This document shows positions 1 through 64,000 of a stretch of DNA of 64,000 nucleotides, piece by piece. The notes below the pieces were generated by a model, which saw nothing but the letters and a program-made list of their open reading frames with translations, was not told the DNA's origin and made no database searches. Numbering within the stretch: position 1 is the first letter of the stretch; every line of letters starts with the position of its first letter. The stretch covers positions 32,001 through 96,000 of IMG/VR virus record IMGVR_UViG_3300030104_004642; one strand, written 5' to 3'. This DNA is from a virus. Made by a program: the position numbers and the translations under genes.

Positions 1-839
1 GCATGGGCAGAAGCAGTAGGATACTCCTTAATAATTAGAGTGCCTTGGGTCTTCTGGGCAATGTTATTAACTTTTGTCTCAAACATTTGTTTTGGAAGAC
101 CAGCAATATCCTGTATGTTTATATTCAGTAGATTAGCATCAATTCTTTCTGCAATTCTTTCTTCAGCCATTTCAAGCGTGATGTATAGTACATTCTTGTT
201 CTGTAATAGGACACTACTTGCGACATGACACATGAACAAAGACTTACCAACACCAGTGCCAGCAAGAGCAATATTGAGTGTTTTATTTGGAAGGCCACCC
301 TTTGTAATCTTGTTAAAGAATTCAAGGTCAAACTCAATCCTTTCTTCCTTCTTGTTGTATAAGTCAAACCTTTCTGCATAATCTTGAAGATAATCGTGTC
401 CTACATTGTTATCAAAAGAAACAGCAAGGGCGTCAGAAAGTATAGAAGGAATTGCATCAGGTTGCTTCTTCTCATCCTGTCCATCTGCAATTGAGATTGA
501 CTCCATGAGTGCCATGTAAATGGCACGTTCCCTACACCACTTTTCTGTGGTATTTTCTAACCACCCCTCCTCTGCTGGTTCATCATCAAGATAACTGATA
601 AGTTTTGAGATCTCTTGATAGGATGTGTCGTTAATATCCTTCCTTTTTTCTACCTCAATACTAAGAACCTCCTTTGTGGGAGATTCATTATACTCAGATA
701 CAAAAGATGCTATCTCCTCAAACACAATCTTCTGATTTGTGTCCTGAAAATAATCTGCTTTGATGAATGGAATAACCTTTCTTAGATATTCCTCATTATG
801 TAAAAGGTTCCTAAGAACCAAGAATTCAATTTTATCCAT
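1..839 (-). CDS. g41: Replicative DNA helicase (T4 gp41-like), runs off the left edge of the window
   Basis: Manually translated from ATG at 839: MDKIEFLVLRNLLHNEEYLRKVIPF...GGLPNKTLNIALAGTGVGKSLFMCH (Walker A)...YITLEMAEERIAERIDANL; absent from the ORF track because it has no stop in the window. Confidence 0.95.
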   Translation of the reverse strand, partial: MDKIEFLVLRNLLHNEEYLRKVIPFIKADYFQDTNQKIVFEEIASFVSEYNESPTKEVLSIEVEKRKDINDTSYQEISKLISYLDDEPAEEGWLENTTEKWCRERAIYMALMESISIADGQDEKKQPDAIPSILSDALAVSFDNNVGHDYLQDYAERFDLYNKKEERIEFDLEFFNKITKGGLPNKTLNIALAGTGVGKSLFMCHVASSVLLQNKNVLYITLEMAEERIAERIDANLLNINIQDIAGLPKQMFETKVNNIAQKTQGTLIIKEYPTASAH

Positions 840-1843
840 CAATTACCATATGAGAATTCTTGCTGTGCAATTTGATCCAATTTTTCCATTACTTCTGGTG
901 TGAAGTATGACTCTGGGTCCTTGTAGATTGCCTTGGCATAGACTTTCTTGCCATCAATCTCATAGCGTCCTGCTACATTCTTCCATAGTCCTCCTATCTC
1001 ACCCAACTCCAGGAGACCATAATACCTATCAAGACCCCGCTCATCATAATAAAGGCGTACTGTGACATCTTTGTTCTCCTTACTCAAACGCGACTTGTGA
1101 GTCTTAGCCTTGATAAGATTGCCAATGACTTCTGTGCCATCTTTCTCTTTTTTCTTGCTAAGATAGATGATTGTACTTGCTGCATACTTGAGTCCACTAC
1201 CTCCTCCCATCTCTTTAGTTGGTACGTAAGCTCCAATGACATCGTATGTGTGATTTGTGACAATGAGCGGTACATTTGCTTGTCCTAGTTTTAGTGTTAG
1301 CATTCTAAATGCTCCCTTGACCAACTGTGATTTGGTCATGTCCCTGACTTGCTTATCATCAAGGGCATCCCTGATCTCTTTCTCAGTGGATAGCATACCC
1401 AGTGAGTCTAACACAAACATGCATGGTTTGCGTTCCTCTTCAGGTTTTTTTAAGTATAGATCAACTGCCCTGAGTGCCTTTGATCTGAACTCCTCAATGG
1501 TTACTACATTGATGACAACCAATCTGGTACAGTCAATCCCTCTACTTGTGAGAAGACCCTTATTAACAGCTGCTTCAGTATCAAAATATAGGCAATACCC
1601 ATCAGGGTTAGAGTCCAGAAAGTTTTTGACAACGGCAAGTGAGAAAAAAGTTTTTCCAGTGCTAGACTCACCAGCAATGGCAGTAATCTTATTCCTAGAT
1701 ACACCACCAAATAAAGAACCTGAAACAACTCCATTAAAGATGTAAGAACCTGTGTCCACAAATTCTTCAGTTTCATCAATGTCTGAGGCGAGTTGGGTGT
1801 ATTCATCTCCAATCTCTTTTACTATGTCTTTTAAAAAATCCAT
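839..1843 (-). CDS. uvsX: RecA-like recombinase UvsX
   Basis: GESSTGKT Walker A, YFDTE, VLDSLG, MGGGSGLKYAAS motifs; lies between g43 and g41. Confidence 0.96.
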   Translation of the reverse strand: MDFLKDIVKEIGDEYTQLASDIDETEEFVDTGSYIFNGVVSGSLFGGVSRNKITAIAGESSTGKTFFSLAVVKNFLDSNPDGYCLYFDTEAAVNKGLLTSRGIDCTRLVVINVVTIEEFRSKALRAVDLYLKKPEEERKPCMFVLDSLGMLSTEKEIRDALDDKQVRDMTKSQLVKGAFRMLTLKLGQANVPLIVTNHTYDVIGAYVPTKEMGGGSGLKYAASTIIYLSKKKEKDGTEVIGNLIKAKTHKSRLSKENKDVTVRLYYDERGLDRYYGLLELGEIGGLWKNVAGRYEIDGKKVYAKAIYKDPESYFTPEVMEKLDQIAQQEFSYGN

Positions 1844-2013
1844 TACAGGTTAAATCCAAATTGTTCACGAGCAATCTTCTTGTAAGGTCCACCAGGATTA
1901 GCATCCCTAATCTCCTTAATTCTTACAAGTTTTTGATACAAGGCAGCATCCCCACCAAGGCGGAGAGCACTGACAATTGTAGCAAGTTCTTTGTCATTAA
2001 TAGGAAGGTCCAT
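1843..2013 (-). CDS. Small hypothetical protein (56 aa)
   Basis: Manual translation MDLPINDKELATIVSALRLGGDAALYQKLVRIKEIRDANPGGPYKKIAREQFGFNL*; TAATG stop/start overlaps at both ends fill the gap exactly. Confidence 0.8.
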   Translation of the reverse strand: MDLPINDKELATIVSALRLGGDAALYQKLVRIKEIRDANPGGPYKKIAREQFGFNL

Positions 2014-4508
2014 TATCCAAAAAATAGTTCCAGGTTTACAACTTTCTCAACATTCCAACCAATGGCATCAAGAATGACTTTGACAGGTTCCAAGAAGGCT
2101 TTGTCAAATTGTAGGTCATAGTCAATGTACTTGTCAACACCAAGTTCCATTGGAAAATCTGAGATGAATGAAATAACATTCTCCCTGATTGGATTTGCTT
2201 TTTTCAGGTAGAGAAACTTGATCTTCTCTCCATTGTTGATGAGTGAATATTTAGTATCAAGATTCTTCTCCTTGATATAGTGATTATACAGAAGGGCACC
2301 CCTACAATGAATGGGAGTTCCCTTGGCATAGATTGTAGAATAACTCTTATGTTTATTCACATCACTCACAGTCCTTGGGAAGGCAATGTCCTCTGGGGGC
2401 ATCTTCTTAAACTTTGCCCTGGCATCATCAATGAAGTCAATAACATCATCCTCAGTGCCACCCATCATCAGGTTGAGAGCATCCTTAATCATCTTCCTAC
2501 ATGGAGCAGGGGTGGATGATTTGACTGCCTCAATACCCATTATCTTGAGTTTTGCTTCCTCATATCTTACACCCTCACTGTCCCAGACATTGAGAATATA
2601 TCTTTTCTTTGCTGTCCAGATGCCCCTATCTGCAATATTCTCCCTCTTCATCTGCATCTTCTGAGCATATGCGTTTACATACGTCGCAAGATCTTGGTAA
2701 CTCTTCTCAATGAATGGTTCCAACTTCTCTTGGCAGATCTTGTCAAGTATGGTAACAAGTTTAGCCTTGTCACTAGACTTGCTACTAAAAAATTTATCAA
2801 CAAGAGGTCCAAAGTTAATATAGATTGAGTCAGTGTCAGATGCGATAACATAATCTACATCTTTTGTCTGTAACAGATTATTTAGGTATTCATTCATCTT
2901 GTTTTCAATCCACCTGATAGATGTCTGTCCTGACAGGGTGATTGCCTCTGCATTGGCAAGTTTGTAGTACCTAAAATACTGGTTACCGATAGCGCCATAA
3001 GCAGAGTTAAGAGAGATCTTCTTAGCCATTTGGATATTGTTGCACCTGGCAATCTCTTTCTCCAGTGCTTTACTTGGTGTCTTTTCATACTCCTGTTTTG
3101 CTTGAAGCATTCTTTTCTTAAAGATCACCCTCTCAGCATACATCTTCTCCATCAGTTCAGGGAGAAATCCCTTTACATCCTTCCTATACATTGCGCCATT
3201 AGCGCACACAGAATTATCCTTATACAACTCAAAACTTATCTCTTGATTAAGAATTCTATCAACTGTGGCTGCTGGATGTTTCTCTGGAAGGAGGGTCTCT
3301 GGGGAAATGTTATATTGCATAATAAGATGAGGATAGAGACTGTTAAGGTCAAAAGAGACCACCCAATCATACTTTCCTGGTTTCGGTTCCTTGACATAGG
3401 CACCTGCGAATTTAGAGTCCTTCTCTGATCTATCCTTGGGAGGAATAACAATGTTTCTCCTCTTTAAATAGTTATAAATTATGGTATCCCACATGCGAAC
3501 CTGATACATCACATCCACATAGTTGACCTTTGCAGTATAGGCCATAGTCAATGCAAGTTCAATCAGTTTCATCTTGTCTTCCAGACGGTCAACAAGTTCC
3601 ACGTCAATGATGTTGTAATCTACAAACTTCTTCCAGTTTCCCCTATAAAAATCTTTGAAGGTATCAAACTCACTGTGATCAAGTTTCTTCTGACCCAACT
3701 CCACCTGAGCAATATAGTCCAGTCTGTATGACTCCTGTGCCTTGTAGGTGAACTTCTTGTATAGTTCAAGATAGTCCAGTGTTGTAAGTCCAGCAATATC
3801 AAAGACATTAAACTTCCTACCAGAAATATATGCCTCATCCTGAGATACAAGACCCCAAGGTGAAAGAAGTTTCATCTTCTTCTCGCCCATTATCCTACTG
3901 ATCCTTCCACAAAGATATGGAATATCATACAGTCTTACATTCCACCCTGTAATAACATCAGGGGTATTGTTACTCCACCAATAAAGGAATGCGTTAAGCA
4001 TTGCTACCTCATCACTGTAATAATGATAGGTAACATTCTTCTGTGTAACCTGGTAGGGTTTTCTGCCCCAGGTGATGATCTCCTTGGTGGCATTATCCTG
4101 AATAGAGATAGTCAACATCTCCTCAGAACAAGATTCAGGGTCAGGGAATCCATTCTCTGCCTGAACCTCAATGTCCATTGTTACCAGGGAGATCTTTGAG
4201 ATATCAAATTTAATCTCTTCCCCTGGATACTTATCAGAAATATATTGATAGACATACCTCTCATTACCATAAATGGGAAAACCATCCACACCCTCATACT
4301 TCTTATAGAACTCCCTACAATCCCTAATGGTGCCTGGTTGGATAGGTTCTACATTATCACCTTCAAGGGTTTTCCACTTGGATTCTTTTTTAGATTTTAC
4401 AAATAGAGTTGGTTGATACTCCTCCTTATAGATTTTCTTTTGACCATTCTCATATTCACGAACCAGAAAGTTGTTGCCAACCATCTGGATGTTTGTGTAA
4501 AACCTCAT
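2013..4508 (-). CDS. g43: Family B DNA polymerase (T4 gp43-like)
   Basis: Exonuclease DIE; SFDLNSLYP, KISLNSAYG, ASDTDS and KKRY motifs; uninterrupted 831 aa. Confidence 0.98.
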   Translation of the reverse strand: MRFYTNIQMVGNNFLVREYENGQKKIYKEEYQPTLFVKSKKESKWKTLEGDNVEPIQPGTIRDCREFYKKYEGVDGFPIYGNERYVYQYISDKYPGEEIKFDISKISLVTMDIEVQAENGFPDPESCSEEMLTISIQDNATKEIITWGRKPYQVTQKNVTYHYYSDEVAMLNAFLYWWSNNTPDVITGWNVRLYDIPYLCGRISRIMGEKKMKLLSPWGLVSQDEAYISGRKFNVFDIAGLTTLDYLELYKKFTYKAQESYRLDYIAQVELGQKKLDHSEFDTFKDFYRGNWKKFVDYNIIDVELVDRLEDKMKLIELALTMAYTAKVNYVDVMYQVRMWDTIIYNYLKRRNIVIPPKDRSEKDSKFAGAYVKEPKPGKYDWVVSFDLNSLYPHLIMQYNISPETLLPEKHPAATVDRILNQEISFELYKDNSVCANGAMYRKDVKGFLPELMEKMYAERVIFKKRMLQAKQEYEKTPSKALEKEIARCNNIQMAKKISLNSAYGAIGNQYFRYYKLANAEAITLSGQTSIRWIENKMNEYLNNLLQTKDVDYVIASDTDSIYINFGPLVDKFFSSKSSDKAKLVTILDKICQEKLEPFIEKSYQDLATYVNAYAQKMQMKRENIADRGIWTAKKRYILNVWDSEGVRYEEAKLKIMGIEAVKSSTPAPCRKMIKDALNLMMGGTEDDVIDFIDDARAKFKKMPPEDIAFPRTVSDVNKHKSYSTIYAKGTPIHCRGALLYNHYIKEKNLDTKYSLINNGEKIKFLYLKKANPIRENVISFISDFPMELGVDKYIDYDLQFDKAFLEPVKVILDAIGWNVEKVVNLELFFG

Positions 4509-4759
4509 GCTTTCACCAGACTTTCATACTTTTCTTTAAGTTTACTATTGGGTTCAGCAATAGTCAAGATCTTATCAGAATGAATCATAAAAACATTCTG
4601 ACTGGTAACATCAACCAACCATGGAGAGAGGGTATCCTGCTCTCCTAATACCATTGGTTCAGTCAGTTTACAATCTGGGGAACCAAGTTCCCCAGCAACC
4701 TCATCAATCTGTGTGATGAGTGAATAGTTCTGAAAGATCAATACCTTTACATTATCCAT
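4505..4759 (-). CDS. Hypothetical protein (possible Sm-like fold) immediately upstream of g43
   Basis: 84-aa ORF overlapping the g43 start (ATGA). Confidence 0.75.
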   Translation of the reverse strand: MDNVKVLIFQNYSLITQIDEVAGELGSPDCKLTEPMVLGEQDTLSPWLVDVTSQNVFMIHSDKILTIAEPNSKLKEKYESLVKA

Positions 4760-5054
4760 CTGTTACCTTTGCCTCTACTTTTGCTTTTGCTTCAACCTTC
4801 TTCACCACTGGGGGTTCAGGAATAGGACGATAATTTCTCCATCTAGCAATCTCAACAGTCTCAAATGTTTCTGTTGGATTTCCCCTGTCAATCTTCTTAC
4901 GAGTTACAATGACCTCATCATAGGGATCCTCCTGAACATCAGGGTAATCCATATGAGCGTTGAGTCTGACCTGACGATCAAGTTCAACATACTCCACAAA
5001 TTTTGTGGATTTGGGTTCCACAATAACTGGATACTCTTTCTTTTTGGGTGCCAT
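4752..5054 (-). CDS. Hypothetical protein
   Basis: 100-aa ORF tightly packed with its neighbours. Confidence 0.7.
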   Translation of the reverse strand: MAPKKKEYPVIVEPKSTKFVEYVELDRQVRLNAHMDYPDVQEDPYDEVIVTRKKIDRGNPTETFETVEIARWRNYRPIPEPPVVKKVEAKAKVEAKVTDG

Positions 5055-5056
5055 GA

Positions 5057-5218
5057 TCAGAAGGATTTGGTGTGGATGTCAAGTTCGCCATCATCAATAT
5101 GGGCGTGGTCAATATGTTCAATATGACCATGCACCATATTTATTGTAATGGTCCCACTCTCCAATGCCTTTGCTATCCTATCTAAGGAGTCTGCTATCCT
5201 GAATAAGCTGTTGTCCAT
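5057..5218 (-). CDS. Small His/Asp-rich hypothetical protein (53 aa)
   Basis: ATG at 5218 just downstream of a consensus sigma70 promoter; MDNSLFRIADSLDRIAKALESG...HGHIEHIDHAHIDDG. Confidence 0.7.
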   Translation of the reverse strand: MDNSLFRIADSLDRIAKALESGTITINMVHGHIEHIDHAHIDDGELDIHTKSF

Positions 5219-5240
5219 GATGAAGAGGTTCTGTCCCCAT

Positions 5241-5269
5241 AGTATAGGCGAAAAAAAGGGGGGTGTCAA
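5241..5269 (-). promoter_or_regulatory. Sigma70-type promoter TTGACA-N17-TATACT
   Basis: Minus strand: TTGACA (5269-5264), 17-nt spacer, TATACT (5246-5241). Confidence 0.8.
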
Positions 5270-5292
5270 CTGGATTGTGCCAGTTCCCCCCT
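5251..5292 (-). terminator. Rho-independent terminator after hsp20 (bulged stem plus U7)
   Basis: AGGGGGG-AACUGG-cacaau-CCAGUU-gaca-CCCCCCU followed by a U-run. Confidence 0.75.
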
Positions 5293-5324
5293 GTGCCCAT
5301 AGGGCGGCGACGATACAATCCTAT

Positions 5325-5762
5325 TTAGAACCACTCTTTTCTTCTATGAGAATCAGGGACAATCCTACCCAGTGTGATGGTTAGCAACCCATTCTCAAAT
5401 TCAACTGATCTAACTTCCGTTTCATCTGAGAGGCTCCAAGTTCTGGTGAAAGATCGTTGAGCCAGTCCTCTATGGACATATGTTTTGCCTGATCCTTCGT
5501 CATCTTCCTTCTTGCCTTCAACGAAGAGTTTTCCGTCTTCTGTGTAGACTGTGACATCTTTTTTTGAAAATCCTGCTAGTGCTAGCTCAAGTAAGGATTC
5601 GCTGCTACTTACTTCAACTAGGTTATAGGGAGGGAAGTTTGACTGTGTTTCTTGTAGTTTAAACAACTTGTCAAAGTATTGATCCATCCCAATACTATTC
5701 TTATTTATACGATCCATCAACGCAGGAAGGTCTGACGCACCATATCTGGTAAGGTTACCCAT
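5325..5762 (-). CDS. hsp20: Small heat-shock protein Hsp20
   Basis: FPPYNL, LELALAGF, YVHRGLAQRSFTRTW and FENGLLTITL alpha-crystallin motifs. Confidence 0.96.
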   Translation of the reverse strand: MGNLTRYGASDLPALMDRINKNSIGMDQYFDKLFKLQETQSNFPPYNLVEVSSSESLLELALAGFSKKDVTVYTEDGKLFVEGKKEDDEGSGKTYVHRGLAQRSFTRTWSLSDETEVRSVEFENGLLTITLGRIVPDSHRRKEWF

Positions 5763-5769
5763 TATTCTA

Positions 5770-5787
5770 GCTCCTATAAAAGCGAGT
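5770..5787 (-). promoter_or_regulatory. ROSE-like SD-sequestering hairpin in the hsp20 5' UTR
   Basis: ACUCGCU-UUUAU-AGGAGC: the UCGCU motif can pair with the SD AGGAG with a bulged G. Confidence 0.5.
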
Positions 5788-5820
5788 TTGTTTTGTGTGG
5801 ACCCCTAAGGCATCCAATCA

Positions 5821-5828
5821 TATTTATA
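5821..5828 (-). promoter_or_regulatory. T4-type late promoter TATAAATA for hsp20
   Basis: Exact TATAAATA about 60 nt upstream of the hsp20 ATG. Confidence 0.8.
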
Positions 5829-5862
5829 ACACACTTCTAAAAAAATGTCAGTAGGGTTATCC

Positions 5863-5985
5863 CTAATCGTGATTGTGTTCATCAAAAGAATCTGTCAAGT
5901 CCTTGGAAGGTGGTCCAAAGGACAAGTATATCCCATAGGATGTAAGTATGGCAAGACTCAGCATGATGATTACAATCAGATTCAT
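5863..5985 (-). CDS. psbN: Photosystem II biogenesis protein PsbN (40 aa)
   Basis: Manual translation MNLIVIIMLSLAILTSYGIYLSFGPPSKDLTDSFDEHNHD*: one TM helix plus the YxSFGPPS..L.D.F(D/E)EH PsbN signature; ATGA overlap with the regA stop. Confidence 0.85.
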   Translation of the reverse strand: MNLIVIIMLSLAILTSYGIYLSFGPPSKDLTDSFDEHNHD

Positions 5986-6419
5986 TCTGCTTCCTGAGTC
6001 TTTCCTTTCTTACCAATATTATACTTCTGCTCCAGGGTCCAATCGTTCTTATCCCTGTATGGCAGGACTTTGATCTGATTCAATGGAGCAATATCCATGA
6101 TTGAATCTTCCTTCACCACACTAATGAGGCCCCAGTCAGCAAGAAGGCGAGTAATACGATTCCTACGCTGAACGTCGTTAACAGTAATGTTAGCGTATTT
6201 GCCATCAAGAGCAAACAACTCCTTAAAATGCACTATGTAATATTTACCTTGCTTGTGCAAAATATGGCAGGATTGATAAAGTTTTTTCTCTTTTCGTGAA
6301 GCTACACCAATTCTTGTTAAGGTTTCCCTTACTTTGAGGAAGTCATCTGGTTCATTCAATATAATCTCAATCATTTTATCCTGAGACCAATGAACCTGAG
6401 GTTCAGTAGTTTGATTCAT
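5982..6419 (-). CDS. regA: Translational repressor RegA
   Basis: EPDDFLKVRETLTRIGVAS, LYQSCHILHKQGKYYIVHFKELF. Confidence 0.96.
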   Translation of the reverse strand: MNQTTEPQVHWSQDKMIEIILNEPDDFLKVRETLTRIGVASRKEKKLYQSCHILHKQGKYYIVHFKELFALDGKYANITVNDVQRRNRITRLLADWGLISVVKEDSIMDIAPLNQIKVLPYRDKNDWTLEQKYNIGKKGKTQEAE

Positions 6420-6784
6420 CTTTTACCACCAGTGTCAAGTTTTTGTTTAATAAAGAGTAATTGTTCATTGGACAAGATTTTCAAAACTTGTGCTGCCTTC
6501 TCATTACTATAACCATAGTATTTTTTGACAAACTCAAGGTCTGAGACCTTTTCTTTACGAACCCAAGGAGAGAATCTCTTCCTCTTTCTCAGTGTATTTA
6601 TGTAAAAATTATATTGCATGTCTTTATCTAAGAAATGATACTTGTTCATCTCATTAGCAAACAAAACACAATCCAGATGTCCAGATAGACACCTGTTCAC
6701 AATGTATGGTGGATACTCCTTAATGTCCTCACTAAGATCTTCCTTAGTAAAGTTGATAGAATTCAACCAGTCTTTCAGTTCCAA
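6416..6784 (-). CDS. g62: Clamp loader small subunit (gp62)
   Basis: YPPYIVNRCLS, ANEMN, YYGYSNEKA motifs; upstream of regA; TTG start. Confidence 0.92.
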   Translation of the reverse strand: MELKDWLNSINFTKEDLSEDIKEYPPYIVNRCLSGHLDCVLFANEMNKYHFLDKDMQYNFYINTLRKRKRFSPWVRKEKVSDLEFVKKYYGYSNEKAAQVLKILSNEQLLFIKQKLDTGGKR

Positions 6785-6939
6785 TGCCTAATCACCCCTG
6801 CAATAATAAAACAGTTAGTCGCCAAATAAGTAAAGAATATAAAAGTACGAAGAATAGCAACAGCATTATCGTATCTTTTCGTCTTGACATCAGAGAAACT
6901 ACCCAGTGTGTACTTCCACAGTCTCCATAATCTCTTCAT
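6775..6939 (-). CDS. Small membrane protein (54 aa)
   Basis: Manual translation MKRLWRLWKYTLGSFSDVKTKRYDNAVAILRTFIFFTYLATNCFIIAGVIRHWN*; C-terminal hydrophobic segment; fills the gap. Confidence 0.7.
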   Translation of the reverse strand: MKRLWRLWKYTLGSFSDVKTKRYDNAVAILRTFIFFTYLATNCFIIAGVIRHWN

Positions 6940-7318
6940 TGATATACCTCAAAAGTTCCTTGTCTTCAACATCATTTGGAATATCATTCTTATAGAAGAT
7001 CCTGTAACTATCAGAACCATACTTACCAATACCAAAGAGTTTGGTGGCATCCTCACCATCCCACTTAAGTATATCATGGGTCATACGCATGATACGATGT
7101 GCCCTGATGTTGAACATACCAAGTGGTTTGATAAAGTCAGAGAGACTATCATGCTGCCACACTTTAAGGAACTCCTCTGGTGTGGGTGTTATCTTGAATA
7201 GTTCTGTAAGGATTGGTTTTACCTGATTGCGTGATGTAAGGTTAAGACAGATGACACCAACCATGTGCTGCCATACATTATCAACCTGTTGTTGAACCAT
7301 CAGTTCTTCAACCATCAA
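6899..7318 (-). CDS. HhH-GPD DNA glycosylase, MBD4-like
   Basis: MVQ..W..MV..ICLN.TS, PLGM...RA.RI, HhH LFGIGKYGSDSYRIF and C-terminal VEDKEL..Y mirror the MBD4 catalytic domain as I recall it (LVQE, FLNRTS, PLGLYDLRA, LHGIGKYGNDSYRIF, PEDHKL..Y). Confidence 0.88.
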   Translation of the reverse strand: MMVEELMVQQQVDNVWQHMVGVICLNLTSRNQVKPILTELFKITPTPEEFLKVWQHDSLSDFIKPLGMFNIRAHRIMRMTHDILKWDGEDATKLFGIGKYGSDSYRIFYKNDIPNDVEDKELLRYINEEIMETVEVHTG

Positions 7319-8216
7319 CCAGACCCTCCTTTTTCAATCTATTGAAATTGTAGCATCCTTCAAAGGTAAGTTGAACCTTTGGTTTCTTACCATAATTCAT
7401 AAGCAGAAGTTCTTTTCTTTCCTTCTGCTCTCTCATATATTTACCAACAGACCTGAGTGTATATGTATGTTCAAACTCTGCCATATTCCATTCCTGGAAT
7501 CTATCCTTTACTAACTGTCCTGAGTTGTAGGAGACAAGCATATTGATACTACAATCAGAGCAATCACGAGAAAAAGTGTCATGGTTGAATCCTTTATGCA
7601 TACTTCCTTTTTTTCCATATAAACTATCCTTAATGGCATAGGGTGGGTCCAGATAGATGAATGACTTCCTCTCAGAGTATTCATCCATTAATGCTTCATA
7701 GGACAGGTTTGTGATATTCCAGTTTTCAATAATCTTCTGGAAACCTGGAAGTCTATCAATACCCCTCTGAGTAAAATTGTTTTGTGATGCCATCTTAGAG
7801 AAGGAAGATGACTCAGTTAGACCAGAAAAAGAGCACTTATTTACAATATAAAATGCACATGCCTTGGCAAAATCATTAACACTATCATCATTAAGATGAC
7901 CCTTTGATGAATTGAATAACAACTTACACTTGTCAGGGTTATCATGAAACCTTTTAAGTGAACCAAGAAAATCCCTCATCTCATCACCTTTCTCCTGGAG
8001 TTGTTGCCAGAAGTTGGTTAGTGGTTTATATAAATCATTGACCCAGATGTTCAAATGAGGATACATCTTAGTCAAATGAATTGCTACTGAACCACCACCT
8101 AAAAATGGTTCCCTATATTCTTGATAATCAGTTAGATCAGGAATGTGGGGAACAATTTTAGTGAGAGCACGTGACTTACCACCAGGATAACGAAGAGGGG
8201 TTTTCAAAGATTTCAT
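7308..8216 (-). CDS. dam: DNA adenine methyltransferase (Dam/D12 class)
   Basis: LRYPGGKS, EPFLGGGSV, WVNDL, YLDPPY motifs. Confidence 0.93.
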   Translation of the reverse strand: MKSLKTPLRYPGGKSRALTKIVPHIPDLTDYQEYREPFLGGGSVAIHLTKMYPHLNIWVNDLYKPLTNFWQQLQEKGDEMRDFLGSLKRFHDNPDKCKLLFNSSKGHLNDDSVNDFAKACAFYIVNKCSFSGLTESSSFSKMASQNNFTQRGIDRLPGFQKIIENWNITNLSYEALMDEYSERKSFIYLDPPYAIKDSLYGKKGSMHKGFNHDTFSRDCSDCSINMLVSYNSGQLVKDRFQEWNMAEFEHTYTLRSVGKYMREQKERKELLLMNYGKKPKVQLTFEGCYNFNRLKKEGLVDG

Positions 8217-8218
8217 AA

Positions 8219-8485
8219 TCAGTGGATATAGTATTCAAAATTAAAGAAAGAGGAACTATGCATGAAACTTGTGCCATGATGCCCAAAACCTGATCCCCCA
8301 TGGGTGTGCTTATGGTAGTGGCAGTATCCCCTGTTTCTATGGCAGTGATGATGCTTGTGAGATGGCATCCAGTTGCGATGGGTGTGTGGGCGATGGGGAT
8401 GATGTTTATATCTATTTGCCTTGTGTGCCATGGCTGGTGTGCTAAGAAGCATACTACCAGCTAATACCAAGAGTAACTTTTTCAC
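8219..8485 (-). CDS. Exported His-rich small protein
   Basis: Signal peptide ending in PAMA; 19 His in the 68-aa mature part; GAGG RBS before the GTG start. Confidence 0.8.
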   Translation of the reverse strand: MKKLLLVLAGSMLLSTPAMAHKANRYKHHPHRPHTHRNWMPSHKHHHCHRNRGYCHYHKHTHGGSGFGHHGTSFMHSSSFFNFEYYIH

Positions 8486-8646
8486 TCAATTACCTCTAAT
8501 AAATTGTTTACAGAATTGGACAGTGATCTATATCCTGTGCCAACATAAATCTGACCTACCACCACTGAAACAGTAGCAACACTCCAGAATATGTAGTACC
8601 ACCTACTCTTGACTTGATGTTTTTTGCCTTGTTTCTTCGTCTTCAT
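8482..8646 (-). CDS. Small membrane protein (54 aa)
   Basis: Manual translation MKTKKQGKKHQVKSRWYYIFWSVATVSVVVGQIYVGTGYRSLSNSVNNLLEVIE*; GTGA overlap with the next gene. Confidence 0.7.
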   Translation of the reverse strand: MKTKKQGKKHQVKSRWYYIFWSVATVSVVVGQIYVGTGYRSLSNSVNNLLEVIE

Positions 8647-8791
8647 AAGTAATGGAAATTCTTTTTTTCACATATCCCTTAGAGTCTATCACAAGACACT
8701 TATTAATACAACAGTTGTCAAGTGCCTCTTCAATATTCTGTAACTGCATATGCAGCATCAGATTCCTATCATGCTCACTCAGTCTTTTCAT
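8603..8791 (-). CDS. Hypothetical protein
   Basis: 62-aa ORF in a tightly packed cluster. Confidence 0.6.
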   Translation of the reverse strand: MKRLSEHDRNLMLHMQLQNIEEALDNCCINKCLVIDSKGYVKKRISITYEDEETRQKTSSQE

Positions 8792-8975
8792 TGTAGTATG
8801 CTATGGTTTTGTGGAACTCTTCCAGTGGATCAGGATATTTATCAGGATATTGAATCCTGTTTATCCTATCCTTGAACTCTTTTAGTTCTGGGATATGCAT
8901 GTACCCAAGAACATCAATGAGTGCTATAAGTTCATCTTCATCCAACTGGATGTTACGAATGCCATAGTGTTTCAT
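8775..8975 (-). CDS. Hypothetical protein
   Basis: 66-aa ORF overlapping the purS stop. Confidence 0.65.
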   Translation of the reverse strand: MKHYGIRNIQLDEDELIALIDVLGYMHIPELKEFKDRINRIQYPDKYPDPLEEFHKTIAYYNEKTE

Positions 8976-9247
8976 TTAACCCCCTGAGGCCATTCTTCAA
9001 TCTCCACCAAATCATAATCCCAATCCTCAATAACAGGATTAGCATACAGACGATCAGAAAGAAGGTCCAGTTCTTTTCTTGCTATCTCCTCAGTCTCTGC
9101 TTCCAACCAAACATCAATCACCTTACCCAGTCTAAGCTTCTTGATATTCAAATCAGACAGTCTTCTTGATGCATCCCTCACAGCATTGCCTGGTGAATCA
9201 TCAACCTGTGATCTCAAACGAATAAACACCAACCCTTTAAACTTCAT
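8972..9247 (-). CDS. purS: Phosphoribosylformylglycinamidine synthase subunit PurS
   Basis: V.IRLR..V.D.PG.AV, LRLGK.ID, LYANPVIED.DY PurS pattern. Confidence 0.88.
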   Translation of the reverse strand: MKFKGLVFIRLRSQVDDSPGNAVRDASRRLSDLNIKKLRLGKVIDVWLEAETEEIARKELDLLSDRLYANPVIEDWDYDLVEIEEWPQGVK

Positions 9248-9407
9248 TCTCTAACTCCTGGATGATTCTTGCTACTTGTTTTTTATTTGTTCCAGAAGGC
9301 GCATTATGCAGACAGATGAGAATACATTCTTTATCAGTGATGGGTGGTTTCATTGTCCACCCATTCTCATCAAGTAGAACCTCTGGTGCCTCAACATTTT
9401 CTGTCAA
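9237..9407 (-). CDS. Hypothetical protein (56 aa)
   Basis: TTG start after AAGGAGG; MTENVEAPEVLLDENGWTMKPPITDKECILICLHNAPSGTNKKQVARIIQELENEV*. Confidence 0.65.
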   Translation of the reverse strand: MTENVEAPEVLLDENGWTMKPPITDKECILICLHNAPSGTNKKQVARIIQELENEV

Positions 9408-9601
9408 AATCCCCCTCCTTTTGATTTTTTCTTCTTTGGTTTTGATTTAGGTAAGATTTTTTTCATTTCCTCTTCTGAGTAATTGGCACAGAGAGAAAGC
9501 ATCTTATCAAGAGCATACTGATACTGAGAACCAGCACTCATCTTACTGAGTAGATGGTGTGCTACATCATACCTTAGTTCTTCAAGTTCTTTTTCATTCA
9601 C
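9404..9601 (-). CDS. Hypothetical protein
   Basis: 65-aa ORF with a basic KKKKSKGGGF tail; overlaps the g44 stop. Confidence 0.65.
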   Translation of the reverse strand: MNEKELEELRYDVAHHLLSKMSAGSQYQYALDKMLSLCANYSEEEMKKILPKSKPKKKKSKGGGF

Positions 9602-10545
9602 TTGAACTCACACTCCACCATAATCTCAGTGAGACATGCCAGCATGTTTATTTCCTGATCAGCAACGAAAGAAGATTGGTATTGATACTTAGCAATGATA
9701 AGAACAGCAGCAGCAATGCCAGAACCTTCCAAGGACTGATAAGAAGCATCATAAACAGACCTAAGAAGTACAGTAGGATCATTGTCCAGATTATCGACGA
9801 CCCACTTACGTACCTTAGGAAAGTCTTTTTCTTTGAGCGTTTTAAAGAGGTCATCAGTTTTTACATTAGAAAAGGAAGCAAGGATGCCAGAGTCAATACT
9901 ACCACCAGCAGCATATCTCTGACATTCATTAAGAACACGTCTCCAATCAGGAAAGTGTTTCTGAATAAGTTCTACCAGGACCTTGTTATCATATTTAATA
10001 CCTTCTGCATCCAAGATTTCTTGGAGACGTGTGAAGAATGATGCTGCAAGTAACTGCTTTTCTTTTCCTTTGAGGGCAAAGTCAATGACTGAGCATCTGC
10101 TATGAAGGGGTTGAATGATTTTGTTTTTGTAGTTGCAGGTGAAGATGAATCTGCAATTACCAATAAACTCCTCTGTAAACGCCCTAAGGCAGAGTTGAAC
10201 ATCTGGGGTTGTGTTATCTGCCTCATCAATAATGATGACCTTGTGTTTGGCAGAAGAAGATAGCGATACAGTTGAAGCGAAGTTCTTTGCATTATTACGT
10301 ACAGTGTCTAAGAATCTACCCTCATCAGAACCATTGATAACATAGTAATCTGTGCCTAATTCAGCACAGAGTGCCTTAGCAACTGTGGTCTTACCACAAC
10401 CTGGTGGTCCTGATAGGAGAAGGTTAGGAACCTCCCCCTTATCTAGGAAATCAATAAAAGTGCTCTTAATATTTTTAGGAAGAATGCACTCTTCAATTTT
10501 CTTTGGGCGATACTTCTCTACCCAAATAAACTCATCACGACTCAT
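9598..10545 (-). CDS. g44: Clamp loader large subunit (gp44)
   Basis: WVEKYRP, GPPGCGKT, IIDEAD, LHSRC motifs. Confidence 0.96.
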   Translation of the reverse strand: MSRDEFIWVEKYRPKKIEECILPKNIKSTFIDFLDKGEVPNLLLSGPPGCGKTTVAKALCAELGTDYYVINGSDEGRFLDTVRNNAKNFASTVSLSSSAKHKVIIIDEADNTTPDVQLCLRAFTEEFIGNCRFIFTCNYKNKIIQPLHSRCSVIDFALKGKEKQLLAASFFTRLQEILDAEGIKYDNKVLVELIQKHFPDWRRVLNECQRYAAGGSIDSGILASFSNVKTDDLFKTLKEKDFPKVRKWVVDNLDNDPTVLLRSVYDASYQSLEGSGIAAAVLIIAKYQYQSSFVADQEINMLACLTEIMVECEFK

Positions 10546-10648
10546 CTTTCTCCTGTTGTTTTTTCAACCATTCTTTGAACTTTCTCTTACCCTCTACAAC
10601 CTTCCACCAGGGAGCATAAAGGGGTCCATCATAATCTTTTTTCATCAT
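10535..10648 (-). CDS. Micro-protein (37 aa)
   Basis: Manual translation MMKKDYDGPLYAPWWKVVEGKRKFKEWLKKQQEKDES*; bridges speD and g44. Confidence 0.55.
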   Translation of the reverse strand: MMKKDYDGPLYAPWWKVVEGKRKFKEWLKKQQEKDES

Positions 10649-10973
10649 ATCTATTAATTACCTGAGAGTCAAGGTCAGTAGCAGCCATTGCTTCATACAT
10701 GTATGAGGCACCTGCCCTTGGACTTGTGTGTTCGCCACAGGTGAATATATCACACACTGCTATTCCACTCTCAGGCCAAGTATGAATGGATATATGGGAC
10801 TCTGCTAATAGTGCAATTCCAGTAACCCCCTGAGGTTCAAATTTGTGAGTTGTAACATTCAACAAATTACTTCTGGATAATGTGGCAGCATTGGCAAGGA
10901 CATTGCGAATGTGTGCCTCATCATCCAAAAAACCATAGGGGCATCCTTTTAGTGTAAAAAGAATGTGTTTCAT
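10629..10973 (-). CDS. speD: S-adenosylmethionine decarboxylase proenzyme
   Basis: HKFEPQGVT...LLAESHISIHTWPE (autocleavage E/SH), DIFTCG. Confidence 0.92.
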   Translation of the reverse strand: MKHILFTLKGCPYGFLDDEAHIRNVLANAATLSRSNLLNVTTHKFEPQGVTGIALLAESHISIHTWPESGIAVCDIFTCGEHTSPRAGASYMYEAMAATDLDSQVINRYDEKRL

Positions 10974-11635
10974 CCAAAGGTAGAGTCAGGTTCAAGGGCA
11001 ATGAAGTAGGTTACATCAATGTTCTGATTTGTAAAACGTGACAGCAGTTTCTGAGAAACAACCACATCATAGGAACCAGGAACAATTTTCAAATTCTCTT
11101 CTTTGAAATTGAATGTGAACTCTGCATCAGTTTCTCCAACAATAATGGAGAAATCATTAGAGGTGTCATTCTTCTTATCACGAGCAACCAGTTTGATAAC
11201 ACCTGCATCACCAATAGCAGAGATATCAGGGAGTTGATAGATGGATGCTGCCTTCTTCAGTTTTTCCAGTTGTTGACTGGTCAGTTCAAAACAAACATCC
11301 TCTGTGGGAAGAGAGATCTCCTTTTCAGGAGGAGCAACAATGACTGTGGGATCAGCAAAGAAATACTTAGAGCGCATCTTACCCTCTCTGATCATCACAA
11401 AGTCATTGCTCTTGAAGTCAAGTTCAGGACTTGCATGAAGTGACAGACCATTAAGGAACTGGTTCAGGTCATAGATACCAAAATCCCTTGGAAAATCTTC
11501 TTCTACTGTTGCCTCAGCAAGGATGTTCTTCATCACTGAGATAGAACGAAGTTTGTTTCCCTGTTTAAACAGGATAGATTGGTTAATTGAAGAGAAGTTC
11601 TTCAACAGGTTGACAGTGGTATCAGAAAGTTTCAT
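10970..11635 (-). CDS. g45: Sliding clamp (gp45)
   Basis: MKLSDTTVNLLKNFSSINQSI, FGIYDLNQFL, YFIALE; ATG at 11635 is the likely start. Confidence 0.95.
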   Translation of the reverse strand: MKLSDTTVNLLKNFSSINQSILFKQGNKLRSISVMKNILAEATVEEDFPRDFGIYDLNQFLNGLSLHASPELDFKSNDFVMIREGKMRSKYFFADPTVIVAPPEKEISLPTEDVCFELTSQQLEKLKKAASIYQLPDISAIGDAGVIKLVARDKKNDTSNDFSIIVGETDAEFTFNFKEENLKIVPGSYDVVVSQKLLSRFTNQNIDVTYFIALEPDSTFG

Positions 11636-12179
11636 ATGGTTGAGGGTTGTCATTACAGAGGCCAGCAAAGTGATAGAGAAGAATGCAATAGTGAATTGCT
11701 TTTAGGATGTCTTGCTTAGATTTTCCATCCTTTTTACCAAAACGTGAGAGGTATTTGATAGCATTAGATCTGCAGAATGGTTCTGCATCACCAACAGATT
11801 CAATCAGATCAAGTGTCTGAGTTTTTGATTCAGGAGAAGCATAGTGAGACTTATAGGTGCCACCAAGATACTCCTTAATCTCTTTGAGGATTACATCTTC
11901 ATGATACTTCCAACGTCCATTCTTATTGTCCATGGTTGGAAGGTCAGGAATGTCATAGTTAGGGATATCAAAACTAATAGTATCAGGTGAGCTAGGACTG
12001 AACATATTCATATCCACAGGTCCAGCAGCACCAATAAGATCAGAGGAGAAGGTGATTCTATCATCACCCAATCCTCCTACAATTTTATCATCAAGACCAT
12101 AAATTTTATTGTAGTTTCCTGTGTCAATCATAGTGTCTCCATAAAGTTCATTGTAAAGTAATGACCAAGAGTTTACCAT
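11622..12179 (-). CDS. DUF3310/T7 gp1.7-like protein (putative nucleotide kinase domain) with acidic N-terminal extension
   Basis: HY...TLDLIE...FCRSNAIKYLSRFGKKDG...DILKAIHY. Confidence 0.7.
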   Translation of the reverse strand: MVNSWSLLYNELYGDTMIDTGNYNKIYGLDDKIVGGLGDDRITFSSDLIGAAGPVDMNMFSPSSPDTISFDIPNYDIPDLPTMDNKNGRWKYHEDVILKEIKEYLGGTYKSHYASPESKTQTLDLIESVGDAEPFCRSNAIKYLSRFGKKDGKSKQDILKAIHYCILLYHFAGLCNDNPQPYETF

Positions 12180-12184
12180 CAGTT

Positions 12185-12213
12185 ATTATATCAAACCTCA
12201 CTGATGACGTCAA
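12185..12213 (-). promoter_or_regulatory. Sigma70-type promoter TTGACG-N17-TATAAT with extended -10 TG
   Basis: Overlaps the cobS 3' end; the -10 lies only a few nt before the ORF start at 12179, so the mRNA is leaderless or a downstream start is used. Confidence 0.7.
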
Positions 12214-13276
12214 CTGAATCAGTCATTACAAAGTCAGCATCAACCTTGTCATACAGTTCAAGGAAGGATGCTTTGGTCTCCTCATCAAAGCGATTGATGC
12301 AGACCTGAATTGCCTTCTCCTTATTATTAAAGATGCTGAAAGCATTGATGATATGAACCAGACGACGTGTGCTGATCACCTCCTCAATACCACCATCATA
12401 GAAGGTCTTGCGAATGATGTCAGCCCAGTCCACAAGGTGCTTACAGAAGGCACGATCCTCAACACCCTGATCCAGTGCTACACCCTCAAGGATCTTCTGC
12501 TCTGTGGCAGCAGAGGGATAGGACTGTTCAAAGGTTACTGGGAATCTTTCAAGGAAGGCTTCATTGAGCACATTAGTTCCAATGAATCTACCATCATCTG
12601 ATCCCTTTCCTTTAGTATTGGCGGTTGCGAATACTTGGAAACCCTTTGTGGGCGCAATGTACTGGCCAGTTTTCTTGAGGAAAATCCCTTTTCCTTCAAG
12701 AATAGATTGGAGGCAAAGAATTTTGTTTGAGGCGAGGTCAATCTCATCAAGGAGCAGGACTGCTCCACGTTGGAGGGCTTCAATGACTGGGCCATTGTGC
12801 CAGACGGTTTCACCATTAACAAGGCGGAAACCACCAATAAGATCATCCTCATCTGTTTCAATAGTGATATTGACACGAATCAGTTCCCTTTTGAGTTGTG
12901 AACAAGCTTGCTCAACACAGAGTGTTTTACCATTACCAGAAAGTCCTGTAATGAAAACAGGATAGAATAGATTGGACTTAATAATTTTCTTAACATCAGT
13001 AAAATTACCAAACTGGACAAAGGTATCATCTTTCTGGGGAATGAGATTTTGCTCAACAGCAGGCATTGCAGAGGGTGCATCATAAGACTGCTCAAGTTTC
13101 TCTTTGACAGTCAGGTTCCACTTACCACGACCAACCTTGAAGGTATCAAGTTTCTTGGTAACAGTCTGATAGGTGGTGCCATTCATAGCACACCAGGCAC
13201 GAACATCAGCAGCAACTACCTCTGATCCATAAAGACTTGTGAGTGATGAGACAACGTATTCAGTGGAGAGTGCCAT
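12191..13276 (-). CDS. cobS: CobS-like/MoxR-type AAA+ ATPase
   Basis: GLSGNGKT, DEDDLIGG, LLLDEID, ATANTKG, NEAFLERF, ISTRRL; likely start MALSTEY at 13276. Confidence 0.9.
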   Translation of the reverse strand: MALSTEYVVSSLTSLYGSEVVAADVRAWCAMNGTTYQTVTKKLDTFKVGRGKWNLTVKEKLEQSYDAPSAMPAVEQNLIPQKDDTFVQFGNFTDVKKIIKSNLFYPVFITGLSGNGKTLCVEQACSQLKRELIRVNITIETDEDDLIGGFRLVNGETVWHNGPVIEALQRGAVLLLDEIDLASNKILCLQSILEGKGIFLKKTGQYIAPTKGFQVFATANTKGKGSDDGRFIGTNVLNEAFLERFPVTFEQSYPSAATEQKILEGVALDQGVEDRAFCKHLVDWADIIRKTFYDGGIEEVISTRRLVHIINAFSIFNNKEKAIQVCINRFDEETKASFLELYDKVDADFVMTDSVDVISEV

Positions 13277-13330
13277 AGTGGTTTTGTTCAACAGGTTCAT
13301 TATAAAGGATTTTGGGGGGTCAAGGACCCC

Positions 13331-13495
13331 TTAGTGGACAGTTGTGGGAGTGGTTTCCTTGGTTTCTTCCTTGATGGTTACTGAATCAACTAACCCTACA
13401 TCCTTCTGCAATCTCAACTGTGTAGGGCAGGGTTCAGAATGAAATCCACCACCCTCAACCAAGGCCAGTAGTGGAAGCATTAGTAAGAAATTCAT
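13331..13495 (-). CDS. Small protein with hydrophobic N-terminus (54 aa)
   Basis: Manual translation MNFLLMLPLLALVEGGGFHSEPCPTQLRLQKDVGLVDSVTIKEETKETTPTTVH*; ATGA overlap with the upstream gene. Confidence 0.55.
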   Translation of the reverse strand: MNFLLMLPLLALVEGGGFHSEPCPTQLRLQKDVGLVDSVTIKEETKETTPTTVH

Positions 13496-15597
13496 GCAAC
13501 CAACTCCATAAACTTACCAAGAACTTTCTTATTTAGTGATTTTGTCTTCAAATTTTTGATAAAGGCAGATTTGATTTTTGCTTTGGAAGCACCATCCTCC
13601 ACATTGAAATCAGTATCTTGATTAAGGGCGCCAGTTTGCATAGCAAAGTATGAGGTGTATCCAGAATTCTTGATGTCAAAATACTTGTCCTTCTTGATTC
13701 TCTTCAAATCATCCTCATTTAACCATTGATACTTACGAATGAAGTTGTTCATTTCTCTGGGAGGACAGAGGCGAATACCAATGAAGTTTGTATTGGAGAA
13801 GGTGTCTTTTAGATCCTGCAATAGAACCTCAGTAAAGGAATGATACTCATACCCAAACAGATAGGTAAACCCAGTTTTTCTGTTTCTGAGATAAGAAGAT
13901 CCACCACTGATGTGCTGAGCTCCTTGACCACCATAATAGTTCTCCCTACCAATCATCATACCATTTGCCTCACCATCAGTAAGGACAAAACAATGCACCT
14001 TTTGAAGATCATTGCTCTTCTTAAACTGAGGAATAATCTGCTTCAACATAATGAGTGCCTCATTCAGAGGTGTTCCAGAGAGAGAATACTGACGTGGATA
14101 GGAATAATTCACATACATTCTCATACCAAACACCATCCTGAAAACAGAAAGCATCTGTGCTTCAAGATCTTTCTTCTTAGCAGTGCTGCTCAGAATATTC
14201 ATCAATCCAAAGTCACCACTGATGATGAACTTATTCTCTTCCCAGACAGTTCTATCCCTGAAATTAGGATCAACACTATCAATGTAAGAGTTTGAAAAAG
14301 CATAGACATCAAATGGGATGTTGCACTTACTACAAAACCAGATGAGATTGTAGAGTTGTTTGATTGTTTCAAGGATACAGTTACCCATTGAACCAGACCA
14401 ATCAAGAATAAAGATCAGTCCATGATTTTTACCATCAGCAAGGGTGGTAATTTTTTTGAAAAGATCCTCATTGTACTTGTAAGTGTGGAGTTTGGAACAA
14501 TCAAGCACACCAGTCCTGGCAGTGGATGCACGTGCATAAGAATCTGCTGCCTTCTTACACTCAAACTCTTTCACAAGATAGTTGACTTCCTTCTGAGCAG
14601 ATTTCCTGAATTTTTGATACTCTGAATCCACATGACCAAATATATCCCTGCCACCACCTAACTCTTCAACTGTTTGAAGGTTGAGTTTTTCAGATTCTTG
14701 TAATTCTTTTTGAATCTTAGCAAAAGGAATGATAAAGTTTTTAACATCAAATTCAGGCATCTCATAGTAACCATTCTCATGACCATCAAGATTACCGTTG
14801 AACTCCTCAACACGTTCCTCAAAGGTTTGATCTGTCTGGACTTCTGGTTCTGTTCCAGGTGCCCCATCAGGCGTTTCATCTTGATTCTGGTTTTCACTTT
14901 TTGATTCATTTTGTTGTGCCTCAGGACTTTCATCTTCACTGTCACCAGAGGAAACTGGTGTGTTCTCAGGGAACTGTTGCTGTTCCTGTTGCTCACCACC
15001 ACCCTGACCACCAGATTTTGGTGGTTGAGGCATGGGTTGCTTCTGGGGTTCCTGGTTACCCTTACAATAGGCATAAAGGGTTTTTGCTGCCTCAACAGCC
15101 TCATCAAATGTTTCAGCATCACCAATCTGTTTGATGATGACCATCTCCTCCTCAGTAAAACTGATATTGATAAATCTACCAATCTTGAAGTATAGATTGG
15201 CACGATCTGCCAGGTTCATCTCATCAACATCTTGATCCTCAATACAGAAGAAATCTTGATCTGAAAGTTCCTTATAACCAGAATAAAATGTCTTGTGTAG
15301 ACCAGGATATTTACGTTTCATTAGTTTCTCAATGCGAGCATCCTCAGTCACATTGACAAACTGTTGGGGTACAACTTTTTCCCAACTCCAATCATTAGAG
15401 GTGAACAATGCGTGTCCAACCTCATGACCAACCAGCATATCATATACAGTGCTAGAAGCACGCTTCCACATTGGCAGGGTCAATACCCTTGTCTCAACAT
15501 TGAATTGTGCGGTTGAGACATTTTTGTTTTCAACAATCAAGTCCTCAGTGGCAAGCAATTTTGCCAGCTGGGATTTAACTTCATAGTTGACAGGCAT
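13492..15597 (-). CDS. CobT-like protein: N-terminal HEXXH domain, acidic linker, C-terminal vWA domain
   Basis: GHEVGHAL and NVTEDARIE; MIDAS DWSGSM...GTPL...LTDGE. Confidence 0.85.
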   Translation of the reverse strand: MPVNYEVKSQLAKLLATEDLIVENKNVSTAQFNVETRVLTLPMWKRASSTVYDMLVGHEVGHALFTSNDWSWEKVVPQQFVNVTEDARIEKLMKRKYPGLHKTFYSGYKELSDQDFFCIEDQDVDEMNLADRANLYFKIGRFINISFTEEEMVIIKQIGDAETFDEAVEAAKTLYAYCKGNQEPQKQPMPQPPKSGGQGGGEQQEQQQFPENTPVSSGDSEDESPEAQQNESKSENQNQDETPDGAPGTEPEVQTDQTFEERVEEFNGNLDGHENGYYEMPEFDVKNFIIPFAKIQKELQESEKLNLQTVEELGGGRDIFGHVDSEYQKFRKSAQKEVNYLVKEFECKKAADSYARASTARTGVLDCSKLHTYKYNEDLFKKITTLADGKNHGLIFILDWSGSMGNCILETIKQLYNLIWFCSKCNIPFDVYAFSNSYIDSVDPNFRDRTVWEENKFIISGDFGLMNILSSTAKKKDLEAQMLSVFRMVFGMRMYVNYSYPRQYSLSGTPLNEALIMLKQIIPQFKKSNDLQKVHCFVLTDGEANGMMIGRENYYGGQGAQHISGGSSYLRNRKTGFTYLFGYEYHSFTEVLLQDLKDTFSNTNFIGIRLCPPREMNNFIRKYQWLNEDDLKRIKKDKYFDIKNSGYTSYFAMQTGALNQDTDFNVEDGASKAKIKSAFIKNLKTKSLNKKVLGKFMELVA

Positions 15598-15681
15598 TGG
15601 GTCTCTTGCTTATGTGAATAGTCTACACCCTCTGGCAGGTTTTGAAACCCCTTGCAACCACTTTACAAACTGGCACACGCA

Positions 15682-15720
15682 CCAACCCCCCACACTTTTT
15701 TAAGGTGCAGGGGGTTTTGG
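15682..15720. terminator. GC-rich hairpin, probable terminator
   Basis: CCAACCCC(C)CAC...GTG-CA-GGGGGTTTTGG inverted repeat in an intergenic gap. Confidence 0.5.
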
Positions 15721-15757
15721 TCTTGTACTCCAGGTTAAGTGTACCTAAGATTCATTA

Positions 15758-15928
15758 TTAGTCCTCTGTTAGGATGTGTCTACAAAATCTCCTGGCTTGA
15801 TGGTCTACTATACCACATTCTGAAATGCACTGGAAGTAATCGGAAACTTGGTTATTTTTGTCATCCAAATTGTTCTTTTCATCCCACTTCCAAGATGCTA
15901 ACTCATTGTGTGATATCAGGTTATGCAT
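15758..15928 (-). CDS. Small Cys-containing protein (56 aa), probably late-expressed
   Basis: GAGGAGG RBS before ATG 15928; TAAATA at 15952-15957; YFQCISEC...FCRHIL. Confidence 0.75.
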   Translation of the reverse strand: MHNLISHNELASWKWDEKNNLDDKNNQVSDYFQCISECGIVDHQARRFCRHILTED

Positions 15929-15968
15929 AATGACCTCCTCACTCACTCTACTATTTAGTCTTCGTATG

Positions 15969-16106
15969 CTAACTTAATGACTTTTCAGTTACATTTAACT
16001 TTGTCTTTAAGAATTTTAATGCTTCTTTACGTTGCCTCAGTTTGACTGGTTTCAGATGAATTTTCTGATCCTTTTTTGAGTGATGTTGCCAGTTTGGAAT
16101 ATTCAT
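15969..16106 (-). CDS. Small basic protein (45 aa)
   Basis: Manual translation MNIPNWQHHSKKDQKIHLKPVKLRQRKEALKFLKTKLNVTEKSLS*. Confidence 0.6.
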   Translation of the reverse strand: MNIPNWQHHSKKDQKIHLKPVKLRQRKEALKFLKTKLNVTEKSLS

Positions 16107-16206
16107 TGAGATACCTATCAGATGCTGGGTCAGTGATTAGAGTCATGTTCTGTCTGAACTGATTGCCCATGTCAACAGGGCGCCTAACAAACTTACCGTA
16201 GGTCAT
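16027..16206 (-). CDS. Small hypothetical protein (59 aa)
   Basis: Manual translation MTYGKFVRRPVDMGNQFRQNMTLITDPASDRYLNEY...; ATGA overlap with the g46 stop. Confidence 0.55.
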   Translation of the reverse strand: MTYGKFVRRPVDMGNQFRQNMTLITDPASDRYLNEYSKLATSLKKGSENSSETSQTEAT

Positions 16207-17915
16207 GGTTCTATCCTTGAAAAATTACCTTGCTTCTCAAATTTTACCACATTGTCAAACTTGTCTTCAAGCCCCTCCTTGTGAGAGATGACAAAGATGT
16301 TAGCATCTTTAATTACAAACCTAATGATCTTAAGGAACTCCTCTGTACCAAAACCATCAAGGGATGAGTCAAAAACCTCATCCATGATAAGGAGATTGGT
16401 ATTGACAGAGTTCTTCATTCTTGCCACCTCCCTCCAGGTGAAGAGAAGTGCAAGGTCAATTCTCATCTTCTCTCCCTCAGAGAAAGAAGCATAAGAGAAG
16501 TCCTCATGAATGGGAGACTCAATTGTCTCTGTAAACTCCTCATCAAGTTTAAAGTTGATGTAGAAGTCCATCATTTGAAGATACTTATTTGCCTGTTGAT
16601 TGATGATGGGCAGATACTTCTTGATAATCTGACTCTTTACACCACCATCTTTGAGGAGGTTGTAGGTAAAATCAAGGTAAGTAATCTTCTCTTTCTTCTC
16701 ACTTATATTCTCAAAGGTGTCTTGAAGACTGGTTCTGAACTCTTCTAATTTTTCATGTTCAGAATTTCTGTTTGCAATTTGACTGGTAATAGTTTGAATT
16801 TCTTGTTCAAGTCTGCTGATTTGTCTTTGACACCCATTGATTTGAGAATTGTTGTTAGAAATGCCATTAAGAAGTTTACTTAAATCTCCTGATAATTGTT
16901 TAAATTGTGACTCTTTTTCCTGTTCTTTTTGAATTGCATCTTGGAGTTTTTGATACCCCTCAGATAATTCCTCTTCTTTATTTTTGATGTCACTAATTCT
17001 ATTTAATCTAAATCTCTCTTCAATATCCTGAGAGCAGGTAGGGCAAACAGTATTTTTTTCAAAGAACTGATGATCTTTAAGGCAATTGCCAATCTTCATT
17101 GTCAACTTACCCTCAAAGGCAAGAAATTCTTTCAGTCTTTTTGAAGCATTATTATATTCTGTCAGTTGAAGTTGAACTTGTTTTGTCTCAATATCCAAAT
17201 CATCATTCTTCTTGACATAACCAGATATCTCCTCCATCAGGTTAGTAACAGCGTTATTCTTTCTATCCACATCCCCCTTACTCTGTTCCTCTATCTGTTT
17301 GATAAAGTCTCTCTGCATATCAACCTTATCTTTCAAACTCTCTTTCTTCAATTCAAGTGTTCTGACCTCATCCCTAACAACACGAGTTCTTGATTTCACA
17401 ATCTCATTCATTGAGGAAAAGATCTTGATATCCAATAGATCCTCAACAACCTCCCTCCTACTATTGGTAGGAAGTTGCATAAAGGGAACAAAGGAACTAC
17501 TACCCAGGATCACAATCTGGGTGAATGATTTGTAGTTCATCTTCAAGACATTTTGCTCTAACCACTTCTGCTGATCAATGGCAGATGCACTCTGATCAAG
17601 TTCCTTTCCATCCCTATAAATCTTAAAGATATTGGGTTTAATACCCCTCTCTACCCTCCACTCAACACTATTACAGGTGAATACAATATCCACCAGACAA
17701 TTCTTCTCATTGGTTGTATTGATGAGTTGTCCCTTGTTAATCTTCCTGAATGATTTTCCATACAGGGAGAATGTCAGGGCATCAAGGATTGTTGACTTAC
17801 CAGCACCATTTGATCCAATGATCAATGTTGTTGAGTCACTATCAAGACTTACAGTTGTGGGGTGATTACCAGTTGATAAAAAATTCTTCCAGGTAATTGT
17901 TTTAAAAGTTATCAT
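16203..17915 (-). CDS. g46: Recombination endonuclease ATPase subunit (gp46, Rad50/SbcC-like)
   Basis: GSNGAGKS, CPTC hook, FSEGEK signature, IMDEVFD, VISH. Confidence 0.97.
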   Translation of the reverse strand: MITFKTITWKNFLSTGNHPTTVSLDSDSTTLIIGSNGAGKSTILDALTFSLYGKSFRKINKGQLINTTNEKNCLVDIVFTCNSVEWRVERGIKPNIFKIYRDGKELDQSASAIDQQKWLEQNVLKMNYKSFTQIVILGSSSFVPFMQLPTNSRREVVEDLLDIKIFSSMNEIVKSRTRVVRDEVRTLELKKESLKDKVDMQRDFIKQIEEQSKGDVDRKNNAVTNLMEEISGYVKKNDDLDIETKQVQLQLTEYNNASKRLKEFLAFEGKLTMKIGNCLKDHQFFEKNTVCPTCSQDIEERFRLNRISDIKNKEEELSEGYQKLQDAIQKEQEKESQFKQLSGDLSKLLNGISNNNSQINGCQRQISRLEQEIQTITSQIANRNSEHEKLEEFRTSLQDTFENISEKKEKITYLDFTYNLLKDGGVKSQIIKKYLPIINQQANKYLQMMDFYINFKLDEEFTETIESPIHEDFSYASFSEGEKMRIDLALLFTWREVARMKNSVNTNLLIMDEVFDSSLDGFGTEEFLKIIRFVIKDANIFVISHKEGLEDKFDNVVKFEKQGNFSRIEP

Positions 17916-18174
17916 CAGATTTATCAGGTGGAATCACAATGTCATTTTTTGATATAATAGCATACCTGTGACCATGTGTCTCACAGGTATGAATCATTAG
18001 GTCACTCTCAATTTCAATTACATGCATGGTTGGATACTCAAGTTCTTCCAATTGCATGGAATATCTTATAGCATCATCCTGTTCCTCAAAGATGTAAAGG
18101 ACCTGTTCTCCCTCATCATCTACAACAGAATATGCTCCTTCTTTTTCTCTCCCTTCTACTGTAATAATAAACAT
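17902..18174 (-). CDS. Hypothetical protein between g47 and g46
   Basis: 90-aa ORF coupled to both neighbours. Confidence 0.8.
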   Translation of the reverse strand: MFIITVEGREKEGAYSVVDDEGEQVLYIFEEQDDAIRYSMQLEELEYPTMHVIEIESDLMIHTCETHGHRYAIISKNDIVIPPDKSDDNF

Positions 18175-19223
18175 CAGACTAGCTCACAAGCTTCCTCATA
18201 GACACTCATGATCAGAGATTTTACCTGTGATTTATCCAGGGCAAACTCTGCTTCTTCAATATATCTATTCAAGATGGAGAAGGTATCTTCTGTCTCTACA
18301 TCCTCATTTTGATCAACCCATCCATTATTGAAATCATAGTTCTCAATAATTTTAAGGTCTGCCACTTTGGCATCATAGAGTTTATCAATAAACTTCTCAA
18401 AGGAAGCAGCATCTGATTTAGATTTTACAATTACCTTGATAATCTTATTATGATAGGGGGTTGCATCAAACATCTGATGAGGGGTATCCTCATAATAGAT
18501 GTTATGAAACAGGTGATATGGGTTATCAACATACTCAAAACTCATATCATCAGTTTCCATGAAGACAAATCCCCTGGTGTCATTCACATCATTCCAGAAC
18601 ATTTCATAGGGATTTCCCAGATAGTAAATCTTACCATCATCAGATCTTGTATGATAGTGACCAGAGAATACCTTCTTGAACTTCTGATATTGATTTGTTT
18701 CAGCACCATGATCCATCACACATCCCCTATGTGCCCTGAATCCATTCAGTTCAAGGTGACCCATAGCATAATCACAGGTTGATTCTGCAATAATCCTTGA
18801 TGTCTCTTCCCTATTCTCATCATTGATCCAGGGGATGAATAGGATGGGTGTCTTATCAATGGTGACCTCAGTTGCTACTGAGGAGTATGTGAATACATTA
18901 TCATACTCATTCAATAGCAGGTCATTAGAGTTGATATCATTGGTATTCTTGTAATAGGCATCATGATTACCACACATCAGGTGCATGGTAATACCCATCT
19001 CTTTCAGGGGATTGAAGAATACCCTCTTTGCCCATTCCAGGGATTTAAAATCAATACCCTTACGAACATCAAAGGCATCACCCATGTGAATCACAGTGGT
19101 GATACCTTCCTCTTTTAGTGATGGAAAGAAGATGTCCTCAAAGAACTTTTCAAAGTAGTCATGAAACAACTTGGAACCTTTTCTTGCTCCAAAGTGTGTA
19201 TCAGTAATAACTGCTACTCGCAT
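18174..19223 (-). CDS. g47: Recombination nuclease subunit (gp47, Mre11/SbcD-like)
   Basis: TDTHFG, HMGDAFD, GNHD, GHLE, SGHYH. Confidence 0.97.
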   Translation of the reverse strand: MRVAVITDTHFGARKGSKLFHDYFEKFFEDIFFPSLKEEGITTVIHMGDAFDVRKGIDFKSLEWAKRVFFNPLKEMGITMHLMCGNHDAYYKNTNDINSNDLLLNEYDNVFTYSSVATEVTIDKTPILFIPWINDENREETSRIIAESTCDYAMGHLELNGFRAHRGCVMDHGAETNQYQKFKKVFSGHYHTRSDDGKIYYLGNPYEMFWNDVNDTRGFVFMETDDMSFEYVDNPYHLFHNIYYEDTPHQMFDATPYHNKIIKVIVKSKSDAASFEKFIDKLYDAKVADLKIIENYDFNNGWVDQNEDVETEDTFSILNRYIEEAEFALDKSQVKSLIMSVYEEACELV

Positions 19224-19729
19224 CAGCTCCTCAACTTGCTATGGACAGCATCCTTGATAGAATTGTACTCGCTATAGTTGGTGCTGTCAAGGTCATTGGA
19301 ATCAAAGACCTCATCAAAGTTGGTTTTCTCCAGAATCTTGTTCTTGATTTCCAGTTGCTTCTTCTCCTGCTGGATCCTTCTCAGGAATGCGTAGTAAATG
19401 ATTTGGGTGAAATAGGCAAATGGATTCTTGGATTTCTCTGGATTAAAGTTATGGATATATCTTACACAGTTCTCAATACCATCACAGATCATATCATCCT
19501 TAAACATGTAGTTCACAAAGTTAGGCTTATATGATAGGTGGTTAGCAATCTTCAGGAAGCACTCACCAATATATCTGGGGATCTGTGGTTTAGGATTACC
19601 CCTCTCCTTTGCCCTTGCAACATCAATAGCATACTGTTCAAGGGCTGCTAAGAAGTCCTTATTGTTTACATAGTGTTCTGACTTCTTAGGTCTTGGCATA
19701 GTCGTATAAGAGAAGGGCATAATAATCAT
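19223..19729 (-). CDS. g55: Late-transcription sigma factor gp55
   Basis: HYVNNKDF, YIGECFLKIA, FVNY...DMICDGIENC, NPFAYFTQI. Confidence 0.96.
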   Translation of the reverse strand: MIIMPFSYTTMPRPKKSEHYVNNKDFLAALEQYAIDVARAKERGNPKPQIPRYIGECFLKIANHLSYKPNFVNYMFKDDMICDGIENCVRYIHNFNPEKSKNPFAYFTQIIYYAFLRRIQQEKKQLEIKNKILEKTNFDEVFDSNDLDSTNYSEYNSIKDAVHSKLRS

Positions 19730-19744
19730 TTATCTACTGGAATT

Positions 19745-19773
19745 ATTATAACAGGAAAACAAAACGTTGACAA
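19745..19773 (-). promoter_or_regulatory. Sigma70-type promoter for g55 (TTGTCA-N17-TATAAT)
   Basis: Minus strand -35 at 19773-19768, -10 at 19750-19745. Confidence 0.65.
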
Positions 19774-19795
19774 CTATACACTTTACCAGTAGACT
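19767..19795 (+). promoter_or_regulatory. Plus-strand sigma70-type promoter (TTGACA-N17-TAGACT), antisense to the upstream genes
   Basis: TTGACA 19767-19772, TAGACT 19790-19795. Confidence 0.55.
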
Positions 19796-19822
19796 AGGTT
19801 TGTTGCCTTTGAAGGATCAGCC

Positions 19823-20209
19823 TTAGCTAGATTTATAGAGTTTCTCTAAGACCTCCTTAGCATCCTGAACAGATGAAAGATATCCCATCTTCCTATCTAT
19901 CTGAGCATGATTACCCTTATGCATCTTTCTGATGTAATCCTGATAATAAAGGATCATCTCAATATCCTCTGATTCAGACATTGTAAGAACATCATCCATA
20001 TTGACCATAAACATATCATCCTTACTTGACTTAAGCCAGGGTTCAAACTTATGTCCTACAACTGTTCCCCTAACCTTAACCTCCTCTACAACAATAGGGT
20101 TAGAGATTAAAAGCATGGTCCTATCATCATCCACATCTGCTGCTACCTTGGCAAAGATCTCATCCCCACCCTTAAACTTGATTGTACAATAGAAATCATC
20201 TTCCAGCAT
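19823..20209 (-). CDS. Hypothetical protein (Sm-like beta N-terminus) between uvsW and g55
   Basis: 128-aa ORF, IKFKGGDEIFAKV...PWL. Confidence 0.8.
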   Translation of the reverse strand: MLEDDFYCTIKFKGGDEIFAKVAADVDDDRTMLLISNPIVVEEVKVRGTVVGHKFEPWLKSSKDDMFMVNMDDVLTMSESEDIEMILYYQDYIRKMHKGNHAQIDRKMGYLSSVQDAKEVLEKLYKSS

Positions 20210-20218
20210 ACACTCCTC

Positions 20219-21682
20219 CTACTCTTTTATGTTGATTGATATGATGTCATAATTGAATTGCTCTTGAACATAAATCTTCACCCTCTCAATGAAATGATTC
20301 AGTGTATAATTCTTTCTTGATCCTAAGGTAAGATCATCAGCAATATCATATAGTTTTGCTTTCACCTTGTTTTTGCCTTTTCTAAGGACTCTACCAATGC
20401 TCTGTAAATTCCTAATACGAGACTTTGATGGAGAGGCAAAGATTACATTGTGTAGATTTTTAATATTAATTCCTGTACTGAATGTTCCATAAGAGGCAAC
20501 AATGATTGCATCATTCTGTTGCTCTGTGATTTCCCTTACCTGTTCCCTGTCTTCAGCATCTACACCGCCATGAACAAAGAAGACTTGTCTCCCTTCCCTG
20601 ACCTTGTTATTTATCATTTCGTAAAGTATGGCACCATGTGCCTCAACCCTACTGAATAGGATAAGACTGTTACCCTTCAGATCAACAGCAAGGTTGGTGA
20701 TGAACCTGTTCCTTTTTTCATTACCAATCAGGAATTGAATCTCATCCTCATAGGTATCAAACTTCTTAGGTTTGTATTTTAGAACAAGGCATTGGATATC
20801 CAGTGTTGCAAGGTGACCCTCATCAATTAGTTTCTTGGTTTGGGTTACCTTGTATGATGGTCCAAACAATCCCTCTAAGACCCATTTATGGGTCTGTGTG
20901 CCATCTAAAGTACCTGTAAACCCATATCTATACTTTGCATGGTGTAACTTGTCCATGATACAGATGAGGGACTTACTCTTAAAAAGGTGCGCCTCATCAC
21001 CAATGATGACATCATACTCCTCAAAGAATGACCTATCCAGTTGATAAACAGATTGCCAGGTGGTGATGGTCACCTCATTGGTATTGACCCTCTCCCTGCC
21101 AGCATAGATCCTGTGACAGTGATTCTCAGCATCCCAACCATAATCCTGAAAATCCTTAAACATCTGCTCCACAAGTGATGTGGTTGGAACCACAAGTAGG
21201 ATCTTCCTACCAGCATTCACATGGAACCTGACAATGGTGTAAATCATGAATGACTTACCAGATGCTGTTGGTGAGATCAACAACTTCCTGTTATATCTCA
21301 GGGCATCATGAACAGCATCAATCTGATAGTCCCTTGGTTTTATTGGTGTGATTGCTTTCATAAAGTCCTTCACACCCTCCTCTGAGATCATCTCATTGAC
21401 CTCAAATGGTGGACCATAGAACTTATTGTCCACAAACTCATAGGTGTATCCTGATGTCTCACAGAACGCAACAACCTTATCAAGAAGACCCACATAGATC
21501 CTCTTGGTCTTCATGTTGAATAGATGTACATATCCATCCCAATACTTACTCCTGTATTGGGGCATGAATTTCTTATTTGGTACTTCAAAAGTGAATCTAT
21601 CCCTTAACTCATATTCAATATGAGGTTCAGTTTTAACTTGCAGATAGACCTCGTTAATCTTCTGAATACTCAGATCTGCCAT
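20219..21682 (-). CDS. uvsW: SF2 helicase UvsW
   Basis: PRDYQ, SPTASGKS, GDEAH, GFTGT, QSIGRVLR. Confidence 0.96.
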   Translation of the reverse strand: MADLSIQKINEVYLQVKTEPHIEYELRDRFTFEVPNKKFMPQYRSKYWDGYVHLFNMKTKRIYVGLLDKVVAFCETSGYTYEFVDNKFYGPPFEVNEMISEEGVKDFMKAITPIKPRDYQIDAVHDALRYNRKLLISPTASGKSFMIYTIVRFHVNAGRKILLVVPTTSLVEQMFKDFQDYGWDAENHCHRIYAGRERVNTNEVTITTWQSVYQLDRSFFEEYDVIIGDEAHLFKSKSLICIMDKLHHAKYRYGFTGTLDGTQTHKWVLEGLFGPSYKVTQTKKLIDEGHLATLDIQCLVLKYKPKKFDTYEDEIQFLIGNEKRNRFITNLAVDLKGNSLILFSRVEAHGAILYEMINNKVREGRQVFFVHGGVDAEDREQVREITEQQNDAIIVASYGTFSTGINIKNLHNVIFASPSKSRIRNLQSIGRVLRKGKNKVKAKLYDIADDLTLGSRKNYTLNHFIERVKIYVQEQFNYDIISINIKE

Positions 21683-21708
21683 AATGAAATCTCACCTGGC
21701 ACTATTTA

Positions 21709-21912
21709 TTACATGGTATTGAAGGTGTGCTCTAATAATATTTTCTTTGTCCAATCCCTTGCCTGCCAAAGATACTCCTGTTCTTCTGTTGGTCTAGCAG
21801 GTGCTCCTGGCCAGTTTTTAATTGCTTCACTTATTGCATAATGTAGTACCCTTACATCATTTATTCCAAGTGTAACATCATAAAAAATGTCCTGGTGCTC
21901 TTCTGAGTTCAT
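21709..21912 (-). CDS. Hypothetical protein
   Basis: 67-aa ORF between uvsY and uvsW. Confidence 0.7.
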   Translation of the reverse strand: MNSEEHQDIFYDVTLGINDVRVLHYAISEAIKNWPGAPARPTEEQEYLWQARDWTKKILLEHTFNTM

Positions 21913-22343
21913 CCTATTCCTGAGGTGAAACGTAAAAATTCTATTGAGTTTTTAATTTGATATGTTCTATTAGTTATCTGTTTAAGTATTTCTTCCAAAT
22001 ACCTTAACATAGTTTCATAGTAGTCAATCTTTAGCGAAACTCCTGAGAGTTTCTCATCTGCATCCAAATATTTTTGCATAGTTTCCTTATCCCTAATTTT
22101 TTTAGGAAAGGGATTCTCAACATATACTTCTGGTTCAGCTTTACCAGAAAAATATTCATAGCGTTCGTGTCTGATGTTTTTTCTCTGTTGTTCTGCTTTC
22201 TTTCTCAGCAGATAAATGTTATTATATATCTCATAATATTTAGAGTGTAGAACTGGAATATTCAGGGACTCAGTATGAAGATTATCTGGGTCCATCTTTG
22301 CATCCCTTTCCCACATCTCTTGAATCTTATCAAGAGTGATCAT
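21909..22343 (-). CDS. uvsY: Recombination mediator UvsY
   Basis: ESLNIPVLHSKY, YEYFSGKA, YLDADE, NRTYQIKNSIEF. Confidence 0.92.
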   Translation of the reverse strand: MITLDKIQEMWERDAKMDPDNLHTESLNIPVLHSKYYEIYNNIYLLRKKAEQQRKNIRHERYEYFSGKAEPEVYVENPFPKKIRDKETMQKYLDADEKLSGVSLKIDYYETMLRYLEEILKQITNRTYQIKNSIEFLRFTSGIG

Positions 22344-22936
22344 ACAAATCCACTTCCCTTAACAATAGTATAATTCAAATACTTAAATGAAACCTGAGCA
22401 GTAAAGTATTCTGTATCCTGCATTGTAGCATCAAATTGAATGGTTGACAAGGAAAATGGGAACATATCCTGAAACTTCACCTTGAAATTTTCATTCTGCA
22501 TGGCATCAAGGATAGTCAATGTTCCATCTGAAAAGAGGTTCATTGTTCCACTATTATCCCTTACTGTACCAACCTTCTCATCCTGAAACTCGTATATTTC
22601 TTCAAGACTCTCAGGAAAACCTATACCCCTGATCCAATTCTGAATTTCAATATAGTTTTGAAGTTCTTCATCAACAAGAAAATTAAGTGTAAGATCCTCA
22701 AAATCAATAATCTCACCAGGCACAGGAATATCCCTCAATCCAGCGGTTGGTTGAATTGTGGTTCTCAAAGTCATACCAGGTATATTCACAGCATTTCCAA
22801 AGAATGATACCTTTGGTGCCCTTGCTATTGAAAATCTAAACCCTTGTGGTTGTAAAAAGTTTCTATTTTGAATAGGGGGTACACCAACAACTGCTGGTGT
22901 GCTCTGGGTTGCTTGTCTTGTCCTTACATCAGCCAT
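22340..22936 (-). CDS. g3: Tail tube terminator/completion protein (gp3)
   Basis: NRNFLQP.GF, VNIPG, FEDLTLNFLVDEELQNY.EI.NWI, FPFSLS. Confidence 0.88.
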   Translation of the reverse strand: MADVRTRQATQSTPAVVGVPPIQNRNFLQPQGFRFSIARAPKVSFFGNAVNIPGMTLRTTIQPTAGLRDIPVPGEIIDFEDLTLNFLVDEELQNYIEIQNWIRGIGFPESLEEIYEFQDEKVGTVRDNSGTMNLFSDGTLTILDAMQNENFKVKFQDMFPFSLSTIQFDATMQDTEYFTAQVSFKYLNYTIVKGSGFV

Positions 22937-22965
22937 TATGTTTTTTGATTATTTATCCTCATAAC

Positions 22966-22991
22966 AAAAAAAGGCACCCCTGAGGGTGCCT
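22966..22991 (-). terminator. Rho-independent terminator after g23
   Basis: AGGCACCC-uca-GGGUGCCU plus U-run. Confidence 0.88.
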
Positions 22992-23015
22992 GTAAATCCC
23001 AGATATGGGGAAGAA

Positions 23016-24467
23016 TCACATGAGGTTTTTGACCAGGACTCTTCTGTAGTATCTGTTGCTGTTGACTCTGAGTCTTCCCAGACCCTGAGTTGTGCCTTCT
23101 GCAAAGGGGTTGGCAACCAGACCATATCTGGTCTTGAAGCCAATCTTGGGTTGGAAGGTGTTCTCTCCAACTGCACGTACCATCTGCAGGGGTACATAGG
23201 GGCAGTAGAACAGACCTGCATCATAAGGGGAAGAACCCTTATAACCAACAACATAATACTGGTTACCAGAGTTGCTAGCAGAGTTGTTAGCAGCCAGGTT
23301 AGCAGAATAGGGGTCAATGTAAACTCTGAACTTACCATTGATGGTGCCAGCAAAGGTGTTGCCAGTGTCATCAACATTCAGGTTTGCATTCAGGGCAGGG
23401 GTATAATCCAGGATACCAGCCATGGTCAGTGCAGATGCTACATCAGCAGAGCACATGACAATGTTGCCCTTTCCTCTTCTTGTTCTTTGAGCGATTGCAT
23501 TAGCATCTCTCTCAATTTGGAACAGAAGACCCTTGAACTTCTCAACAGACCATCTGCCATTAGAGTCAACATCCAGGTCAAACTGACCAGCAGTTGCTAC
23601 ATTAGAGGCAGCGCCTTGCTCAGCAGACTTGTAGATAGTTCTGATAACTTCTCTGTTGATCTCAGCAAGGATCTCAGTGGAGAGAATGTTAGCAAGTTCT
23701 GCTTCAGCATTCAGGCCATGAATTGCTTTCAGGTCCTGAGCAAGTTCAAGACTGTACTCAGCCTTCAGTGCTCTAGACTTAGCAGTAACAGTGACTTTCT
23801 CAATAGAGAATGCCATCTCATTGAACTGATTGCCTGTGCCATTGCCCAGGTTCTCAGCATCACCAGTTGCCATGCCCTGACCAACTGTGTAACCAGTTGA
23901 AGAGGCAGAACCAACAGGGTTAAGTACAGAAGGATTATCACCATTCTGTGCAGTAGTACCAAGACCAGCAGCGACATCAGCCATGCCACCAGTCAGGTTG
24001 AAGCCATCATCCTGACCAGAGAAGGCAGAATCAACTTCATTGTAGAATGCTTCAGTACCAGATTGATCAGTGTATCTGGAACGCATTGCAAAGATCAGTC
24101 CAGTAGGACCAGACATTGGCTGAACACCAGCCAGATCATATGCAACCAGGTTAGGCATTGCACGTCTGATCAGGGAGATCAGAACAGGGTCAAAACCAGC
24201 AACAGGACCAGCAGCGGTTGCATTAGCACCAAAGCCAGCAGTTGTAGCGGGGTTGCCAGTAGGTTGACCAGCAGCGTTACCACCCATGGTGGGCGTTTCC
24301 ATCAGGTTGATACCCTGACTAAACGCAGCTTCTTCTCTCAGAAACTTTTCTTGGTTTTCCAGCAGGACAGCAGTAACAGCTCTTCTATGGTTATCCTTGA
24401 TACCATCAAGACCTTCATAGTCTAGGAGAGGTGCCCACTTTTCCTGCAGATGTTCAGATTGAAACAT
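23016..24467 (-). CDS. g23: Major capsid protein (gp23)
   Basis: EKWAPLL, GVQPMSGPTGLIFAMR, LKAEYSLELAQDLKAIHG, FQPKIGFKTRYG. Confidence 0.99.
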   Translation of the reverse strand: MFQSEHLQEKWAPLLDYEGLDGIKDNHRRAVTAVLLENQEKFLREEAAFSQGINLMETPTMGGNAAGQPTGNPATTAGFGANATAAGPVAGFDPVLISLIRRAMPNLVAYDLAGVQPMSGPTGLIFAMRSRYTDQSGTEAFYNEVDSAFSGQDDGFNLTGGMADVAAGLGTTAQNGDNPSVLNPVGSASSTGYTVGQGMATGDAENLGNGTGNQFNEMAFSIEKVTVTAKSRALKAEYSLELAQDLKAIHGLNAEAELANILSTEILAEINREVIRTIYKSAEQGAASNVATAGQFDLDVDSNGRWSVEKFKGLLFQIERDANAIAQRTRRGKGNIVMCSADVASALTMAGILDYTPALNANLNVDDTGNTFAGTINGKFRVYIDPYSANLAANNSASNSGNQYYVVGYKGSSPYDAGLFYCPYVPLQMVRAVGENTFQPKIGFKTRYGLVANPFAEGTTQGLGRLRVNSNRYYRRVLVKNLM

Positions 24468-24512
24468 TTGCTTTTCCTTAAAATGGATTGTTTACAGTTT
24501 GAATTAATTAAT

Positions 24513-25586
24513 TCAGTTTTGCTTGAAAGCACCCAGAGATCTCAGATAGGTCTCCATGGTGGAAGATGTGGCAGCAGTAGTGCTGTCTACACCCTCAGAA
24601 AGAGTCTGAGTTGAGGTTGCTTTAGCAGCAGGAGTTGATCTAGAGAAGTATGACTCCTTTAGAGTCTCCAACTTTTCACGATATTCGTCTTCACTTTCAA
24701 ACTCTACACTCTCAGCAAGTGAAGCGAGCTTTTCCTTCTGGGTCTCAGCAAGACCTGAGGAAACTTGAGTCAGAACGTCTTGAGCAGAGGACTCAGCGAG
24801 TCTCTTATTCAGACCAATGTTCTTATCAATTTGCTCATTGAGCTTGGTCTCCATGTCATCAAGTTTTTCTACCATGCTTTCCAGCACATCATATTTATCT
24901 TCAGGGATGGTTACATAATGTTCTTCAAAAAGTTCCTTCATGCCTGAGAGGAAACTCTCAGTCATTTCAGATTTAATACCATGTTCTACTGCCAGTTCAT
25001 TCTCAGTCATCCACTCTTCGCAGACATACTCGAGATAGGCATCTACTCTTTCTTGAAGTGAGGTCTTGAGTTCTTCTCTTGCCTCATCAAGTTGAGCAGC
25101 ATATTGTGTTTCCAGGGTTTCCTGGATTTCTTTTACTTTGGAATTTAGAGCAGCTTCAAAGACAACCTTTGCTTTTTCTCTAAACTCCTCAGAGAGTTCT
25201 TCACCACCAAGGAGAGCATTGACATCTTCATCCATGTCATATGCTTCTGTTGTCTCTTCAGATTCAGCAACTACTTCCTCAGTAGTTACTTCCTCTTCTG
25301 CTACAACTTCCTCAGTTGCTTCTGCTTCTTCTTTGGCCATTTTCTGCATACCATCAGCTTTTTTGGCACCCTTGTTGACTACATCAGCCACTGTCTTAAT
25401 CTTGGGTTCTCTGAGTTTAGCAGAATCATCATCTGCCTTATAATTCTCAGGGGTAGGACCACCAAGATCCTCATAGGAACCTGCACCTGATGAATCCATA
25501 GGGTCTCCAGCCTTAGCACCAGAATTAACCGCAGTTTTGGATTGTGCTGTCTTTACTTCCATTTCTTGTAGATCTCCACGAGACAT
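24513..25586 (-). CDS. g22: Prohead scaffold/core protein (gp22)
   Basis: Acidic coiled coil, LSEEFREKAKVVFEAA, YLEYVCEEW; between g21 and g23. Confidence 0.93.
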   Translation of the reverse strand: MSRGDLQEMEVKTAQSKTAVNSGAKAGDPMDSSGAGSYEDLGGPTPENYKADDDSAKLREPKIKTVADVVNKGAKKADGMQKMAKEEAEATEEVVAEEEVTTEEVVAESEETTEAYDMDEDVNALLGGEELSEEFREKAKVVFEAALNSKVKEIQETLETQYAAQLDEAREELKTSLQERVDAYLEYVCEEWMTENELAVEHGIKSEMTESFLSGMKELFEEHYVTIPEDKYDVLESMVEKLDDMETKLNEQIDKNIGLNKRLAESSAQDVLTQVSSGLAETQKEKLASLAESVEFESEDEYREKLETLKESYFSRSTPAAKATSTQTLSEGVDSTTAATSSTMETYLRSLGAFKQN

Positions 25587-25620
25587 TTGAACTCTCCGAT
25601 TGCCTTTTTTAAACTATATT

Positions 25621-25628
25621 TATTTATA
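25621..25628 (-). promoter_or_regulatory. Late promoter TATAAATA (g22-g23)
   Basis: Exact consensus upstream of g22. Confidence 0.85.
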
Positions 25629-25645
25629 AATTAAAACCTTTGATA

Positions 25646-26296
25646 TCAAAGGTTATTCAGGAAATAATTAAATACTTCCAGTTTTTTCTCATCCAGTTGC
25701 TTTTGATCAACCAGAGTATTAATCTCTTTGTAGGTTTTGGCAGCAAGTTGTTCCCTAAGGACACCACCATCCCATACCCATTCCTTTCCTTCCATAATAC
25801 CTTCAACAAAGGCATCAGGAGCAGAGGGATCAGCAACAATGTCAGCAGCAGTTGCCAACATGAAGTCATCACCTACAATGTTTACTCCCTCTCTGGTTGG
25901 TTTCAGTGAACCAATACCTCTGGATGAAACACCAAGTTTGACACCTTCTCCAATAAGTGAAGAGGCAATCTTACCCATAGGGGTGCTCAGGAGTTTTGCC
26001 TTACCAATAAAGTTTGAACCACTCTCTTTGAGTGACACAATTTTATGGGATACCCTATCCAGGTTTACAGTTGGTCCTTCTGGATGACCCAGTTCTCCCA
26101 ATGCTCTACCTGCTTGTACGTGGTTTTCATTGTATCTTTGAACTTCCTTTCTCAGGACGCTCATAGGATACATTCTACCATTTCTGTTTTGAAGGTCTCC
26201 CTGTAGGAAGATTCCCTCAATAAACATTGACTTCTTTCCACCAACGCTTTCTACAATGAAGTCAACAGTTTCTATTTCTTCTCTGATTAGTTTCAT
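25646..26296 (-). CDS. g21: Prohead protease (gp21)
   Basis: NRNGRMY, ALGELGHP, GVSSRGIGS, DIVADPSAPDA. Confidence 0.97.
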   Translation of the reverse strand: MKLIREEIETVDFIVESVGGKKSMFIEGIFLQGDLQNRNGRMYPMSVLRKEVQRYNENHVQAGRALGELGHPEGPTVNLDRVSHKIVSLKESGSNFIGKAKLLSTPMGKIASSLIGEGVKLGVSSRGIGSLKPTREGVNIVGDDFMLATAADIVADPSAPDAFVEGIMEGKEWVWDGGVLREQLAAKTYKEINTLVDQKQLDEKKLEVFNYFLNNL

Positions 26297-26304
26297 TTGT
26301 GACC

Positions 26305-26859
26305 TCAGGAGACTTGAACTTGTTGGATGAATGCTTTGCCAGTGCTGGCATTTGTAATAACAGAAACTTTCAATGACCTTCTCAATTCAGCATATGGTGT
26401 GTTGAAGGTCTCAGAAACAGAAGAAGAGTTGTTATCAACAACAATCCTTGTACTGAAAAAACCACCAACATCAGAAGATGTATCAATGCTGGTAATTTCT
26501 TTATGAGTAAAATTATATGTTGATGCAGTTCCCTGCACAGTTAGTGAAACAAAGTCACCAACAGCAAAGGGACAACCTGTTCCTTCAGGAAAATCAAGAG
26601 TTGTGGTAGCACCCTTGGTCAAACCAACAACCCTTTGAGCAGCAACAGGTCCCATACTGATTTCTTCAGAACCACCAGAAGTGCCAACATAAATGTTAGA
26701 TGTGGTGGCAGTTGGATTACCTGCTACAGCAACATGACATCCAGCACCCTCAGCAACAACCCTTAGAGTATCAGACTGTTGATTAAATGCTGCTGATGAT
26801 GCAGCAGATGTACTAGTTGCTAGGACCTGCCCAGTTCCAACTGCTTTTAGTGCGCTCAT
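26305..26859 (-). CDS. Hypothetical virion-associated protein
   Basis: Ser/Thr/Gly-rich 184 aa in the head cluster; TAAATA at 26892-26897 upstream. Confidence 0.7.
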   Translation of the reverse strand: MSALKAVGTGQVLATSTSAASSAAFNQQSDTLRVVAEGAGCHVAVAGNPTATTSNIYVGTSGGSEEISMGPVAAQRVVGLTKGATTTLDFPEGTGCPFAVGDFVSLTVQGTASTYNFTHKEITSIDTSSDVGGFFSTRIVVDNNSSSVSETFNTPYAELRRSLKVSVITNASTGKAFIQQVQVS

Positions 26860-26894
26860 TTTCCTTGAATTACAATGTACCTGTTAATATGTAT

Positions 26895-27125
26895 TTAGAC
26901 CTGTTCTTCTTCTGGTTCAACTTCTGGTTCAACCTCAGATTCAACTTCCTGTTCAACATCCACCTCAGCAGATGCCTCAGTTTCATTATCAAAAATTGAT
27001 TGTGAAATGTGGGGTGTTACAGTAGAAACTTTTTCAGCTGTTTTAGCATATAGCAATTCCTTAATAGCATCACTAATTTGATTAGGTGATTCATCCTTCA
27101 CCAAAAGATCCATTAATTCGTCCAT
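26895..27125 (-). CDS. Small acidic prohead-core-like protein (gp67 position)
   Basis: Follows the portal gene; E-rich tail; TATAAATA at 27158-27165. Confidence 0.6.
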   Translation of the reverse strand: MDELMDLLVKDESPNQISDAIKELLYAKTAEKVSTVTPHISQSIFDNETEASAEVDVEQEVESEVEPEVEPEEEQV

Positions 27126-27160
27126 ATTGTATAGATATTGTATAGGTTACAATGTTTTAT

Positions 27161-28810
27161 TTATATTTCCCCACCCTTGGGTGTTTCAAATTTGGTCTCA
27201 TCAACCTCAGGTGCTTGGGGAGTAGCACCCAATAAACCACCTGTTGTATCACCAGGTGCAGGTGCGATTGGTTGTCCAGTAGCAGGATCAACATCCATCT
27301 GACTTGGATCAGGGATTACACCATCCTTGATTTCCTTCTCAATCAGTGCGTCCTGTTCCTCAATCTCAATATCAGTCTGTCTCAGAATCTTACGTCTTAC
27401 AAAATCATTAGAGTAATACTTACCAACATATGGTTCAGCAAGTGCTGCAAGATTGAGTCTTTCAGTGGTAAGTTCTGCCTCTTTGAGTTCAGCAAAGTGA
27501 TTATCATAGAGGAAGTCATACTGAATATGATCAGACATCTTCTCCCAATCTTCTGGGGTGCAGACATTTTTCAGAAGAAGTTGTGTTTTCAGAAGATCCT
27601 GGAACATATGAGAGAATCTCTTTCTCATTCTTCCAACAAACTTGGAGAACTTGATCTCATCCCTCAGGATCTCTGATGATCTGCCCAGTGAGAAACCACC
27701 CTCTCCCTGAATTCTTGTTTCAGGAACATTCAGGGATCTGTACAACTTCTGTTGAAAGTAGTTGATGTCAGTGATCTCTCCAAGATTCTGACCACCAGGA
27801 AGTGTGGTGATTTCAGTGCCCCTGCCACCCTCTCTTCTTGGCAACCAGAAGTCCTCCATCATGGACATATGCTTCTTATCATCCCTTATCTCACCAGTGT
27901 TGGAGTCATACACCAACTTGTTTCTATAACGCATCATCACATCACGCAGGTATTGCTCTGCTTTTACCTTGGGCAGGTTACCAACATCAATGTAGAAGAT
28001 TCTTCTTTCTGGTGCCCTTGAAAGTCTGTAGATAACAAGAGAGTCCTCAATCATCATCAACTGATTAAGAGGTTTGATTGCTTTGTGCATCCAAGAGAGT
28101 GTTGCTCCCTTGTTTCTATCCACCAGTCCTGAGGTGCAATAGCAGATTGAATCCCTAGTAAGTTTTACACCACCTGCCCTTTGCTGTGTGCCATATCCAG
28201 TCTGCTTACCTCCATCAGTATAGACAAAGTATTCTTCAATAGGTGGGAATTGGAATCCATCATCACCTTGTTTGATGTATATTCCATCACCTTTCTTTTT
28301 GACAATCTGTCTTACATAACGCATCTTAGATGCATCAATGTATCTCAGTTCTTGAATACCATCCTCTGGTTTCTTCTGATCAATGACCTTATTGTAGTAC
28401 AGTCTTCCATCAATATACCAATTCCTGAAAATCTCATGTGCCTTGGTGTCAAAATCAAGGAGATCAAGAATATATCTAAACTCTTCTCTAATTTTTTTCT
28501 TGATGCCATCACTAGCATTTAAATTTGATAGTTCAATCTCAACAGGTGAATCATTAGTATCAGAAACAATTGCTTCATTAACAATATCCTCAATAGCACT
28601 ATCACATTCAGGATACAATGACATGGACCTGTATCTTCTGATCAGATCATTCTCATTCTTATAGATTCCTTCAATATCTACATAAGAGCCAAAAAAACCA
28701 GAGCTAATATAGTTCTCTGACCCATCCTGATTATTGGGGGGTACAGGAGATACTAGCCCTGGTGGTTGCTTCTCAGAATCTTCAATTGAGAAACCAAATA
28801 ATCTTGCCAT
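27161..28810 (-). CDS. g20: Portal protein (gp20)
   Basis: WYIDGRL, RAPERRIFYIDVGNLP, EDFWLPRREGGRGTEI. Confidence 0.98.
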   Translation of the reverse strand: MARLFGFSIEDSEKQPPGLVSPVPPNNQDGSENYISSGFFGSYVDIEGIYKNENDLIRRYRSMSLYPECDSAIEDIVNEAIVSDTNDSPVEIELSNLNASDGIKKKIREEFRYILDLLDFDTKAHEIFRNWYIDGRLYYNKVIDQKKPEDGIQELRYIDASKMRYVRQIVKKKGDGIYIKQGDDGFQFPPIEEYFVYTDGGKQTGYGTQQRAGGVKLTRDSICYCTSGLVDRNKGATLSWMHKAIKPLNQLMMIEDSLVIYRLSRAPERRIFYIDVGNLPKVKAEQYLRDVMMRYRNKLVYDSNTGEIRDDKKHMSMMEDFWLPRREGGRGTEITTLPGGQNLGEITDINYFQQKLYRSLNVPETRIQGEGGFSLGRSSEILRDEIKFSKFVGRMRKRFSHMFQDLLKTQLLLKNVCTPEDWEKMSDHIQYDFLYDNHFAELKEAELTTERLNLAALAEPYVGKYYSNDFVRRKILRQTDIEIEEQDALIEKEIKDGVIPDPSQMDVDPATGQPIAPAPGDTTGGLLGATPQAPEVDETKFETPKGGEI

Positions 28811-28859
28811 TATTATATACTAGGAGTCTTGTGCTCCTAGTATTTATTAACTTAAAATA

Positions 28860-29504
28860 TCATGCCAATGTGGGAGTAGCATTTCCATCATCTCTTCCCT
28901 GCTCATTCTTACCAATTCTGAAGTCCTGTACCTGGAAGGTTACAGTGAATTCTTCAATGGTATCAGTGGAATCATAACTCAGGTCAATGGCAGAAACTTC
29001 TGTTGGGAAGATGCCACTGAATTTATATGATCTCAGGATAATCTGCTCTTTGTTATCAGCAGGGTGCTTATCACCATTTCTGTTCTTACCTCTACCCAGT
29101 TGACTTACATAAGCACTAGTCATGTAAGAACTGGGATTAGCAAGACCAGTGCCATGTGAAAGGTCACTGATGGTGTTCATCCAACCTTCAAAAGCAGATC
29201 TCAGGTTGAAATCCTCATCATTGATGATTGTAATGGTCCAAGGTTCAAATGTTCTGTCACCAGCAACTTTCAGGATTCTACCCCTGAAAGGAACTGGAAT
29301 TTCAGCAACAGTTGAAGCAGGAAGCTGAGCAGCCTTGCAAAGGAATCTCAGATCATTCCGTGTTTCTTTTGACCACAAAGTTCCTTTATCTGAGATACCT
29401 GCAGGAAATGATGGAATAGAAACCTCAAATAGGTTGGGGCGGGCGCCCCCACCTTTTAGTCTATTCTTAAAACCTTCAATGTTCTTTGTGTTAATCTTTG
29501 ACAT
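28860..29504 (-). CDS. g19: Tail tube protein (gp19)
   Basis: GGARPNLF, FRGRILKVAGDRTF..WT.T, IEEFTVTF. Confidence 0.96.
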   Translation of the reverse strand: MSKINTKNIEGFKNRLKGGGARPNLFEVSIPSFPAGISDKGTLWSKETRNDLRFLCKAAQLPASTVAEIPVPFRGRILKVAGDRTFEPWTITIINDEDFNLRSAFEGWMNTISDLSHGTGLANPSSYMTSAYVSQLGRGKNRNGDKHPADNKEQIILRSYKFSGIFPTEVSAIDLSYDSTDTIEEFTVTFQVQDFRIGKNEQGRDDGNATPTLA

Positions 29505-29541
29505 GTTTGTTTACCTCTTGGTGTTATTGCTAGAATTATGA

Positions 29542-31752
29542 TCAGGAACCAGTAACTTCAGAGAAGCTAATGCCACCTCTTGTAGCAACAAAGGTAAGAG
29601 TTACAAAGTTGATTGATCTTGCAGGTTGAATGAAGATGTCAGCTCTAAACTCATTATTATCAACAATATCAGGTGTGTTGTTAGTATCATCACAAATAAC
29701 TCTAAAGTCTTCAATACCTCTCTGTGCCTGAATATCAGTCAGGAAAGGTTCAACAATATTGATAAAGTTTGCTCTGGTTGCAGCATCATTGAGTTCAAAC
29801 AGTTGATCATTAGCAGCATCTTCAAGCGCTTGTTCAACAACAAGGAACAGTCTTCTGACATTGATTCTGTCAAAAGCAGACTTGTAACTGAGAGCAGTTT
29901 TATCACCAAACAGAATTGTGCCAGCAGCATTTTGATTTACAACTGGGTTAATTCTATTGCTATAAAGTTGATCTCTCTGTGCTTTGTTGGGGTTGTATGC
30001 CAACTTGACAACATTATTCAGTGTTCCTCTTGCCTGACCAGCAGGTGAGAACCAGGGCAGGAATACAGAATTGTTTCTTGCCATGATACCAGCAATGTCA
30101 CCATTCAGAGGAATAAATCTGAACTCATTGTTGAATCTGTCAAAGACATACTTATAACCACTATCAAATACAGCAAAGGATGATCCTGTAAGTTGTCCAT
30201 AATACTTCAGGACATTATTAGTAGCAGTAGTGGAGTTAGTTACATTAACCACATTTGCTCTATGGGGGGAGATAACTGCCTGACAATCCTTTCTTTGATC
30301 AGCAATAGAAATCAGAAGATTTGCTTTTGCTTGAGTAGAAAGTTCATCATTCATTGAACCACCCATAAGCAGGAAGTCCAGTGCTACCTCATCCTTATTA
30401 TCAAACAGGTTATATCCATTAAGGATGTCACCAAGGGCAGCTGCCATTCCACCAGTAGCAGAATAATCTTGACCACCAGTCAGTGAGTATGAGATATTAC
30501 CAATAAGGTTAAACTTGACATTCTGTGCATTTACACCCCATGCACCATCACCTGCTGTGACAGGAGCAAATCCAGAGGAGAAACCACCAGCAACAGCGTT
30601 TCTTCCATTAGGAACATCTGTGTTGTTACCAGCAGCAGCACCAGCAAAGATATACTGTGAGTTATTTGCCAAGAAGTTCTTATAGTAGTTCTTGACAGGT
30701 GCATTTCCATCCTCTTCAGAATCCTTTGCCTTAGAAAGGAAGAAGTTAGTTTCAAGGATGTTTCCATTGACTCCTGTTACAGCACCCTCATCATCAACAA
30801 CCACTACGTGATAGGCATCACCAGTAGCGTTTCTGGTTGAAGCATAGTTGTTGTCAACAGGCTTGGGAGCAAGAGTCTTCCAGAAGATTGTGCTGTTATC
30901 CAGTGCCAGTTTCTGTTGATCATACCAGTCAACAGATGATACTGTTGTGATTTGAGCACCAACACCAGTGCTACCACCAGTGTTAATACCAGCACTATTA
31001 ACTAAGAAGATACCCTTTGAAGCACCAATGGATTTGAGATCACTTGAACTCTCATAGGTGCAAGCATATTCAGTTCCTGCATCTGTTGTAGCAGCAGAAA
31101 CCTGAGAAATGATCCTAACATCAATTGTGCTCAGTGCATTGGAAGAGGAATCAGTTGAGACACCAGTGATTATTGCTTTCAGATGACCAGCAAATGCTGT
31201 TGTTGTACCAGCACCAGGGACTGCTCCACTGATTGCCATGGTAACACCATGACCAACAACTGCACCAAAGGCAGAAAGGTCAGTGGTGGTAATACCAATA
31301 GTTTGGTCTGCCTGGTTATCAATAGTACAGACTTTTAGTTTATTATTGATTTCTCCTGCCTCTCTTGAAGCAAAGAACCAATCAGAGGCACTGGAATGAT
31401 TTGCCTCATAATCATCATAATTTTTAATTTTAACATCTGTTGCTGCAATTGCTACACCAGCATTTGCATTCTTCAGGTTTGTACCATCAATTCTAACCAC
31501 CTGGAGTGATCCACCATAGGTGAGGAATTCAGATGCAACCATCCAATCCTCATATTGATTATCGTTGTCCTGAGGTCTACCAAAGATCTCAAGCAATTGA
31601 CTCTGATTTGTAATCAGAACAGATTCTTCAATTGGTCCACTTTTAAATGGTGCAGCAATAGCACCAATATTATCAAGAACATTATCAGGTCTACCAACTG
31701 TAAGGTCTACTTCCCTGACCAATACACCTGGAGATAATTGAGGAGTTGCCAT
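29542..31752 (-). CDS. g18: Tail sheath protein (gp18)
   Basis: LSPGVLVREVD, PWFSPAG, FDRINVRRLF, PARSINF. Confidence 0.97.
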   Translation of the reverse strand: MATPQLSPGVLVREVDLTVGRPDNVLDNIGAIAAPFKSGPIEESVLITNQSQLLEIFGRPQDNDNQYEDWMVASEFLTYGGSLQVVRIDGTNLKNANAGVAIAATDVKIKNYDDYEANHSSASDWFFASREAGEINNKLKVCTIDNQADQTIGITTTDLSAFGAVVGHGVTMAISGAVPGAGTTTAFAGHLKAIITGVSTDSSSNALSTIDVRIISQVSAATTDAGTEYACTYESSSDLKSIGASKGIFLVNSAGINTGGSTGVGAQITTVSSVDWYDQQKLALDNSTIFWKTLAPKPVDNNYASTRNATGDAYHVVVVDDEGAVTGVNGNILETNFFLSKAKDSEEDGNAPVKNYYKNFLANNSQYIFAGAAAGNNTDVPNGRNAVAGGFSSGFAPVTAGDGAWGVNAQNVKFNLIGNISYSLTGGQDYSATGGMAAALGDILNGYNLFDNKDEVALDFLLMGGSMNDELSTQAKANLLISIADQRKDCQAVISPHRANVVNVTNSTTATNNVLKYYGQLTGSSFAVFDSGYKYVFDRFNNEFRFIPLNGDIAGIMARNNSVFLPWFSPAGQARGTLNNVVKLAYNPNKAQRDQLYSNRINPVVNQNAAGTILFGDKTALSYKSAFDRINVRRLFLVVEQALEDAANDQLFELNDAATRANFINIVEPFLTDIQAQRGIEDFRVICDDTNNTPDIVDNNEFRADIFIQPARSINFVTLTFVATRGGISFSEVTGS

Positions 31753-31834
31753 TAAATTACTCTCCTTAAGTTCTCATTATTGACTGAAATTATTTAGATT
31801 TTTCGAGTGTTTCAGTGGGGAAATAGGAAGTGAA

Positions 31835-32065
31835 CTACCAATCTGGATACTGCCAATCAACAAATGGTGTCTTTTTCTTTCTTGACTCTATGATTCTATT
31901 AATAGTACATCCCTTACATTCATAAGAATAGGAGGACGCCACAGGTCCTCTATCTTTTCTTGTCCTGTAAAAACTATCTACTAAATTCATCTCCTTCTCA
32001 CAAACCCTACACACCCTTGTGTCAAGTAAGAGATGACCTAATTTTATCTGCTCGTCAAAATCCAT
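31835..32065 (-). CDS. Small zinc-ribbon protein
   Basis: CRVC...ECKGC; likely start MDFDEQ at 32065. Confidence 0.7.
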   Translation of the reverse strand: MDFDEQIKLGHLLLDTRVCRVCEKEMNLVDSFYRTRKDRGPVASSYSYECKGCTINRIIESRKKKTPFVDWQYPDW

Positions 32066-32297
32066 ACTCTGGTTCTTCTTCCAATACTGTATGACTAAAT
32101 TTTTCAACATCAAAATATGATGTACGATTCATCCTACCTTCCCTCTCATCCAGAACCTCATTAATGAGTATCTTCAACTCTTTAACAAGTTCAGGAGTTA
32201 TGACCCTTCTGGGGGTCACACTCATTGGATTAGTTCTACTTGCTTTCTTTGATTTTGTTCTGGAGATTCCCATCCCCTGTGTGTCAATCTTACTCAT
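32055..32297 (-). CDS. Hypothetical protein
   Basis: 80-aa ORF coupled to the purM stop. Confidence 0.65.
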   Translation of the reverse strand: MSKIDTQGMGISRTKSKKASRTNPMSVTPRRVITPELVKELKILINEVLDEREGRMNRTSYFDVEKFSHTVLEEEPEYGF

Positions 32298-33226
32298 TTA
32301 ATCTCTCCAATTACCCAAGATCTCATTCCAAAGGGTGGTTCAGATATCAAGGTTTGAGTATCTATGACAGTTTCTTGCGGAACAATAACGCAGAATCCAA
32401 TACCAAGATTAAATACCTTTCTCATCTCTTTCTCCTCAATATCACCTGCTTCCTCAATCTTGTTGAATAACTCTGGACGTGGCCAAGACCAATAATCAAC
32501 ATCAGCAGTCAAACCCTCAGGTAGACATCTGGGAAGATTTCCTGGAATACCACCACCAGTGATATGTGCCATACCTAAAATAGGAACCTCATCCAACAAT
32601 GATTGAATCAGTGGTGAATAGATTGTGGTTGGTTCTAGTAACTCTGGTATCTCCTTGTAGGTGATATAGTTTCTCCAGAGCATATCATTGATAAGAGAAT
32701 AACCATTGCTGTGAAGACCACTACTCTCAATGCCAATAATCTTATCACCAGGTCTGATATTAGATCCATTAACAATATCCCTTCTCTCAACTATCCCTGT
32801 GCAGAATCCACCAAGATCATATCCACTTGCAAACCTACCATGCTCAGCAGTTTCTCCTCCTAAGAGATCCATTTCTGCAATCTCACAACCCTTGATAATC
32901 CCAGAGATAATATCATCCACATTACTGTCTAGTTTTTTAGTGGATATGTAGTCAAGAAAATACAATGGTTTAGCACCACAGCAGATCACATCATTGACAC
33001 ACATAGCAACAAGATCCTGACCAATGGTGGTGTAATCAAAAGCAATTCTGCAGACATTGATTTTGGTTCCCACCCCATCAGCACCAGATACTAAAACAGG
33101 CTCCTCATATCCAGAGGGAACCTGAAACATACCATTAAATCCACCAATGGATGGAAGTTTTGTTTTGAGTCTATCCACAAAAGCATCACCTGCTTCTATG
33201 TCTACACCAGAAGATTTATAGTTCAT
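32294..33226 (-). CDS. purM: Phosphoribosylaminoimidazole (AIR) synthetase
   Basis: YKSSGVDIEAG, DGVGTK, DLVAMCVND, GGETAE, SSGLHSNGYSL, HITGGG, FNLGIG. Confidence 0.97.
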   Translation of the reverse strand: MNYKSSGVDIEAGDAFVDRLKTKLPSIGGFNGMFQVPSGYEEPVLVSGADGVGTKINVCRIAFDYTTIGQDLVAMCVNDVICCGAKPLYFLDYISTKKLDSNVDDIISGIIKGCEIAEMDLLGGETAEHGRFASGYDLGGFCTGIVERRDIVNGSNIRPGDKIIGIESSGLHSNGYSLINDMLWRNYITYKEIPELLEPTTIYSPLIQSLLDEVPILGMAHITGGGIPGNLPRCLPEGLTADVDYWSWPRPELFNKIEEAGDIEEKEMRKVFNLGIGFCVIVPQETVIDTQTLISEPPFGMRSWVIGEIK

Positions 33227-33491
33227 TGATGATACCCCTCCTTACAAGGTCAAGTCTTTCAAGTTTCCAAGCAATATAGTCAATGGTTGGAACACACTGT
33301 GTATTCCAACCAACAAATCCATGTGTTTCACCTGATGGCATTACCCAACAAGGAGCATCATTATTTTCAAGATTTAATGACTCCCTGTATGCTTCATCAC
33401 CCATCATTATCACTGCTATTTCAGCCTCATTCAAGACACTGAAACAACTAAAACAACCTTCTTTAATGATATCAGGGATTTTCTGTTTCAT
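33216..33491 (-). CDS. Hypothetical protein
   Basis: 91-aa ORF overlapping its neighbours. Confidence 0.65.
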   Translation of the reverse strand: MKQKIPDIIKEGCFSCFSVLNEAEIAVIMMGDEAYRESLNLENNDAPCWVMPSGETHGFVGWNTQCVPTIDYIAWKLERLDLVRRGIINEL

Positions 33492-34035
33492 ATTTCAAGA
33501 TACATTCTTTCAATGATTTAATAGTCATGCCAGGTGTTGCTCCTGCCCATAGTGCCTCCCTTTCAATCCTTACAATTGTTGGATCTTTGAGTCCATACAG
33601 GTATATTGCATTTTCTGTGTGTTCAGAGGGAACCACACCAGAATTCATATATATCCTTTCTAAACTTGTATTGTAAAGACCAGCCTTACAATCCTGAACC
33701 ACATGCCAACCCTCATGTCTGAGCACATCAATAAGTGCTTCATCATCATTATCAATGTGACCCATATTTAAATAAATCACATTAGCATCTGAATAATATA
33801 GACCACGATAGTTTTCCTTAAAGTAATAAGGGAATGCCTTATAAACTCCTATATGCAACTCTTCAAGATTAGTAAGGATATCCCTCACCTCACCCTCATA
33901 GTCCTCTGATTTTACCTCATAAACCTCGTAAACACAATCATTTCTTCTCATACATCCCCTACCATCATATTCAGATGACAATGCTGGTAATGTAATCAGT
34001 GATGCTGTTGCTAATAACGTAAGTAGTTTTTTCAT
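33472..34035 (-). CDS. Exported putative zinc metallopeptidase
   Basis: Signal peptide (..LPALS), LRHEGWHVVQDC and downstream EREA. Confidence 0.7.
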   Translation of the reverse strand: MKKLLTLLATASLITLPALSSEYDGRGCMRRNDCVYEVYEVKSEDYEGEVRDILTNLEELHIGVYKAFPYYFKENYRGLYYSDANVIYLNMGHIDNDDEALIDVLRHEGWHVVQDCKAGLYNTSLERIYMNSGVVPSEHTENAIYLYGLKDPTIVRIEREALWAGATPGMTIKSLKECILKYETENP

Positions 34036-35687
34036 CTAAAATTCCACATGTAGTCCATTCCTCCACCCTTATCACCATATTCATCAGTGAACCATCTGTC
34101 ACCATCATCATCTACAAATGTAGAATCTTCTAGTCCATCATTGATGAAACCAAATGGTGCCATATCCTGCTCAATCTGATTCTTTTGTTCATCATACAAT
34201 CTTTTTCTAACATCCTGATCAGTCAATTCCTTAAAGTAATCTTGTGCTACCAACCAGGCATAGATGACCAGACACATAGCAAGGTCATCATTACATCCTT
34301 CCTCTGCCTCAAAAGAATTGTGTTTAGATATAAAGGTGGTTAGTTCTGATATAATCTCATAATCATTGATAAAAAGTTTATCCTCTTCAATCAATGTCTT
34401 GAGGTTAAGGGAACCAACCTTCTTTACTGTCTTAGACATCTTCAATCCAAGTTGAGTTTTTTGTCCAGAGAATCCTTGTCCAACAGTTTGACCTGCTCTC
34501 CCCCTCATAGAGCACATTAGTAGGTTCTGATATTCTAAGTCATACTGTAGGATACTGGCAACCTGATCTCCAATATCATTTACCTCACATAACACAAAGG
34601 CTTCATTATATTTCCTTGCTAATTCCCAAATAATATTAGGGAATAGCATTGGTTTTATTGTGTTATTTCTATATTTTGCTACAACCTTATGAGGAAACTG
34701 TGTTATATCTGTGATGATAAAGGCAGAGTAATCATTACCCACTCCCCTTGCCACATCAACAGTCATCACATAATCATGTTTTCTCTTTGGAGGTTCATAT
34801 ACATCTAATCCAGCATTCCTTTGTATGGGGTTGTCATAAATTAGTGTTTTAAGTTTGCTTGGAGCAATCAGTGTATCAACAGATCCTAAGAACTCACACT
34901 CAAACTCAATCTTAAACTGCTGTTCAGAGGTGTTCTTGATTGTCTGTTTCTTCCACTTCTCATCCCTACCAGGAACCTCAGACCAGTGAACATCAGTTGG
35001 AATATAATCATTACTCCCATTCTCAGCATCATGCCACATCCTGTAAAAGTGGTTCATGCCATGGGGCGTTGATACTATAATGACTTTTGTTGATTTACCA
35101 GAAGTAATAGTAGGATAAACAGATGCAAAGAAGGCATCAGCGATGTGATTTGGAACGAACGCGAACTCATCAAGGAAGAGGATATTGAACGACATGCCTC
35201 TGACAGCACTTGCAGATGTAGAAGCTGCCAGTATCTTACTGCCATTCTCTAACTCCAATGATCCTTTGTTCCATGATAGAATACCCTGTTGCATCCATTT
35301 AGGCAAGTTCTCATATGCTACTTGCAACCTACTCAGAAGTTCTCTAGCAGTTGATGCTTTGTTAGCGAGGATGCCAATATTAACACTGTCATTAAAGACA
35401 ACATGGTGAAGAAGAAAAGAAATAACAGTCGTGCTTTTGCCAGTCTGTCTTGGCATCTTGCAGATGTTAAATCTATTCTTGTAAAAGTTTTTAATAAGTT
35501 TTTCTTGGAAGTCATAGGTCTTAAATGGTTGTAGACCATGATCAAGAGTCACGATTTTAACATGATTCTGTGCAAAGTAGACAGGATCATCCTTACACTT
35601 CAAATACTCTTCAATATTTTCCTGTGTAAACTCAATTGGGGTATTAGCCTTCTTGAGATTAGGATTACCAAGATAAATTTCACTCAT
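34032..35687 (-). CDS. g17: Terminase large subunit (gp17)
   Basis: YLGNPNLK, PRQTGKST, LFLDEFAF, VSTPHG, DVARG, DDLAM. Confidence 0.98.
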   Translation of the reverse strand: MSEIYLGNPNLKKANTPIEFTQENIEEYLKCKDDPVYFAQNHVKIVTLDHGLQPFKTYDFQEKLIKNFYKNRFNICKMPRQTGKSTTVISFLLHHVVFNDSVNIGILANKASTARELLSRLQVAYENLPKWMQQGILSWNKGSLELENGSKILAASTSASAVRGMSFNILFLDEFAFVPNHIADAFFASVYPTITSGKSTKVIIVSTPHGMNHFYRMWHDAENGSNDYIPTDVHWSEVPGRDEKWKKQTIKNTSEQQFKIEFECEFLGSVDTLIAPSKLKTLIYDNPIQRNAGLDVYEPPKRKHDYVMTVDVARGVGNDYSAFIITDITQFPHKVVAKYRNNTIKPMLFPNIIWELARKYNEAFVLCEVNDIGDQVASILQYDLEYQNLLMCSMRGRAGQTVGQGFSGQKTQLGLKMSKTVKKVGSLNLKTLIEEDKLFINDYEIISELTTFISKHNSFEAEEGCNDDLAMCLVIYAWLVAQDYFKELTDQDVRKRLYDEQKNQIEQDMAPFGFINDGLEDSTFVDDDGDRWFTDEYGDKGGGMDYMWNFR

Positions 35688-35693
35688 ATTTTT

Positions 35694-38600
35694 TTATACA
35701 GTTGTTGTTGTCAGTGCGATACCTACATCTCCACCACTGAAGAAGTCATCAACCAGTTGCTGTGAATTGTTTATAGCACCACCTGCTCCATGACTAATGA
35801 AGATTGGGTTGCCATCACAAGCCGCATCCTTAGTAGCAATGACTTCACTATTTGATTCATCAAAGATATCAAGAGTATTGTTAGAGTGATATCTGATCGA
35901 GAACTTAGTGCTTCCAGGATTAGGGTCAGTCCACTTGGTGGCAGAGTAGTTAGAATTACCAGTGTTGAAAGTCATTCCACCCAAATCCACTATCTCCTCA
36001 GAGGTATTCGTCTTATAACTCCAGTCCCAAAGTCCAGTACTATTCTCCACATTAGTAAGACCAGATGTAGCATTACCAGTTTTCCATTCTCCAATGCGAG
36101 TATTGGTCTGAGTGAGAGGAAGTTGCCAGTGCATCTTATATCCTGCTGCTAAACCATCCTTGTGTCTCCATACTTGGTCTGCTGCATAAGCAAGTGGGTT
36201 ACCAGTGCTGTGAATACCTACACCACCAAGATCTTGGTTCTCGGGGAATCCACCAATCCTCCAGTTCTTCCAGGGGTTGTAGTAGTTGGGTGGTTCGTGA
36301 GCAATCTCCCATCCATATACTTCAACACCTGTGGTGGATGTAGGAATTCTGGTTGAGTCACCTCCCATAGAGATAAAGACAGGATTACCATCCAGTGCAG
36401 AGTTGGATACTGCCAGTGTCTCCCTTACACCTGCTCTAACTACATCAAGTTTCAGTTTATTATCACCAGCATCATACTTTAATCTACAACTTTGTCCCGC
36501 AGTGGTTGTTGTTATATTTGCCTGAACGGTGACTCCACCATCCTGATATGCCTGTGTTTTTAACTCACCATCTCTACGGAAACGGAATCCAACACTATAT
36601 GATCCATCAAAGTTAGAATCTAGAACACCAATAATCATATTGTGTTTGGTAGAACCATTATTATTGATGGATAGTTGAGTCCAGATAAATTCTTCTCCTG
36701 GTCTCAATTTCTCACCCCAAGTAACATTGAAAGCACTATTGGTAATAGTCTTAAAACCATTAGAAACATCTAGCGACTCTGATGCTGTCTTCAAAGGCAT
36801 CGTGTTTTGTTTTAAATTTAATGCAGTATTTCGATTGCTACCAGATGACCAGTCACGGTACTCCATGAACCAGTTTGCTTCATTCCACTCCCACTCATAC
36901 TGAACATAGTCTGACAATACGTCATCAGAGTTATTCACAGATAGGAGATATGGATACATGTCACCACCATCAAGTGAATCATCACCAGTAATAATTACCT
37001 CATCAGTATCTTCATCAAAGATATCCCAGGTGTTATCAGAGTTATATCTCCAAGAACAATTTCTTCCTGGCATAGCAAGAGTGGTGGTGCTAGTATCCAA
37101 AGCAGTGTAATTTGCATTGACAGTAGCATCCTCATGAGCAGTGAACTTCTCCTGATTAGTAAGTCTCCAAGTCATCTCACCTGCCTGATAGGCATTGTTC
37201 TCACCACTACCTAGGTCTTCTGTTCCCTCAAAGTTTGTTGACCAATACTGATTACCAGCAGTTGTTGGAACTGTAAACTTAACCTTCATTCCAGGTCTCA
37301 ATGATCTATTAGATTTCCATACATCATTAGTTTTGGTTCCATTGTAGAAACTATGACCAGGACGATCTGAATCAGTATAAGATTTAATAGTAAAATCTTG
37401 TGATCTAATTTGTGATACTGATGGAAGATTTCCTGGTGTTGATGCTTGAGTACCCTCTTCAGATGAGAAGTAGATATAAGTTTCAGTTGCTCCTACTCCA
37501 ACATTTGCTGAGGAGAGTAACCAGTCATATGCAGTGGTGATTTCCCAGAGTTGTAATTTCTCTGTTTGGTGGTCAAATCTAATAGCATATGTCCCATTTT
37601 CAACAACAATATCTTTATTCAGTTCAACACCCGTTCCAGCATAAGTTCCATTTTTTGCATCCCAATCATCATCTGAGACATCATAATACCACTTGGTAGA
37701 CCAGTTTGATTTATTATTTACATTTGTAACACCTGTTACACCAGTGCCACCATTCCAAATACCAACATGAAGATCTTCAGCAGGAATTGCAAAGAGCATT
37801 TCTTCTCCTCTTTTCAACTTAGTTCCATAGTAAACTACACCCTTATCCTTATCATGTTGATTATTTTCTAGGTAATCATTTGTGTTATGAAATTTGAAAT
37901 TAGTTTGATTCTGGTAGTATCTAACTGTGCTAATACCAGGAACATGAATGTTATCTGAAATAGCAAAAGAAATAGTAATTGGACTACCATTCTCAGCAGT
38001 AGAAGCAGTTCCAACCACATGATTGTTATCATCTTGATTGATAAGTTTTAACTTATTATCATCACCATCATATCTCAATATGAGATGATCTCCAGCTTGA
38101 AGACCCTCATATCTATTACTGGCATGTCCAGTGTGGGCAAAACCAATAGAGTCATATGCACTACTCTCAAAAGATACATGATGACCATTGCCTAATGACC
38201 TTCTTATACGAAGCATCTTTTCCCACAGGGATTGATGACCAGCATTTGAGGGATCATATGAGGTAGAACCTCCCCACTTACCAACAAACACTGATCCAGT
38301 ATCTTCTGCCACATGACCCCATTCCATCTGTTGGTATGGTTTCAGTTGAACACCATAGTAAAATGGGTTGTTAGCAGTTGGTGGGTTGGTGGTCGTAATA
38401 CCAGGACCCTCAGTAGAGAAACCAGCACCAGGACTTAGATATTGCTGATACCATTCAAACTCATTGATTGTTGTGTTGTGTGTTGGAACACCTGTGAGAC
38501 CACTGTAAGGAAAATTGGTAGCATTTGTAAGATCAAATGCTGGTTGTGCAATTGAATCACCAAGAGTAAAGTTAACTCCACCAAGTCCAGTGATGTGTGG

Positions 38601-39212
38601 AGAGAGTTGAGTAGAATCAATCAGTCCTGTAATTTTAGATCCATCTATACTATCAACGTCTCCACCCTCAATAAAGATGGTTGCAACGCCTGCAGTTGGT
38701 GAAGTAATAGTAGATATACCGCTACCTCTAAAATCAAATAACGTAACACCTGTACCAACATATCCACCACTGGTTGTAATACCAACCTGGTCAATAGATA
38801 TATTTGCGACATCATTTTGTACCGTAATAAGGTCAATAGCACCCTTGAAGTTGAGGGTAGTGCCTCCACCAACTAGTGCTCCGTTATTCTGAATATTAAT
38901 TTCGTTAGACTTCTTATTCGCCTGGTCATTGATATAGTCAATAACTTGTGCCAGACTAAAACCAAGATCACCTACAAGGAACTGTCCAGTTTTGTTCTTA
39001 ATTCTAGTGGGAAGGATTCTTTTAAAAAGTCTCCTTGGTGTTACTCCATCCCTACTAAACTGGTCACTTCTAGTAATCCTAATTTTTCCTGGACGGTTAG
39101 GGTTTTCAATTGCCACAACAACACCACCCAGAGGTGCAGAGGGAACTCTTGTTCCTTGAAAGAAGATGGCGCCTTGACTGACATCTCCATGAATTGTTAC
39201 GTTTCTTGCCAT
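35694..39212 (-). CDS. Large repeat-containing putative virion/adhesin protein (five beta-rich domains)
   Basis: N-terminal fibre-like GVT.FDF.G/TTLNF.G motifs followed by five diverged repeats. Confidence 0.75.
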   Translation of the reverse strand: MARNVTIHGDVSQGAIFFQGTRVPSAPLGGVVVAIENPNRPGKIRITRSDQFSRDGVTPRRLFKRILPTRIKNKTGQFLVGDLGFSLAQVIDYINDQANKKSNEINIQNNGALVGGGTTLNFKGAIDLITVQNDVANISIDQVGITTSGGYVGTGVTLFDFRGSGISTITSPTAGVATIFIEGGDVDSIDGSKITGLIDSTQLSPHITGLGGVNFTLGDSIAQPAFDLTNATNFPYSGLTGVPTHNTTINEFEWYQQYLSPGAGFSTEGPGITTTNPPTANNPFYYGVQLKPYQQMEWGHVAEDTGSVFVGKWGGSTSYDPSNAGHQSLWEKMLRIRRSLGNGHHVSFESSAYDSIGFAHTGHASNRYEGLQAGDHLILRYDGDDNKLKLINQDDNNHVVGTASTAENGSPITISFAISDNIHVPGISTVRYYQNQTNFKFHNTNDYLENNQHDKDKGVVYYGTKLKRGEEMLFAIPAEDLHVGIWNGGTGVTGVTNVNNKSNWSTKWYYDVSDDDWDAKNGTYAGTGVELNKDIVVENGTYAIRFDHQTEKLQLWEITTAYDWLLSSANVGVGATETYIYFSSEEGTQASTPGNLPSVSQIRSQDFTIKSYTDSDRPGHSFYNGTKTNDVWKSNRSLRPGMKVKFTVPTTAGNQYWSTNFEGTEDLGSGENNAYQAGEMTWRLTNQEKFTAHEDATVNANYTALDTSTTTLAMPGRNCSWRYNSDNTWDIFDEDTDEVIITGDDSLDGGDMYPYLLSVNNSDDVLSDYVQYEWEWNEANWFMEYRDWSSGSNRNTALNLKQNTMPLKTASESLDVSNGFKTITNSAFNVTWGEKLRPGEEFIWTQLSINNNGSTKHNMIIGVLDSNFDGSYSVGFRFRRDGELKTQAYQDGGVTVQANITTTTAGQSCRLKYDAGDNKLKLDVVRAGVRETLAVSNSALDGNPVFISMGGDSTRIPTSTTGVEVYGWEIAHEPPNYYNPWKNWRIGGFPENQDLGGVGIHSTGNPLAYAADQVWRHKDGLAAGYKMHWQLPLTQTNTRIGEWKTGNATSGLTNVENSTGLWDWSYKTNTSEEIVDLGGMTFNTGNSNYSATKWTDPNPGSTKFSIRYHSNNTLDIFDESNSEVIATKDAACDGNPIFISHGAGGAINNSQQLVDDFFSGGDVGIALTTTTV

Positions 39213-39213
39213 C

Positions 39214-40341
39214 TTATGTTACTACGTTTACTGTAAGGGCCAACATTTCAAAGTCACCTTCATCACTTGCCCTTGCAGATAGGTTAAAGGAACCGGCATC
39301 AGTTGTGGTGAGTCCAGCCAGAGAATTACCAACATAGAAGTTGATAAGTGTCTCACTTATATAGTTCTGGTCAGCACCCTCATTACAGATGACTGCCTGC
39401 TCCCTAATCACACTAAAATGTGTTGTTCCAAAGGATTGAGTTGTAGGATTTGTGGTGAAATTCAAAGCAAAGTCAAGGTTAGTATTGTCAATATCAGGGT
39501 TGAATTGAGCAGCAATTCTTACAATGACTGATGAACCTGCATCAGTACCAGCAAGTGAGAATTCTGTTTGACCCGTTCCAATTGTAGCACCAGCACCAAT
39601 CCAGGGGTCATTGTTATTAACATTCAACATCTTCAGGGGCATGAAGTCAGTCTTGTTTGTTCTTACCTGTGGTTGAACTAGAACAAATTCATCAGCAGGA
39701 AGAGTCTGAACCGTATTTGCCACACCAGTAGTGTAGTAATCAGTTGTGTATCTATAATATCCCTGATGTAAATCATTAAAGTGTGTTCCTAGTCCTATTG
39801 AACTTACACCAACATAATCACTACCATCATGTTGGAGAAGTTGACCTTCTGTTCCAGAGTAGGATCCTCCTCCACCACCAGTTGCACCTACAAACTTACC
39901 TGATGCTGCATCATACTTGAGGAACTTACCATCTACCTTTGCAGAGTCCCTATCTACATCATCCAGGAACTCAAGTCTTACCTCACCACCCCCACCAAGG
40001 GATCCAAGTTGAACTTGTAATCTATTAATTAAAAGTTTTTGATTCTCCTGTAACTTAGCAAGTGAATCAATTTTGTCAGATAGAAGAGGGTCCTCTGTTC
40101 TCTCAGGGAGTAACTCAACAGATGATTCAATCAGAGTTTTCTTTTCTAATTTTGCTTTTTCAGCAGCAATCTTCTCTTGATTTAACCTAATCTCTTCATA
40201 GAGATTTTTTACATTCTCCTGTACTTCACGAACCCCATCCTCAACCAAAGTTTTGTATTCTGGTTGTTTGATAGGAACGTCTTCATTGTTGTCTAATGAC
40301 TCTACAAGAACCTTGAGGTCATCAAGAGTTATCTCCTTCAT
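39214..40341 (-). CDS. Putative virion fibre protein (coiled coil, GGGG hinge, beta domain)
   Basis: QLGSLGGGGEVRLEFLDDVD...FLKYD hinge shared with the 1307-aa protein. Confidence 0.7.
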   Translation of the reverse strand: MKEITLDDLKVLVESLDNNEDVPIKQPEYKTLVEDGVREVQENVKNLYEEIRLNQEKIAAEKAKLEKKTLIESSVELLPERTEDPLLSDKIDSLAKLQENQKLLINRLQVQLGSLGGGGEVRLEFLDDVDRDSAKVDGKFLKYDAASGKFVGATGGGGGSYSGTEGQLLQHDGSDYVGVSSIGLGTHFNDLHQGYYRYTTDYYTTGVANTVQTLPADEFVLVQPQVRTNKTDFMPLKMLNVNNNDPWIGAGATIGTGQTEFSLAGTDAGSSVIVRIAAQFNPDIDNTNLDFALNFTTNPTTQSFGTTHFSVIREQAVICNEGADQNYISETLINFYVGNSLAGLTTTDAGSFNLSARASDEGDFEMLALTVNVVT

Positions 40342-40344
40342 TGA

Positions 40345-41817
40345 TCAACAGTTCCATGCTCTTAATGACTTATTTATCCTGCTATCAGGATCACTTGCTG
40401 TCTTCTTAGAGGTCAACTTTTTCTTCATACCCTTCATTCTTGCGCAAAAAGACGCTCTACGCTTGTTGCCAACTTTCTTTGAAGGTCTTTTAAGATCGCT
40501 TCCTGGGTTTTCTTGTTCATACGACTTTCTACCTTTTTCATTCAAACCTCCTTCTTTGTTTTTACCAGACTTTTTTGTCCATGCTGCTGCCTCCTCTACT
40601 TCTGTAGATTCAGTTTCTTCACCCATCTGTATTAGGGGTTCACCAGGTTGATAATCAGTCTTATCATATCTCTTAAGATGACAACCAGGATATACCTTAT
40701 CAAGTGCAGCCTGAACTTCTGCCCTTGTGGGTGCTCCTACCTCAGGGAAGAAGATCTTCATCATCATGTATTTACCCCTCATGGTGAATGCCACAAGATA
40801 GATATTGCCAGTCTTGGCAGGAACTCTTACTGCTTCAGTAACTGCCTCACATTTCATTTCATTTTCAATATCAGGACAATCTTTCATCCCATGAACAGGA
40901 CAGAACAACCCTTTATGGTTATGGGCACATTTTTTCTTTTCTTCACTGATGCCTGCCTTTCTCAGTCTACTTGCCTGACTAGTATGCATCTTTACAGCAG
41001 CATCTAGTTCTTTAGCAATCTTCTTTACATTTTTAGGAACTTCTTTTTTCTCATTTACAACTTCAACCTCAAATCCTGCCCTTCTCATGGCATCAATCTG
41101 GATCTGAGAGAACTCAGGGAGTGCAAGAAACTCCTCTTTCTTTGTAGATTTACCATAGTTCTTAGCACCCTTCTTACGGCACTGAACCAATCTTCCAGAG
41201 GCATATGCAGAAGGCCAGACACTGGCAGATGCTTTCACCTTATGATAACAAGCATCCTTCTTACCTTCCTTTTCAAGGATGGTCTCTTCCTTTTGGGTTT
41301 TCTTCTTGGTGTTCACGTGAATTGCACTCCCTTTTCTGTCTGGATTAGGATCATTTGCTCTCTTGCGTCTTACAGAAGCACCCCTTTCTGCCTTAGACAT
41401 GCTTGCTGCCTTATCTTTTGATAAGCACTTTGGTTTGGGACCATCACCTTTTCCATCACCATCTTTATCATCACGAGCACATTTACCAACCCTTTCACCC
41501 TTGGTGTTATAGCGGTCCCATCCACCACCACCTGCTCCACCACCACCTCCTTTACCAAACCATGCTCTTAGATCCTCACTTACGGATCCACCATTGCCAC
41601 TCCCAGACCCATTACCACCATTGCCATTACCATTGCCATTAGAAACATTACCATTTTTCTTACCATTCTTTTTAGTGGTACTATCATCATCCTCAGTGTG
41701 TCCATTCTCCTTACGAAGCATACCAGCAGGTCCAACCATCTTGAACCCTTTTGGAATGTCTTTGCACACCTTGTCAGTGTAACAATAATATTTGCCGTCT
41801 GGACACTTCTTTTTCAT
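40345..41817 (-). CDS. Modular basic Cys-containing late protein (possible internal head polyprotein)
   Basis: Tandem basic modules (KKDACYHKVK..WPSAYASG; SFCARM..SL.AWNC) separated by acidic xxE linkers; TATAAATA at 41840-41847. Confidence 0.75.
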   Translation of the reverse strand: MKKKCPDGKYYCYTDKVCKDIPKGFKMVGPAGMLRKENGHTEDDDSTTKKNGKKNGNVSNGNGNGNGGNGSGSGNGGSVSEDLRAWFGKGGGGGAGGGGWDRYNTKGERVGKCARDDKDGDGKGDGPKPKCLSKDKAASMSKAERGASVRRKRANDPNPDRKGSAIHVNTKKKTQKEETILEKEGKKDACYHKVKASASVWPSAYASGRLVQCRKKGAKNYGKSTKKEEFLALPEFSQIQIDAMRRAGFEVEVVNEKKEVPKNVKKIAKELDAAVKMHTSQASRLRKAGISEEKKKCAHNHKGLFCPVHGMKDCPDIENEMKCEAVTEAVRVPAKTGNIYLVAFTMRGKYMMMKIFFPEVGAPTRAEVQAALDKVYPGCHLKRYDKTDYQPGEPLIQMGEETESTEVEEAAAWTKKSGKNKEGGLNEKGRKSYEQENPGSDLKRPSKKVGNKRRASFCARMKGMKKKLTSKKTASDPDSRINKSLRAWNC

Positions 41818-41842
41818 TTTATATAAAAAGGTCTCTTAGTAT

Positions 41843-42016
41843 TTATAGACCAATGATTGTAAGGGGATTAGACATCACAGTTGCAACCCCAGATGTATTA
41901 TCAAATTCTATCCTGTTACTCTCATAATCAAGTTTTTTCATATTTCCTAAATCTACACCATCACTTGCAATACCAACACTTCCTCCTCCATTTACCTCGC
42001 TTATAAGTCTAGGCAT
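41843..42016 (-). CDS. Small virion-type protein (57 aa)
   Basis: Manual translation MPRLISEVNGGGSVGIASDGVDLGNMKKLDYESNRIEFDNTSGVATVMSNPLTIIGL*; TAATG overlap with the upstream gene. Confidence 0.7.
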   Translation of the reverse strand: MPRLISEVNGGGSVGIASDGVDLGNMKKLDYESNRIEFDNTSGVATVMSNPLTIIGL

Positions 42017-42348
42017 TAGTTAGCAGTCTCCAACACTGATAGAAGAACTTTGAGAGATGAATTAGCACCAGCACTTGCCTTAATGGAGTCATTGGTTTGA
42101 AGAACCAATTTACCATCAAGGGGCACATAAGCATCACTCACAGGCACAGAAGCATCTTTAATAATCTCAGTGGTTGTGCTACTTCTCACATGAGACATGG
42201 TGAATGTGGTTGCTGATGAAGCAACATTGGTTACATGAGCATATAATACAATCCCTGTATAACCTGTGGGTGCTGTATATACTGTTTGATCTGAGGTTGT
42301 TAAAACAATAGTCTCTGTCTTAAACCTATTGAGTGCTAATTGTGCCAT
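42016..42348 (-). CDS. Small virion structural protein
   Basis: YTAP.G..IVL...V.N, GKLVL...D.I all-beta pattern typical of cyanophage fibre-associated proteins. Confidence 0.7.
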   Translation of the reverse strand: MAQLALNRFKTETIVLTTSDQTVYTAPTGYTGIVLYAHVTNVASSATTFTMSHVRSSTTTEIIKDASVPVSDAYVPLDGKLVLQTNDSIKASAGANSSLKVLLSVLETAN

Positions 42349-45300
42349 TTAACTAAGTGCTAGAATGAAGGGGGTCATTTCTGAGAACAAACTCTTAGAG
42401 AATGCTCTACCACTGATTGTTCCTGTTGCCTGATTGATTTGCAAATCATCACCAATTCTGAAGTTACCAGACTGGTCTGTGCTGGTATATATCACTCTGC
42501 CTCCATTTTGACTGACTGCTTCATTTGCCTGGATTGTTACTCCTCCTCTCTTTGGAGTAGCACCAGTGATTGTATTTCCAGAACCAATATATTCAAATGT
42601 GTGGGAACTAGCAACAATCTTACTTTGTTGGAAGAAGAAAGCAGTGGACCCCACTCCAACAGTGTTGAATAAGTTTTCAGCAAGGGTTAATGTAGTAATT
42701 CCAGAGGATATGGGTGTAGCACTATTTATTGTGAAGTAGGTATCTGACATCACTGCTGTTGCAGTGGCAGTTGTTCCTGAATCAGGGGCAGAAATGGTGA
42801 TTGTGGCAGTGCCTGTGTACTGACTTCCACTACTAATAATATCAATTGATGTAACATTACCACCCTCTATGGTTGCAAAGGCAGTTGCAACCTCTCCATT
42901 TGGTCCTGAGGGGGTTGAAACAGTGACTGAGGGTGTGGAAGTATATCCACTTCCCCCATTAGTGATTGTAATTGATTCTACTGACTTAAAGAGAGTATCA
43001 AAGAAGACAACCTGACCATCATATGGTCTTGTGGTAACAGCACCAACATTAACAATCACTGTATCCTGACCAGCAGCAGCAGAGGTGGTAACTATACCTG
43101 TGAACTGTTGATCACTTACACCATCAGCAATAAGACCAAATGTACCAAAACTACAATTACTATTGGCAACATCAGCCTGACCACCTTTGTGAACAGTGAT
43201 TGCTTTATCACAGCAAATTGTAAACACTGAGACTAATTGAGCATAACCCTCATTAGTTACAGCAACACCAACACCACCCTGATTATATTGGGTGAAAGCA
43301 TCAACATTCATTGACTTAGTTTTTTCTGCCTTATCACCATCAATTAAAACACCAATACCTGTGGTTGTGTCACTTGTGCAGTTTTGAATATATGGTCCTT
43401 TCCATTTACCACCACCAACATTAGTAGCACCACCAGTTGGGAAAGCAACAGCAGCTGCTGGATGAACATGACCAGAGAAGGTCATATTTGCTAACTTGCA
43501 ACCCTTCTTGACATGGAATATATCCTGTGTTGTGTTGTTTGGGAGAACCTTTACAGTCCTTAGATCATCACCAACAACAGCACTAAATGCTGGAAGTTCT
43601 ATTGGATTATTTTCCACATAGTTTCCAGACAATACCTTAATTACAGATCCAGTATTTGCAATACTTACTGCACCAGCAATGGTCAATTTAGCATTATCAA
43701 TTGATGTTCCATTATTGGTATCATCACCATCCTTGGCAACATAGAAAACATTAGGAGCAGAGTTGATACCAGTGGCACCAGCATCAAGTGTGACATTCTC
43801 ACCCAGGATGATTGTGGAGTTTGTAACAGTAACAAGACCAACACTGACTGTATTGTTGTCACCATCAATCACAACAGATGCTGAACCAACAGTTAGGATG
43901 CCAAGTATTCTGGCATCACCATCAACCAGCAATGCTGTATTACCAGAACCAATATGTACTGTTCCAACACCAGTGTTAAAGGTTGATATACCAGTTACAC
44001 CAAAACTACCAGAACCAGTGATGTTTTTGCTATTAAGATCAAGATTGCCACCAAGTTGTGGTGTTGTGTCCTCTACAACATTGGTAAGCAGAGTTCCAGA
44101 ATCTGATGGTAGGGTGAGGGTGATATTACCAGAGAAGTCAGAATGTGCTGGTGCCTGAATCCTGGCATAGTGAGCATTACTTGCCTCACAATACAGGTCA
44201 ATCCTACCAGGAGATCCATCGTCACTAAAAAGTTTAATTTGGTTTGTCAGTGTGGATACACCAGTAACATTTAATGAATCAGATTCAATGTTACCTGTAA
44301 TATTGATACCACCACTGGTTGTCTCAAACTTCTCAACATCATTGAAGTAAAGTCTTACACCCTCATCATCCTGAAATACAGCAGATGACTTACCAGACTT
44401 TGCCTGAATGATGATGTTACCACCATCGTCATCATCTACATTGTTCCTGATGAATAATGGACCTGTGTTATTATCAATGAATGATTGATTACTATCATGG
44501 TATAGTTGTAAATCAGCACTAGCACCAATCTGCAACTTCTTACCATCAGTAATAATTTCAATATTATCCCTACCAGTAATAATACCAAGGGAATCTACAT
44601 TCTTTACATCCTCATATGTGACTGTTCCACCAACTGTTACATTTCCTGTTGCCTCAATATCTCCAATAACATGAAGTGAAACTCCTGCCTTTGCAGTTGT
44701 TGTTCCAATACCAACACTCTTTACAGTGTGAATACCAACATTATCAACACCCCAAGTACCAGCAGCACCAACAGATCCTTGAATTGCAGTGCTGGCAATA
44801 CCAACCCATTTTGAGGTGGTAGAATTATAAATTAGTAGTTGATTATCTGTTCCATCAAATGTTACATCATCAAGGTCTTTGATGAATCCTGCTCCACCAC
44901 CACCCATGGTGGATAGTTGTGTCTGAATTCTACTAATGAACAACCTGTAGTGTTTTGACAGGTCATCAAGAGTGGCAAATTTTTGGTCAAGAGGTGTCAG
45001 TGGGTCAGTTTGTTTACCAGCAGTTTCTTTCTCGTTGGGAGGTTCATCAAGCAGACCCTCAGTAAGAGTTTTTTGCTGCTTTTTAATGACATTTGCAATT
45101 TTGTAGAGTTCAGTGATCAGACCTTTGATGTTGGTCTTTACATTTTTGACCTCAACTTGCAGTTTTTTTATGTCTTTGTCATAATATTTGACCTCTGGAA
45201 GAGAATTGAACTTTTGCTCTACTTCTTCTTTTAAATCAGTGTAAAAAGAGATGATTTTCTCATCTGTCTTGATACTTTCATTCTCAATAGACTTAATTTG

Positions 45301-46272
45301 TTCCTTTAAAGTCTGTTTGAGTTTGTTTTGCTCACCTAATATTGATTTTTTTAGTTTTCTATCATCATCTTTGAATTCTTTGTGATGATCATAAACCCTG
45401 AGGGTCATTTCCCTCAGTTCTTTGTAGATTTTTTCCTTAGATTCAGTTAATCTGATGTTTGTGGAGTCTAAATTCTCAGAAAGATTCTTTGAATCTACTC
45501 TTTGTTCAAAATCTTTGGTTTCAATAACCTCATTTAACTCAGAAACCCTTGAATCTATTTTTTCCTTGATAATATCAAGGTGCCCCTGTACCTTTTTGAA
45601 GTCATCATCAATAATTCCAAAGGTTTTACCAATCCATGAGAAATCTGGAACCTCATTTACCTTCTGAACCCAGTCAGGGAAGGTTGGAATACTCTCATTG
45701 ACCTGTTCAATCCTTGATTTAAGGGCATCAAGGTCATTTTCATAGTATTTTACCTCTGGAAGGGACTCAATTTCTTCCTTAATTCTTGATATTTTACCAT
45801 AAATGAGTTCAATATCACCCTCATAGTACCTGACCTCAGGAACTTCTGGGATTTTTTGCTCAATTTCAGTTAATTTTTCTTCAAATTCCTCATTTTTTGA
45901 TTTTAAATCAAAGATTTTATCACTTTTGAGATCATAAATTGAAAAATTCTCTTGAATTTCAGCAATTTTTTCACTTATCTGACCAATCTCTTCATCATAT
46001 GACTTGATCTCAGGTATTTCAGGTATTTCTTTTCTTACATCATTAACTAATTTGACCAGTTCTTGCCATTCTGGTGCTTTTACTACGTCAATAACCTCTG
46101 CAAATGTATTTCCATCTGCATCTTCAATGGTTTGATCCTCTTCAAGAGGGTAAGTCTTATATTCTTCTACTGATGGTAATTCTTCTTTCTCTTCAATGAA
46201 GTCCTTATAAGAGGGAAGATTGCTCTCCTCTAGATAATCATTTATTGACGGCAAGTCCTCTTTATTAGACAT
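42349..46272 (-). CDS. Large fibre-like protein: PEVKYY-repeat coiled coil, fibre repeats and a beta-helix-like domain
   Basis: Repeated (I/L/V)PE(V/I)(K/R)(Y/S)Y(D/E); VGIGT repeats; FYVAKDGDD.N.G..G.Y.E..P...GDDLR; PYIQNCT; ITNGGSGYT. Confidence 0.8.
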   Translation of the reverse strand: MSNKEDLPSINDYLEESNLPSYKDFIEEKEELPSVEEYKTYPLEEDQTIEDADGNTFAEVIDVVKAPEWQELVKLVNDVRKEIPEIPEIKSYDEEIGQISEKIAEIQENFSIYDLKSDKIFDLKSKNEEFEEKLTEIEQKIPEVPEVRYYEGDIELIYGKISRIKEEIESLPEVKYYENDLDALKSRIEQVNESIPTFPDWVQKVNEVPDFSWIGKTFGIIDDDFKKVQGHLDIIKEKIDSRVSELNEVIETKDFEQRVDSKNLSENLDSTNIRLTESKEKIYKELREMTLRVYDHHKEFKDDDRKLKKSILGEQNKLKQTLKEQIKSIENESIKTDEKIISFYTDLKEEVEQKFNSLPEVKYYDKDIKKLQVEVKNVKTNIKGLITELYKIANVIKKQQKTLTEGLLDEPPNEKETAGKQTDPLTPLDQKFATLDDLSKHYRLFISRIQTQLSTMGGGGAGFIKDLDDVTFDGTDNQLLIYNSTTSKWVGIASTAIQGSVGAAGTWGVDNVGIHTVKSVGIGTTTAKAGVSLHVIGDIEATGNVTVGGTVTYEDVKNVDSLGIITGRDNIEIITDGKKLQIGASADLQLYHDSNQSFIDNNTGPLFIRNNVDDDDGGNIIIQAKSGKSSAVFQDDEGVRLYFNDVEKFETTSGGINITGNIESDSLNVTGVSTLTNQIKLFSDDGSPGRIDLYCEASNAHYARIQAPAHSDFSGNITLTLPSDSGTLLTNVVEDTTPQLGGNLDLNSKNITGSGSFGVTGISTFNTGVGTVHIGSGNTALLVDGDARILGILTVGSASVVIDGDNNTVSVGLVTVTNSTIILGENVTLDAGATGINSAPNVFYVAKDGDDTNNGTSIDNAKLTIAGAVSIANTGSVIKVLSGNYVENNPIELPAFSAVVGDDLRTVKVLPNNTTQDIFHVKKGCKLANMTFSGHVHPAAAVAFPTGGATNVGGGKWKGPYIQNCTSDTTTGIGVLIDGDKAEKTKSMNVDAFTQYNQGGVGVAVTNEGYAQLVSVFTICCDKAITVHKGGQADVANSNCSFGTFGLIADGVSDQQFTGIVTTSAAAGQDTVIVNVGAVTTRPYDGQVVFFDTLFKSVESITITNGGSGYTSTPSVTVSTPSGPNGEVATAFATIEGGNVTSIDIISSGSQYTGTATITISAPDSGTTATATAVMSDTYFTINSATPISSGITTLTLAENLFNTVGVGSTAFFFQQSKIVASSHTFEYIGSGNTITGATPKRGGVTIQANEAVSQNGGRVIYTSTDQSGNFRIGDDLQINQATGTISGRAFSKSLFSEMTPFILALS

Positions 46273-46314
46273 TCTATTAGTAATAATACTTTGGGATTTC
46301 TCTCCCTTGATGTA

Positions 46315-46689
46315 TTATTTATCAGGATTATTATTCTTCAATAACTTTTGCAATTCTGCTGTTGAACCAACAAATAAGGCATTGTTAACTGTGGTTGGAC
46401 CCTTGCTTACTCTTTCTTCTTCTACATCTTTTAACTTCTGTTGTAAGGTCATCAGTTTATCAGTTGCATCAGCAACATTCTTGATCAACTGACCAGCAAC
46501 CTCATATGCCCTTGGCATCTCACTCTCCTGTGCAAGTTCTAAGATACCATTAATTGCTTCCTGACCCTTTTCAATGATTGAATATAGGTTACCCCTGGTG
46601 TATTCATAATCTTTTTCTACATCATCCTTTGTCAGATGAGCAGGTTTTTCTTTACCAGGAGTCACATCTATAATATTATCTTCTGTCAT
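46315..46689 (-). CDS. g16: Terminase small subunit (gp16)
   Basis: DYEYTRGNL, PRAYEVAGQL, NNALFVGSTAEL. Confidence 0.95.
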   Translation of the reverse strand: MTEDNIIDVTPGKEKPAHLTKDDVEKDYEYTRGNLYSIIEKGQEAINGILELAQESEMPRAYEVAGQLIKNVADATDKLMTLQQKLKDVEEERVSKGPTTVNNALFVGSTAELQKLLKNNNPDK

Positions 46690-47696
46690 CAGAAGGTGCT
46701 CCCATCAAAACCAAAGTTATCTCCAATATCAATGAAGTTAGCATCTGCTGCCTCAATACCAAGGACAGATGCTCCCAGAACATGACTGGCAGCAGTGGTT
46801 TTATCTTGACCCCTCTTAACTGTGAGTTTGTTTCCATTAATTTTGTCAACAAACATCTCCTCCTCACCAACAGTAACATATTGCTTGACAGTAACTGCTG
46901 ATCCATCATCAACAGTGATGACAGTTTCTGTGGTATCAACATCCTCCGCAAGTTGGGTCAAAACATTGCCATTGTAATCTTTGGTTGCTCTTGGAACAAC
47001 ACTATATGTGACATCCCTTTGATATGATTGACCAGAGGATGTTCTCTGACCAGCAACATATCCAACTTGTACCTTCTTAATGACATCACTGGATACATCA
47101 GAGATAGGACCATAAAGATTGGTCTTAGCAACAAATCTGAGTGTATAGACAAGTGCTCTTCTTGTATCAAAATTACCCTCATAATCATCCTCCATTGAAA
47201 CACTTTCCAACTGGACAGGAACATTGACTACCTCTTTCAGACTACCAAGTAATTTGATAGGAAGGGTATATGATGGTTGAAAGTATGGGAGGATCTGTTC
47301 AATAGTTTGAAGTGCATCATCATTTAACTTAGTCATAATTGACAATTCAAAACCCATATTGTATGGGACAGGCATAAAGACCTTCTTGGTCTTTGTGCCA
47401 TTATCAGTTACAGGATGAAATGCTTGTGTTTGAGTTGCCTTTCTTGTTGGGTCATATTGAAGATCAGTAAATTCAAATGACATCCTTGGTAGAGTCATTT
47501 GAACTGGTTTATTCAGATCTGCTTCCTGCTGCAATCTGGCGAGGAACTTCTGGGTAGGACCATATGCAAGAGGAACCTTAATGACACTATAAGTATCATT
47601 ATTTGCATCCTTCTTATGGATCTCAATCCCATTGAAGAGAGATCCAAATGCTATGATTACTGATCTGAAGATCTCATTGTAAAAATGCTCAAACAT
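46689..47696 (-). CDS. g15: Tail sheath stabilizer/terminator (gp15)
   Basis: FGSLFN, VPLAYGP.QKFL, LPRMSFE, EQILPYFQP. Confidence 0.95.
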   Translation of the reverse strand: MFEHFYNEIFRSVIIAFGSLFNGIEIHKKDANNDTYSVIKVPLAYGPTQKFLARLQQEADLNKPVQMTLPRMSFEFTDLQYDPTRKATQTQAFHPVTDNGTKTKKVFMPVPYNMGFELSIMTKLNDDALQTIEQILPYFQPSYTLPIKLLGSLKEVVNVPVQLESVSMEDDYEGNFDTRRALVYTLRFVAKTNLYGPISDVSSDVIKKVQVGYVAGQRTSSGQSYQRDVTYSVVPRATKDYNGNVLTQLAEDVDTTETVITVDDGSAVTVKQYVTVGEEEMFVDKINGNKLTVKRGQDKTTAASHVLGASVLGIEAADANFIDIGDNFGFDGSTF

Positions 47697-47720
47697 TTTA
47701 TTACTACTTTTTATTATTTA

Positions 47721-49103
47721 TTAGGGCATACCAAAGGGGTTAGTTTTGGTGAAGTCAATTATGTCATCTGCCAATATTTCAATGTTGTCATTGTCAGCAA
47801 ATCCACTAACCACATCATCCTTGTTGAGGACTCTAAGAGCAAATGATGCTCCAGAATCTTGACCAATAATATTCTCTCCAACAAGGAATGAACCATCAAC
47901 AATTGATACCTGAAGGGTGTTATTGACAGCATCCCATTCTTTAACCCTAGCAGTGGTTCCAGATACAGATCCTGTTACAATCTCATTAAAGACATAACTT
48001 CCAGTGGCAGCACTGGCAGGAGGAGAATCAAATGTGATTGTTGGATTGGTTGTATATCCACTTCCAGGATTTGTAATATATGCTGCTATGACAGTGCCAG
48101 CAGCATTGATTCTTGCAACACCAGAGGCAGTCACTCCTACACCTGGTGATGAGAATGTAATGTCTGGATGTGATGTATAACCAGAACCAGCATTGGTAAT
48201 AGTAATAGAAGCAGCACTAACATCAGTTGACAGTCCAGTGGTTGCTGCTGCCCCACCACCTCCACCACCAGTGAAGACAATTGATGGAGCAACTGTATAA
48301 CCAGCACCAGCATTAGACAGTAATACTGCCATCACAGAACCATTCTTGCTTCCAGTGCAGTTAACAAAATCTGTTGATAGTGAGGCAATACCAACAGCAG
48401 TGACACCACCTGAGGGGGCAGATGAGAATCCAACTGTTGGTGCAGTGGCATAACCACCACCCATATTGGTTATATTGACAGAGGTAATAGTACCAGTTGC
48501 TGTTGATGCTGTTCCTGCTGCTGTTATAGACTGTCCAATCAGGGTAAGGGTCTGTATATAACCAATCTGCTCAATCTCATCATCAATGGTCTCTACACCA
48601 GTATCAATAACCTCATCCTCATATCTGTAAAGTTGAAGACTCAGTGTGTAGACATAATTCTTTTGTAGTTGATAGAATGGTTGCTCATGCTCAACATAGT
48701 TAATCTCAAACAATCTATCACCAAGTGGGAAGTAGACCAGATCACCCTCCTTTGGTCTGGTTGCTAACTCAATGTTGGGAATATTTTTGATTAGTGGTGT
48801 AATATATCTTTCATATCTGTCCCTTGATATAACCAGTTTAAGATCATCCTGATTTTCAATACCAAACTTGGATAACAAGGTTCCTTGTCCACCATATCCC
48901 TCATAACTATCAAGATATGCTTCTAATGGATAAGCATTATCAAATTCTGATTGAATAACTTCCCTTATGACAGTATTTTTTGTCACATACCTTCTGGGGA
49001 TATAGTAAATCTCAATACCATACATCTTCAACTGTTCGTTGACTAAACTCTGTATGAGATTTTGCTCTGACTTTTGACTATTGAGAAAGTATGGATTTAA
49101 CAT
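47721..49103 (-). CDS. g14: Neck protein gp14 with inserted G.GY repeat region
   Basis: YYIPR, SKFG, RPKEGDLVYFP, FYQL, NPFG. Confidence 0.93.
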   Translation of the reverse strand: MLNPYFLNSQKSEQNLIQSLVNEQLKMYGIEIYYIPRRYVTKNTVIREVIQSEFDNAYPLEAYLDSYEGYGGQGTLLSKFGIENQDDLKLVISRDRYERYITPLIKNIPNIELATRPKEGDLVYFPLGDRLFEINYVEHEQPFYQLQKNYVYTLSLQLYRYEDEVIDTGVETIDDEIEQIGYIQTLTLIGQSITAAGTASTATGTITSVNITNMGGGYATAPTVGFSSAPSGGVTAVGIASLSTDFVNCTGSKNGSVMAVLLSNAGAGYTVAPSIVFTGGGGGGAAATTGLSTDVSAASITITNAGSGYTSHPDITFSSPGVGVTASGVARINAAGTVIAAYITNPGSGYTTNPTITFDSPPASAATGSYVFNEIVTGSVSGTTARVKEWDAVNNTLQVSIVDGSFLVGENIIGQDSGASFALRVLNKDDVVSGFADNDNIEILADDIIDFTKTNPFGMP

Positions 49104-49104
49104 A

Positions 49105-49968
49105 TCAACCTATCAGATCCAGTGGTGGGAGTTCATATCTACTCAACATCTCAACCTTGATTTCATCAAGTTCCCTTTGAGCATCATCATAAAGTTGTCT
49201 GCCATTAAACTCAACACCACCAGGCAATTTCACACCTGTAAATTTGATCAAGTTTTGACCCCACTGCCTCTTGATTAGTGAAGTGAGATATCTCTTGAGA
49301 AATACATCATTATAAACCTTCGTATAATCATTTGGATTGAGTGCCCTGTAAGCCTCAATGATAATAAACTCATCCTCCTTTATGTTATCCCAATCTACAT
49401 CAAGATACAATCTATCCTGTCTGATGTTATATCTAATTCTTTTATGAGTATTCAGCAGGAAGTCCATTGTCTCAAGATAACTCATGGACATGGAGTATGA
49501 GAGCAAATCAGTGCTTCCAAAGTAGTAAATATCATTCAAGAACAATTGGTACTTGAAACTAAACATATTAGAACTACTTGCTGCCTGAGCATCATCATAT
49601 TTAAATATTCTCTCAATGCCTATGACTTGAGGTGGAACTTGAATGTAGTTACTATTTTCATAAAAAGCAAAATCTGTAGAATCCCCTCCTATTGTGGTGC
49701 TTACTGTAGTTGAAGTAATACCAGTTTGAGTGGTGGCACTTGATGCTCCTGGTGGTCTTGCTTTTCCCCTTTCTACATCAGCAGCAGTAATTTGATATTT
49801 AAGAAATGTCTTTTCTACACCATCATAATGTCTCTCATTATAAAACTGAATGGCATCATCCATCAAGTCTTGAACTTGTTCTTCTGCGACATTAATTTCT
49901 AAGACAGGGGCACCCAACTGTCTTAAACAATAATCTATCAATTCTTGTCTTGAGGAAGGTTGTGCCAT
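49105..49968 (-). CDS. g13: Neck protein gp13
   Basis: YCLRQLGAPVLEINV, HYDG, KRQWGQNLIKF.GVKLPGG. Confidence 0.96.
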   Translation of the reverse strand: MAQPSSRQELIDYCLRQLGAPVLEINVAEEQVQDLMDDAIQFYNERHYDGVEKTFLKYQITAADVERGKARPPGASSATTQTGITSTTVSTTIGGDSTDFAFYENSNYIQVPPQVIGIERIFKYDDAQAASSSNMFSFKYQLFLNDIYYFGSTDLLSYSMSMSYLETMDFLLNTHKRIRYNIRQDRLYLDVDWDNIKEDEFIIIEAYRALNPNDYTKVYNDVFLKRYLTSLIKRQWGQNLIKFTGVKLPGGVEFNGRQLYDDAQRELDEIKVEMLSRYELPPLDLIG

Positions 49969-49996
49969 TATACACTATATCCTTTTCTATATTTAG

Positions 49997-50380
49997 TTAG
50001 ATGGAGAGACCTCCTTCCACCACTACATTTCCAGATGCCAATTTGAAAACAGTTCCTGCTGAACCTACAGCATTGATGTCAAAATAATATCTACCTGGAT
50101 TTAAAGAAGAAGTAATAGTATCAGTAAGGGAGATATTAAATTCACCATTAGCAGCAGATGTGATACCACTTGTGAATTCTGTGATTCCTCCACTTGATGC
50201 CCCTATTGCTACTGATTTTTTGATACCTGCCTTAATTGTGAAAACAGACAGGTCAAAAACTGCTTTACTTTCTTGCTTTACTGCAAATGTTGTCTTAAAA
50301 TCAGCACCCTGTAAAATGGTAAGATTCACGCCATAAGCAGTTTGTGAATCAGGGTTAAAAGTGATTGTGTTGTTAGCCAT
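49997..50380 (-). CDS. Virion structural protein (Ig/BppU-like)
   Basis: NL.I.QGADF, ISLT...T..L..GRYY.D pattern. Confidence 0.65.
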   Translation of the reverse strand: MANNTITFNPDSQTAYGVNLTILQGADFKTTFAVKQESKAVFDLSVFTIKAGIKKSVAIGASSGGITEFTSGITSAANGEFNISLTDTITSSLNPGRYYFDINAVGSAGTVFKLASGNVVVEGGLSI

Positions 50381-50594
50381 TGATTACTGCTTTTAACATT
50401 GATTTGATTTCATCTAAATCACCCTTTAAATCATCTACTTTTTTTTCAAGGGAGTCAACTCTTTCCTTATCAGATAATTGTTTCTCCCTATTTTTTATGT
50501 ATGCTTCAAACTCATTTTTATCTGTGTTGATAATAGCATTATTGCTTTTATCCCTTGATAAATTTTTGTTTCCATTAACAGGTACAAATGTCAT
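50373..50594 (-). CDS. Small coiled-coil protein
   Basis: V.G..NL.RD...AIIN.D followed by a coiled coil. Confidence 0.7.
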   Translation of the reverse strand: MTFVPVNGNKNLSRDKSNNAIINTDKNEFEAYIKNREKQLSDKERVDSLEKKVDDLKGDLDEIKSMLKAVING

Positions 50595-53500
50595 GCCAGT
50601 GCTATTGCTCTTAGGTTTCTAAATTGAGGAACAATTGCCTGGTTGGTTGAAGTACCAATCAATTTAAGTCTGAAAGACTTAAATGGTGGCAGACTGTCCA
50701 TGGTAAATTTATATTCAGTGAAATCATTAATAGCAGGTGTTTGAGTCAGATTGTCATTCTTCTCCTTAGGAAGATCTGGTGTTCCATTAGAGGCAGCAGG
50801 ATTAATAACCCTGCCAAACTGATCAATATTATTAATACCAGGGAATGGAATAAATTTAGTTTCAGCAGCACTTACATCCTGATCAAGGGCATAGAACATT
50901 CTGACATCACTTGATGTTGAAATATAACCATCAATGAACACTTTCAATGATGTTGCTGGATTTTCAAGTGTAATGTTCTTGGTAACATAGATCATGCTGT
51001 TTGGATCATTTGGAATTCCAACAACCCTTGGATCAGTAGCAAAGTTAGTGATAGGTCCATCAACCCTGTTAGACACAAAGATAACAGAGGAGTGGTTCAA
51101 ATCAATCATTGGAGAAATTCTCTTATCATATGTAAGCATATCAAGGTTAAGAGTAAATGACTTACCACCTGGAAGTGTTGTAAGATAGTTTTGTTGATTT
51201 ACCTCAGAGGCAACCATCCTTTGTGTGGTAAAGTAGTTCTTCTTATTGAACTGAACATCCTCAAATCCCTGATCAACATAGGATACCTCTCTACCACTTA
51301 CAGAAGTTTCAGAAACTGTTCTTGCAGAGGCAAGGACAAATGATCCCTCTGGTGATGTTGATGTGACACTGGGAACAATCAGTGAGTAGGGGATATTATA
51401 TGTTCCCTTAGCACCTCTTGCTGAGGCACCATCAAGGACAAAGTTCTCAACAGGAATAAATGTGCCACCAATACTTGTTCTATTGGTCCCATTGCCATTA
51501 TCAGACATATCAAGCTTGATATGATAGTGATCAATGCCAATTGGATCAGCTTTGGTAACCAAAGAAAGATCATGAACTGTATTGATTCTTCTCAGAGAGA
51601 CATTAGAAAATTCATACTTTCTAACAACCTCATTAGTTCCATAAGTGGCAGCATTTCCTTCTACTGCCCTGGCAATTCCTGTAAGTGAACCAGATGTACC
51701 AGATCCAGGTGTAACTCCATCATAAGAAATAATCTCAGTACCAATTTGAACATATCCAGGGTTAGTATTTGAAACACCCACATTTTCAAATGTATCAAAT
51801 CCAGCAGTGTTAGCAATAGAAATTGCTCCTGTGCTTGATTTTGGATAATCAGTAAGGAGGAGGGTTGGTTCCTCAACTGATTTTAGACCAGACAGTTTTA
51901 CTCTATTAGTATTAGAGTACATTCCATGATTTCTTTGATAGATCTTGAGGTGTAGACCATCCTCAAGAATAGTGGTATCAGTAGGAATAACAGCACCCCC
52001 AACACCAGCATTAAGAGCTACCCTTGTGCCACCAGTTGAATCATATTCCAGGAAATCATTAGCATTAGTGCTAAACTCACCTTGAACATTACTAACAATC
52101 AATCTATTATTTGCTGTGATGATGCCAACTGTCAACTTCATTCCATCACCAAGTTCCTCTGTTCCAAATGCAAGAGGAGCAAAGACATCACCTAAAACAA
52201 CATTGGTTCCACCAGCATTAATGGTTGCTCCAATGGCAATACCATCCTTAATATGAAGATCAGCAGTTACATCTGACCCTCTTCCTGTCAGGGCAGTTAA
52301 AGCAACACCAGTAAATGTTAGTTCACCAGATTGTGGTGTAAATCCAATACCAGGATTAGTGATTGTAAGATCACCAGTTGCAATACCTGTAAACTGCTCA
52401 AGAATACCAGTAGCACCAGTGTTCTGTTGAGTGACCCTATTGCCAGGTACTAATGGGTAGGATACACTGATTTGATTTACAGTTGTACCAATACCAACAC
52501 TTGCAGTTCTTGAAAGTGCCTGAACACCACCAGAACGAATTTGCTCATTCTTCTTATCAAGATTGGGGTTATAGAACTGAACATTACCAGATCCAACAAA
52601 GTCTGCTCTGTGAAGAACAAACTTCATATCTTCATACTGACTTGGAGTCCATACAGTTGCATTCTGTGACTTGAACAATGAACCCAAAAGTGGTTGCTCA
52701 GTAACCAGAACTCTACCTTGCTCAGTAGCAAGAGTTGTCACATCTGCTTCACCAAGTCTGGAGATCCAAAGGTTGTAAGTAGTGGTATCAGCCATAACAA
52801 CCAAAGCATAATCACGACCAGAGGAAAGATAAACAGGTGACTCAAATCTGAATGTTGTAACAGCAGTTCCATCATCAGATACATTTACATCATCAGGATC
52901 CAAGGTTACTTCAGAGAAAGCCAAGATCTTTTGATTTGGTGTGCCAAGGGTGGTCTCCCTAATTTCAATTGAGACTGGAAGTTGAGTATCCTTAGTTTGG
53001 AAGAACAGATCAATCTTAGTAGCATAAATTCCTTTCTTAGAGTCAATCTTGAAAGTTTGTGCTAAGGGGTCACCTCTCCAAACTGGCGCTGGTGGTGGTG
53101 GAGGGGGAGGAGTTGGTCTAAGTGTTCTACTATTGATAATATCAAAGTTGACATCAGAATCTAATTCTTGCTGCTCAGCATCCACATCTGAAGTGGTTAC
53201 CCTGGCATTTCTAAGTGAAAGGGTAACCTCTTCTGTTGTATCAATATCACCCTGTGAGAAGAAGATTTCTTGAGCAGAGGTTGTAGTTGTGCCTTGAATC
53301 AGGTTATTAACACTACTACTTGACAGTTTAAATACGTTTCTTCCAGTATTAAACTCAGCAAAATCTTCTTCCTCAGGACCAGGAACATTGAAGGAACCAA
53401 TTAGAGTACCAACCCTATCAGTTTGTAAATTGATGCCCTGAACACTTGCCTCAGCACCACTTGATTGACCCCTGAGGATCATACCAGTCTCAATATTTCC

Positions 53501-56500
53501 AGAGAACTCAGGATTTTCCTCTGAGGCAAGACTTGCAGTATCAATATTCAATATAGAGGATTCAGTTCCGTATGTAGAAGCAACATTTGTGCCTCTAAGA
53601 TATGGATTGCTATCATAGAAGTCAGTGGGATTGTTATAAGCACCATACTTATGATTTGCCTGAGCAACTCTTGCTGTAAATGTTACATCTGACTGACCAA
53701 CTGGTGTCCCTTGGATAGTTTCACCAACAATGAAAGTGCCACTGTTCATTGTGATTTGAGTTAGTTTGGGAGTACATCTCAAAGTAACAGGACTGTTATC
53801 AAAGAAAGCAAATACTGTTGTATTTGGTTTCATTCTTGTGGCAGTAAATTCAATATTTCTCTCCCTCATCTTATTAGCAATTGCTCTGCTAATAACCCTG
53901 GATCCAAGAGAAGCAGCCTCAGTTAATACCTCATTAATGGTTTGTTGAGTACCAGTTCTATTCTGCTCAATAGTAACTGAACCTTCAATGGTTGTTGAAT
54001 TGATAGTTGATAGTTGAGCATTTCTTCCACTAAGACCTAAATCAGCAGTGGATCTACCAGTTCTAGCTGCTGCAGCAGCAAATGTTTCATTCTGAGTGGA
54101 TCCAGTTAGATCAAAATTGATTCCAGTAGTTTCCCAGGAGTCCCAAAGAACAGGTGATACACCAGTTCTAAGTCCATCATCACCATCTTGGGTTTCTATA
54201 TTCAGAGCCTGAGCAATACTTTCAAAATTACCCTCAATTACAACATCACCAACTCCTTCATTAACCTCTGGTTCTTTGGTGCTTACCCAAACATCAGTGG
54301 TTGGATTAAGTTTTACAGAACCCTCATAGAAATCAATCAGGAAGGGAGTTACATTCTCAACTCTTGTTCCATAAGGTTGAGTAATTTCAGCAACCTCAGA
54401 GTAGTTTAGACTGATAACATCACCAGTTCTCCTTACACCCTGTCCTGAAAGGGCAGCAAACCTGGAGTCAGTGTTAGCATCTGTTTCAGTCCCTATACCA
54501 GCAATGGTGCTATTACCAACTTGAAGATTAACTGCTGTTGAGTAGTGAGCAGGTCTAAGAACCTTGTTCTTTGGATCAATACTATTTCTAATACCAATAG
54601 AAACATCCTGAGGTGTGAATGATGAGAAGTTGTCAATGAAAATGCCAGACTTAAATCTATTAAGACCATTGACATCAGAGACAAAAGTATTGAGAGTATT
54701 CTGCTCAAGCATATTCAATGATGTATAATATTCAAGGTTCTTGATTCTGGTATCAAGTTTTGCGATATCAGTCATCTGATATCTCTTATGCTGAATAAAC
54801 TTAACCTTTGAATCTTTTACAGAGAACAGATATGGTGGACTGTAAATATTTGCAATGTTCAAAGAACCTGGAAGAACATCAGGCAGTTCTGGAATATCTG
54901 CTGGAGCACCAAGGGTAACTTGAATATCACCATCCCTGGTCAAATAAACCCTGTCTGCTCTTCCTAAGTAATAATCATACTTGAGGATAGTATTCTGATC
55001 ACTTGAAATGATGTGCTTAGAACTATGATTTCCATTATTAAAAGTTCTACCATCAAATTCAAATGGAGATGCAGCACCAGCAGTCACTGAATAATCACTT
55101 ACCCTTGGTCTAACATCAATGAGGTCAGAATTTCTAAATCCATTAACAGATTGAACATCATTACCATAATCACAATTAATGTAAGAAGCTGCTGTTGTAA
55201 AATCTCCAGTATCATTTGGATCATAATCCAGATTTCCATAGTAAACAAGAAGTTTCTTAGATGGTGTTGCTACACCACTATGTCTAACAATTCTTGACAG
55301 ATCATATATTGTCTTTCTTTGACCATTATCAAAACTATAATTCTTTGTGATATTAGGAGAACCAACTGTTAGATCAGATACATTTGCTTGTACTCCTGAT
55401 TTGGCAAAGATAATGATTTCATTGTCCCTGAAAACTTTATTGTTCAGGTAAGCAAATTTAATTTGAGTTGTGCCTGGTTTTTCAAGAATGATTGCCTTTG
55501 CCTGTGACAGATTACCAGTAATTGTATCACCAATCACAACATCAGTTGTGTTAGCATTTGGACCTGTCATATTAGAACAGGTCATCATTGGAGGTAGTGG
55601 TTGATTTACATCAACTGATTCAAATACTGCATGAACCCTGTAAACATCAGGAACATTCAGTGAGATAATTTCATCCTGCACCCTTGTTCCAAATGGGAAT
55701 GATCCATATGTAAGACCATCATTCAATGTTGTACCTGCTAAACCAACAGCATCAGTACCTGATGCTGGATCATTTGATTTGTCAACAATTATAGCCTTAA
55801 CAATATTCTTTCTCTTAATTTTAGAGGTAATTTTGTTCTGAATAACCTCACCAATCAGAATTGCTTTACCATCATTACTGTGACTCAATCCTTGAATATT
55901 GAGAGTTGTTCTATCAGAGTTAAATGTGAACTTGTCAGCAGTAAGATTTTGTGTTACACCATCATCACTCTGAAGTGAATATCTTTCTGGGTCAAATGAT
56001 GCCCAGGTCTGAGTCAATACATCATCAACAGGAATAGTTCCAATATCACCATTAGTGCTGATTGTTACTTCTCTTGTAATTCTAAAACTGGATACTGAAT
56101 TGAGTGTATCTACACTTCTTACATTATTATGTGGAAGGACACTAAACAGGGTATCATTTCCAGCAATGTTGCCACTGTTTGAGGTTGTTTGAAGTTTTGT
56201 AGTTACAATCCTCAGATCATTTACATCAAAGTTTGCTGTTGGGAGTTCACCATCAACCACACCAGTGATGGTTGTAACACCAGAGATAGCAAAACTAGTT
56301 GCTCCAACAGAGACAATCCTTGCCATTGATGGATCAAGTTTACCAGGTCTCTCAAAAGTGATGAGATTACCAGCTGTGACAACACCTACAAATGAATTTC
56401 CTGATAGTGCTGCTGAGGTAACTGTTGAAACACCAGCACTGTCAGCAGAGATTTTTGCATTATCAAGAGTGAAAGATTTCTGTTGTTTTATGTCAGCAGA

Positions 56501-58180
56501 AAATGTTTTTGAGATGCCAACATTACCAAATACTGATTTTACATCACCAAGAGAATATTTTTTATGATCAACAAGTGTTCTACTAATTGTAGGATAACCA
56601 TTAAATATGAGTTGCTCACCTCTTCTAAATTCACCCTGCACACTCATAAGGGTGTGACCTGCACCAGTAGTGGCAAACTTAGTAAAACCAGTTGCACCAC
56701 TTTCCTGACCCTCAACTAATGTTGACTTAACAAGTGTAGCATCAATGTTTAGGGTTATTTCTTCTTTTAGTTCAATATCAAATAAGGAAAGATCCCAGGT
56801 GTTTAACGCTGAATTAGCAACATCATAGGCACCCTGTTCCAGGGCAAAATCATAAATCCTTGCTTGACCAATTTCTGCTCCATCAGCAGTGAATTTATTT
56901 TCTCCAACCCTTTGATCCCTTAGAGAAAGGGTATTAGTAGTGTTAAATCCAATAGGAGCACTACCAGTTACATTATTGACTGCTAATGTGGGTGCAAAAT
57001 CAAAACTTACACCAGTATTACCAACTGATCTTGTTGTTCTTGGTTTTGGAACATCAATAAATTGGGGTGATTTAATTTCAGCTTCATAACCCCTTACATA
57101 TGCTCTACCAGGAGATACTTGAACAATCATCAAGTCATCTGAGGGAACATTACCACTTTGAGTTGTCTGACCAGTTGTATAAACACCCCTATTACCCTCC
57201 AGATTGTTTAAACTCTCTTTGAGTTTAGTCTGCATCTCAGTAATATAGTAGTGACCAGATTCTTCAAATGTTCTTTTTGCTAATTCATTACCAAGTACAT
57301 TATACTTGGTCTGATTATTGATAGCATTCTTCAGTTTACCATTGAAGACCTCAGCAATTTGCACAAATCCCTGAGTGTCAAAGTCACCAACTGGTTTCTT
57401 TGCTAATGTGGCAGTAATTTTAAGCCTATCAGCACCTGGTGCTGTAAAATTATTAAAACCACTGGCATTATCATACAGTGACCTATCATCATCTGCTGTA
57501 ACAATCTTTTCTTCAATTTGGAAACCTATTCTATAACTAGAATTGGTCAGATATTGATCAAGAATCAGAATTTGACTATCAACAGTGACAAAATTTCCTC
57601 TCAGGTAGAAAATACCTGGACTTTGGATAAATGCAGTTCCAGTAGAGGCAGAACCAGAAGTAACTGTATTGGCAAAACCCTCACCAGCAGCAATAAATGA
57701 ACTTCCAAATGCTAATGCACTTTCTGATGTAAGAATCTCATCATCAAAGAAAGTTTCACTTGAATTTCCATCACTACTTGAATCTTCATAGTTCAGATAA
57801 AGGGTATAGTTACCCAATTCAGACTCTTGATTAGTAATAAATGTTACTACTCTTGCTGAAACACCAGATGTTCTTCCTGTGATCTTTTTTCCAATAAGAT
57901 CACTGAGATAAAGATTTACAGGAACACCCAAGAACTCAGGTTGAATCTGAATGCTTTGGAATTTTGATTTGTATGATGAATTTCCAGGAATGACAACACT
58001 ACCCTCTTTAAAAAGGTTATCACCCATTGCTTCAATCTGCCCTTGTAGGATAGATTGTATATTGTTTAACTCTCTTGCCTGAATTGGGTAGGCAGGTTTG
58101 AACAGTACCTTATTAAAATTTTTAGTTGCGTCAAAATCATCAAAATAAGGAGCAACATTGAGATTAGTTTCCTGTGGCAT
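50591..58180 (-). CDS. Very large virion/baseplate-associated protein (DUF4815/VrlC-like)
   Basis: NLNVAPYFDDF, ARELN.IQS, APGADRLK, RTFEESG, R.KNLEYYTSL, DPLAQTF. Confidence 0.85.
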   Translation of the reverse strand: MPQETNLNVAPYFDDFDATKNFNKVLFKPAYPIQARELNNIQSILQGQIEAMGDNLFKEGSVVIPGNSSYKSKFQSIQIQPEFLGVPVNLYLSDLIGKKITGRTSGVSARVVTFITNQESELGNYTLYLNYEDSSSDGNSSETFFDDEILTSESALAFGSSFIAAGEGFANTVTSGSASTGTAFIQSPGIFYLRGNFVTVDSQILILDQYLTNSSYRIGFQIEEKIVTADDDRSLYDNASGFNNFTAPGADRLKITATLAKKPVGDFDTQGFVQIAEVFNGKLKNAINNQTKYNVLGNELAKRTFEESGHYYITEMQTKLKESLNNLEGNRGVYTTGQTTQSGNVPSDDLMIVQVSPGRAYVRGYEAEIKSPQFIDVPKPRTTRSVGNTGVSFDFAPTLAVNNVTGSAPIGFNTTNTLSLRDQRVGENKFTADGAEIGQARIYDFALEQGAYDVANSALNTWDLSLFDIELKEEITLNIDATLVKSTLVEGQESGATGFTKFATTGAGHTLMSVQGEFRRGEQLIFNGYPTISRTLVDHKKYSLGDVKSVFGNVGISKTFSADIKQQKSFTLDNAKISADSAGVSTVTSAALSGNSFVGVVTAGNLITFERPGKLDPSMARIVSVGATSFAISGVTTITGVVDGELPTANFDVNDLRIVTTKLQTTSNSGNIAGNDTLFSVLPHNNVRSVDTLNSVSSFRITREVTISTNGDIGTIPVDDVLTQTWASFDPERYSLQSDDGVTQNLTADKFTFNSDRTTLNIQGLSHSNDGKAILIGEVIQNKITSKIKRKNIVKAIIVDKSNDPASGTDAVGLAGTTLNDGLTYGSFPFGTRVQDEIISLNVPDVYRVHAVFESVDVNQPLPPMMTCSNMTGPNANTTDVVIGDTITGNLSQAKAIILEKPGTTQIKFAYLNNKVFRDNEIIIFAKSGVQANVSDLTVGSPNITKNYSFDNGQRKTIYDLSRIVRHSGVATPSKKLLVYYGNLDYDPNDTGDFTTAASYINCDYGNDVQSVNGFRNSDLIDVRPRVSDYSVTAGAASPFEFDGRTFNNGNHSSKHIISSDQNTILKYDYYLGRADRVYLTRDGDIQVTLGAPADIPELPDVLPGSLNIANIYSPPYLFSVKDSKVKFIQHKRYQMTDIAKLDTRIKNLEYYTSLNMLEQNTLNTFVSDVNGLNRFKSGIFIDNFSSFTPQDVSIGIRNSIDPKNKVLRPAHYSTAVNLQVGNSTIAGIGTETDANTDSRFAALSGQGVRRTGDVISLNYSEVAEITQPYGTRVENVTPFLIDFYEGSVKLNPTTDVWVSTKEPEVNEGVGDVVIEGNFESIAQALNIETQDGDDGLRTGVSPVLWDSWETTGINFDLTGSTQNETFAAAAARTGRSTADLGLSGRNAQLSTINSTTIEGSVTIEQNRTGTQQTINEVLTEAASLGSRVISRAIANKMRERNIEFTATRMKPNTTVFAFFDNSPVTLRCTPKLTQITMNSGTFIVGETIQGTPVGQSDVTFTARVAQANHKYGAYNNPTDFYDSNPYLRGTNVASTYGTESSILNIDTASLASEENPEFSGNIETGMILRGQSSGAEASVQGINLQTDRVGTLIGSFNVPGPEEEDFAEFNTGRNVFKLSSSSVNNLIQGTTTTSAQEIFFSQGDIDTTEEVTLSLRNARVTTSDVDAEQQELDSDVNFDIINSRTLRPTPPPPPPPAPVWRGDPLAQTFKIDSKKGIYATKIDLFFQTKDTQLPVSIEIRETTLGTPNQKILAFSEVTLDPDDVNVSDDGTAVTTFRFESPVYLSSGRDYALVVMADTTTYNLWISRLGEADVTTLATEQGRVLVTEQPLLGSLFKSQNATVWTPSQYEDMKFVLHRADFVGSGNVQFYNPNLDKKNEQIRSGGVQALSRTASVGIGTTVNQISVSYPLVPGNRVTQQNTGATGILEQFTGIATGDLTITNPGIGFTPQSGELTFTGVALTALTGRGSDVTADLHIKDGIAIGATINAGGTNVVLGDVFAPLAFGTEELGDGMKLTVGIITANNRLIVSNVQGEFSTNANDFLEYDSTGGTRVALNAGVGGAVIPTDTTILEDGLHLKIYQRNHGMYSNTNRVKLSGLKSVEEPTLLLTDYPKSSTGAISIANTAGFDTFENVGVSNTNPGYVQIGTEIISYDGVTPGSGTSGSLTGIARAVEGNAATYGTNEVVRKYEFSNVSLRRINTVHDLSLVTKADPIGIDHYHIKLDMSDNGNGTNRTSIGGTFIPVENFVLDGASARGAKGTYNIPYSLIVPSVTSTSPEGSFVLASARTVSETSVSGREVSYVDQGFEDVQFNKKNYFTTQRMVASEVNQQNYLTTLPGGKSFTLNLDMLTYDKRISPMIDLNHSSVIFVSNRVDGPITNFATDPRVVGIPNDPNSMIYVTKNITLENPATSLKVFIDGYISTSSDVRMFYALDQDVSAAETKFIPFPGINNIDQFGRVINPAASNGTPDLPKEKNDNLTQTPAINDFTEYKFTMDSLPPFKSFRLKLIGTSTNQAIVPQFRNLRAIALA

Positions 58181-58186
58181 GATTTC

Positions 58187-59743
58187 TTAGAATTGCAAAA
58201 TGATTTTGACGTCTTCTTTCTGGGTTGTAGACCTTGTTACTGGTGGTCTATTGTCAACATATATGATATTGCCAGAATATTTTTTGGACTCAGGATTCGC
58301 AACTCCCATTGTAAATTCCTGACCCAGATTATATGTCTTACTATTTATTACAGTGCTTATACCTGTAAATGAAGTGCTGATCTGTAAAGTGGCAGACCCA
58401 CCAATAATGTCTACACCTCCTCCTGTGTTAGTCTTAGCATCTCCATCAAATAGTATGTTATTGAAACCATATTCTGGACTTACATTTTGTGTTCCATCAG
58501 AGTTAAAACCTACATTCGTCCTATCCTGCCAATATTTCAATACTCCTGTTGTCTGGTCATATGAAACAACTCTACCAACAGCAGTTGACCCAACTCCAAT
58601 TGTTTGAGTGATTTCAGAGTCAGGACTATACACAACAGAACTATAACCTGTTCCTGTCAACCTAAGGGCATAAGTTGCTGCTGCCTTGTCTGATGATAAA
58701 AGACTGGTTGAACCAAACTGTTGTGGATTCTCCACAAGTCCAACCCTGGCAAATTGATTACCAGTGATAAAATCTGGATTATCAATATCATTATCATATC
58801 TTGCATAAGTAAGAACATTAAATGCTCCTAACTCAGTGTAAATATCATGACCATGACCACCTGGTGGGGGAATAATCACATTAAAAACTGGTGCTGTTGT
58901 ACCAGTCAAACCTTTCTCTGAAAGATCAATTGTTCCAAAAGTATAACCTGAACCACCTTGAGTAACCACAACTGATTGAACCTTACTGTCAGCATTAATG
59001 ACAACAGTTGCTTTACCATCAGATCCATCACCTTTAATTGACACATTAGTGTAGGTATTGGCATTACCCAATCCAGCACCTCTGTTTCTGATTGTGATAA
59101 CTTTGAGTTGTCCACTGGAAGCAGCATTAGCTTTTACAGTGCTTGTATCAGTTGTATTGCCCCAATCATTTGGGACTGGGATGTAATTAGTTGAATCAAA
59201 TTTTATGGCATCACTTGGTTTGATAGTATAGAGATACTTCCAAATATATCCATCACCACTGGAACCTGCTGCTCTGGGTTCTAAATCAGTAAATGTTGGT
59301 TCATCAAGTGAGGGACTTCCTTTAAAATTGTTTTCTGGAAGGGCATTATTATAAAGACAAATATAAACTCTAAAATCACTATTCATTACAAAGAAATTTG
59401 CTGAATAGATGTTAAATGAACCAGATGGTTGTGAGGGGTTTGCCCTTGTAATATCATTTCTCCACATATCATAGATGTTGCCAGAAGACCAAGTATTCTT
59501 GGTAACAACCTGTGCCACATCACCAGAATTTACCTTTTTCAAGGCAATCATTGTGTCCCAATAATCATTGGTTTGATCTAAACTATCTTTGGGGGATGGG
59601 GGAGAAGCCTCCCAAGTAGATGAATAATCAGTCGCATTGGGAAGACCAATGAATGTATAATAAGAATTTGAGGAGGATTGAACTCCTGCCACAAAGTTCT
59701 TAGCATTCAAAATACGAAGCTGATCAGTTATAATCGCAGCCAT
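58187..59743 (-). CDS. g8: Baseplate wedge subunit (gp8)
   Basis: AIITDQLRI.NA, VYICL.N, DGYIWKYLYTI, SGNIIYVDNR...QKEDVKIILQF. Confidence 0.92.
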   Translation of the reverse strand: MAAIITDQLRILNAKNFVAGVQSSSNSYYTFIGLPNATDYSSTWEASPPSPKDSLDQTNDYWDTMIALKKVNSGDVAQVVTKNTWSSGNIYDMWRNDITRANPSQPSGSFNIYSANFFVMNSDFRVYICLYNNALPENNFKGSPSLDEPTFTDLEPRAAGSSGDGYIWKYLYTIKPSDAIKFDSTNYIPVPNDWGNTTDTSTVKANAASSGQLKVITIRNRGAGLGNANTYTNVSIKGDGSDGKATVVINADSKVQSVVVTQGGSGYTFGTIDLSEKGLTGTTAPVFNVIIPPPGGHGHDIYTELGAFNVLTYARYDNDIDNPDFITGNQFARVGLVENPQQFGSTSLLSSDKAAATYALRLTGTGYSSVVYSPDSEITQTIGVGSTAVGRVVSYDQTTGVLKYWQDRTNVGFNSDGTQNVSPEYGFNNILFDGDAKTNTGGGVDIIGGSATLQISTSFTGISTVINSKTYNLGQEFTMGVANPESKKYSGNIIYVDNRPPVTRSTTQKEDVKIILQF

Positions 59744-59763
59744 TTTATTAGGACTTTTTTGTT

Positions 59764-59771
59764 TATTTATA
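59764..59771 (-). promoter_or_regulatory. Late promoter TATAAATA upstream of g8; further (TA)TAAATA copies at 5322, 15952, 21703, 22950, 26892, 27158, 28841, 31791, 41840, 46316, 47715 and 49990
   Basis: gp55-type -10 element in short intergenic gaps, often overlapping the upstream stop codon. Confidence 0.8.
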
Positions 59772-59776
59772 GGGGA

Positions 59777-62700
59777 TTAGATATAGTTTTTAAATTTCAG
59801 TGATTCAGTTCTATTGACAAGAGCAGATGTGGATATACCACTTACACCATCCTGACCATAGAAGTCAAAAGTTTGTGGATTCACTCTTTCAGCAAATTCA
59901 ATCTTACCCCAACTAAAACTTCCTTCATCAAAACTTGTAGTGTGAGCAATACCTGGACCAAATGTGTCAACATTACAAACAATTCTTCTAACTGATGTCA
60001 CAACACCAACATTGGTTTCATGAACAACTTCAACTCTCTCTGTTGTTGCTGTGGCAACCTGATAAACACAATCTAAGAATGTTGTAGCAACAGAAACAGG
60101 TGAAGCAAATGTACTACCTATTGATACATGAGTATTTTGAATTACAACATAGTCACCAGCAGACAGGGTGCTTACTGTGATAGCAGTTCCTACAAGAGAG
60201 GCATCTCTCATAATGGAATTGATTGGAATATAGGTGTCAAAGAACAATTGTGGGTTGGAACTACTACCAGTGCTACCAAGACCAACTATGACTCCACTAT
60301 CACCAGTGTAGGAATTGACATTAATTGTTTCATGAGTTAATTTTGGTTCCTCAATCAATACAAGTGGAGCAGCAGAATAACCTGCACCACCATCAGTTAC
60401 AGTCAGTGAGGTAACAGATCCATTAGTAATTGTTGCTATACCAGTTGCTCTTGTGGTGGTTCCAGCAATTGAAACCTCAGGAGCAGCAGCATATCCTTGA
60501 CCAGCATTTGTAATAGTAAGGGCAGTGATAGTTCCTGCTGTGCTTACTGTGGCAGTTGCTGTAGCACCTTCAACTGTATTTTGTGAAGTAAGAGTAATAT
60601 TGTCTTGGAATGCCCTATCATTTGTTTCATTATTGCCATCAAACAAGGGTCTTACAGAATCAACATAAGCAACTGTTGAACCAATGCCTACTGATGATGT
60701 AAGGAATGAGGTTGGGAAGATATTAGGTTCATACTTGACCCTATCCTTACCAACAAATTTACCATTAATTTTTCTATCAATGGTCTGCTTACACCATTTC
60801 ACTGGTCTGTTGATGGTCTTATCAATTGCTAAACCAGGACCATCATAGAAGTTGGTTTTAGATGCATCAACTGTTGTGATACCAGTGATTACTCTCTCAT
60901 TCTGATTAAGATTGGGTGTTTGATCATTTTCAACATCAGCAGATAGTTCAACAGAGTCACCAATCTTAATAGTTTCAAGAACATCTCTGAAAACAACATC
61001 AGTTGCACCAGCACCCTTGTAAAATAGGATTCTTGATGTATCACCCTCTGGAATACCTGATCCTGGACCCTTAGGTGCTTCATTGAATGTGATCAGACTT
61101 CCACCCTCAAATGTGTAGGATACACCAGGTACTTGAAGAATATCATTGATAAACACCAAGATTGTTTGATTAACTTCAATATTTGAATCTCTTGCTGCCA
61201 CAATTGAAACTGGTTCACCTTGTAATGTGAGTGGGAATACTCTATTGATTCCATTAAAATTATCATCAATTCTGTCAAGAACTTGGAACTCACCTGGTGA
61301 GAAAGCATTAAATGAATCACTGTAAATATCTTGAATAGTGATTTGGAATTCATTAAATGAAATTGAGGAATCAAGAGGAATACCTGTAGTGCCACCAGTG
61401 GGAACAGTCAGTATTTCATTTTTTCCAAATCCAAAACCAAAGTTATTAATTTCAAATTCAATTACATTTGAACCCTGACCAACCTTTATATCAACAGTAG
61501 CACTTTGACCAACACCTGTTGTGGAACTTGATGAGTATTCAAGAGGGATACCTTTATAACTCAGTGGTTGATCAATAACAACAATTGGAGGATTAGTAGT
61601 TGTATATCCAGATCCAGGATTTGTTATGTTAATGCTTGTAATATTACCATTAGTCACAACTGCCTCACCAACATGGGTGAGAACAGGAATAACACCATCA
61701 TATGTCTGTACACCCACATTGTAAGCAGTAACAACACCAGTCCTATAACCAGAACCACTGTTTCCAATACTGACTGATTGAATAGATCCAGTGAGTGAGA
61801 CAACAGCAGTACCACCAGCACCAACAAGGGGTTGATATCCAGATCCTTCTGAGGAACCAACTGAAACAATCATTCCACCAATAGGAAGATTGCCAAGGTT
61901 TTGATCATAACCAGTAGCAGTGCCAATATTACTTCCAGTAAATTGAGCAGTTGTTACACCAGCACTTTCAAAGTTCTGGTATTCTCCTTCCTCAAGAACC
62001 TGAACACCCTGTGGTGATTGGAATATATTATTGACAAGAACAATTGTATTTGATGTAATACCAGTTACATCTGCCCCATTGTTCTTCAGAATAAATTCAC
62101 TTGTAATACCTGTGAACTGTTCAGATACATCATCAAAGACAAAGTTATCATTATATGTCTCAACAGTTCCACCTGTTGCACCTCTCTTGGTGAATACTCT
62201 TCCACTAAATGTAGATTTGGTAGAAATGTCAGTATAATCCCTTTCATCAGGTGCTGCTGTGGTTGTTGAAAGTGGAACATTTCCAAATGGAGCACTTACA
62301 AAATTAATTGTATTACCACTGATGTTGAAATTACCAACAAACTTCTCAATAGTTGCTCCCCCTGAGTGAGGGGCAATTGTAGAACCAAGGATGGGTCTCT
62401 CAACAAAAATAGTTGTACCAGTTCCAGTAGAGCTGGTAACCCTCATAAATTCATCATCTATCTTAATGATGTCATTTGCTGAAATTGTAGTAATTCCACT
62501 TGTTTTGAAGTCAGTGTCAAATACAATACCATTAGTGAGAGATGCAGTAATTCCAGTTCTTGTAAGAGGTGCCTGAATCATGTTATCAACAGAAACAAGC
62601 ATTTTAGTATTCTGTTTAGTGGCAGTAATGAAATGTGAATTTCCAACACCTACACCAGAGAACACAATTCTATTAGGATTAACCTGTAAAGCATCAGCAG

Positions 62701-64000
62701 CAGAGGTGCAGAATCCAATTTTAAAATCATTGACCTTACTTACAAAAAGATCTGTGGGCAACAGGGTTGTTGAACCAACACTTCCACCAAAATCTGTTGA
62801 AACAATCTCTATTCTTTGATCAGTGCCAGTAACTGTGTACTTGACTGCCTCACCACTCTGGAAGAAGTGATTGGAAGATATAATTACATTATCATCAGTA
62901 TTAACACCAGTAACACCATTAAACTGTCTTGTAAAGATTGGATCACCTTTGTGCAACAGATTGAAATTTGTTCTTATATCAGATTTTGTACCAAAATAGT
63001 TACCAACTTGTGTCTTAAAGAGACCATCATTGTAATCAATTTGTGACAAGGTATTAGATGGCTGAATTTCTCTTAGATCAACAAAGAAGTTCTTAACTTC
63101 AACAGCAATACCTGGATTAGGTGTATAAACAACATTTACAAAGTTACCAGATGTTGTAACACCAACAGTTCCAAGACCAGCATTTGTAGCAACATTGGCA
63201 AATTCAACATATTGTTGAGTTGGTATGGTAAGTGCATTCAATACACCAAGTTCAAATATTTCATGATGATTGTTTGATGTATCCTCAACAGTTATTACCT
63301 GATAAGAAGCAGCATACTTCTCATCAACAGATGCTGTGTCATAACTGCTTATAATATGAGCAGTTGGTGATCCAGAGGAGGCAATTGATGTATATCCACT
63401 ACCAACCCTGGCAGTGGTCATTGAGGTAAATCCAGTGAATGAAGTACCCCTAACAGCAGAGACAACCTGACTATATGATGTTGCTGCAATCCCTGCACTT
63501 GGATGGAATTTGAGAACTACATTGACACCACTTATCTCAGCACTGTAGGTTCCAATACCACCAAGATACAATGAAGAGTTAGTTTCATCAATATTGTTAT
63601 ATTCAACAATTGAACAATCAGTATCATTATGAATGATATTCAGTTCAGCAAAATGATGATCATCACCATGGGTAAGAAGGTTTAGAACCTTCATTGATCT
63701 ATAACTGGTTCCCACAGAAACAATGTTAGTGATAGTGCCAGTTGGTACATTGACCTCCTGGGTTTCAAATTCAATGATATCACCAAATGATGATGTACCA
63801 GCACCTACCAACTCAGGACCAATGGCAAAGGCAAAGGATGAAACAAAGTAATTATTAACTGTAAATTTGACTGGATGGAACTCAAAATCAAATTCACCTG
63901 TACCTGCTGTAATATCAAAGAATCCCAGATCTGGATGTGTGTGTAACTTGGCATAACTGGTCATGTATGCCAATTCATCATCAACAACAGCAGTTGATAC
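59777..64000 (-). CDS. Large baseplate wedge/virion protein (gp7 position), 5' end beyond the window
   Basis: Frame is open to the right edge; FDDVSEQFTG, G.GY repeats, FSWGKI near the C-terminus; directly upstream of g8. Confidence 0.8.
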   Translation of the reverse strand, partial: VSTAVVDDELAYMTSYAKLHTHPDLGFFDITAGTGEFDFEFHPVKFTVNNYFVSSFAFAIGPELVGAGTSSFGDIIEFETQEVNVPTGTITNIVSVGTSYRSMKVLNLLTHGDDHHFAELNIIHNDTDCSIVEYNNIDETNSSLYLGGIGTYSAEISGVNVVLKFHPSAGIAATSYSQVVSAVRGTSFTGFTSMTTARVGSGYTSIASSGSPTAHIISSYDTASVDEKYAASYQVITVEDTSNNHHEIFELGVLNALTIPTQQYVEFANVATNAGLGTVGVTTSGNFVNVVYTPNPGIAVEVKNFFVDLREIQPSNTLSQIDYNDGLFKTQVGNYFGTKSDIRTNFNLLHKGDPIFTRQFNGVTGVNTDDNVIISSNHFFQSGEAVKYTVTGTDQRIEIVSTDFGGSVGSTTLLPTDLFVSKVNDFKIGFCTSAADALQVNPNRIVFSGVGVGNSHFITATKQNTKMLVSVDNMIQAPLTRTGITASLTNGIVFDTDFKTSGITTISANDIIKIDDEFMRVTSSTGTGTTIFVERPILGSTIAPHSGGATIEKFVGNFNISGNTINFVSAPFGNVPLSTTTAAPDERDYTDISTKSTFSGRVFTKRGATGGTVETYNDNFVFDDVSEQFTGITSEFILKNNGADVTGITSNTIVLVNNIFQSPQGVQVLEEGEYQNFESAGVTTAQFTGSNIGTATGYDQNLGNLPIGGMIVSVGSSEGSGYQPLVGAGGTAVVSLTGSIQSVSIGNSGSGYRTGVVTAYNVGVQTYDGVIPVLTHVGEAVVTNGNITSINITNPGSGYTTTNPPIVVIDQPLSYKGIPLEYSSSSTTGVGQSATVDIKVGQGSNVIEFEINNFGFGFGKNEILTVPTGGTTGIPLDSSISFNEFQITIQDIYSDSFNAFSPGEFQVLDRIDDNFNGINRVFPLTLQGEPVSIVAARDSNIEVNQTILVFINDILQVPGVSYTFEGGSLITFNEAPKGPGSGIPEGDTSRILFYKGAGATDVVFRDVLETIKIGDSVELSADVENDQTPNLNQNERVITGITTVDASKTNFYDGPGLAIDKTINRPVKWCKQTIDRKINGKFVGKDRVKYEPNIFPTSFLTSSVGIGSTVAYVDSVRPLFDGNNETNDRAFQDNITLTSQNTVEGATATATVSTAGTITALTITNAGQGYAAAPEVSIAGTTTRATGIATITNGSVTSLTVTDGGAGYSAAPLVLIEEPKLTHETINVNSYTGDSGVIVGLGSTGSSSNPQLFFDTYIPINSIMRDASLVGTAITVSTLSAGDYVVIQNTHVSIGSTFASPVSVATTFLDCVYQVATATTERVEVVHETNVGVVTSVRRIVCNVDTFGPGIAHTTSFDEGSFSWGKIEFAERVNPQTFDFYGQDGVSGISTSALVNRTESLKFKNYI

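Follow-up and report, generated by a model that had tools for sequence, protein, structure and literature searches.

A stand-alone MBD4-type DNA glycosylase gene in a variable slot of the replication-gene run of a T4-like cyanophage

Results

Gene content and organization of the locus

The window, that is the whole stretch of DNA analyzed here, comprises 64,000 nt (positions 32,001 to 96,000) of IMG/VR record IMGVR_UViG_3300030104_004642, a 115-kb record of an uncultured, ocean-dwelling T4-like cyanophage that is about 60% complete. The features of the locus, in window coordinates, are:

5982..6419, minus strand: RegA translational repressor (PF01818, E 4e-45)
6416..6784, minus strand: gp62 clamp-loader subunit, the downstream border of the variable slot (PF16790, E 1e-10; phrog_225, E 4e-49)
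6775..6939, minus strand: 54-aa ORF, phrog_1679 (E 8e-27)
6899..7315, minus strand: stand-alone MBD4-type HhH DNA glycosylase gene, 138 aa from ATG 7315
7331-7325, minus strand: Shine-Dalgarno sequence AAGGAGG, read from the sequence, within the 3' end of dam and 9 nt ahead of ATG 7315
7308..8216, minus strand: D12-class N6-adenine DNA methyltransferase, Dam-like, with a DPPY motif (PF02086, E 2e-31; phrog_56, E 6e-86)
9598..10545, minus strand: gp44 clamp loader, the upstream end of the co-oriented replication-gene run, matching annotated sliding clamp loader genes (Bellamy, S-SM2, and others)

Read along the minus strand, the order is gp44, seven small ORFs, the D12 methylase (dam), the glycosylase, the phrog_1679 ORF, gp62, regA and hsp20. 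The 139-aa ORF described in the first-pass annotation as starting across the dam stop codon was recovered, extending over 6899-7318 (minus strand) if TTG 7318 is taken as the start. The likely start, however, is ATG 7315, given the 9-nt spacing to the Shine-Dalgarno sequence and the length of the representative of the gene's database cluster, which is also 138 aa. The glycosylase start and the dam stop codon (7310-7308) then share an overlap of 8 nt. As 11 of the 12 gene junctions from regA to gp44 (5982-10545) overlap, by 4-44 nt, this arrangement says nothing about functional coupling of the two genes. At its other end, the non-conserved C-terminal tail of the glycosylase is overlapped by 41 nt by the start of the phrog_1679 ORF, which is also found in the related contigs L014-L016, and in contigs L103 and L104 without the glycosylase.

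The glycosylase gene is under purifying selection, as evidenced by dN/dS values of 0.08-0.11 (at dS 0.33-0.65) against six relatives. It contains three CG dinucleotides where 16.7 are expected, and this CpG poverty of the gene itself points to long residence in the CpG-poor lineage. The stretch is present in metagenomes from at least five studies, and two metatranscriptome runs gave contigs of 151-262 nt over parts of the gene (depth about 2.7, ~93-97% identical), for which DNA carry-over is a possible source.

Family and fold of the glycosylase

In a phmmer search against all PDB chains, the best matches were 15 entries for the glycosylase domain of MBD4 (E 6e-15 to 8e-14, query residues 12-125), with endonuclease III next at E 1e-3. 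An AlphaFold2 model derived from an alignment of 60 sequences reached a mean pLDDT of 90 and a pTM of 0.84, and Foldseek against the PDB returned MBD4 at all of ranks 1-16 (E 2e-6; TM 0.70-0.81, 27-33% identity), followed by MIG (1kea) at 1e-3 and then by endonuclease III and MutY. Sequence, model and structure comparison agree that the ORF encodes an MBD4-type HhH glycosylase and not Nth, MutY or MIG, which bears out the first-pass proposal that it resembles the catalytic domain of MBD4. The phage protein adds one new, uncharacterised member to this glycosylase family.

The Pfam profile HhH-GPD (PF00730) scores the phage glycosylase at 22.9 bits, below the cut-off of 26.2; a precomputed PF00730 match is present in most homologues that are 59-71% identical. 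Among PHROGs, no family was matched by the glycosylase ORF. The protein has a single Cys and so lacks a 4Fe-4S cluster, in line with the earlier remark that no Fe-S Cys motif is present. Endonuclease III, MutY and MIG were considered as identities and rejected on the single Cys, the Tyr at the position of the Nth Lys, and the weaker sequence and fold scores. These three share the HhH-GPD fold and the catalytic Asp with the phage protein, and MIG (Mig.MthI) also removes T opposite G as the MBD4 type does, but they differ in carrying a 4Fe-4S cluster domain and in their length of about 210-350 aa. The human and mouse MBD4 glycosylase domains (4e9e, 3iho, 6vjw, 4evv, 1ngn), on the other hand, have the same fold and are clusterless like the phage protein. 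Compared with animal MBD4, the 138-aa protein is the glycosylase domain alone, the methyl-CpG-binding domain and the linker being absent.

Active-site residues

The alignment with human MBD4 pairs the following residues:

Phage V8-Q9: human MBD4 Val448-Gln449
Phage L25-N26-L27-T28-S29: human MBD4 Leu466-Asn467-Arg468-Thr469-Ser470
Phage L66-G67-M68: human MBD4 Leu506-Gly507-Leu508
Phage Y100 (in GIGKYG): human MBD4 Tyr540
Phage E118-D119: human MBD4 Glu559-Asp560

In MBD4-DNA structures, N3/O2 of the flipped T are contacted by Gln449, whose mutant Q449A is inactive; the main chain of Val448 together with Tyr540 reads the O4 and O2 carbonyls of the base, Asp560 is the catalytic residue, Arg468 fills the gap where the base has flipped out, and the orphan G is read through carbonyls of the main chain at residues 468 and 506 (PMC3479182). 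The phage protein keeps the Val-Gln base readers, the LN-TS intercalating loop, the PLG wedge loop, the GIGKYG motif with Tyr replacing the lyase Lys, and the catalytic Asp. Changed relative to MBD4 are Arg468 to Leu, Leu508 to Met, Gly471 to Arg (Arg30, at a pocket position) and His561 to Lys. The first-pass reading that the VQ pair, the GIGKYG Tyr and the Asp of VED are retained, and that NRTS has become NLTS, is reproduced in the alignment to the PDB hits, where L27 falls on Arg468. Because MBD4 uses main-chain carbonyls for the purpose, the guanine could be recognised without the Arg side chain. Tyr100 takes the place of the lyase Lys of Nth, which predicts a monofunctional glycosylase.

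Within the 60-sequence alignment, G67, G96, G98, D119 and L122 are invariant, and W16, L25, N26, R72, Y100 (≥90%), D103 and F108 nearly so; Q9 is invariant in an 11-sequence alignment. Position 27 is far more variable, as was seen among 150 representatives of 50%-identity clusters. Short stand-alone forms carry Gln (34), Leu (17), Arg (9) or Lys (4), and long multi-domain, eukaryotic-type forms, two of which were identified as a streptophyte alga protein and an insect MBD4, carry Lys (23) or Arg (9). Leu is found in all ten of the closest cyanophage copies, in S-TIM54 and in Xp12, and Gln in 90 of the 93 motif-bearing marine copies that are 59-71% identical. A tree of 92 representatives, although poorly resolved, clusters the long eukaryotic-type forms and has position 27 changing often. 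As judged from these sequences, Leu27 is a common natural variant rather than a lesion, and the Arg468 finger does not define the family.

Distribution and mobility of the gene

The protein database contains 5,569 matches comparable in length, among them many marine copies of 57-69% identity, and an exhaustive search gave 1,130 cluster representatives at E ≤ 1e-3, 203 of these at ≤ 1e-10. Cellular genomes contribute little to this, with eight MAG contigs matching among 185,579 prokaryotic species genomes (profile search with the 11-sequence alignment). Among 50,697 deposited phage records, tblastn found the gene in 14, namely S-TIM54 and 13 records of Xp12-like Bradleyvirinae, the latter representing eight phages (Xp12, YB23, MET13-T1, Ep029, FMYAK-P1, DoCa6, AXL_1 and Donnerlittchen). 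Relatives are encoded on 117 IMG/VR stretches, of which the best 80 loci were compared. A literature search on MBD4 together with cyanophages found nothing relevant on a stand-alone phage family.

Among these best 80 of 117 loci, the order dam-glycosylase-gp62 is shared by five near-identical contigs (L014-L018), whose glycosylases are 92-95% identical but whose Dam proteins are only 63-79% identical. In L019 (glycosylase 92%), a family-B DNA polymerase is split in two, with the glycosylase gene and purM between its halves, and the other 74 loci, with copies 57-69% identical, have no dam nearby. Several of these more distant carriers are long contigs that CheckV rates as 11-50% complete, the largest implying genomes of about 360 kb. 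On one such large-phage contig (L058), the neighbors are GTP cyclohydrolase I (FolE), a phosphoribosyltransferase, ClpP, HIT, a 2OG oxygenase and a 5'-3' exonuclease, along with a weak match to radical SAM that falls short of the Pfam cut-off.

The slot itself is equally variable. In L103 and L104, whose regA is 97% identical, the glycosylase is missing and the slot contains phrog_1679 and an ORF of 272-282 aa; in Bellamy and P-TIM68, dam is followed directly by gp62. The slot in L018, L103 and L104 has in common ORF275, with a sub-threshold Methyltransf_24 match and no PHROG, which is absent from the present genome. One DNA contig (run X3) joins position 7315 to 8175, skipping dam. The dam-gp62 slot is a mosaic, and dam and the glycosylase do not travel as a unit.

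CpG depletion in the genome and its relatives

The genome-wide loss of CpG reported in the first-pass annotation is evident, with a CpG o/e of 0.12 and TpG/CpA of 1.37 over the 115 kb, and every 2.5-kb window at or below 0.30. All 16 NCGN contexts are at or below 0.21, with YCGR at 0.01-0.02. Within these 115 kb (~60% of the genome), no C5 methylase (PF00145), ThyA-like protein (PF00303), UDG or Xth-type AP endonuclease was found. A second methylase, with a TSPPY motif typical of N4-cytosine enzymes, is encoded at genome position 27770-28375; Prochlorococcus phage P-TIM68 encodes its nearest homologue, which is 77% identical across the 79 residues that were compared. The complete 197-kb genome of this phage has a CpG o/e of 0.13 (50-kb sample) and the same context pattern, and contains neither a C5 methylase nor an MBD4-type gene.

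The CpG o/e is 0.28-0.63 in the carriers L014-L018 and 0.18-0.20 in the non-carrier contigs L103 and L104; it is mostly 0.6-0.9 (0.34-0.88) in the remaining carrier contigs, with copies of 57-69% identity, and 0.79 in S-TIM54. Presence of the gene is not tied to CpG o/e across phages. Since P-TIM68 is equally depleted without either gene, CpG depletion is a property of this cyanophage sub-lineage that is independent of the glycosylase and of any recognisable phage C5 methylase. In a substitution test on this genome and L014-L018, the rate of change at residual CpGs did not exceed that at the remaining C/G sites (only 13-62 sites), and transitions that create CpG occurred 3-4 times less often than equivalent transitions in other positions (p 4e-4 to 4e-6). 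These data are compatible both with selection against CpG and with a rapid loss of newly formed CpGs. A literature search on CpG depletion in phages found nothing relevant. The striking depletion is not accounted for by the glycosylase and needs a separate explanation.

The homologue in Xp12-like phages

The eight Xp12-like phages carry a homologue about 30% identical to the cyanophage protein, that of Xp12 itself being a 160-aa "hypothetical protein" (QNN97216.1), and these too are stand-alone phage MBD4-type proteins. The homologue shares with the cyanophage copy the Gln, the Tyr and the Asp, as well as Leu at the position of Arg468. It differs in being fixed beside 5mC-synthesis genes, neighbors which the cyanophage copy lacks. 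In all eight phages it adjoins genes for a HAD hydrolase, a ThyA-like dCMP methylase, a deaminase and DHFR, and in Xp12 and Donnerlittchen it immediately precedes a HAD or pyrophosphohydrolase gene, homologues of ThyA and of dCMP deaminase, and DHFR. Xp12 DNA is reported to have all C replaced by 5mC (Ehrlich 1975), the product of the Xp12 ThyA homologue is 5mdCMP, and deaminases linked in this way are selective for 5mC. An MBD4-type enzyme fits DNA of this kind, because every deamination in it gives T:G, which is invisible to UDG. In the literature searched, no paper was found that notes the glycosylase beside the Xp12 5mC genes.

The association is, however, not a tight one. The ThyA homologue occurs in 74 records and the glycosylase in 13, and PaMx74, which is reported to be fully 5mC, is without the glycosylase. 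In the S-TIM5 group, all four phages have a C5 methylase and only S-TIM54 has the glycosylase, so that the correlation of the gene with cytosine methyltransferases is loose here as well. No C5 methylase was found on the glycosylase-carrying contigs (16 IMG/VR records and the MAGs G017 and G020). For the Xp12 group, these findings support a link between the glycosylase and cytosine methylation; for the cyanophage studied here such a link is unproven and rather disfavored.

Discussion

The ORF is best explained as a functional, monofunctional glycosylase of the MBD4 branch that would excise T or U opposite G, encoded by an accessory gene that is uncoupled from the adenine methylase, a reading to which we assign a probability of about 0.6. 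The enzyme would flip out and excise T, U or a 5-substituted U paired with G in double-stranded DNA, these being the deamination products of 5-methylcytosine or cytosine, and would leave an abasic site for host or phage enzymes to finish the repair. The gene appears to have landed in the variable dam-gp62 slot of the co-oriented gp44...regA run and, as this slot lies inside a run of replication genes, its product is probably synthesized along with the replication proteins. By analogy with MBD4, it is most likely that the protein acts as a T/U:G mismatch glycosylase on replicating phage DNA. The substrate is a prediction, given that the model enzymes are eukaryotic and 27-33% identical.

Several observations were counted against this reading. 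They are the Leu in place of Arg468, a residue that locks the flipped base, the Arg30 at the position of Gly471, the sub-threshold PF00730 score, the lack of a 5mC source or a downstream repair gene in the 115 kb, and the close relatives that are without the glycosylase.

The first-pass annotation had suggested that the gene may be the repair arm of a phage cytosine-methylation system. In the version considered here, the CpGs would be methylated by the host or by an unseen phage enzyme, the glycosylase would repair the T:G pairs that arise when 5mCpG deaminates, and the loss of CpG would be the mutational scar. This we regard as unlikely. The depletion with raised TpG/CpA in all 16 NCGN contexts is what such a scar might look like, but P-TIM68 has it to the same degree with neither gene, L103 and L104 have low CpG with no glycosylase in the slot, most carriers are at 0.6-0.9, and residual CpGs in the clade are not hypermutable. 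Similarly, the only other isolates with the gene are S-TIM54, with its C5 methylase, and the Xp12-like phages, with their adjoining 5mC-synthesis genes, and C5-modified cytosine does require an MBD4-type rather than a UDG-type enzyme; set against this are the C5-methylase phages of the S-TIM5 group other than S-TIM54, and PaMx74, all of which manage without it. About 40% of the genome lies outside the record, which leaves room for a methylase, but neither a PF00145 nor a PF00303 gene is present in the 115 kb, and a phage-encoded system of this type is not supported here.

It is doubtful, too, that the protein has another or broader job, such as excising oxidised or alkylated pyrimidines, countering a host cytosine-deaminase defence, or nicking host DNA for breakdown. 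Positions 27 and 30 deviate from MBD4, the patchy and mobile distribution is typical of defence, counter-defence or niche genes, the 115 kb contain no phage UDG, and the contigs of about 360-kb phages place the gene among nucleotide-modification-like genes (FolE, the weak radical-SAM match and the 2OG oxygenase). The residues by which thymine or uracil is read and removed (Val-Gln, Tyr and Asp) are nevertheless all present and show little or no variation within the family, and no defence-related neighbor is found within the window.

A methylation-damage module of Dam and the glycosylase, as was first proposed, here taken to be coupled in translation and function by the 8-nt overlap, is rejected as highly improbable, for although the overlap and the internal Shine-Dalgarno sequence are conserved in L014-L018 and a mismatch enzyme beside a methylase has precedents (Vsr-dcm, Mig-M.MthTI), the methylase is an N6-adenine enzyme (PF02086, DPPY) whose m6A does not yield T:G, overlaps are routine at this locus, the two proteins differ in their degree of conservation, a contig from run X3 lacks dam, and the gene occurs without dam in L019, S-TIM54 and 74 other loci of the best 80 of 117, so that the distribution largely refutes the idea. 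In E. coli, the gene for the T:G mismatch enzyme overlaps the 3' end of the methylase gene as it does here, but the endonuclease Vsr has a different fold and is paired with a C5-cytosine methylase; in the phage an N6-adenine methylase takes that place, and the pairing is not a conserved one. Under the preferred reading, the T/U:G glycosylase would not be mechanistically coupled to the overlapping adenine methylase.

A more general proposal is that stand-alone MBD4-type glycosylases are a phage answer to C5-modified cytosine, in which case the gene would here mark DNA that is CpG-methylated by the host or by an unrecognised enzyme. We consider this rather improbable. If true, it would give these phages a repair arm for T:G (or hmU:G) that UDG cannot supply, and would amount to a virus-borne counterpart of the vertebrate axis of CpG methylation, deamination and MBD4, in genomes whose CpG o/e of 0.12-0.13 is in the vertebrate range or lower.

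MBD4-type glycosylases have been known as eukaryotic enzymes tied to CpG methylation, and what is found here is a large stand-alone branch that is carried almost only by phages. These compact, clusterless glycosylases, with natural Gln, Leu, Arg or Lys at the intercalating position, offer material for studying and engineering the readout of mismatches and of 5mC deamination, and the place of the gene beside the 5mC pathway of Xp12 gives the family a concrete, testable role.

The dam–gp62 interval in relatives

Close relatives of this T4-like cyanophage carry an ORF of 272–282 aa in the interval between dam and gp62, where the MBD4-type glycosylase gene lies in the window:

L018:2269-3096, one of the closest carriers of the glycosylase
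L103:453-1301, a relative lacking the glycosylase in this interval
L104:1263-2081, likewise lacking the glycosylase there

This ORF has no PHROG match, matches Methyltransf_24 only below threshold (E 0.003), and was not found in the whole 115-kb record (G000). Long contigs from two metatranscriptome runs carry 1,082 other letters in place of window positions 6541-8173, which take in part of gp62, the phrog_1679 ORF, the glycosylase gene and dam. This replacement adds to the evidence that the interval varies among co-occurring relatives.

Other settings of the glycosylase gene

The related cyanophage L019 encodes its family-B DNA polymerase in two halves, one gene of 486 aa and another of 388 aa (L019:1079-5234). 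These are separated by the MBD4-type gene, together with a purM-like gene and an ORF of 72 aa. Among the best 80 of 117 loci, many copies with 57–69% identity lie on long IMG/VR contigs of up to 182 kb (e.g., L058, L026, L040, L061, and L071), for which CheckV completeness is 11–50%; from the largest contigs and these values, phages of around 360 kb are implied. In L058 (5927-14853) the glycosylase gene has neighbors that hint at base modification: genes for GTP cyclohydrolase I and a 2OG oxygenase, and one that matches radical-SAM weakly, below Pfam's cut-off. The 335-kb contig L095, which was binned as a Neomarinimicrobiota MAG, may be another large phage of this kind.

Under-represented words and a second methyltransferase

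In G000 as a whole, window 1-64000 included, under-representation is not limited to CpG. A set of GC-containing palindromes also falls short of Markov expectation: AGCT (0.28), GGCC (0.30), TGCA (0.45), CTAG and GTAC (0.47). GpC stands at 0.74 in the clade of G000, vs. >1 in most other carriers. A second DNA methyltransferase gene lies outside the window, approximately 4 kb ahead of its start:

G000 genome position 27770-28375, (-), second DNA methyltransferase (PF01555, E 7e-32; TSPPY motif IV)

The TSPPY form of motif IV is typical of N4-cytosine methylases. The nearest homolog of this methyltransferase is held by Prochlorococcus phage P-TIM68, with 77% identity over the 79 residues compared.

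In the P-TIM68 region sampled (KM359505.1 105000-154999), CpG o/e is 0.13, an extreme depletion as in G000, and YCGR contexts fall to 0.00–0.03. Its complete genome contains neither a C5 methylase nor an MBD4-type gene. The cultured P-TIM68 offers a tractable isolate in which to trace what causes CpG depletion.

Follow-up and report, generated by a model that had tools for sequence, protein, structure and literature searches.

We examined a 64,000-nucleotide stretch (hereafter the window) of an IMG/VR contig from a T4-like cyanomyovirus, together with the remainder of that contig, and the features discussed here are collected in Table 1. The window contains the major capsid gene, an adenine methyltransferase gene and large structural genes at its right end, and a predicted cytosine methyltransferase, preceded by a gene termed P0002, is encoded to its left.

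Table 1. Features of the contig and CG content (window coordinates unless marked "contig"; o/e, observed/expected CpG)
Feature	Position	Strand	Description	CG content
Contig IMGVR_UViG_3300030104_004642	115,002 bp		T4-like cyanomyovirus; about 60% complete	
Window	1-64000 (contig 32001-96000)		CpG-depleted segment	296 CG, o/e 0.122
Adenine methyltransferase	7308-8216	-	D12-class (Dam-like) N6-adenine DNA methyltransferase, not a cytosine enzyme; 62% identity in P-TIM68	
g23	23016-24467	-	major capsid protein (MCP); 87% identity to S-B05, 82% to P-TIM68	11 CG, 81 expected, o/e 0.135
Most extreme stretch	42001-64000		large genes of baseplate and tail-fibre type	25 CG in 22 kb, o/e 0.032
Giant structural gene	50591-58180	-	2529 aa; giant genes in P-TIM68 and S-B05 are 45-49% identical	8 CG, 273 expected
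3994-aa gene, in-window part	59777-64000	-	extends to contig 103761	0 CG, 148 expected
Cytosine methyltransferase	contig 27665-28435	-	predicted cytosine-N4 DNA methyltransferase, beta-class, SPPY; 256 aa; 3.6-4.3 kb left of window base 1	
P0002		same as methylase	421 aa; upstream of the methylase, ends 32 bp before its start	

The CpG o/e of the whole contig was 0.124, and about 90% of the CG dinucleotides are gone from this phage. Positions 50591-64000 contained 14 CG, whereas 478 were expected from base composition (o/e 0.029), and 200 shuffles of this region gave 475 ± 19 CG with a minimum of 435. Other dinucleotides were plentiful there, with 357 GpC, 1077 TpG and 1216 CpA. The original prediction, made from the window alone, had put about 8 CG in the giant structural gene, none in 59777-64000 and about 11 in g23, with hundreds expected over the right arm and GpC, CpA and TpG abundant, and exact counting bore out each of these statements. 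The entire 12-kb gene to which 59777-64000 belongs contains 11 CG.

When the contig was divided by codon position, CpG o/e was 0.22 at positions 1-2, 0.08 at positions 2-3 and 0.107 at the 3|1 junction, and it was 0.18 in intergenic DNA. We then shuffled the genes 200 times with the protein and the codon usage held fixed gene by gene, and the junction deficit persisted, with 199 C|G codon junctions in the phage versus 1735 ± 30 (minimum 1644) in the shuffled sequences. Arg was encoded by AGA or AGG in 87% of cases, and NCG codons made up 0-2% of their families. TpG and CpA reached 1.33 and 1.42, compared with about 1.22 and 1.08 in relatives. All 16 NCGN contexts were depleted, the non-palindromic ones included, along a gradient in which YCGR was nearly gone (o/e or odds ratio 0.01-0.03), mixed contexts were intermediate and RCGY was best kept. 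As had been proposed, the CpG deficit is a lineage-specific dinucleotide effect and not merely a matter of Arg codon choice.

The deficit was far deeper than in related cyanomyoviruses, since 80 related IMG/VR loci sampled by MCP showed a median CpG o/e of 0.64 as against 0.12 here, and only 3 of the 80 were below 0.2. The complete genome of the cultured phage P-TIM68 had an o/e of 0.111, while S-B05 had 0.50-0.52, although S-B05 is closer than P-TIM68 to the studied contig in most genes. In the MCP tree, every depleted row fell within one clade of 11 in which S-B05, with its normal CpG, is nested, and about two changes suffice. CpG depletion is a trait of this clade, and host mimicry is not its source; Prochlorococcus host loci, at an o/e of about 0.5, showed neither a TpG/CpA excess nor a loss of YCGR, and no avoidance of CG-containing sites was seen in the host DNA.

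Of the C5 and N4 cytosine methyltransferases that the original prediction had suggested looking for beyond the window, a predicted N4 enzyme was found. The protein matched PF01555 over residues 21-222 with a score of 107.9 bits (curated cut-off 26.7; E 9.8e-31). As the class criterion, we used a motif IV of SPP(Y/F), not DPPY or NPPY, located N-terminal to the SAM motif FxGxG. The phage protein shows TSPPYN at residues 26-31 followed by FDPYSGSGTT at about residues 188-197, which is the permuted beta-class order, and the arrangement is identical in the methylases of P-TIM68, L207, L221 and L222; by these motifs, it is predicted to be a beta-class N4-cytosine methylase. Its closest solved relative is the N4CMT of the bdelloid rotifer Adineta vaga (8S9M/8S9N, E 5.4e-44; 8S9O is a further entry for this enzyme), and the alignment runs unbroken from query residues 15-228 to residues 18-240 of the 8S9M chain with the target-recognition region included, whereas the next PDB matches (E 2e-12 or weaker) cover the C-terminal SAM motif only. 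The rotifer enzyme introduces 4mC into both strands of CpG sites and favours ACGT, GCGC and ACGC, while ACGG is disfavoured (PMC10406627). It groups with phage methylases of unreported specificity (PMC10406627, PMC8885841), and other members of its clade have been reported to read TCGA or CCSGG (PMC8885841). The two proteins thus share the beta-class PF01555 assignment, the SPPY motif and the aligned region, but the phage protein, at 256 aa, has no chromodomain and its CpG specificity is predicted. From this likeness, we infer that the phage methylase acts on CG. Directly ahead of its gene lies a promoter-like TTGTCA-17-TATAAT (11/12 match, with TG upstream) of the sigma70-like, early type.

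To compare CpG gain and loss, we took 14 close pairs of depleted loci, belonging to three divergence classes, and counted their differences at synonymous NNY sites. T<->C differences per T site were 0.024 before G and 0.25 before A, C or T, giving a gain-side ratio of 0.095 (0.13, 0.12 and 0.08 by divergence class), while a ratio of about 1 is expected under methylation-driven CpG decay and 0.67 was found in normal cyanomyovirus pairs. On the loss side, differences per C site were only 1.6-1.9 times higher before G in the depleted pairs, compared with 1.33 (1.3-2.4) in the normal pairs, and CpG was therefore not hypermutable as 5-methylcytosine (5mC) decay would have it. The NCR four-fold sites agreed (0.11-0.21 in depleted versus 0.74 in normal pairs), and the TpG<->CpG flux was 8-10 times below that of a mutation-driven equilibrium. 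Since new CpGs arise about ten times less often than matched T-to-C changes, these results point to purifying selection against CpG, and we conclude that the deficit is very probably maintained by such selection rather than by mutation.

M.SssI and M.MpeI of Mollicutes and the vertebrate DNMTs likewise combine a CpG-poor genome with a CG methylase (predicted in the phage) and an excess of TpG and CpA, and the CpG loss in these Mollicutes and in vertebrates is explained by 5mC deamination. The original prediction had invoked the same cause, in which methylated CG deaminates faster and CpG turns into TpG or CpA, and the raised TpG and CpA, the depletion at every codon position and in intergenic DNA, and the presence of a cytosine methylase gene all agree with it. 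However, the phage enzyme belongs to the N4 type. PF00145, the C5 methyltransferase family, matched nothing in the 60%-complete contig or in the complete P-TIM68 genome, and it did match in S-B05, which is not depleted. An o/e of 0.00-0.03 over 22 kb and YCGR odds of 0.012-0.03 would also demand a 30- to 80-fold excess in rate. Furthermore, 4mC deaminates to uracil, which is quickly removed, and not to thymine (PMC10406627), and rotifer DNA containing 4mCpG shows no CpG deficit (PMC8885841), whereas the phage genome is purged. With CpG not hypermutable, its creation suppressed about 10-fold and no PF00145 enzyme found in these two genomes, a 5mC deamination footprint was rejected, and we regard methylation-driven decay as highly improbable.

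The depletion went together with the methylase. All 37 IMG/VR loci carrying a methylase at least 73% identical to that of the studied phage had CpG o/e values of 0.13-0.41, and a close ortholog occurred in one of 50,697 phage records, namely that of P-TIM68. Neither a PF01555-family gene nor a P0001 homolog was found in S-B05, and 401 host-family genomes yielded no close homolog of the methylase. The normal-CpG phage L224 (o/e 0.74) carries a variant with 66% identity and an insertion of 16 aa, and a megaphage with an o/e of 0.90 carries a 41%-identical homolog. Because the depleted rows all belong to a single MCP clade, independent replicates of the association are few. We suggest that the selection on CpG is probably tied causally to the phage's own methylase system.

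A parallel is found within the same virus family. In S-CAM3 and S-RIM32, a gene for RE_MjaI is followed by a PF01555 methylase gene in the same order, and CTAG o/e is 0.11 and 0.05, respectively, where the pool has 0.44 and P-TIM68 has 0.97. The phages with MjaI-type restriction-modification (R-M) systems (S-CAM3, S-RIM32 and S-H9-2) share with the studied phage the virus family, the methylase family, an upstream gene on the same strand and the purging of their own site. On the other hand, their nuclease is recognisable (PF09568) and their site is a 4-bp palindrome, while no nuclease signature is seen in the upstream gene of the studied phage, whose purge affects a dinucleotide with graded flanks. 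Since the MjaI-type phages purge CTAG likewise, we favour a self-inflicted, R-M-like cause. In such a system, self would be told from host by two halves: early in infection, the methylase would protect the phage's DNA by marking its CG as m4CpG, and the destructive half would be a postulated nuclease that acts on unmarked CG-centred sites, cuts YCGR best and would hit host DNA, with its CpG o/e of about 0.5. Because fast-replicating DNA would never be completely protected, each CG of the phage would be a liability, and CGs would be lost by synonymous change, most thoroughly in the best-cut contexts. We infer a partner nuclease and a causal role of the methylase in the selection. The whole chain, selection against CG tied to a phage-borne m4CpG methylase in an R-M-like manner, is offered tentatively, as a reading that falls a little short of an even chance, and the version with a partner nuclease is held with somewhat more doubt. 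The approximately 600 CG left in P-TIM68 count against this explanation, since avoidance alone cannot confer immunity.

P0002 adjoins the methylase in about 30 of the 37 loci, and a promoter-like T4-late TATAAATA is located ahead of a 295-aa gene and of P0002. P0002 has no Pfam match, a profile search with PF09561 (RE_HpaII) gave no match, and its AF2 model (pLDDT 89.6) showed no convincing fold match in the PDB, where the best hit (Z 6.0) covered N-terminal helices only. In a protein atlas, P0002 was linked to RE_HpaII (0.87) and RE_HaeIII (0.85), which serve as leads only. Structural relatives occur in P-HM1, P-SSM3 and S-RIM8, cyanophages without a close methylase ortholog, which argues against P0002 being a restriction enzyme. 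P0002 is a nuclease candidate by position only, and we know of no restriction enzyme that reads bare CG. In a further form of the R-M-like reading, an early m4CpG methylase would be followed by a late, perhaps virion-packaged, nuclease of unrecognised fold that prefers YCGR among unmarked CG-centred sites, with the P0002 family as candidate; self and host would be told apart by one dinucleotide, synonymous changes would have left the phage genome nearly devoid of CG, R-M would be used offensively, and the system would be a likely origin of the lineage that gave rotifers N4CMT. We consider this form rather unlikely as a whole. Chloroviruses offer a comparison with R.CviJI (RGCY), M.CviPI (GpC) and virion-packaged nucleases that degrade host DNA, in which a near-dinucleotide methylase, expressed early, and a nuclease, expressed late, tell viral from host DNA. 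Chloroviruses depend on heavy methylation, and to our knowledge they have not been reported to purge their sites, while the partner nuclease in the cyanophage is postulated only.

The methylase might instead exert selection through its own marks, if the phage methylates CG for a benefit, such as blocking host enzymes or acting on host DNA, while m4CpG on phage DNA is harmful, through a host Type IV-like nuclease or through hindered phage transcription or replication, and selection minimises the methylatable sites. This explanation shares the evidence from association and selection and requires no partner nuclease or unidentified gene, and the early-type promoter of the methylase would lead to marks on the DNA of host and phage alike. 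With a flank preference like that of N4CMT, however, RCGY should go first, whereas RCGY is kept and YCGR is purged, a weak objection in that the preference is borrowed from N4CMT; McrBC-type enzymes, which read R-mC, would also purge RCG first. We judge costly own marks to be unlikely. The original prediction had left a choice between methylation at CG and evasion of a host defence, and while the former gained a predicted CG-type cytosine methyltransferase encoded outside the window, the latter fits poorly. Avoidance of host restriction would mean that the phage sheds CG in the face of several host CG-site nucleases and methylates the remainder, with the methylase as a second defence. Selection is known to strip short words synonymously from dsDNA phages, and in the studied phage the non-CG palindromes AGCT (0.18), GGCC (0.17), CTAG (0.25) and GTAC (0.37) are scarce as well, and TCGA and CCGG are still too rare once CpG loss is allowed for by a Markov correction. 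CCGG is also nearly absent from S-CAM3 (1 copy) and S-RIM32 (none) and low in S-B05 (23 copies), despite normal overall CpG. Nevertheless, classical site avoidance is directed at the sites of host enzymes and is less pronounced where a phage has a protecting methylase, so depletion that accompanies a methylase is the opposite of what protection should produce. Methylase-free relatives hold CpG at about 0.64, CCGG excepted, the purge extends to non-palindromic sites in 16 of 16 NCGN contexts, the host DNA does not avoid these sites, and the 401 host-family genomes gave no homologous methylase hinting at a cognate host R-M system. Host restriction therefore appears quite unlikely as the cause.

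It could also be that the methylase is a mere marker of the clade and that another trait selects against CG, such as a gene in the 40% of the genome that the contig lacks, another DNA modification or an effect at the RNA level. The single MCP clade with its few replicates and the incompleteness of the contig leave room for this, and two further proteins, the Dam-like methylase and one of 4Fe-4S type, are common to the studied phage and P-TIM68 and were not found in S-B05. However, it would be a striking coincidence if, of all known proteins, the marker were the one most closely related to a CG-specific enzyme, and S-B05, where no such methylase turned up, shows normal CpG while nested in the clade; we regard such hitch-hiking as very unlikely.

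A shortage of CpG is commonly taken as the trace of 5mC deamination, while in these phages it very probably reflects selection, which is probably linked to an N4 methylase, and its depth in an abundant group of ocean viruses is that of vertebrates. P-TIM68 on Prochlorococcus MIT9515 is a cultured pair in which the idea is testable, and the phage enzyme could serve as a CG-specific 4mC tool. Together with the CTAG case, our results suggest that phage cargo can shape the word usage of its own genome as strongly as host cargo does, which bears on host prediction from k-mer signatures.

The window covers bases 32001-96000 of a 115,002-bp IMG/VR viral contig, which is about 60% complete according to CheckV and carries nearly all of its genes on the minus strand. 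When we recounted the CG dinucleotides, the numbers given in the original prediction proved exact in all of the intervals it had named. The 7.6-kb gene at window positions 50591-58180 contains 8 CGs versus 273 expected, the region 59777-64000 contains none versus 148 expected, and g23 contains 11. Across 50591-64000, 14 CGs were found versus 478 expected, and shuffled sequences gave 475±19. The window has a CpG observed/expected (o/e) ratio of 0.122 and the contig one of 0.124, and by gene the ratio fell from 0.2-0.3 in the conserved core to 0-0.05 in the large right-hand structural genes. CpG was low in every codon phase (0.22, 0.08, and 0.107) as well as between genes (0.18). At junctions where a codon ending in C meets one beginning with G, we counted 199 CGs versus 1735±30 in shuffles that preserve both the protein sequence and the codon usage. 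The deficit is thus a dinucleotide effect that goes beyond codon choice, as had been proposed. The original observation is confirmed, and the deficit far exceeds both chance and the values of relatives.

Judged by sequence, the contig is a T4-like cyanomyovirus (Kyanoviridae), since its major capsid protein is 87% identical to that of the non-depleted Synechococcus phage S-B05 and 82% identical to that of the cultured Prochlorococcus phage P-TIM68. S-B05 is the closer of the two in most genes, and its CpG o/e is 0.50-0.52; P-TIM68 is as depleted as the contig across its whole 197 kb (0.111) and has no CCGG at all. The 80 IMG/VR loci retrieved by a capsid-protein search had a median o/e of 0.64; only L001, L002, and L017 were below 0.2, while L005, L010, and L019 showed 0.31-0.36. 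In the capsid tree, all low and intermediate rows fall inside one well-supported clade of 11, consistent with the predicted lineage-specific trait. Since S-B05 and two more normal rows are nested beside the lineage of the window, at least two state changes are needed. Mimicry of the host was rejected, because Prochlorococcus DNA (31 loci) has a CpG o/e of about 0.5 (0.46-0.64), shows no TpG/CpA excess (about 1.0-1.1), and has not lost YCGR. Our literature search found no paper on cyanophage CpG depletion, on its link to a methylase, or on the composition of P-TIM68.

The remaining CpGs are unevenly distributed. Conserved core genes have about twice the CpGs of lineage-specific genes in every codon class (Spearman 0.46), and the o/e is 0.17 where gene identity to relatives reaches 80% or more and about 0.08 where conservation is poor; the trend was also noted between window positions 1-42000 and 42001-64000. 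The higher CpG of core genes could result from recombination with CpG-normal relatives or from codon-level selection. The flanking bases matter as well. Compared with normal relatives, 35-62% of the frequency remains for RCGY (GCGC, ACGC/GCGT, and ACGT), 14-24% for mixed NCGN contexts, and 1-4% for YCGR (TCGA, CCGG, and CCGA/TCGG). The same order was seen at purely synonymous junctions of Y and G (odds ratios: YCGR, 0.012-0.032; RCGY, 0.13-0.34), and the gradient is present in each group of depleted loci. Other words are strongly avoided in the contig too, namely the RGCY words AGCT (0.18), GGCC (0.17), and AGCC/GGCT (0.18) and also GTAC (0.37); these are avoided more mildly (0.29-0.54) across cyanomyoviruses generally, as examined in P-TIM68, S-B05, and pooled relatives.

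The original prediction had named deamination of 5-methylcytosine or evasion of a defence as the cause. We counted the differences between depleted loci in 14 close pairs (87-99% identity), using synonymous NNY third positions with agreeing flanks. If CpG were hypermutable, differences at C sites would be many-fold higher before G, while those at T sites would be normal. The differences per T site were 0.024 before G versus 0.25 before other bases (ratio 0.095), and those per C site were just 1.6 times higher before G. The divergence classes agreed, with gain-side ratios of 0.13, 0.12, and 0.08 and loss-side ratios of 1.75-1.93; NCR four-fold sites mirrored this result, and normal cyanomyovirus pairs gave 0.67 for gain and 1.33 for loss. 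Since the gain-side ratio is so low and the loss-side ratio only 1.6-1.93, new CpGs are filtered out, and existing CpGs do not decay unusually fast. In addition, a search for a C5 methylase (PF00145) gave no match in the roughly 60%-complete contig or in the complete P-TIM68. Based on the substitution test and this absence, we rejected the deamination footprint. UV damage at dipyrimidines, considered as a source of the YCGR gradient, was dropped because CpG is not hypermutable and neither TC nor CC is depleted (o/e 1.13-1.14).

We then compared the gene content of the contig, the depleted P-TIM68, and the non-depleted S-B05. Few contig genes are common to P-TIM68 but not S-B05, and these include a PF01555 methylase whose SPPY motif is characteristic of N4-cytosine enzymes and whose motifs follow the beta-class order. 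Its best solved relative is 8S9M/8S9N (E 5e-44, spanning the catalytic and recognition regions), the catalytic domain of N4CMT from the rotifer Adineta vaga (PMC10406627). N4CMT makes 4mC at CpG on both strands, prefers (a/c)CG(t/c/a), methylates ACGT, GCGC, and ACGC symmetrically, and disfavours ACGG (PMC10406627). According to its discovery paper, N4CMT groups with phage methylases whose specificity is unknown, and its nearest bacterial relatives recognise TCGA and CCSGG (PMC8885841). Thus, the suggestion that the lineage methylates CG was borne out in part: the genome carries a putative CG-type cytosine methylase, while the deamination mechanism attached to it did not hold.

Features of the contig and their positions
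Feature	Coordinates	Strand	Remarks
Nine-gene block	contig 5360-12667	-	left of the window
187-aa protein	contig 13918-14481	-	two 4Fe-4S cluster motifs
PF01555 methylase	contig 27665-28435	-	3.6 kb left of the window
P0002, 421 aa	contig 28468-29733 (= L188:8468-9733)	-	2.3-3.5 kb left of the window
D12-class (Dam-like) adenine methyltransferase	window 7308-8216	-	common to P-TIM68; not found in S-B05
Major capsid protein	window 23016-24467		

Querying IMG/VR with the phage methylase yielded 37 loci whose copy shares at least 73% identity, and their CpG o/e is 0.13-0.41 in every case. P-TIM68 is the sole carrier of a close ortholog in a set of 50,697 phage records. No PF01555 gene was found in S-B05 or G003, two complete and non-depleted genomes; in the incomplete G001, the PF01555 gene present is a different one, 335 aa long. 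A search of 401 host-family genomes gave no close homolog of the phage methylase. More distant homologs provide exceptions to this association. A 66%-identical methylase (L224:10001-10762), possibly a specificity variant, carries a 16-residue insertion directly after its SPPYNK motif; its gene neighbourhood differs, and the surrounding DNA has normal CpG (0.74) and over-represented TCGA. A megaphage homolog with 41% identity is also in normal-CpG DNA, and the distant homolog P0109 has no relatives in IMG/VR. Since the Dam-like methyltransferase is present besides the PF01555 methylase, the phage has at least two DNA methylases; the former was rejected as the responsible cytosine methylase, being an adenine enzyme, and GATC is not depleted (o/e 1.20). 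The 187-aa protein shares 77% identity with the product of a P-TIM68 gene adjoining psbA and was not found in S-B05. The nine-gene block, nearly without CpG, has no homolog in P-TIM68 and an S-B05 homolog for its last gene only (41%). Among its members are a PNP_UDP_1 phosphorylase, an NT5C/HAD-like nucleotidase, a nucleotidyl transferase, and a methyltransferase (phrog_8156), and the block might form a pathway for modifying nucleotides or sugars.

The gene P0002 ends 32 bp before the methylase start, and in about 30 of the 37 loci the two genes lie side by side. P0002 is hypervariable (29-86% identity), while the neighbouring methylases are 80-97% identical, and D121, S173-L-K175, E248, and E260 do not vary. 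A strong sigma70-like promoter serves the methylase separately, and a T4-late TATAAATA precedes both P0002 and the gene before it. The P0002 profile matches P-TIM68 but not S-B05 or G003, and a 687-aa S-B05 gene in the same genomic slot proved unrelated. Sixteen members gave no Pfam match, the RE_HpaII HMM did not match, and hhalign against the MjaI-type enzyme aligned 12 columns only (E 0.17). The AlphaFold model is confident (pLDDT 89.6, pTM 0.83; a domain-only model with pLDDT 68 was excluded), and against the PDB Foldseek found nothing (E >0.1), while a wide VIA search and a second look gave Z of at most 6. A protein atlas gave weak leads to the HpaII and HaeIII nucleases. Structural relatives occur in many cyanomyoviruses (P-TIM68, S-RIM14, S-RIM44, P-HM1, P-SSM3, and S-RIM8), some of them in cyanophages without a close ortholog of the methylase. 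By its position P0002 is a candidate partner of the methylase, and we do not claim that it is a nuclease.

Here, we need to consider why a methylase accompanies the purge. With host enzymes as the agent, one would expect the methylase to relax selection and relatives without it to be purged more; no relaxation was seen with the methylase, and relatives without it were not purged more. The cultured cyanophages S-CAM3 (L237:2001-3271) and S-RIM32 (L238:1986-3256), of the same virus family, have a complete MjaI-type restriction-modification pair, in which the nuclease (CTAG) lies directly upstream of a PF01555 methylase. Their CTAG o/e is 0.11 and 0.05, respectively (pool, 0.44; P-TIM68, 0.97), and the Markov values are 0.18 and 0.07 (pool, 0.78), which amounts to a 4-9-fold shortage of CTAG compared with relatives. 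Their overall CpG is normal, and CCGG occurs once in S-CAM3 and not at all in S-RIM32 (about 195 kb). These phages have purged their own genomes of the site of their own system, and by analogy this points to a self-inflicted purge of CpG as well. Based on the unmet expectations for host enzymes and the CTAG purge, we favour a restriction-modification-like system with a CG-centred site. The retained RCGY contexts coincide with the favoured sites of N4CMT, which would fit a tolerance of contexts that are well covered by the methylase, assuming that the phage enzyme shares the flank preference of N4CMT.
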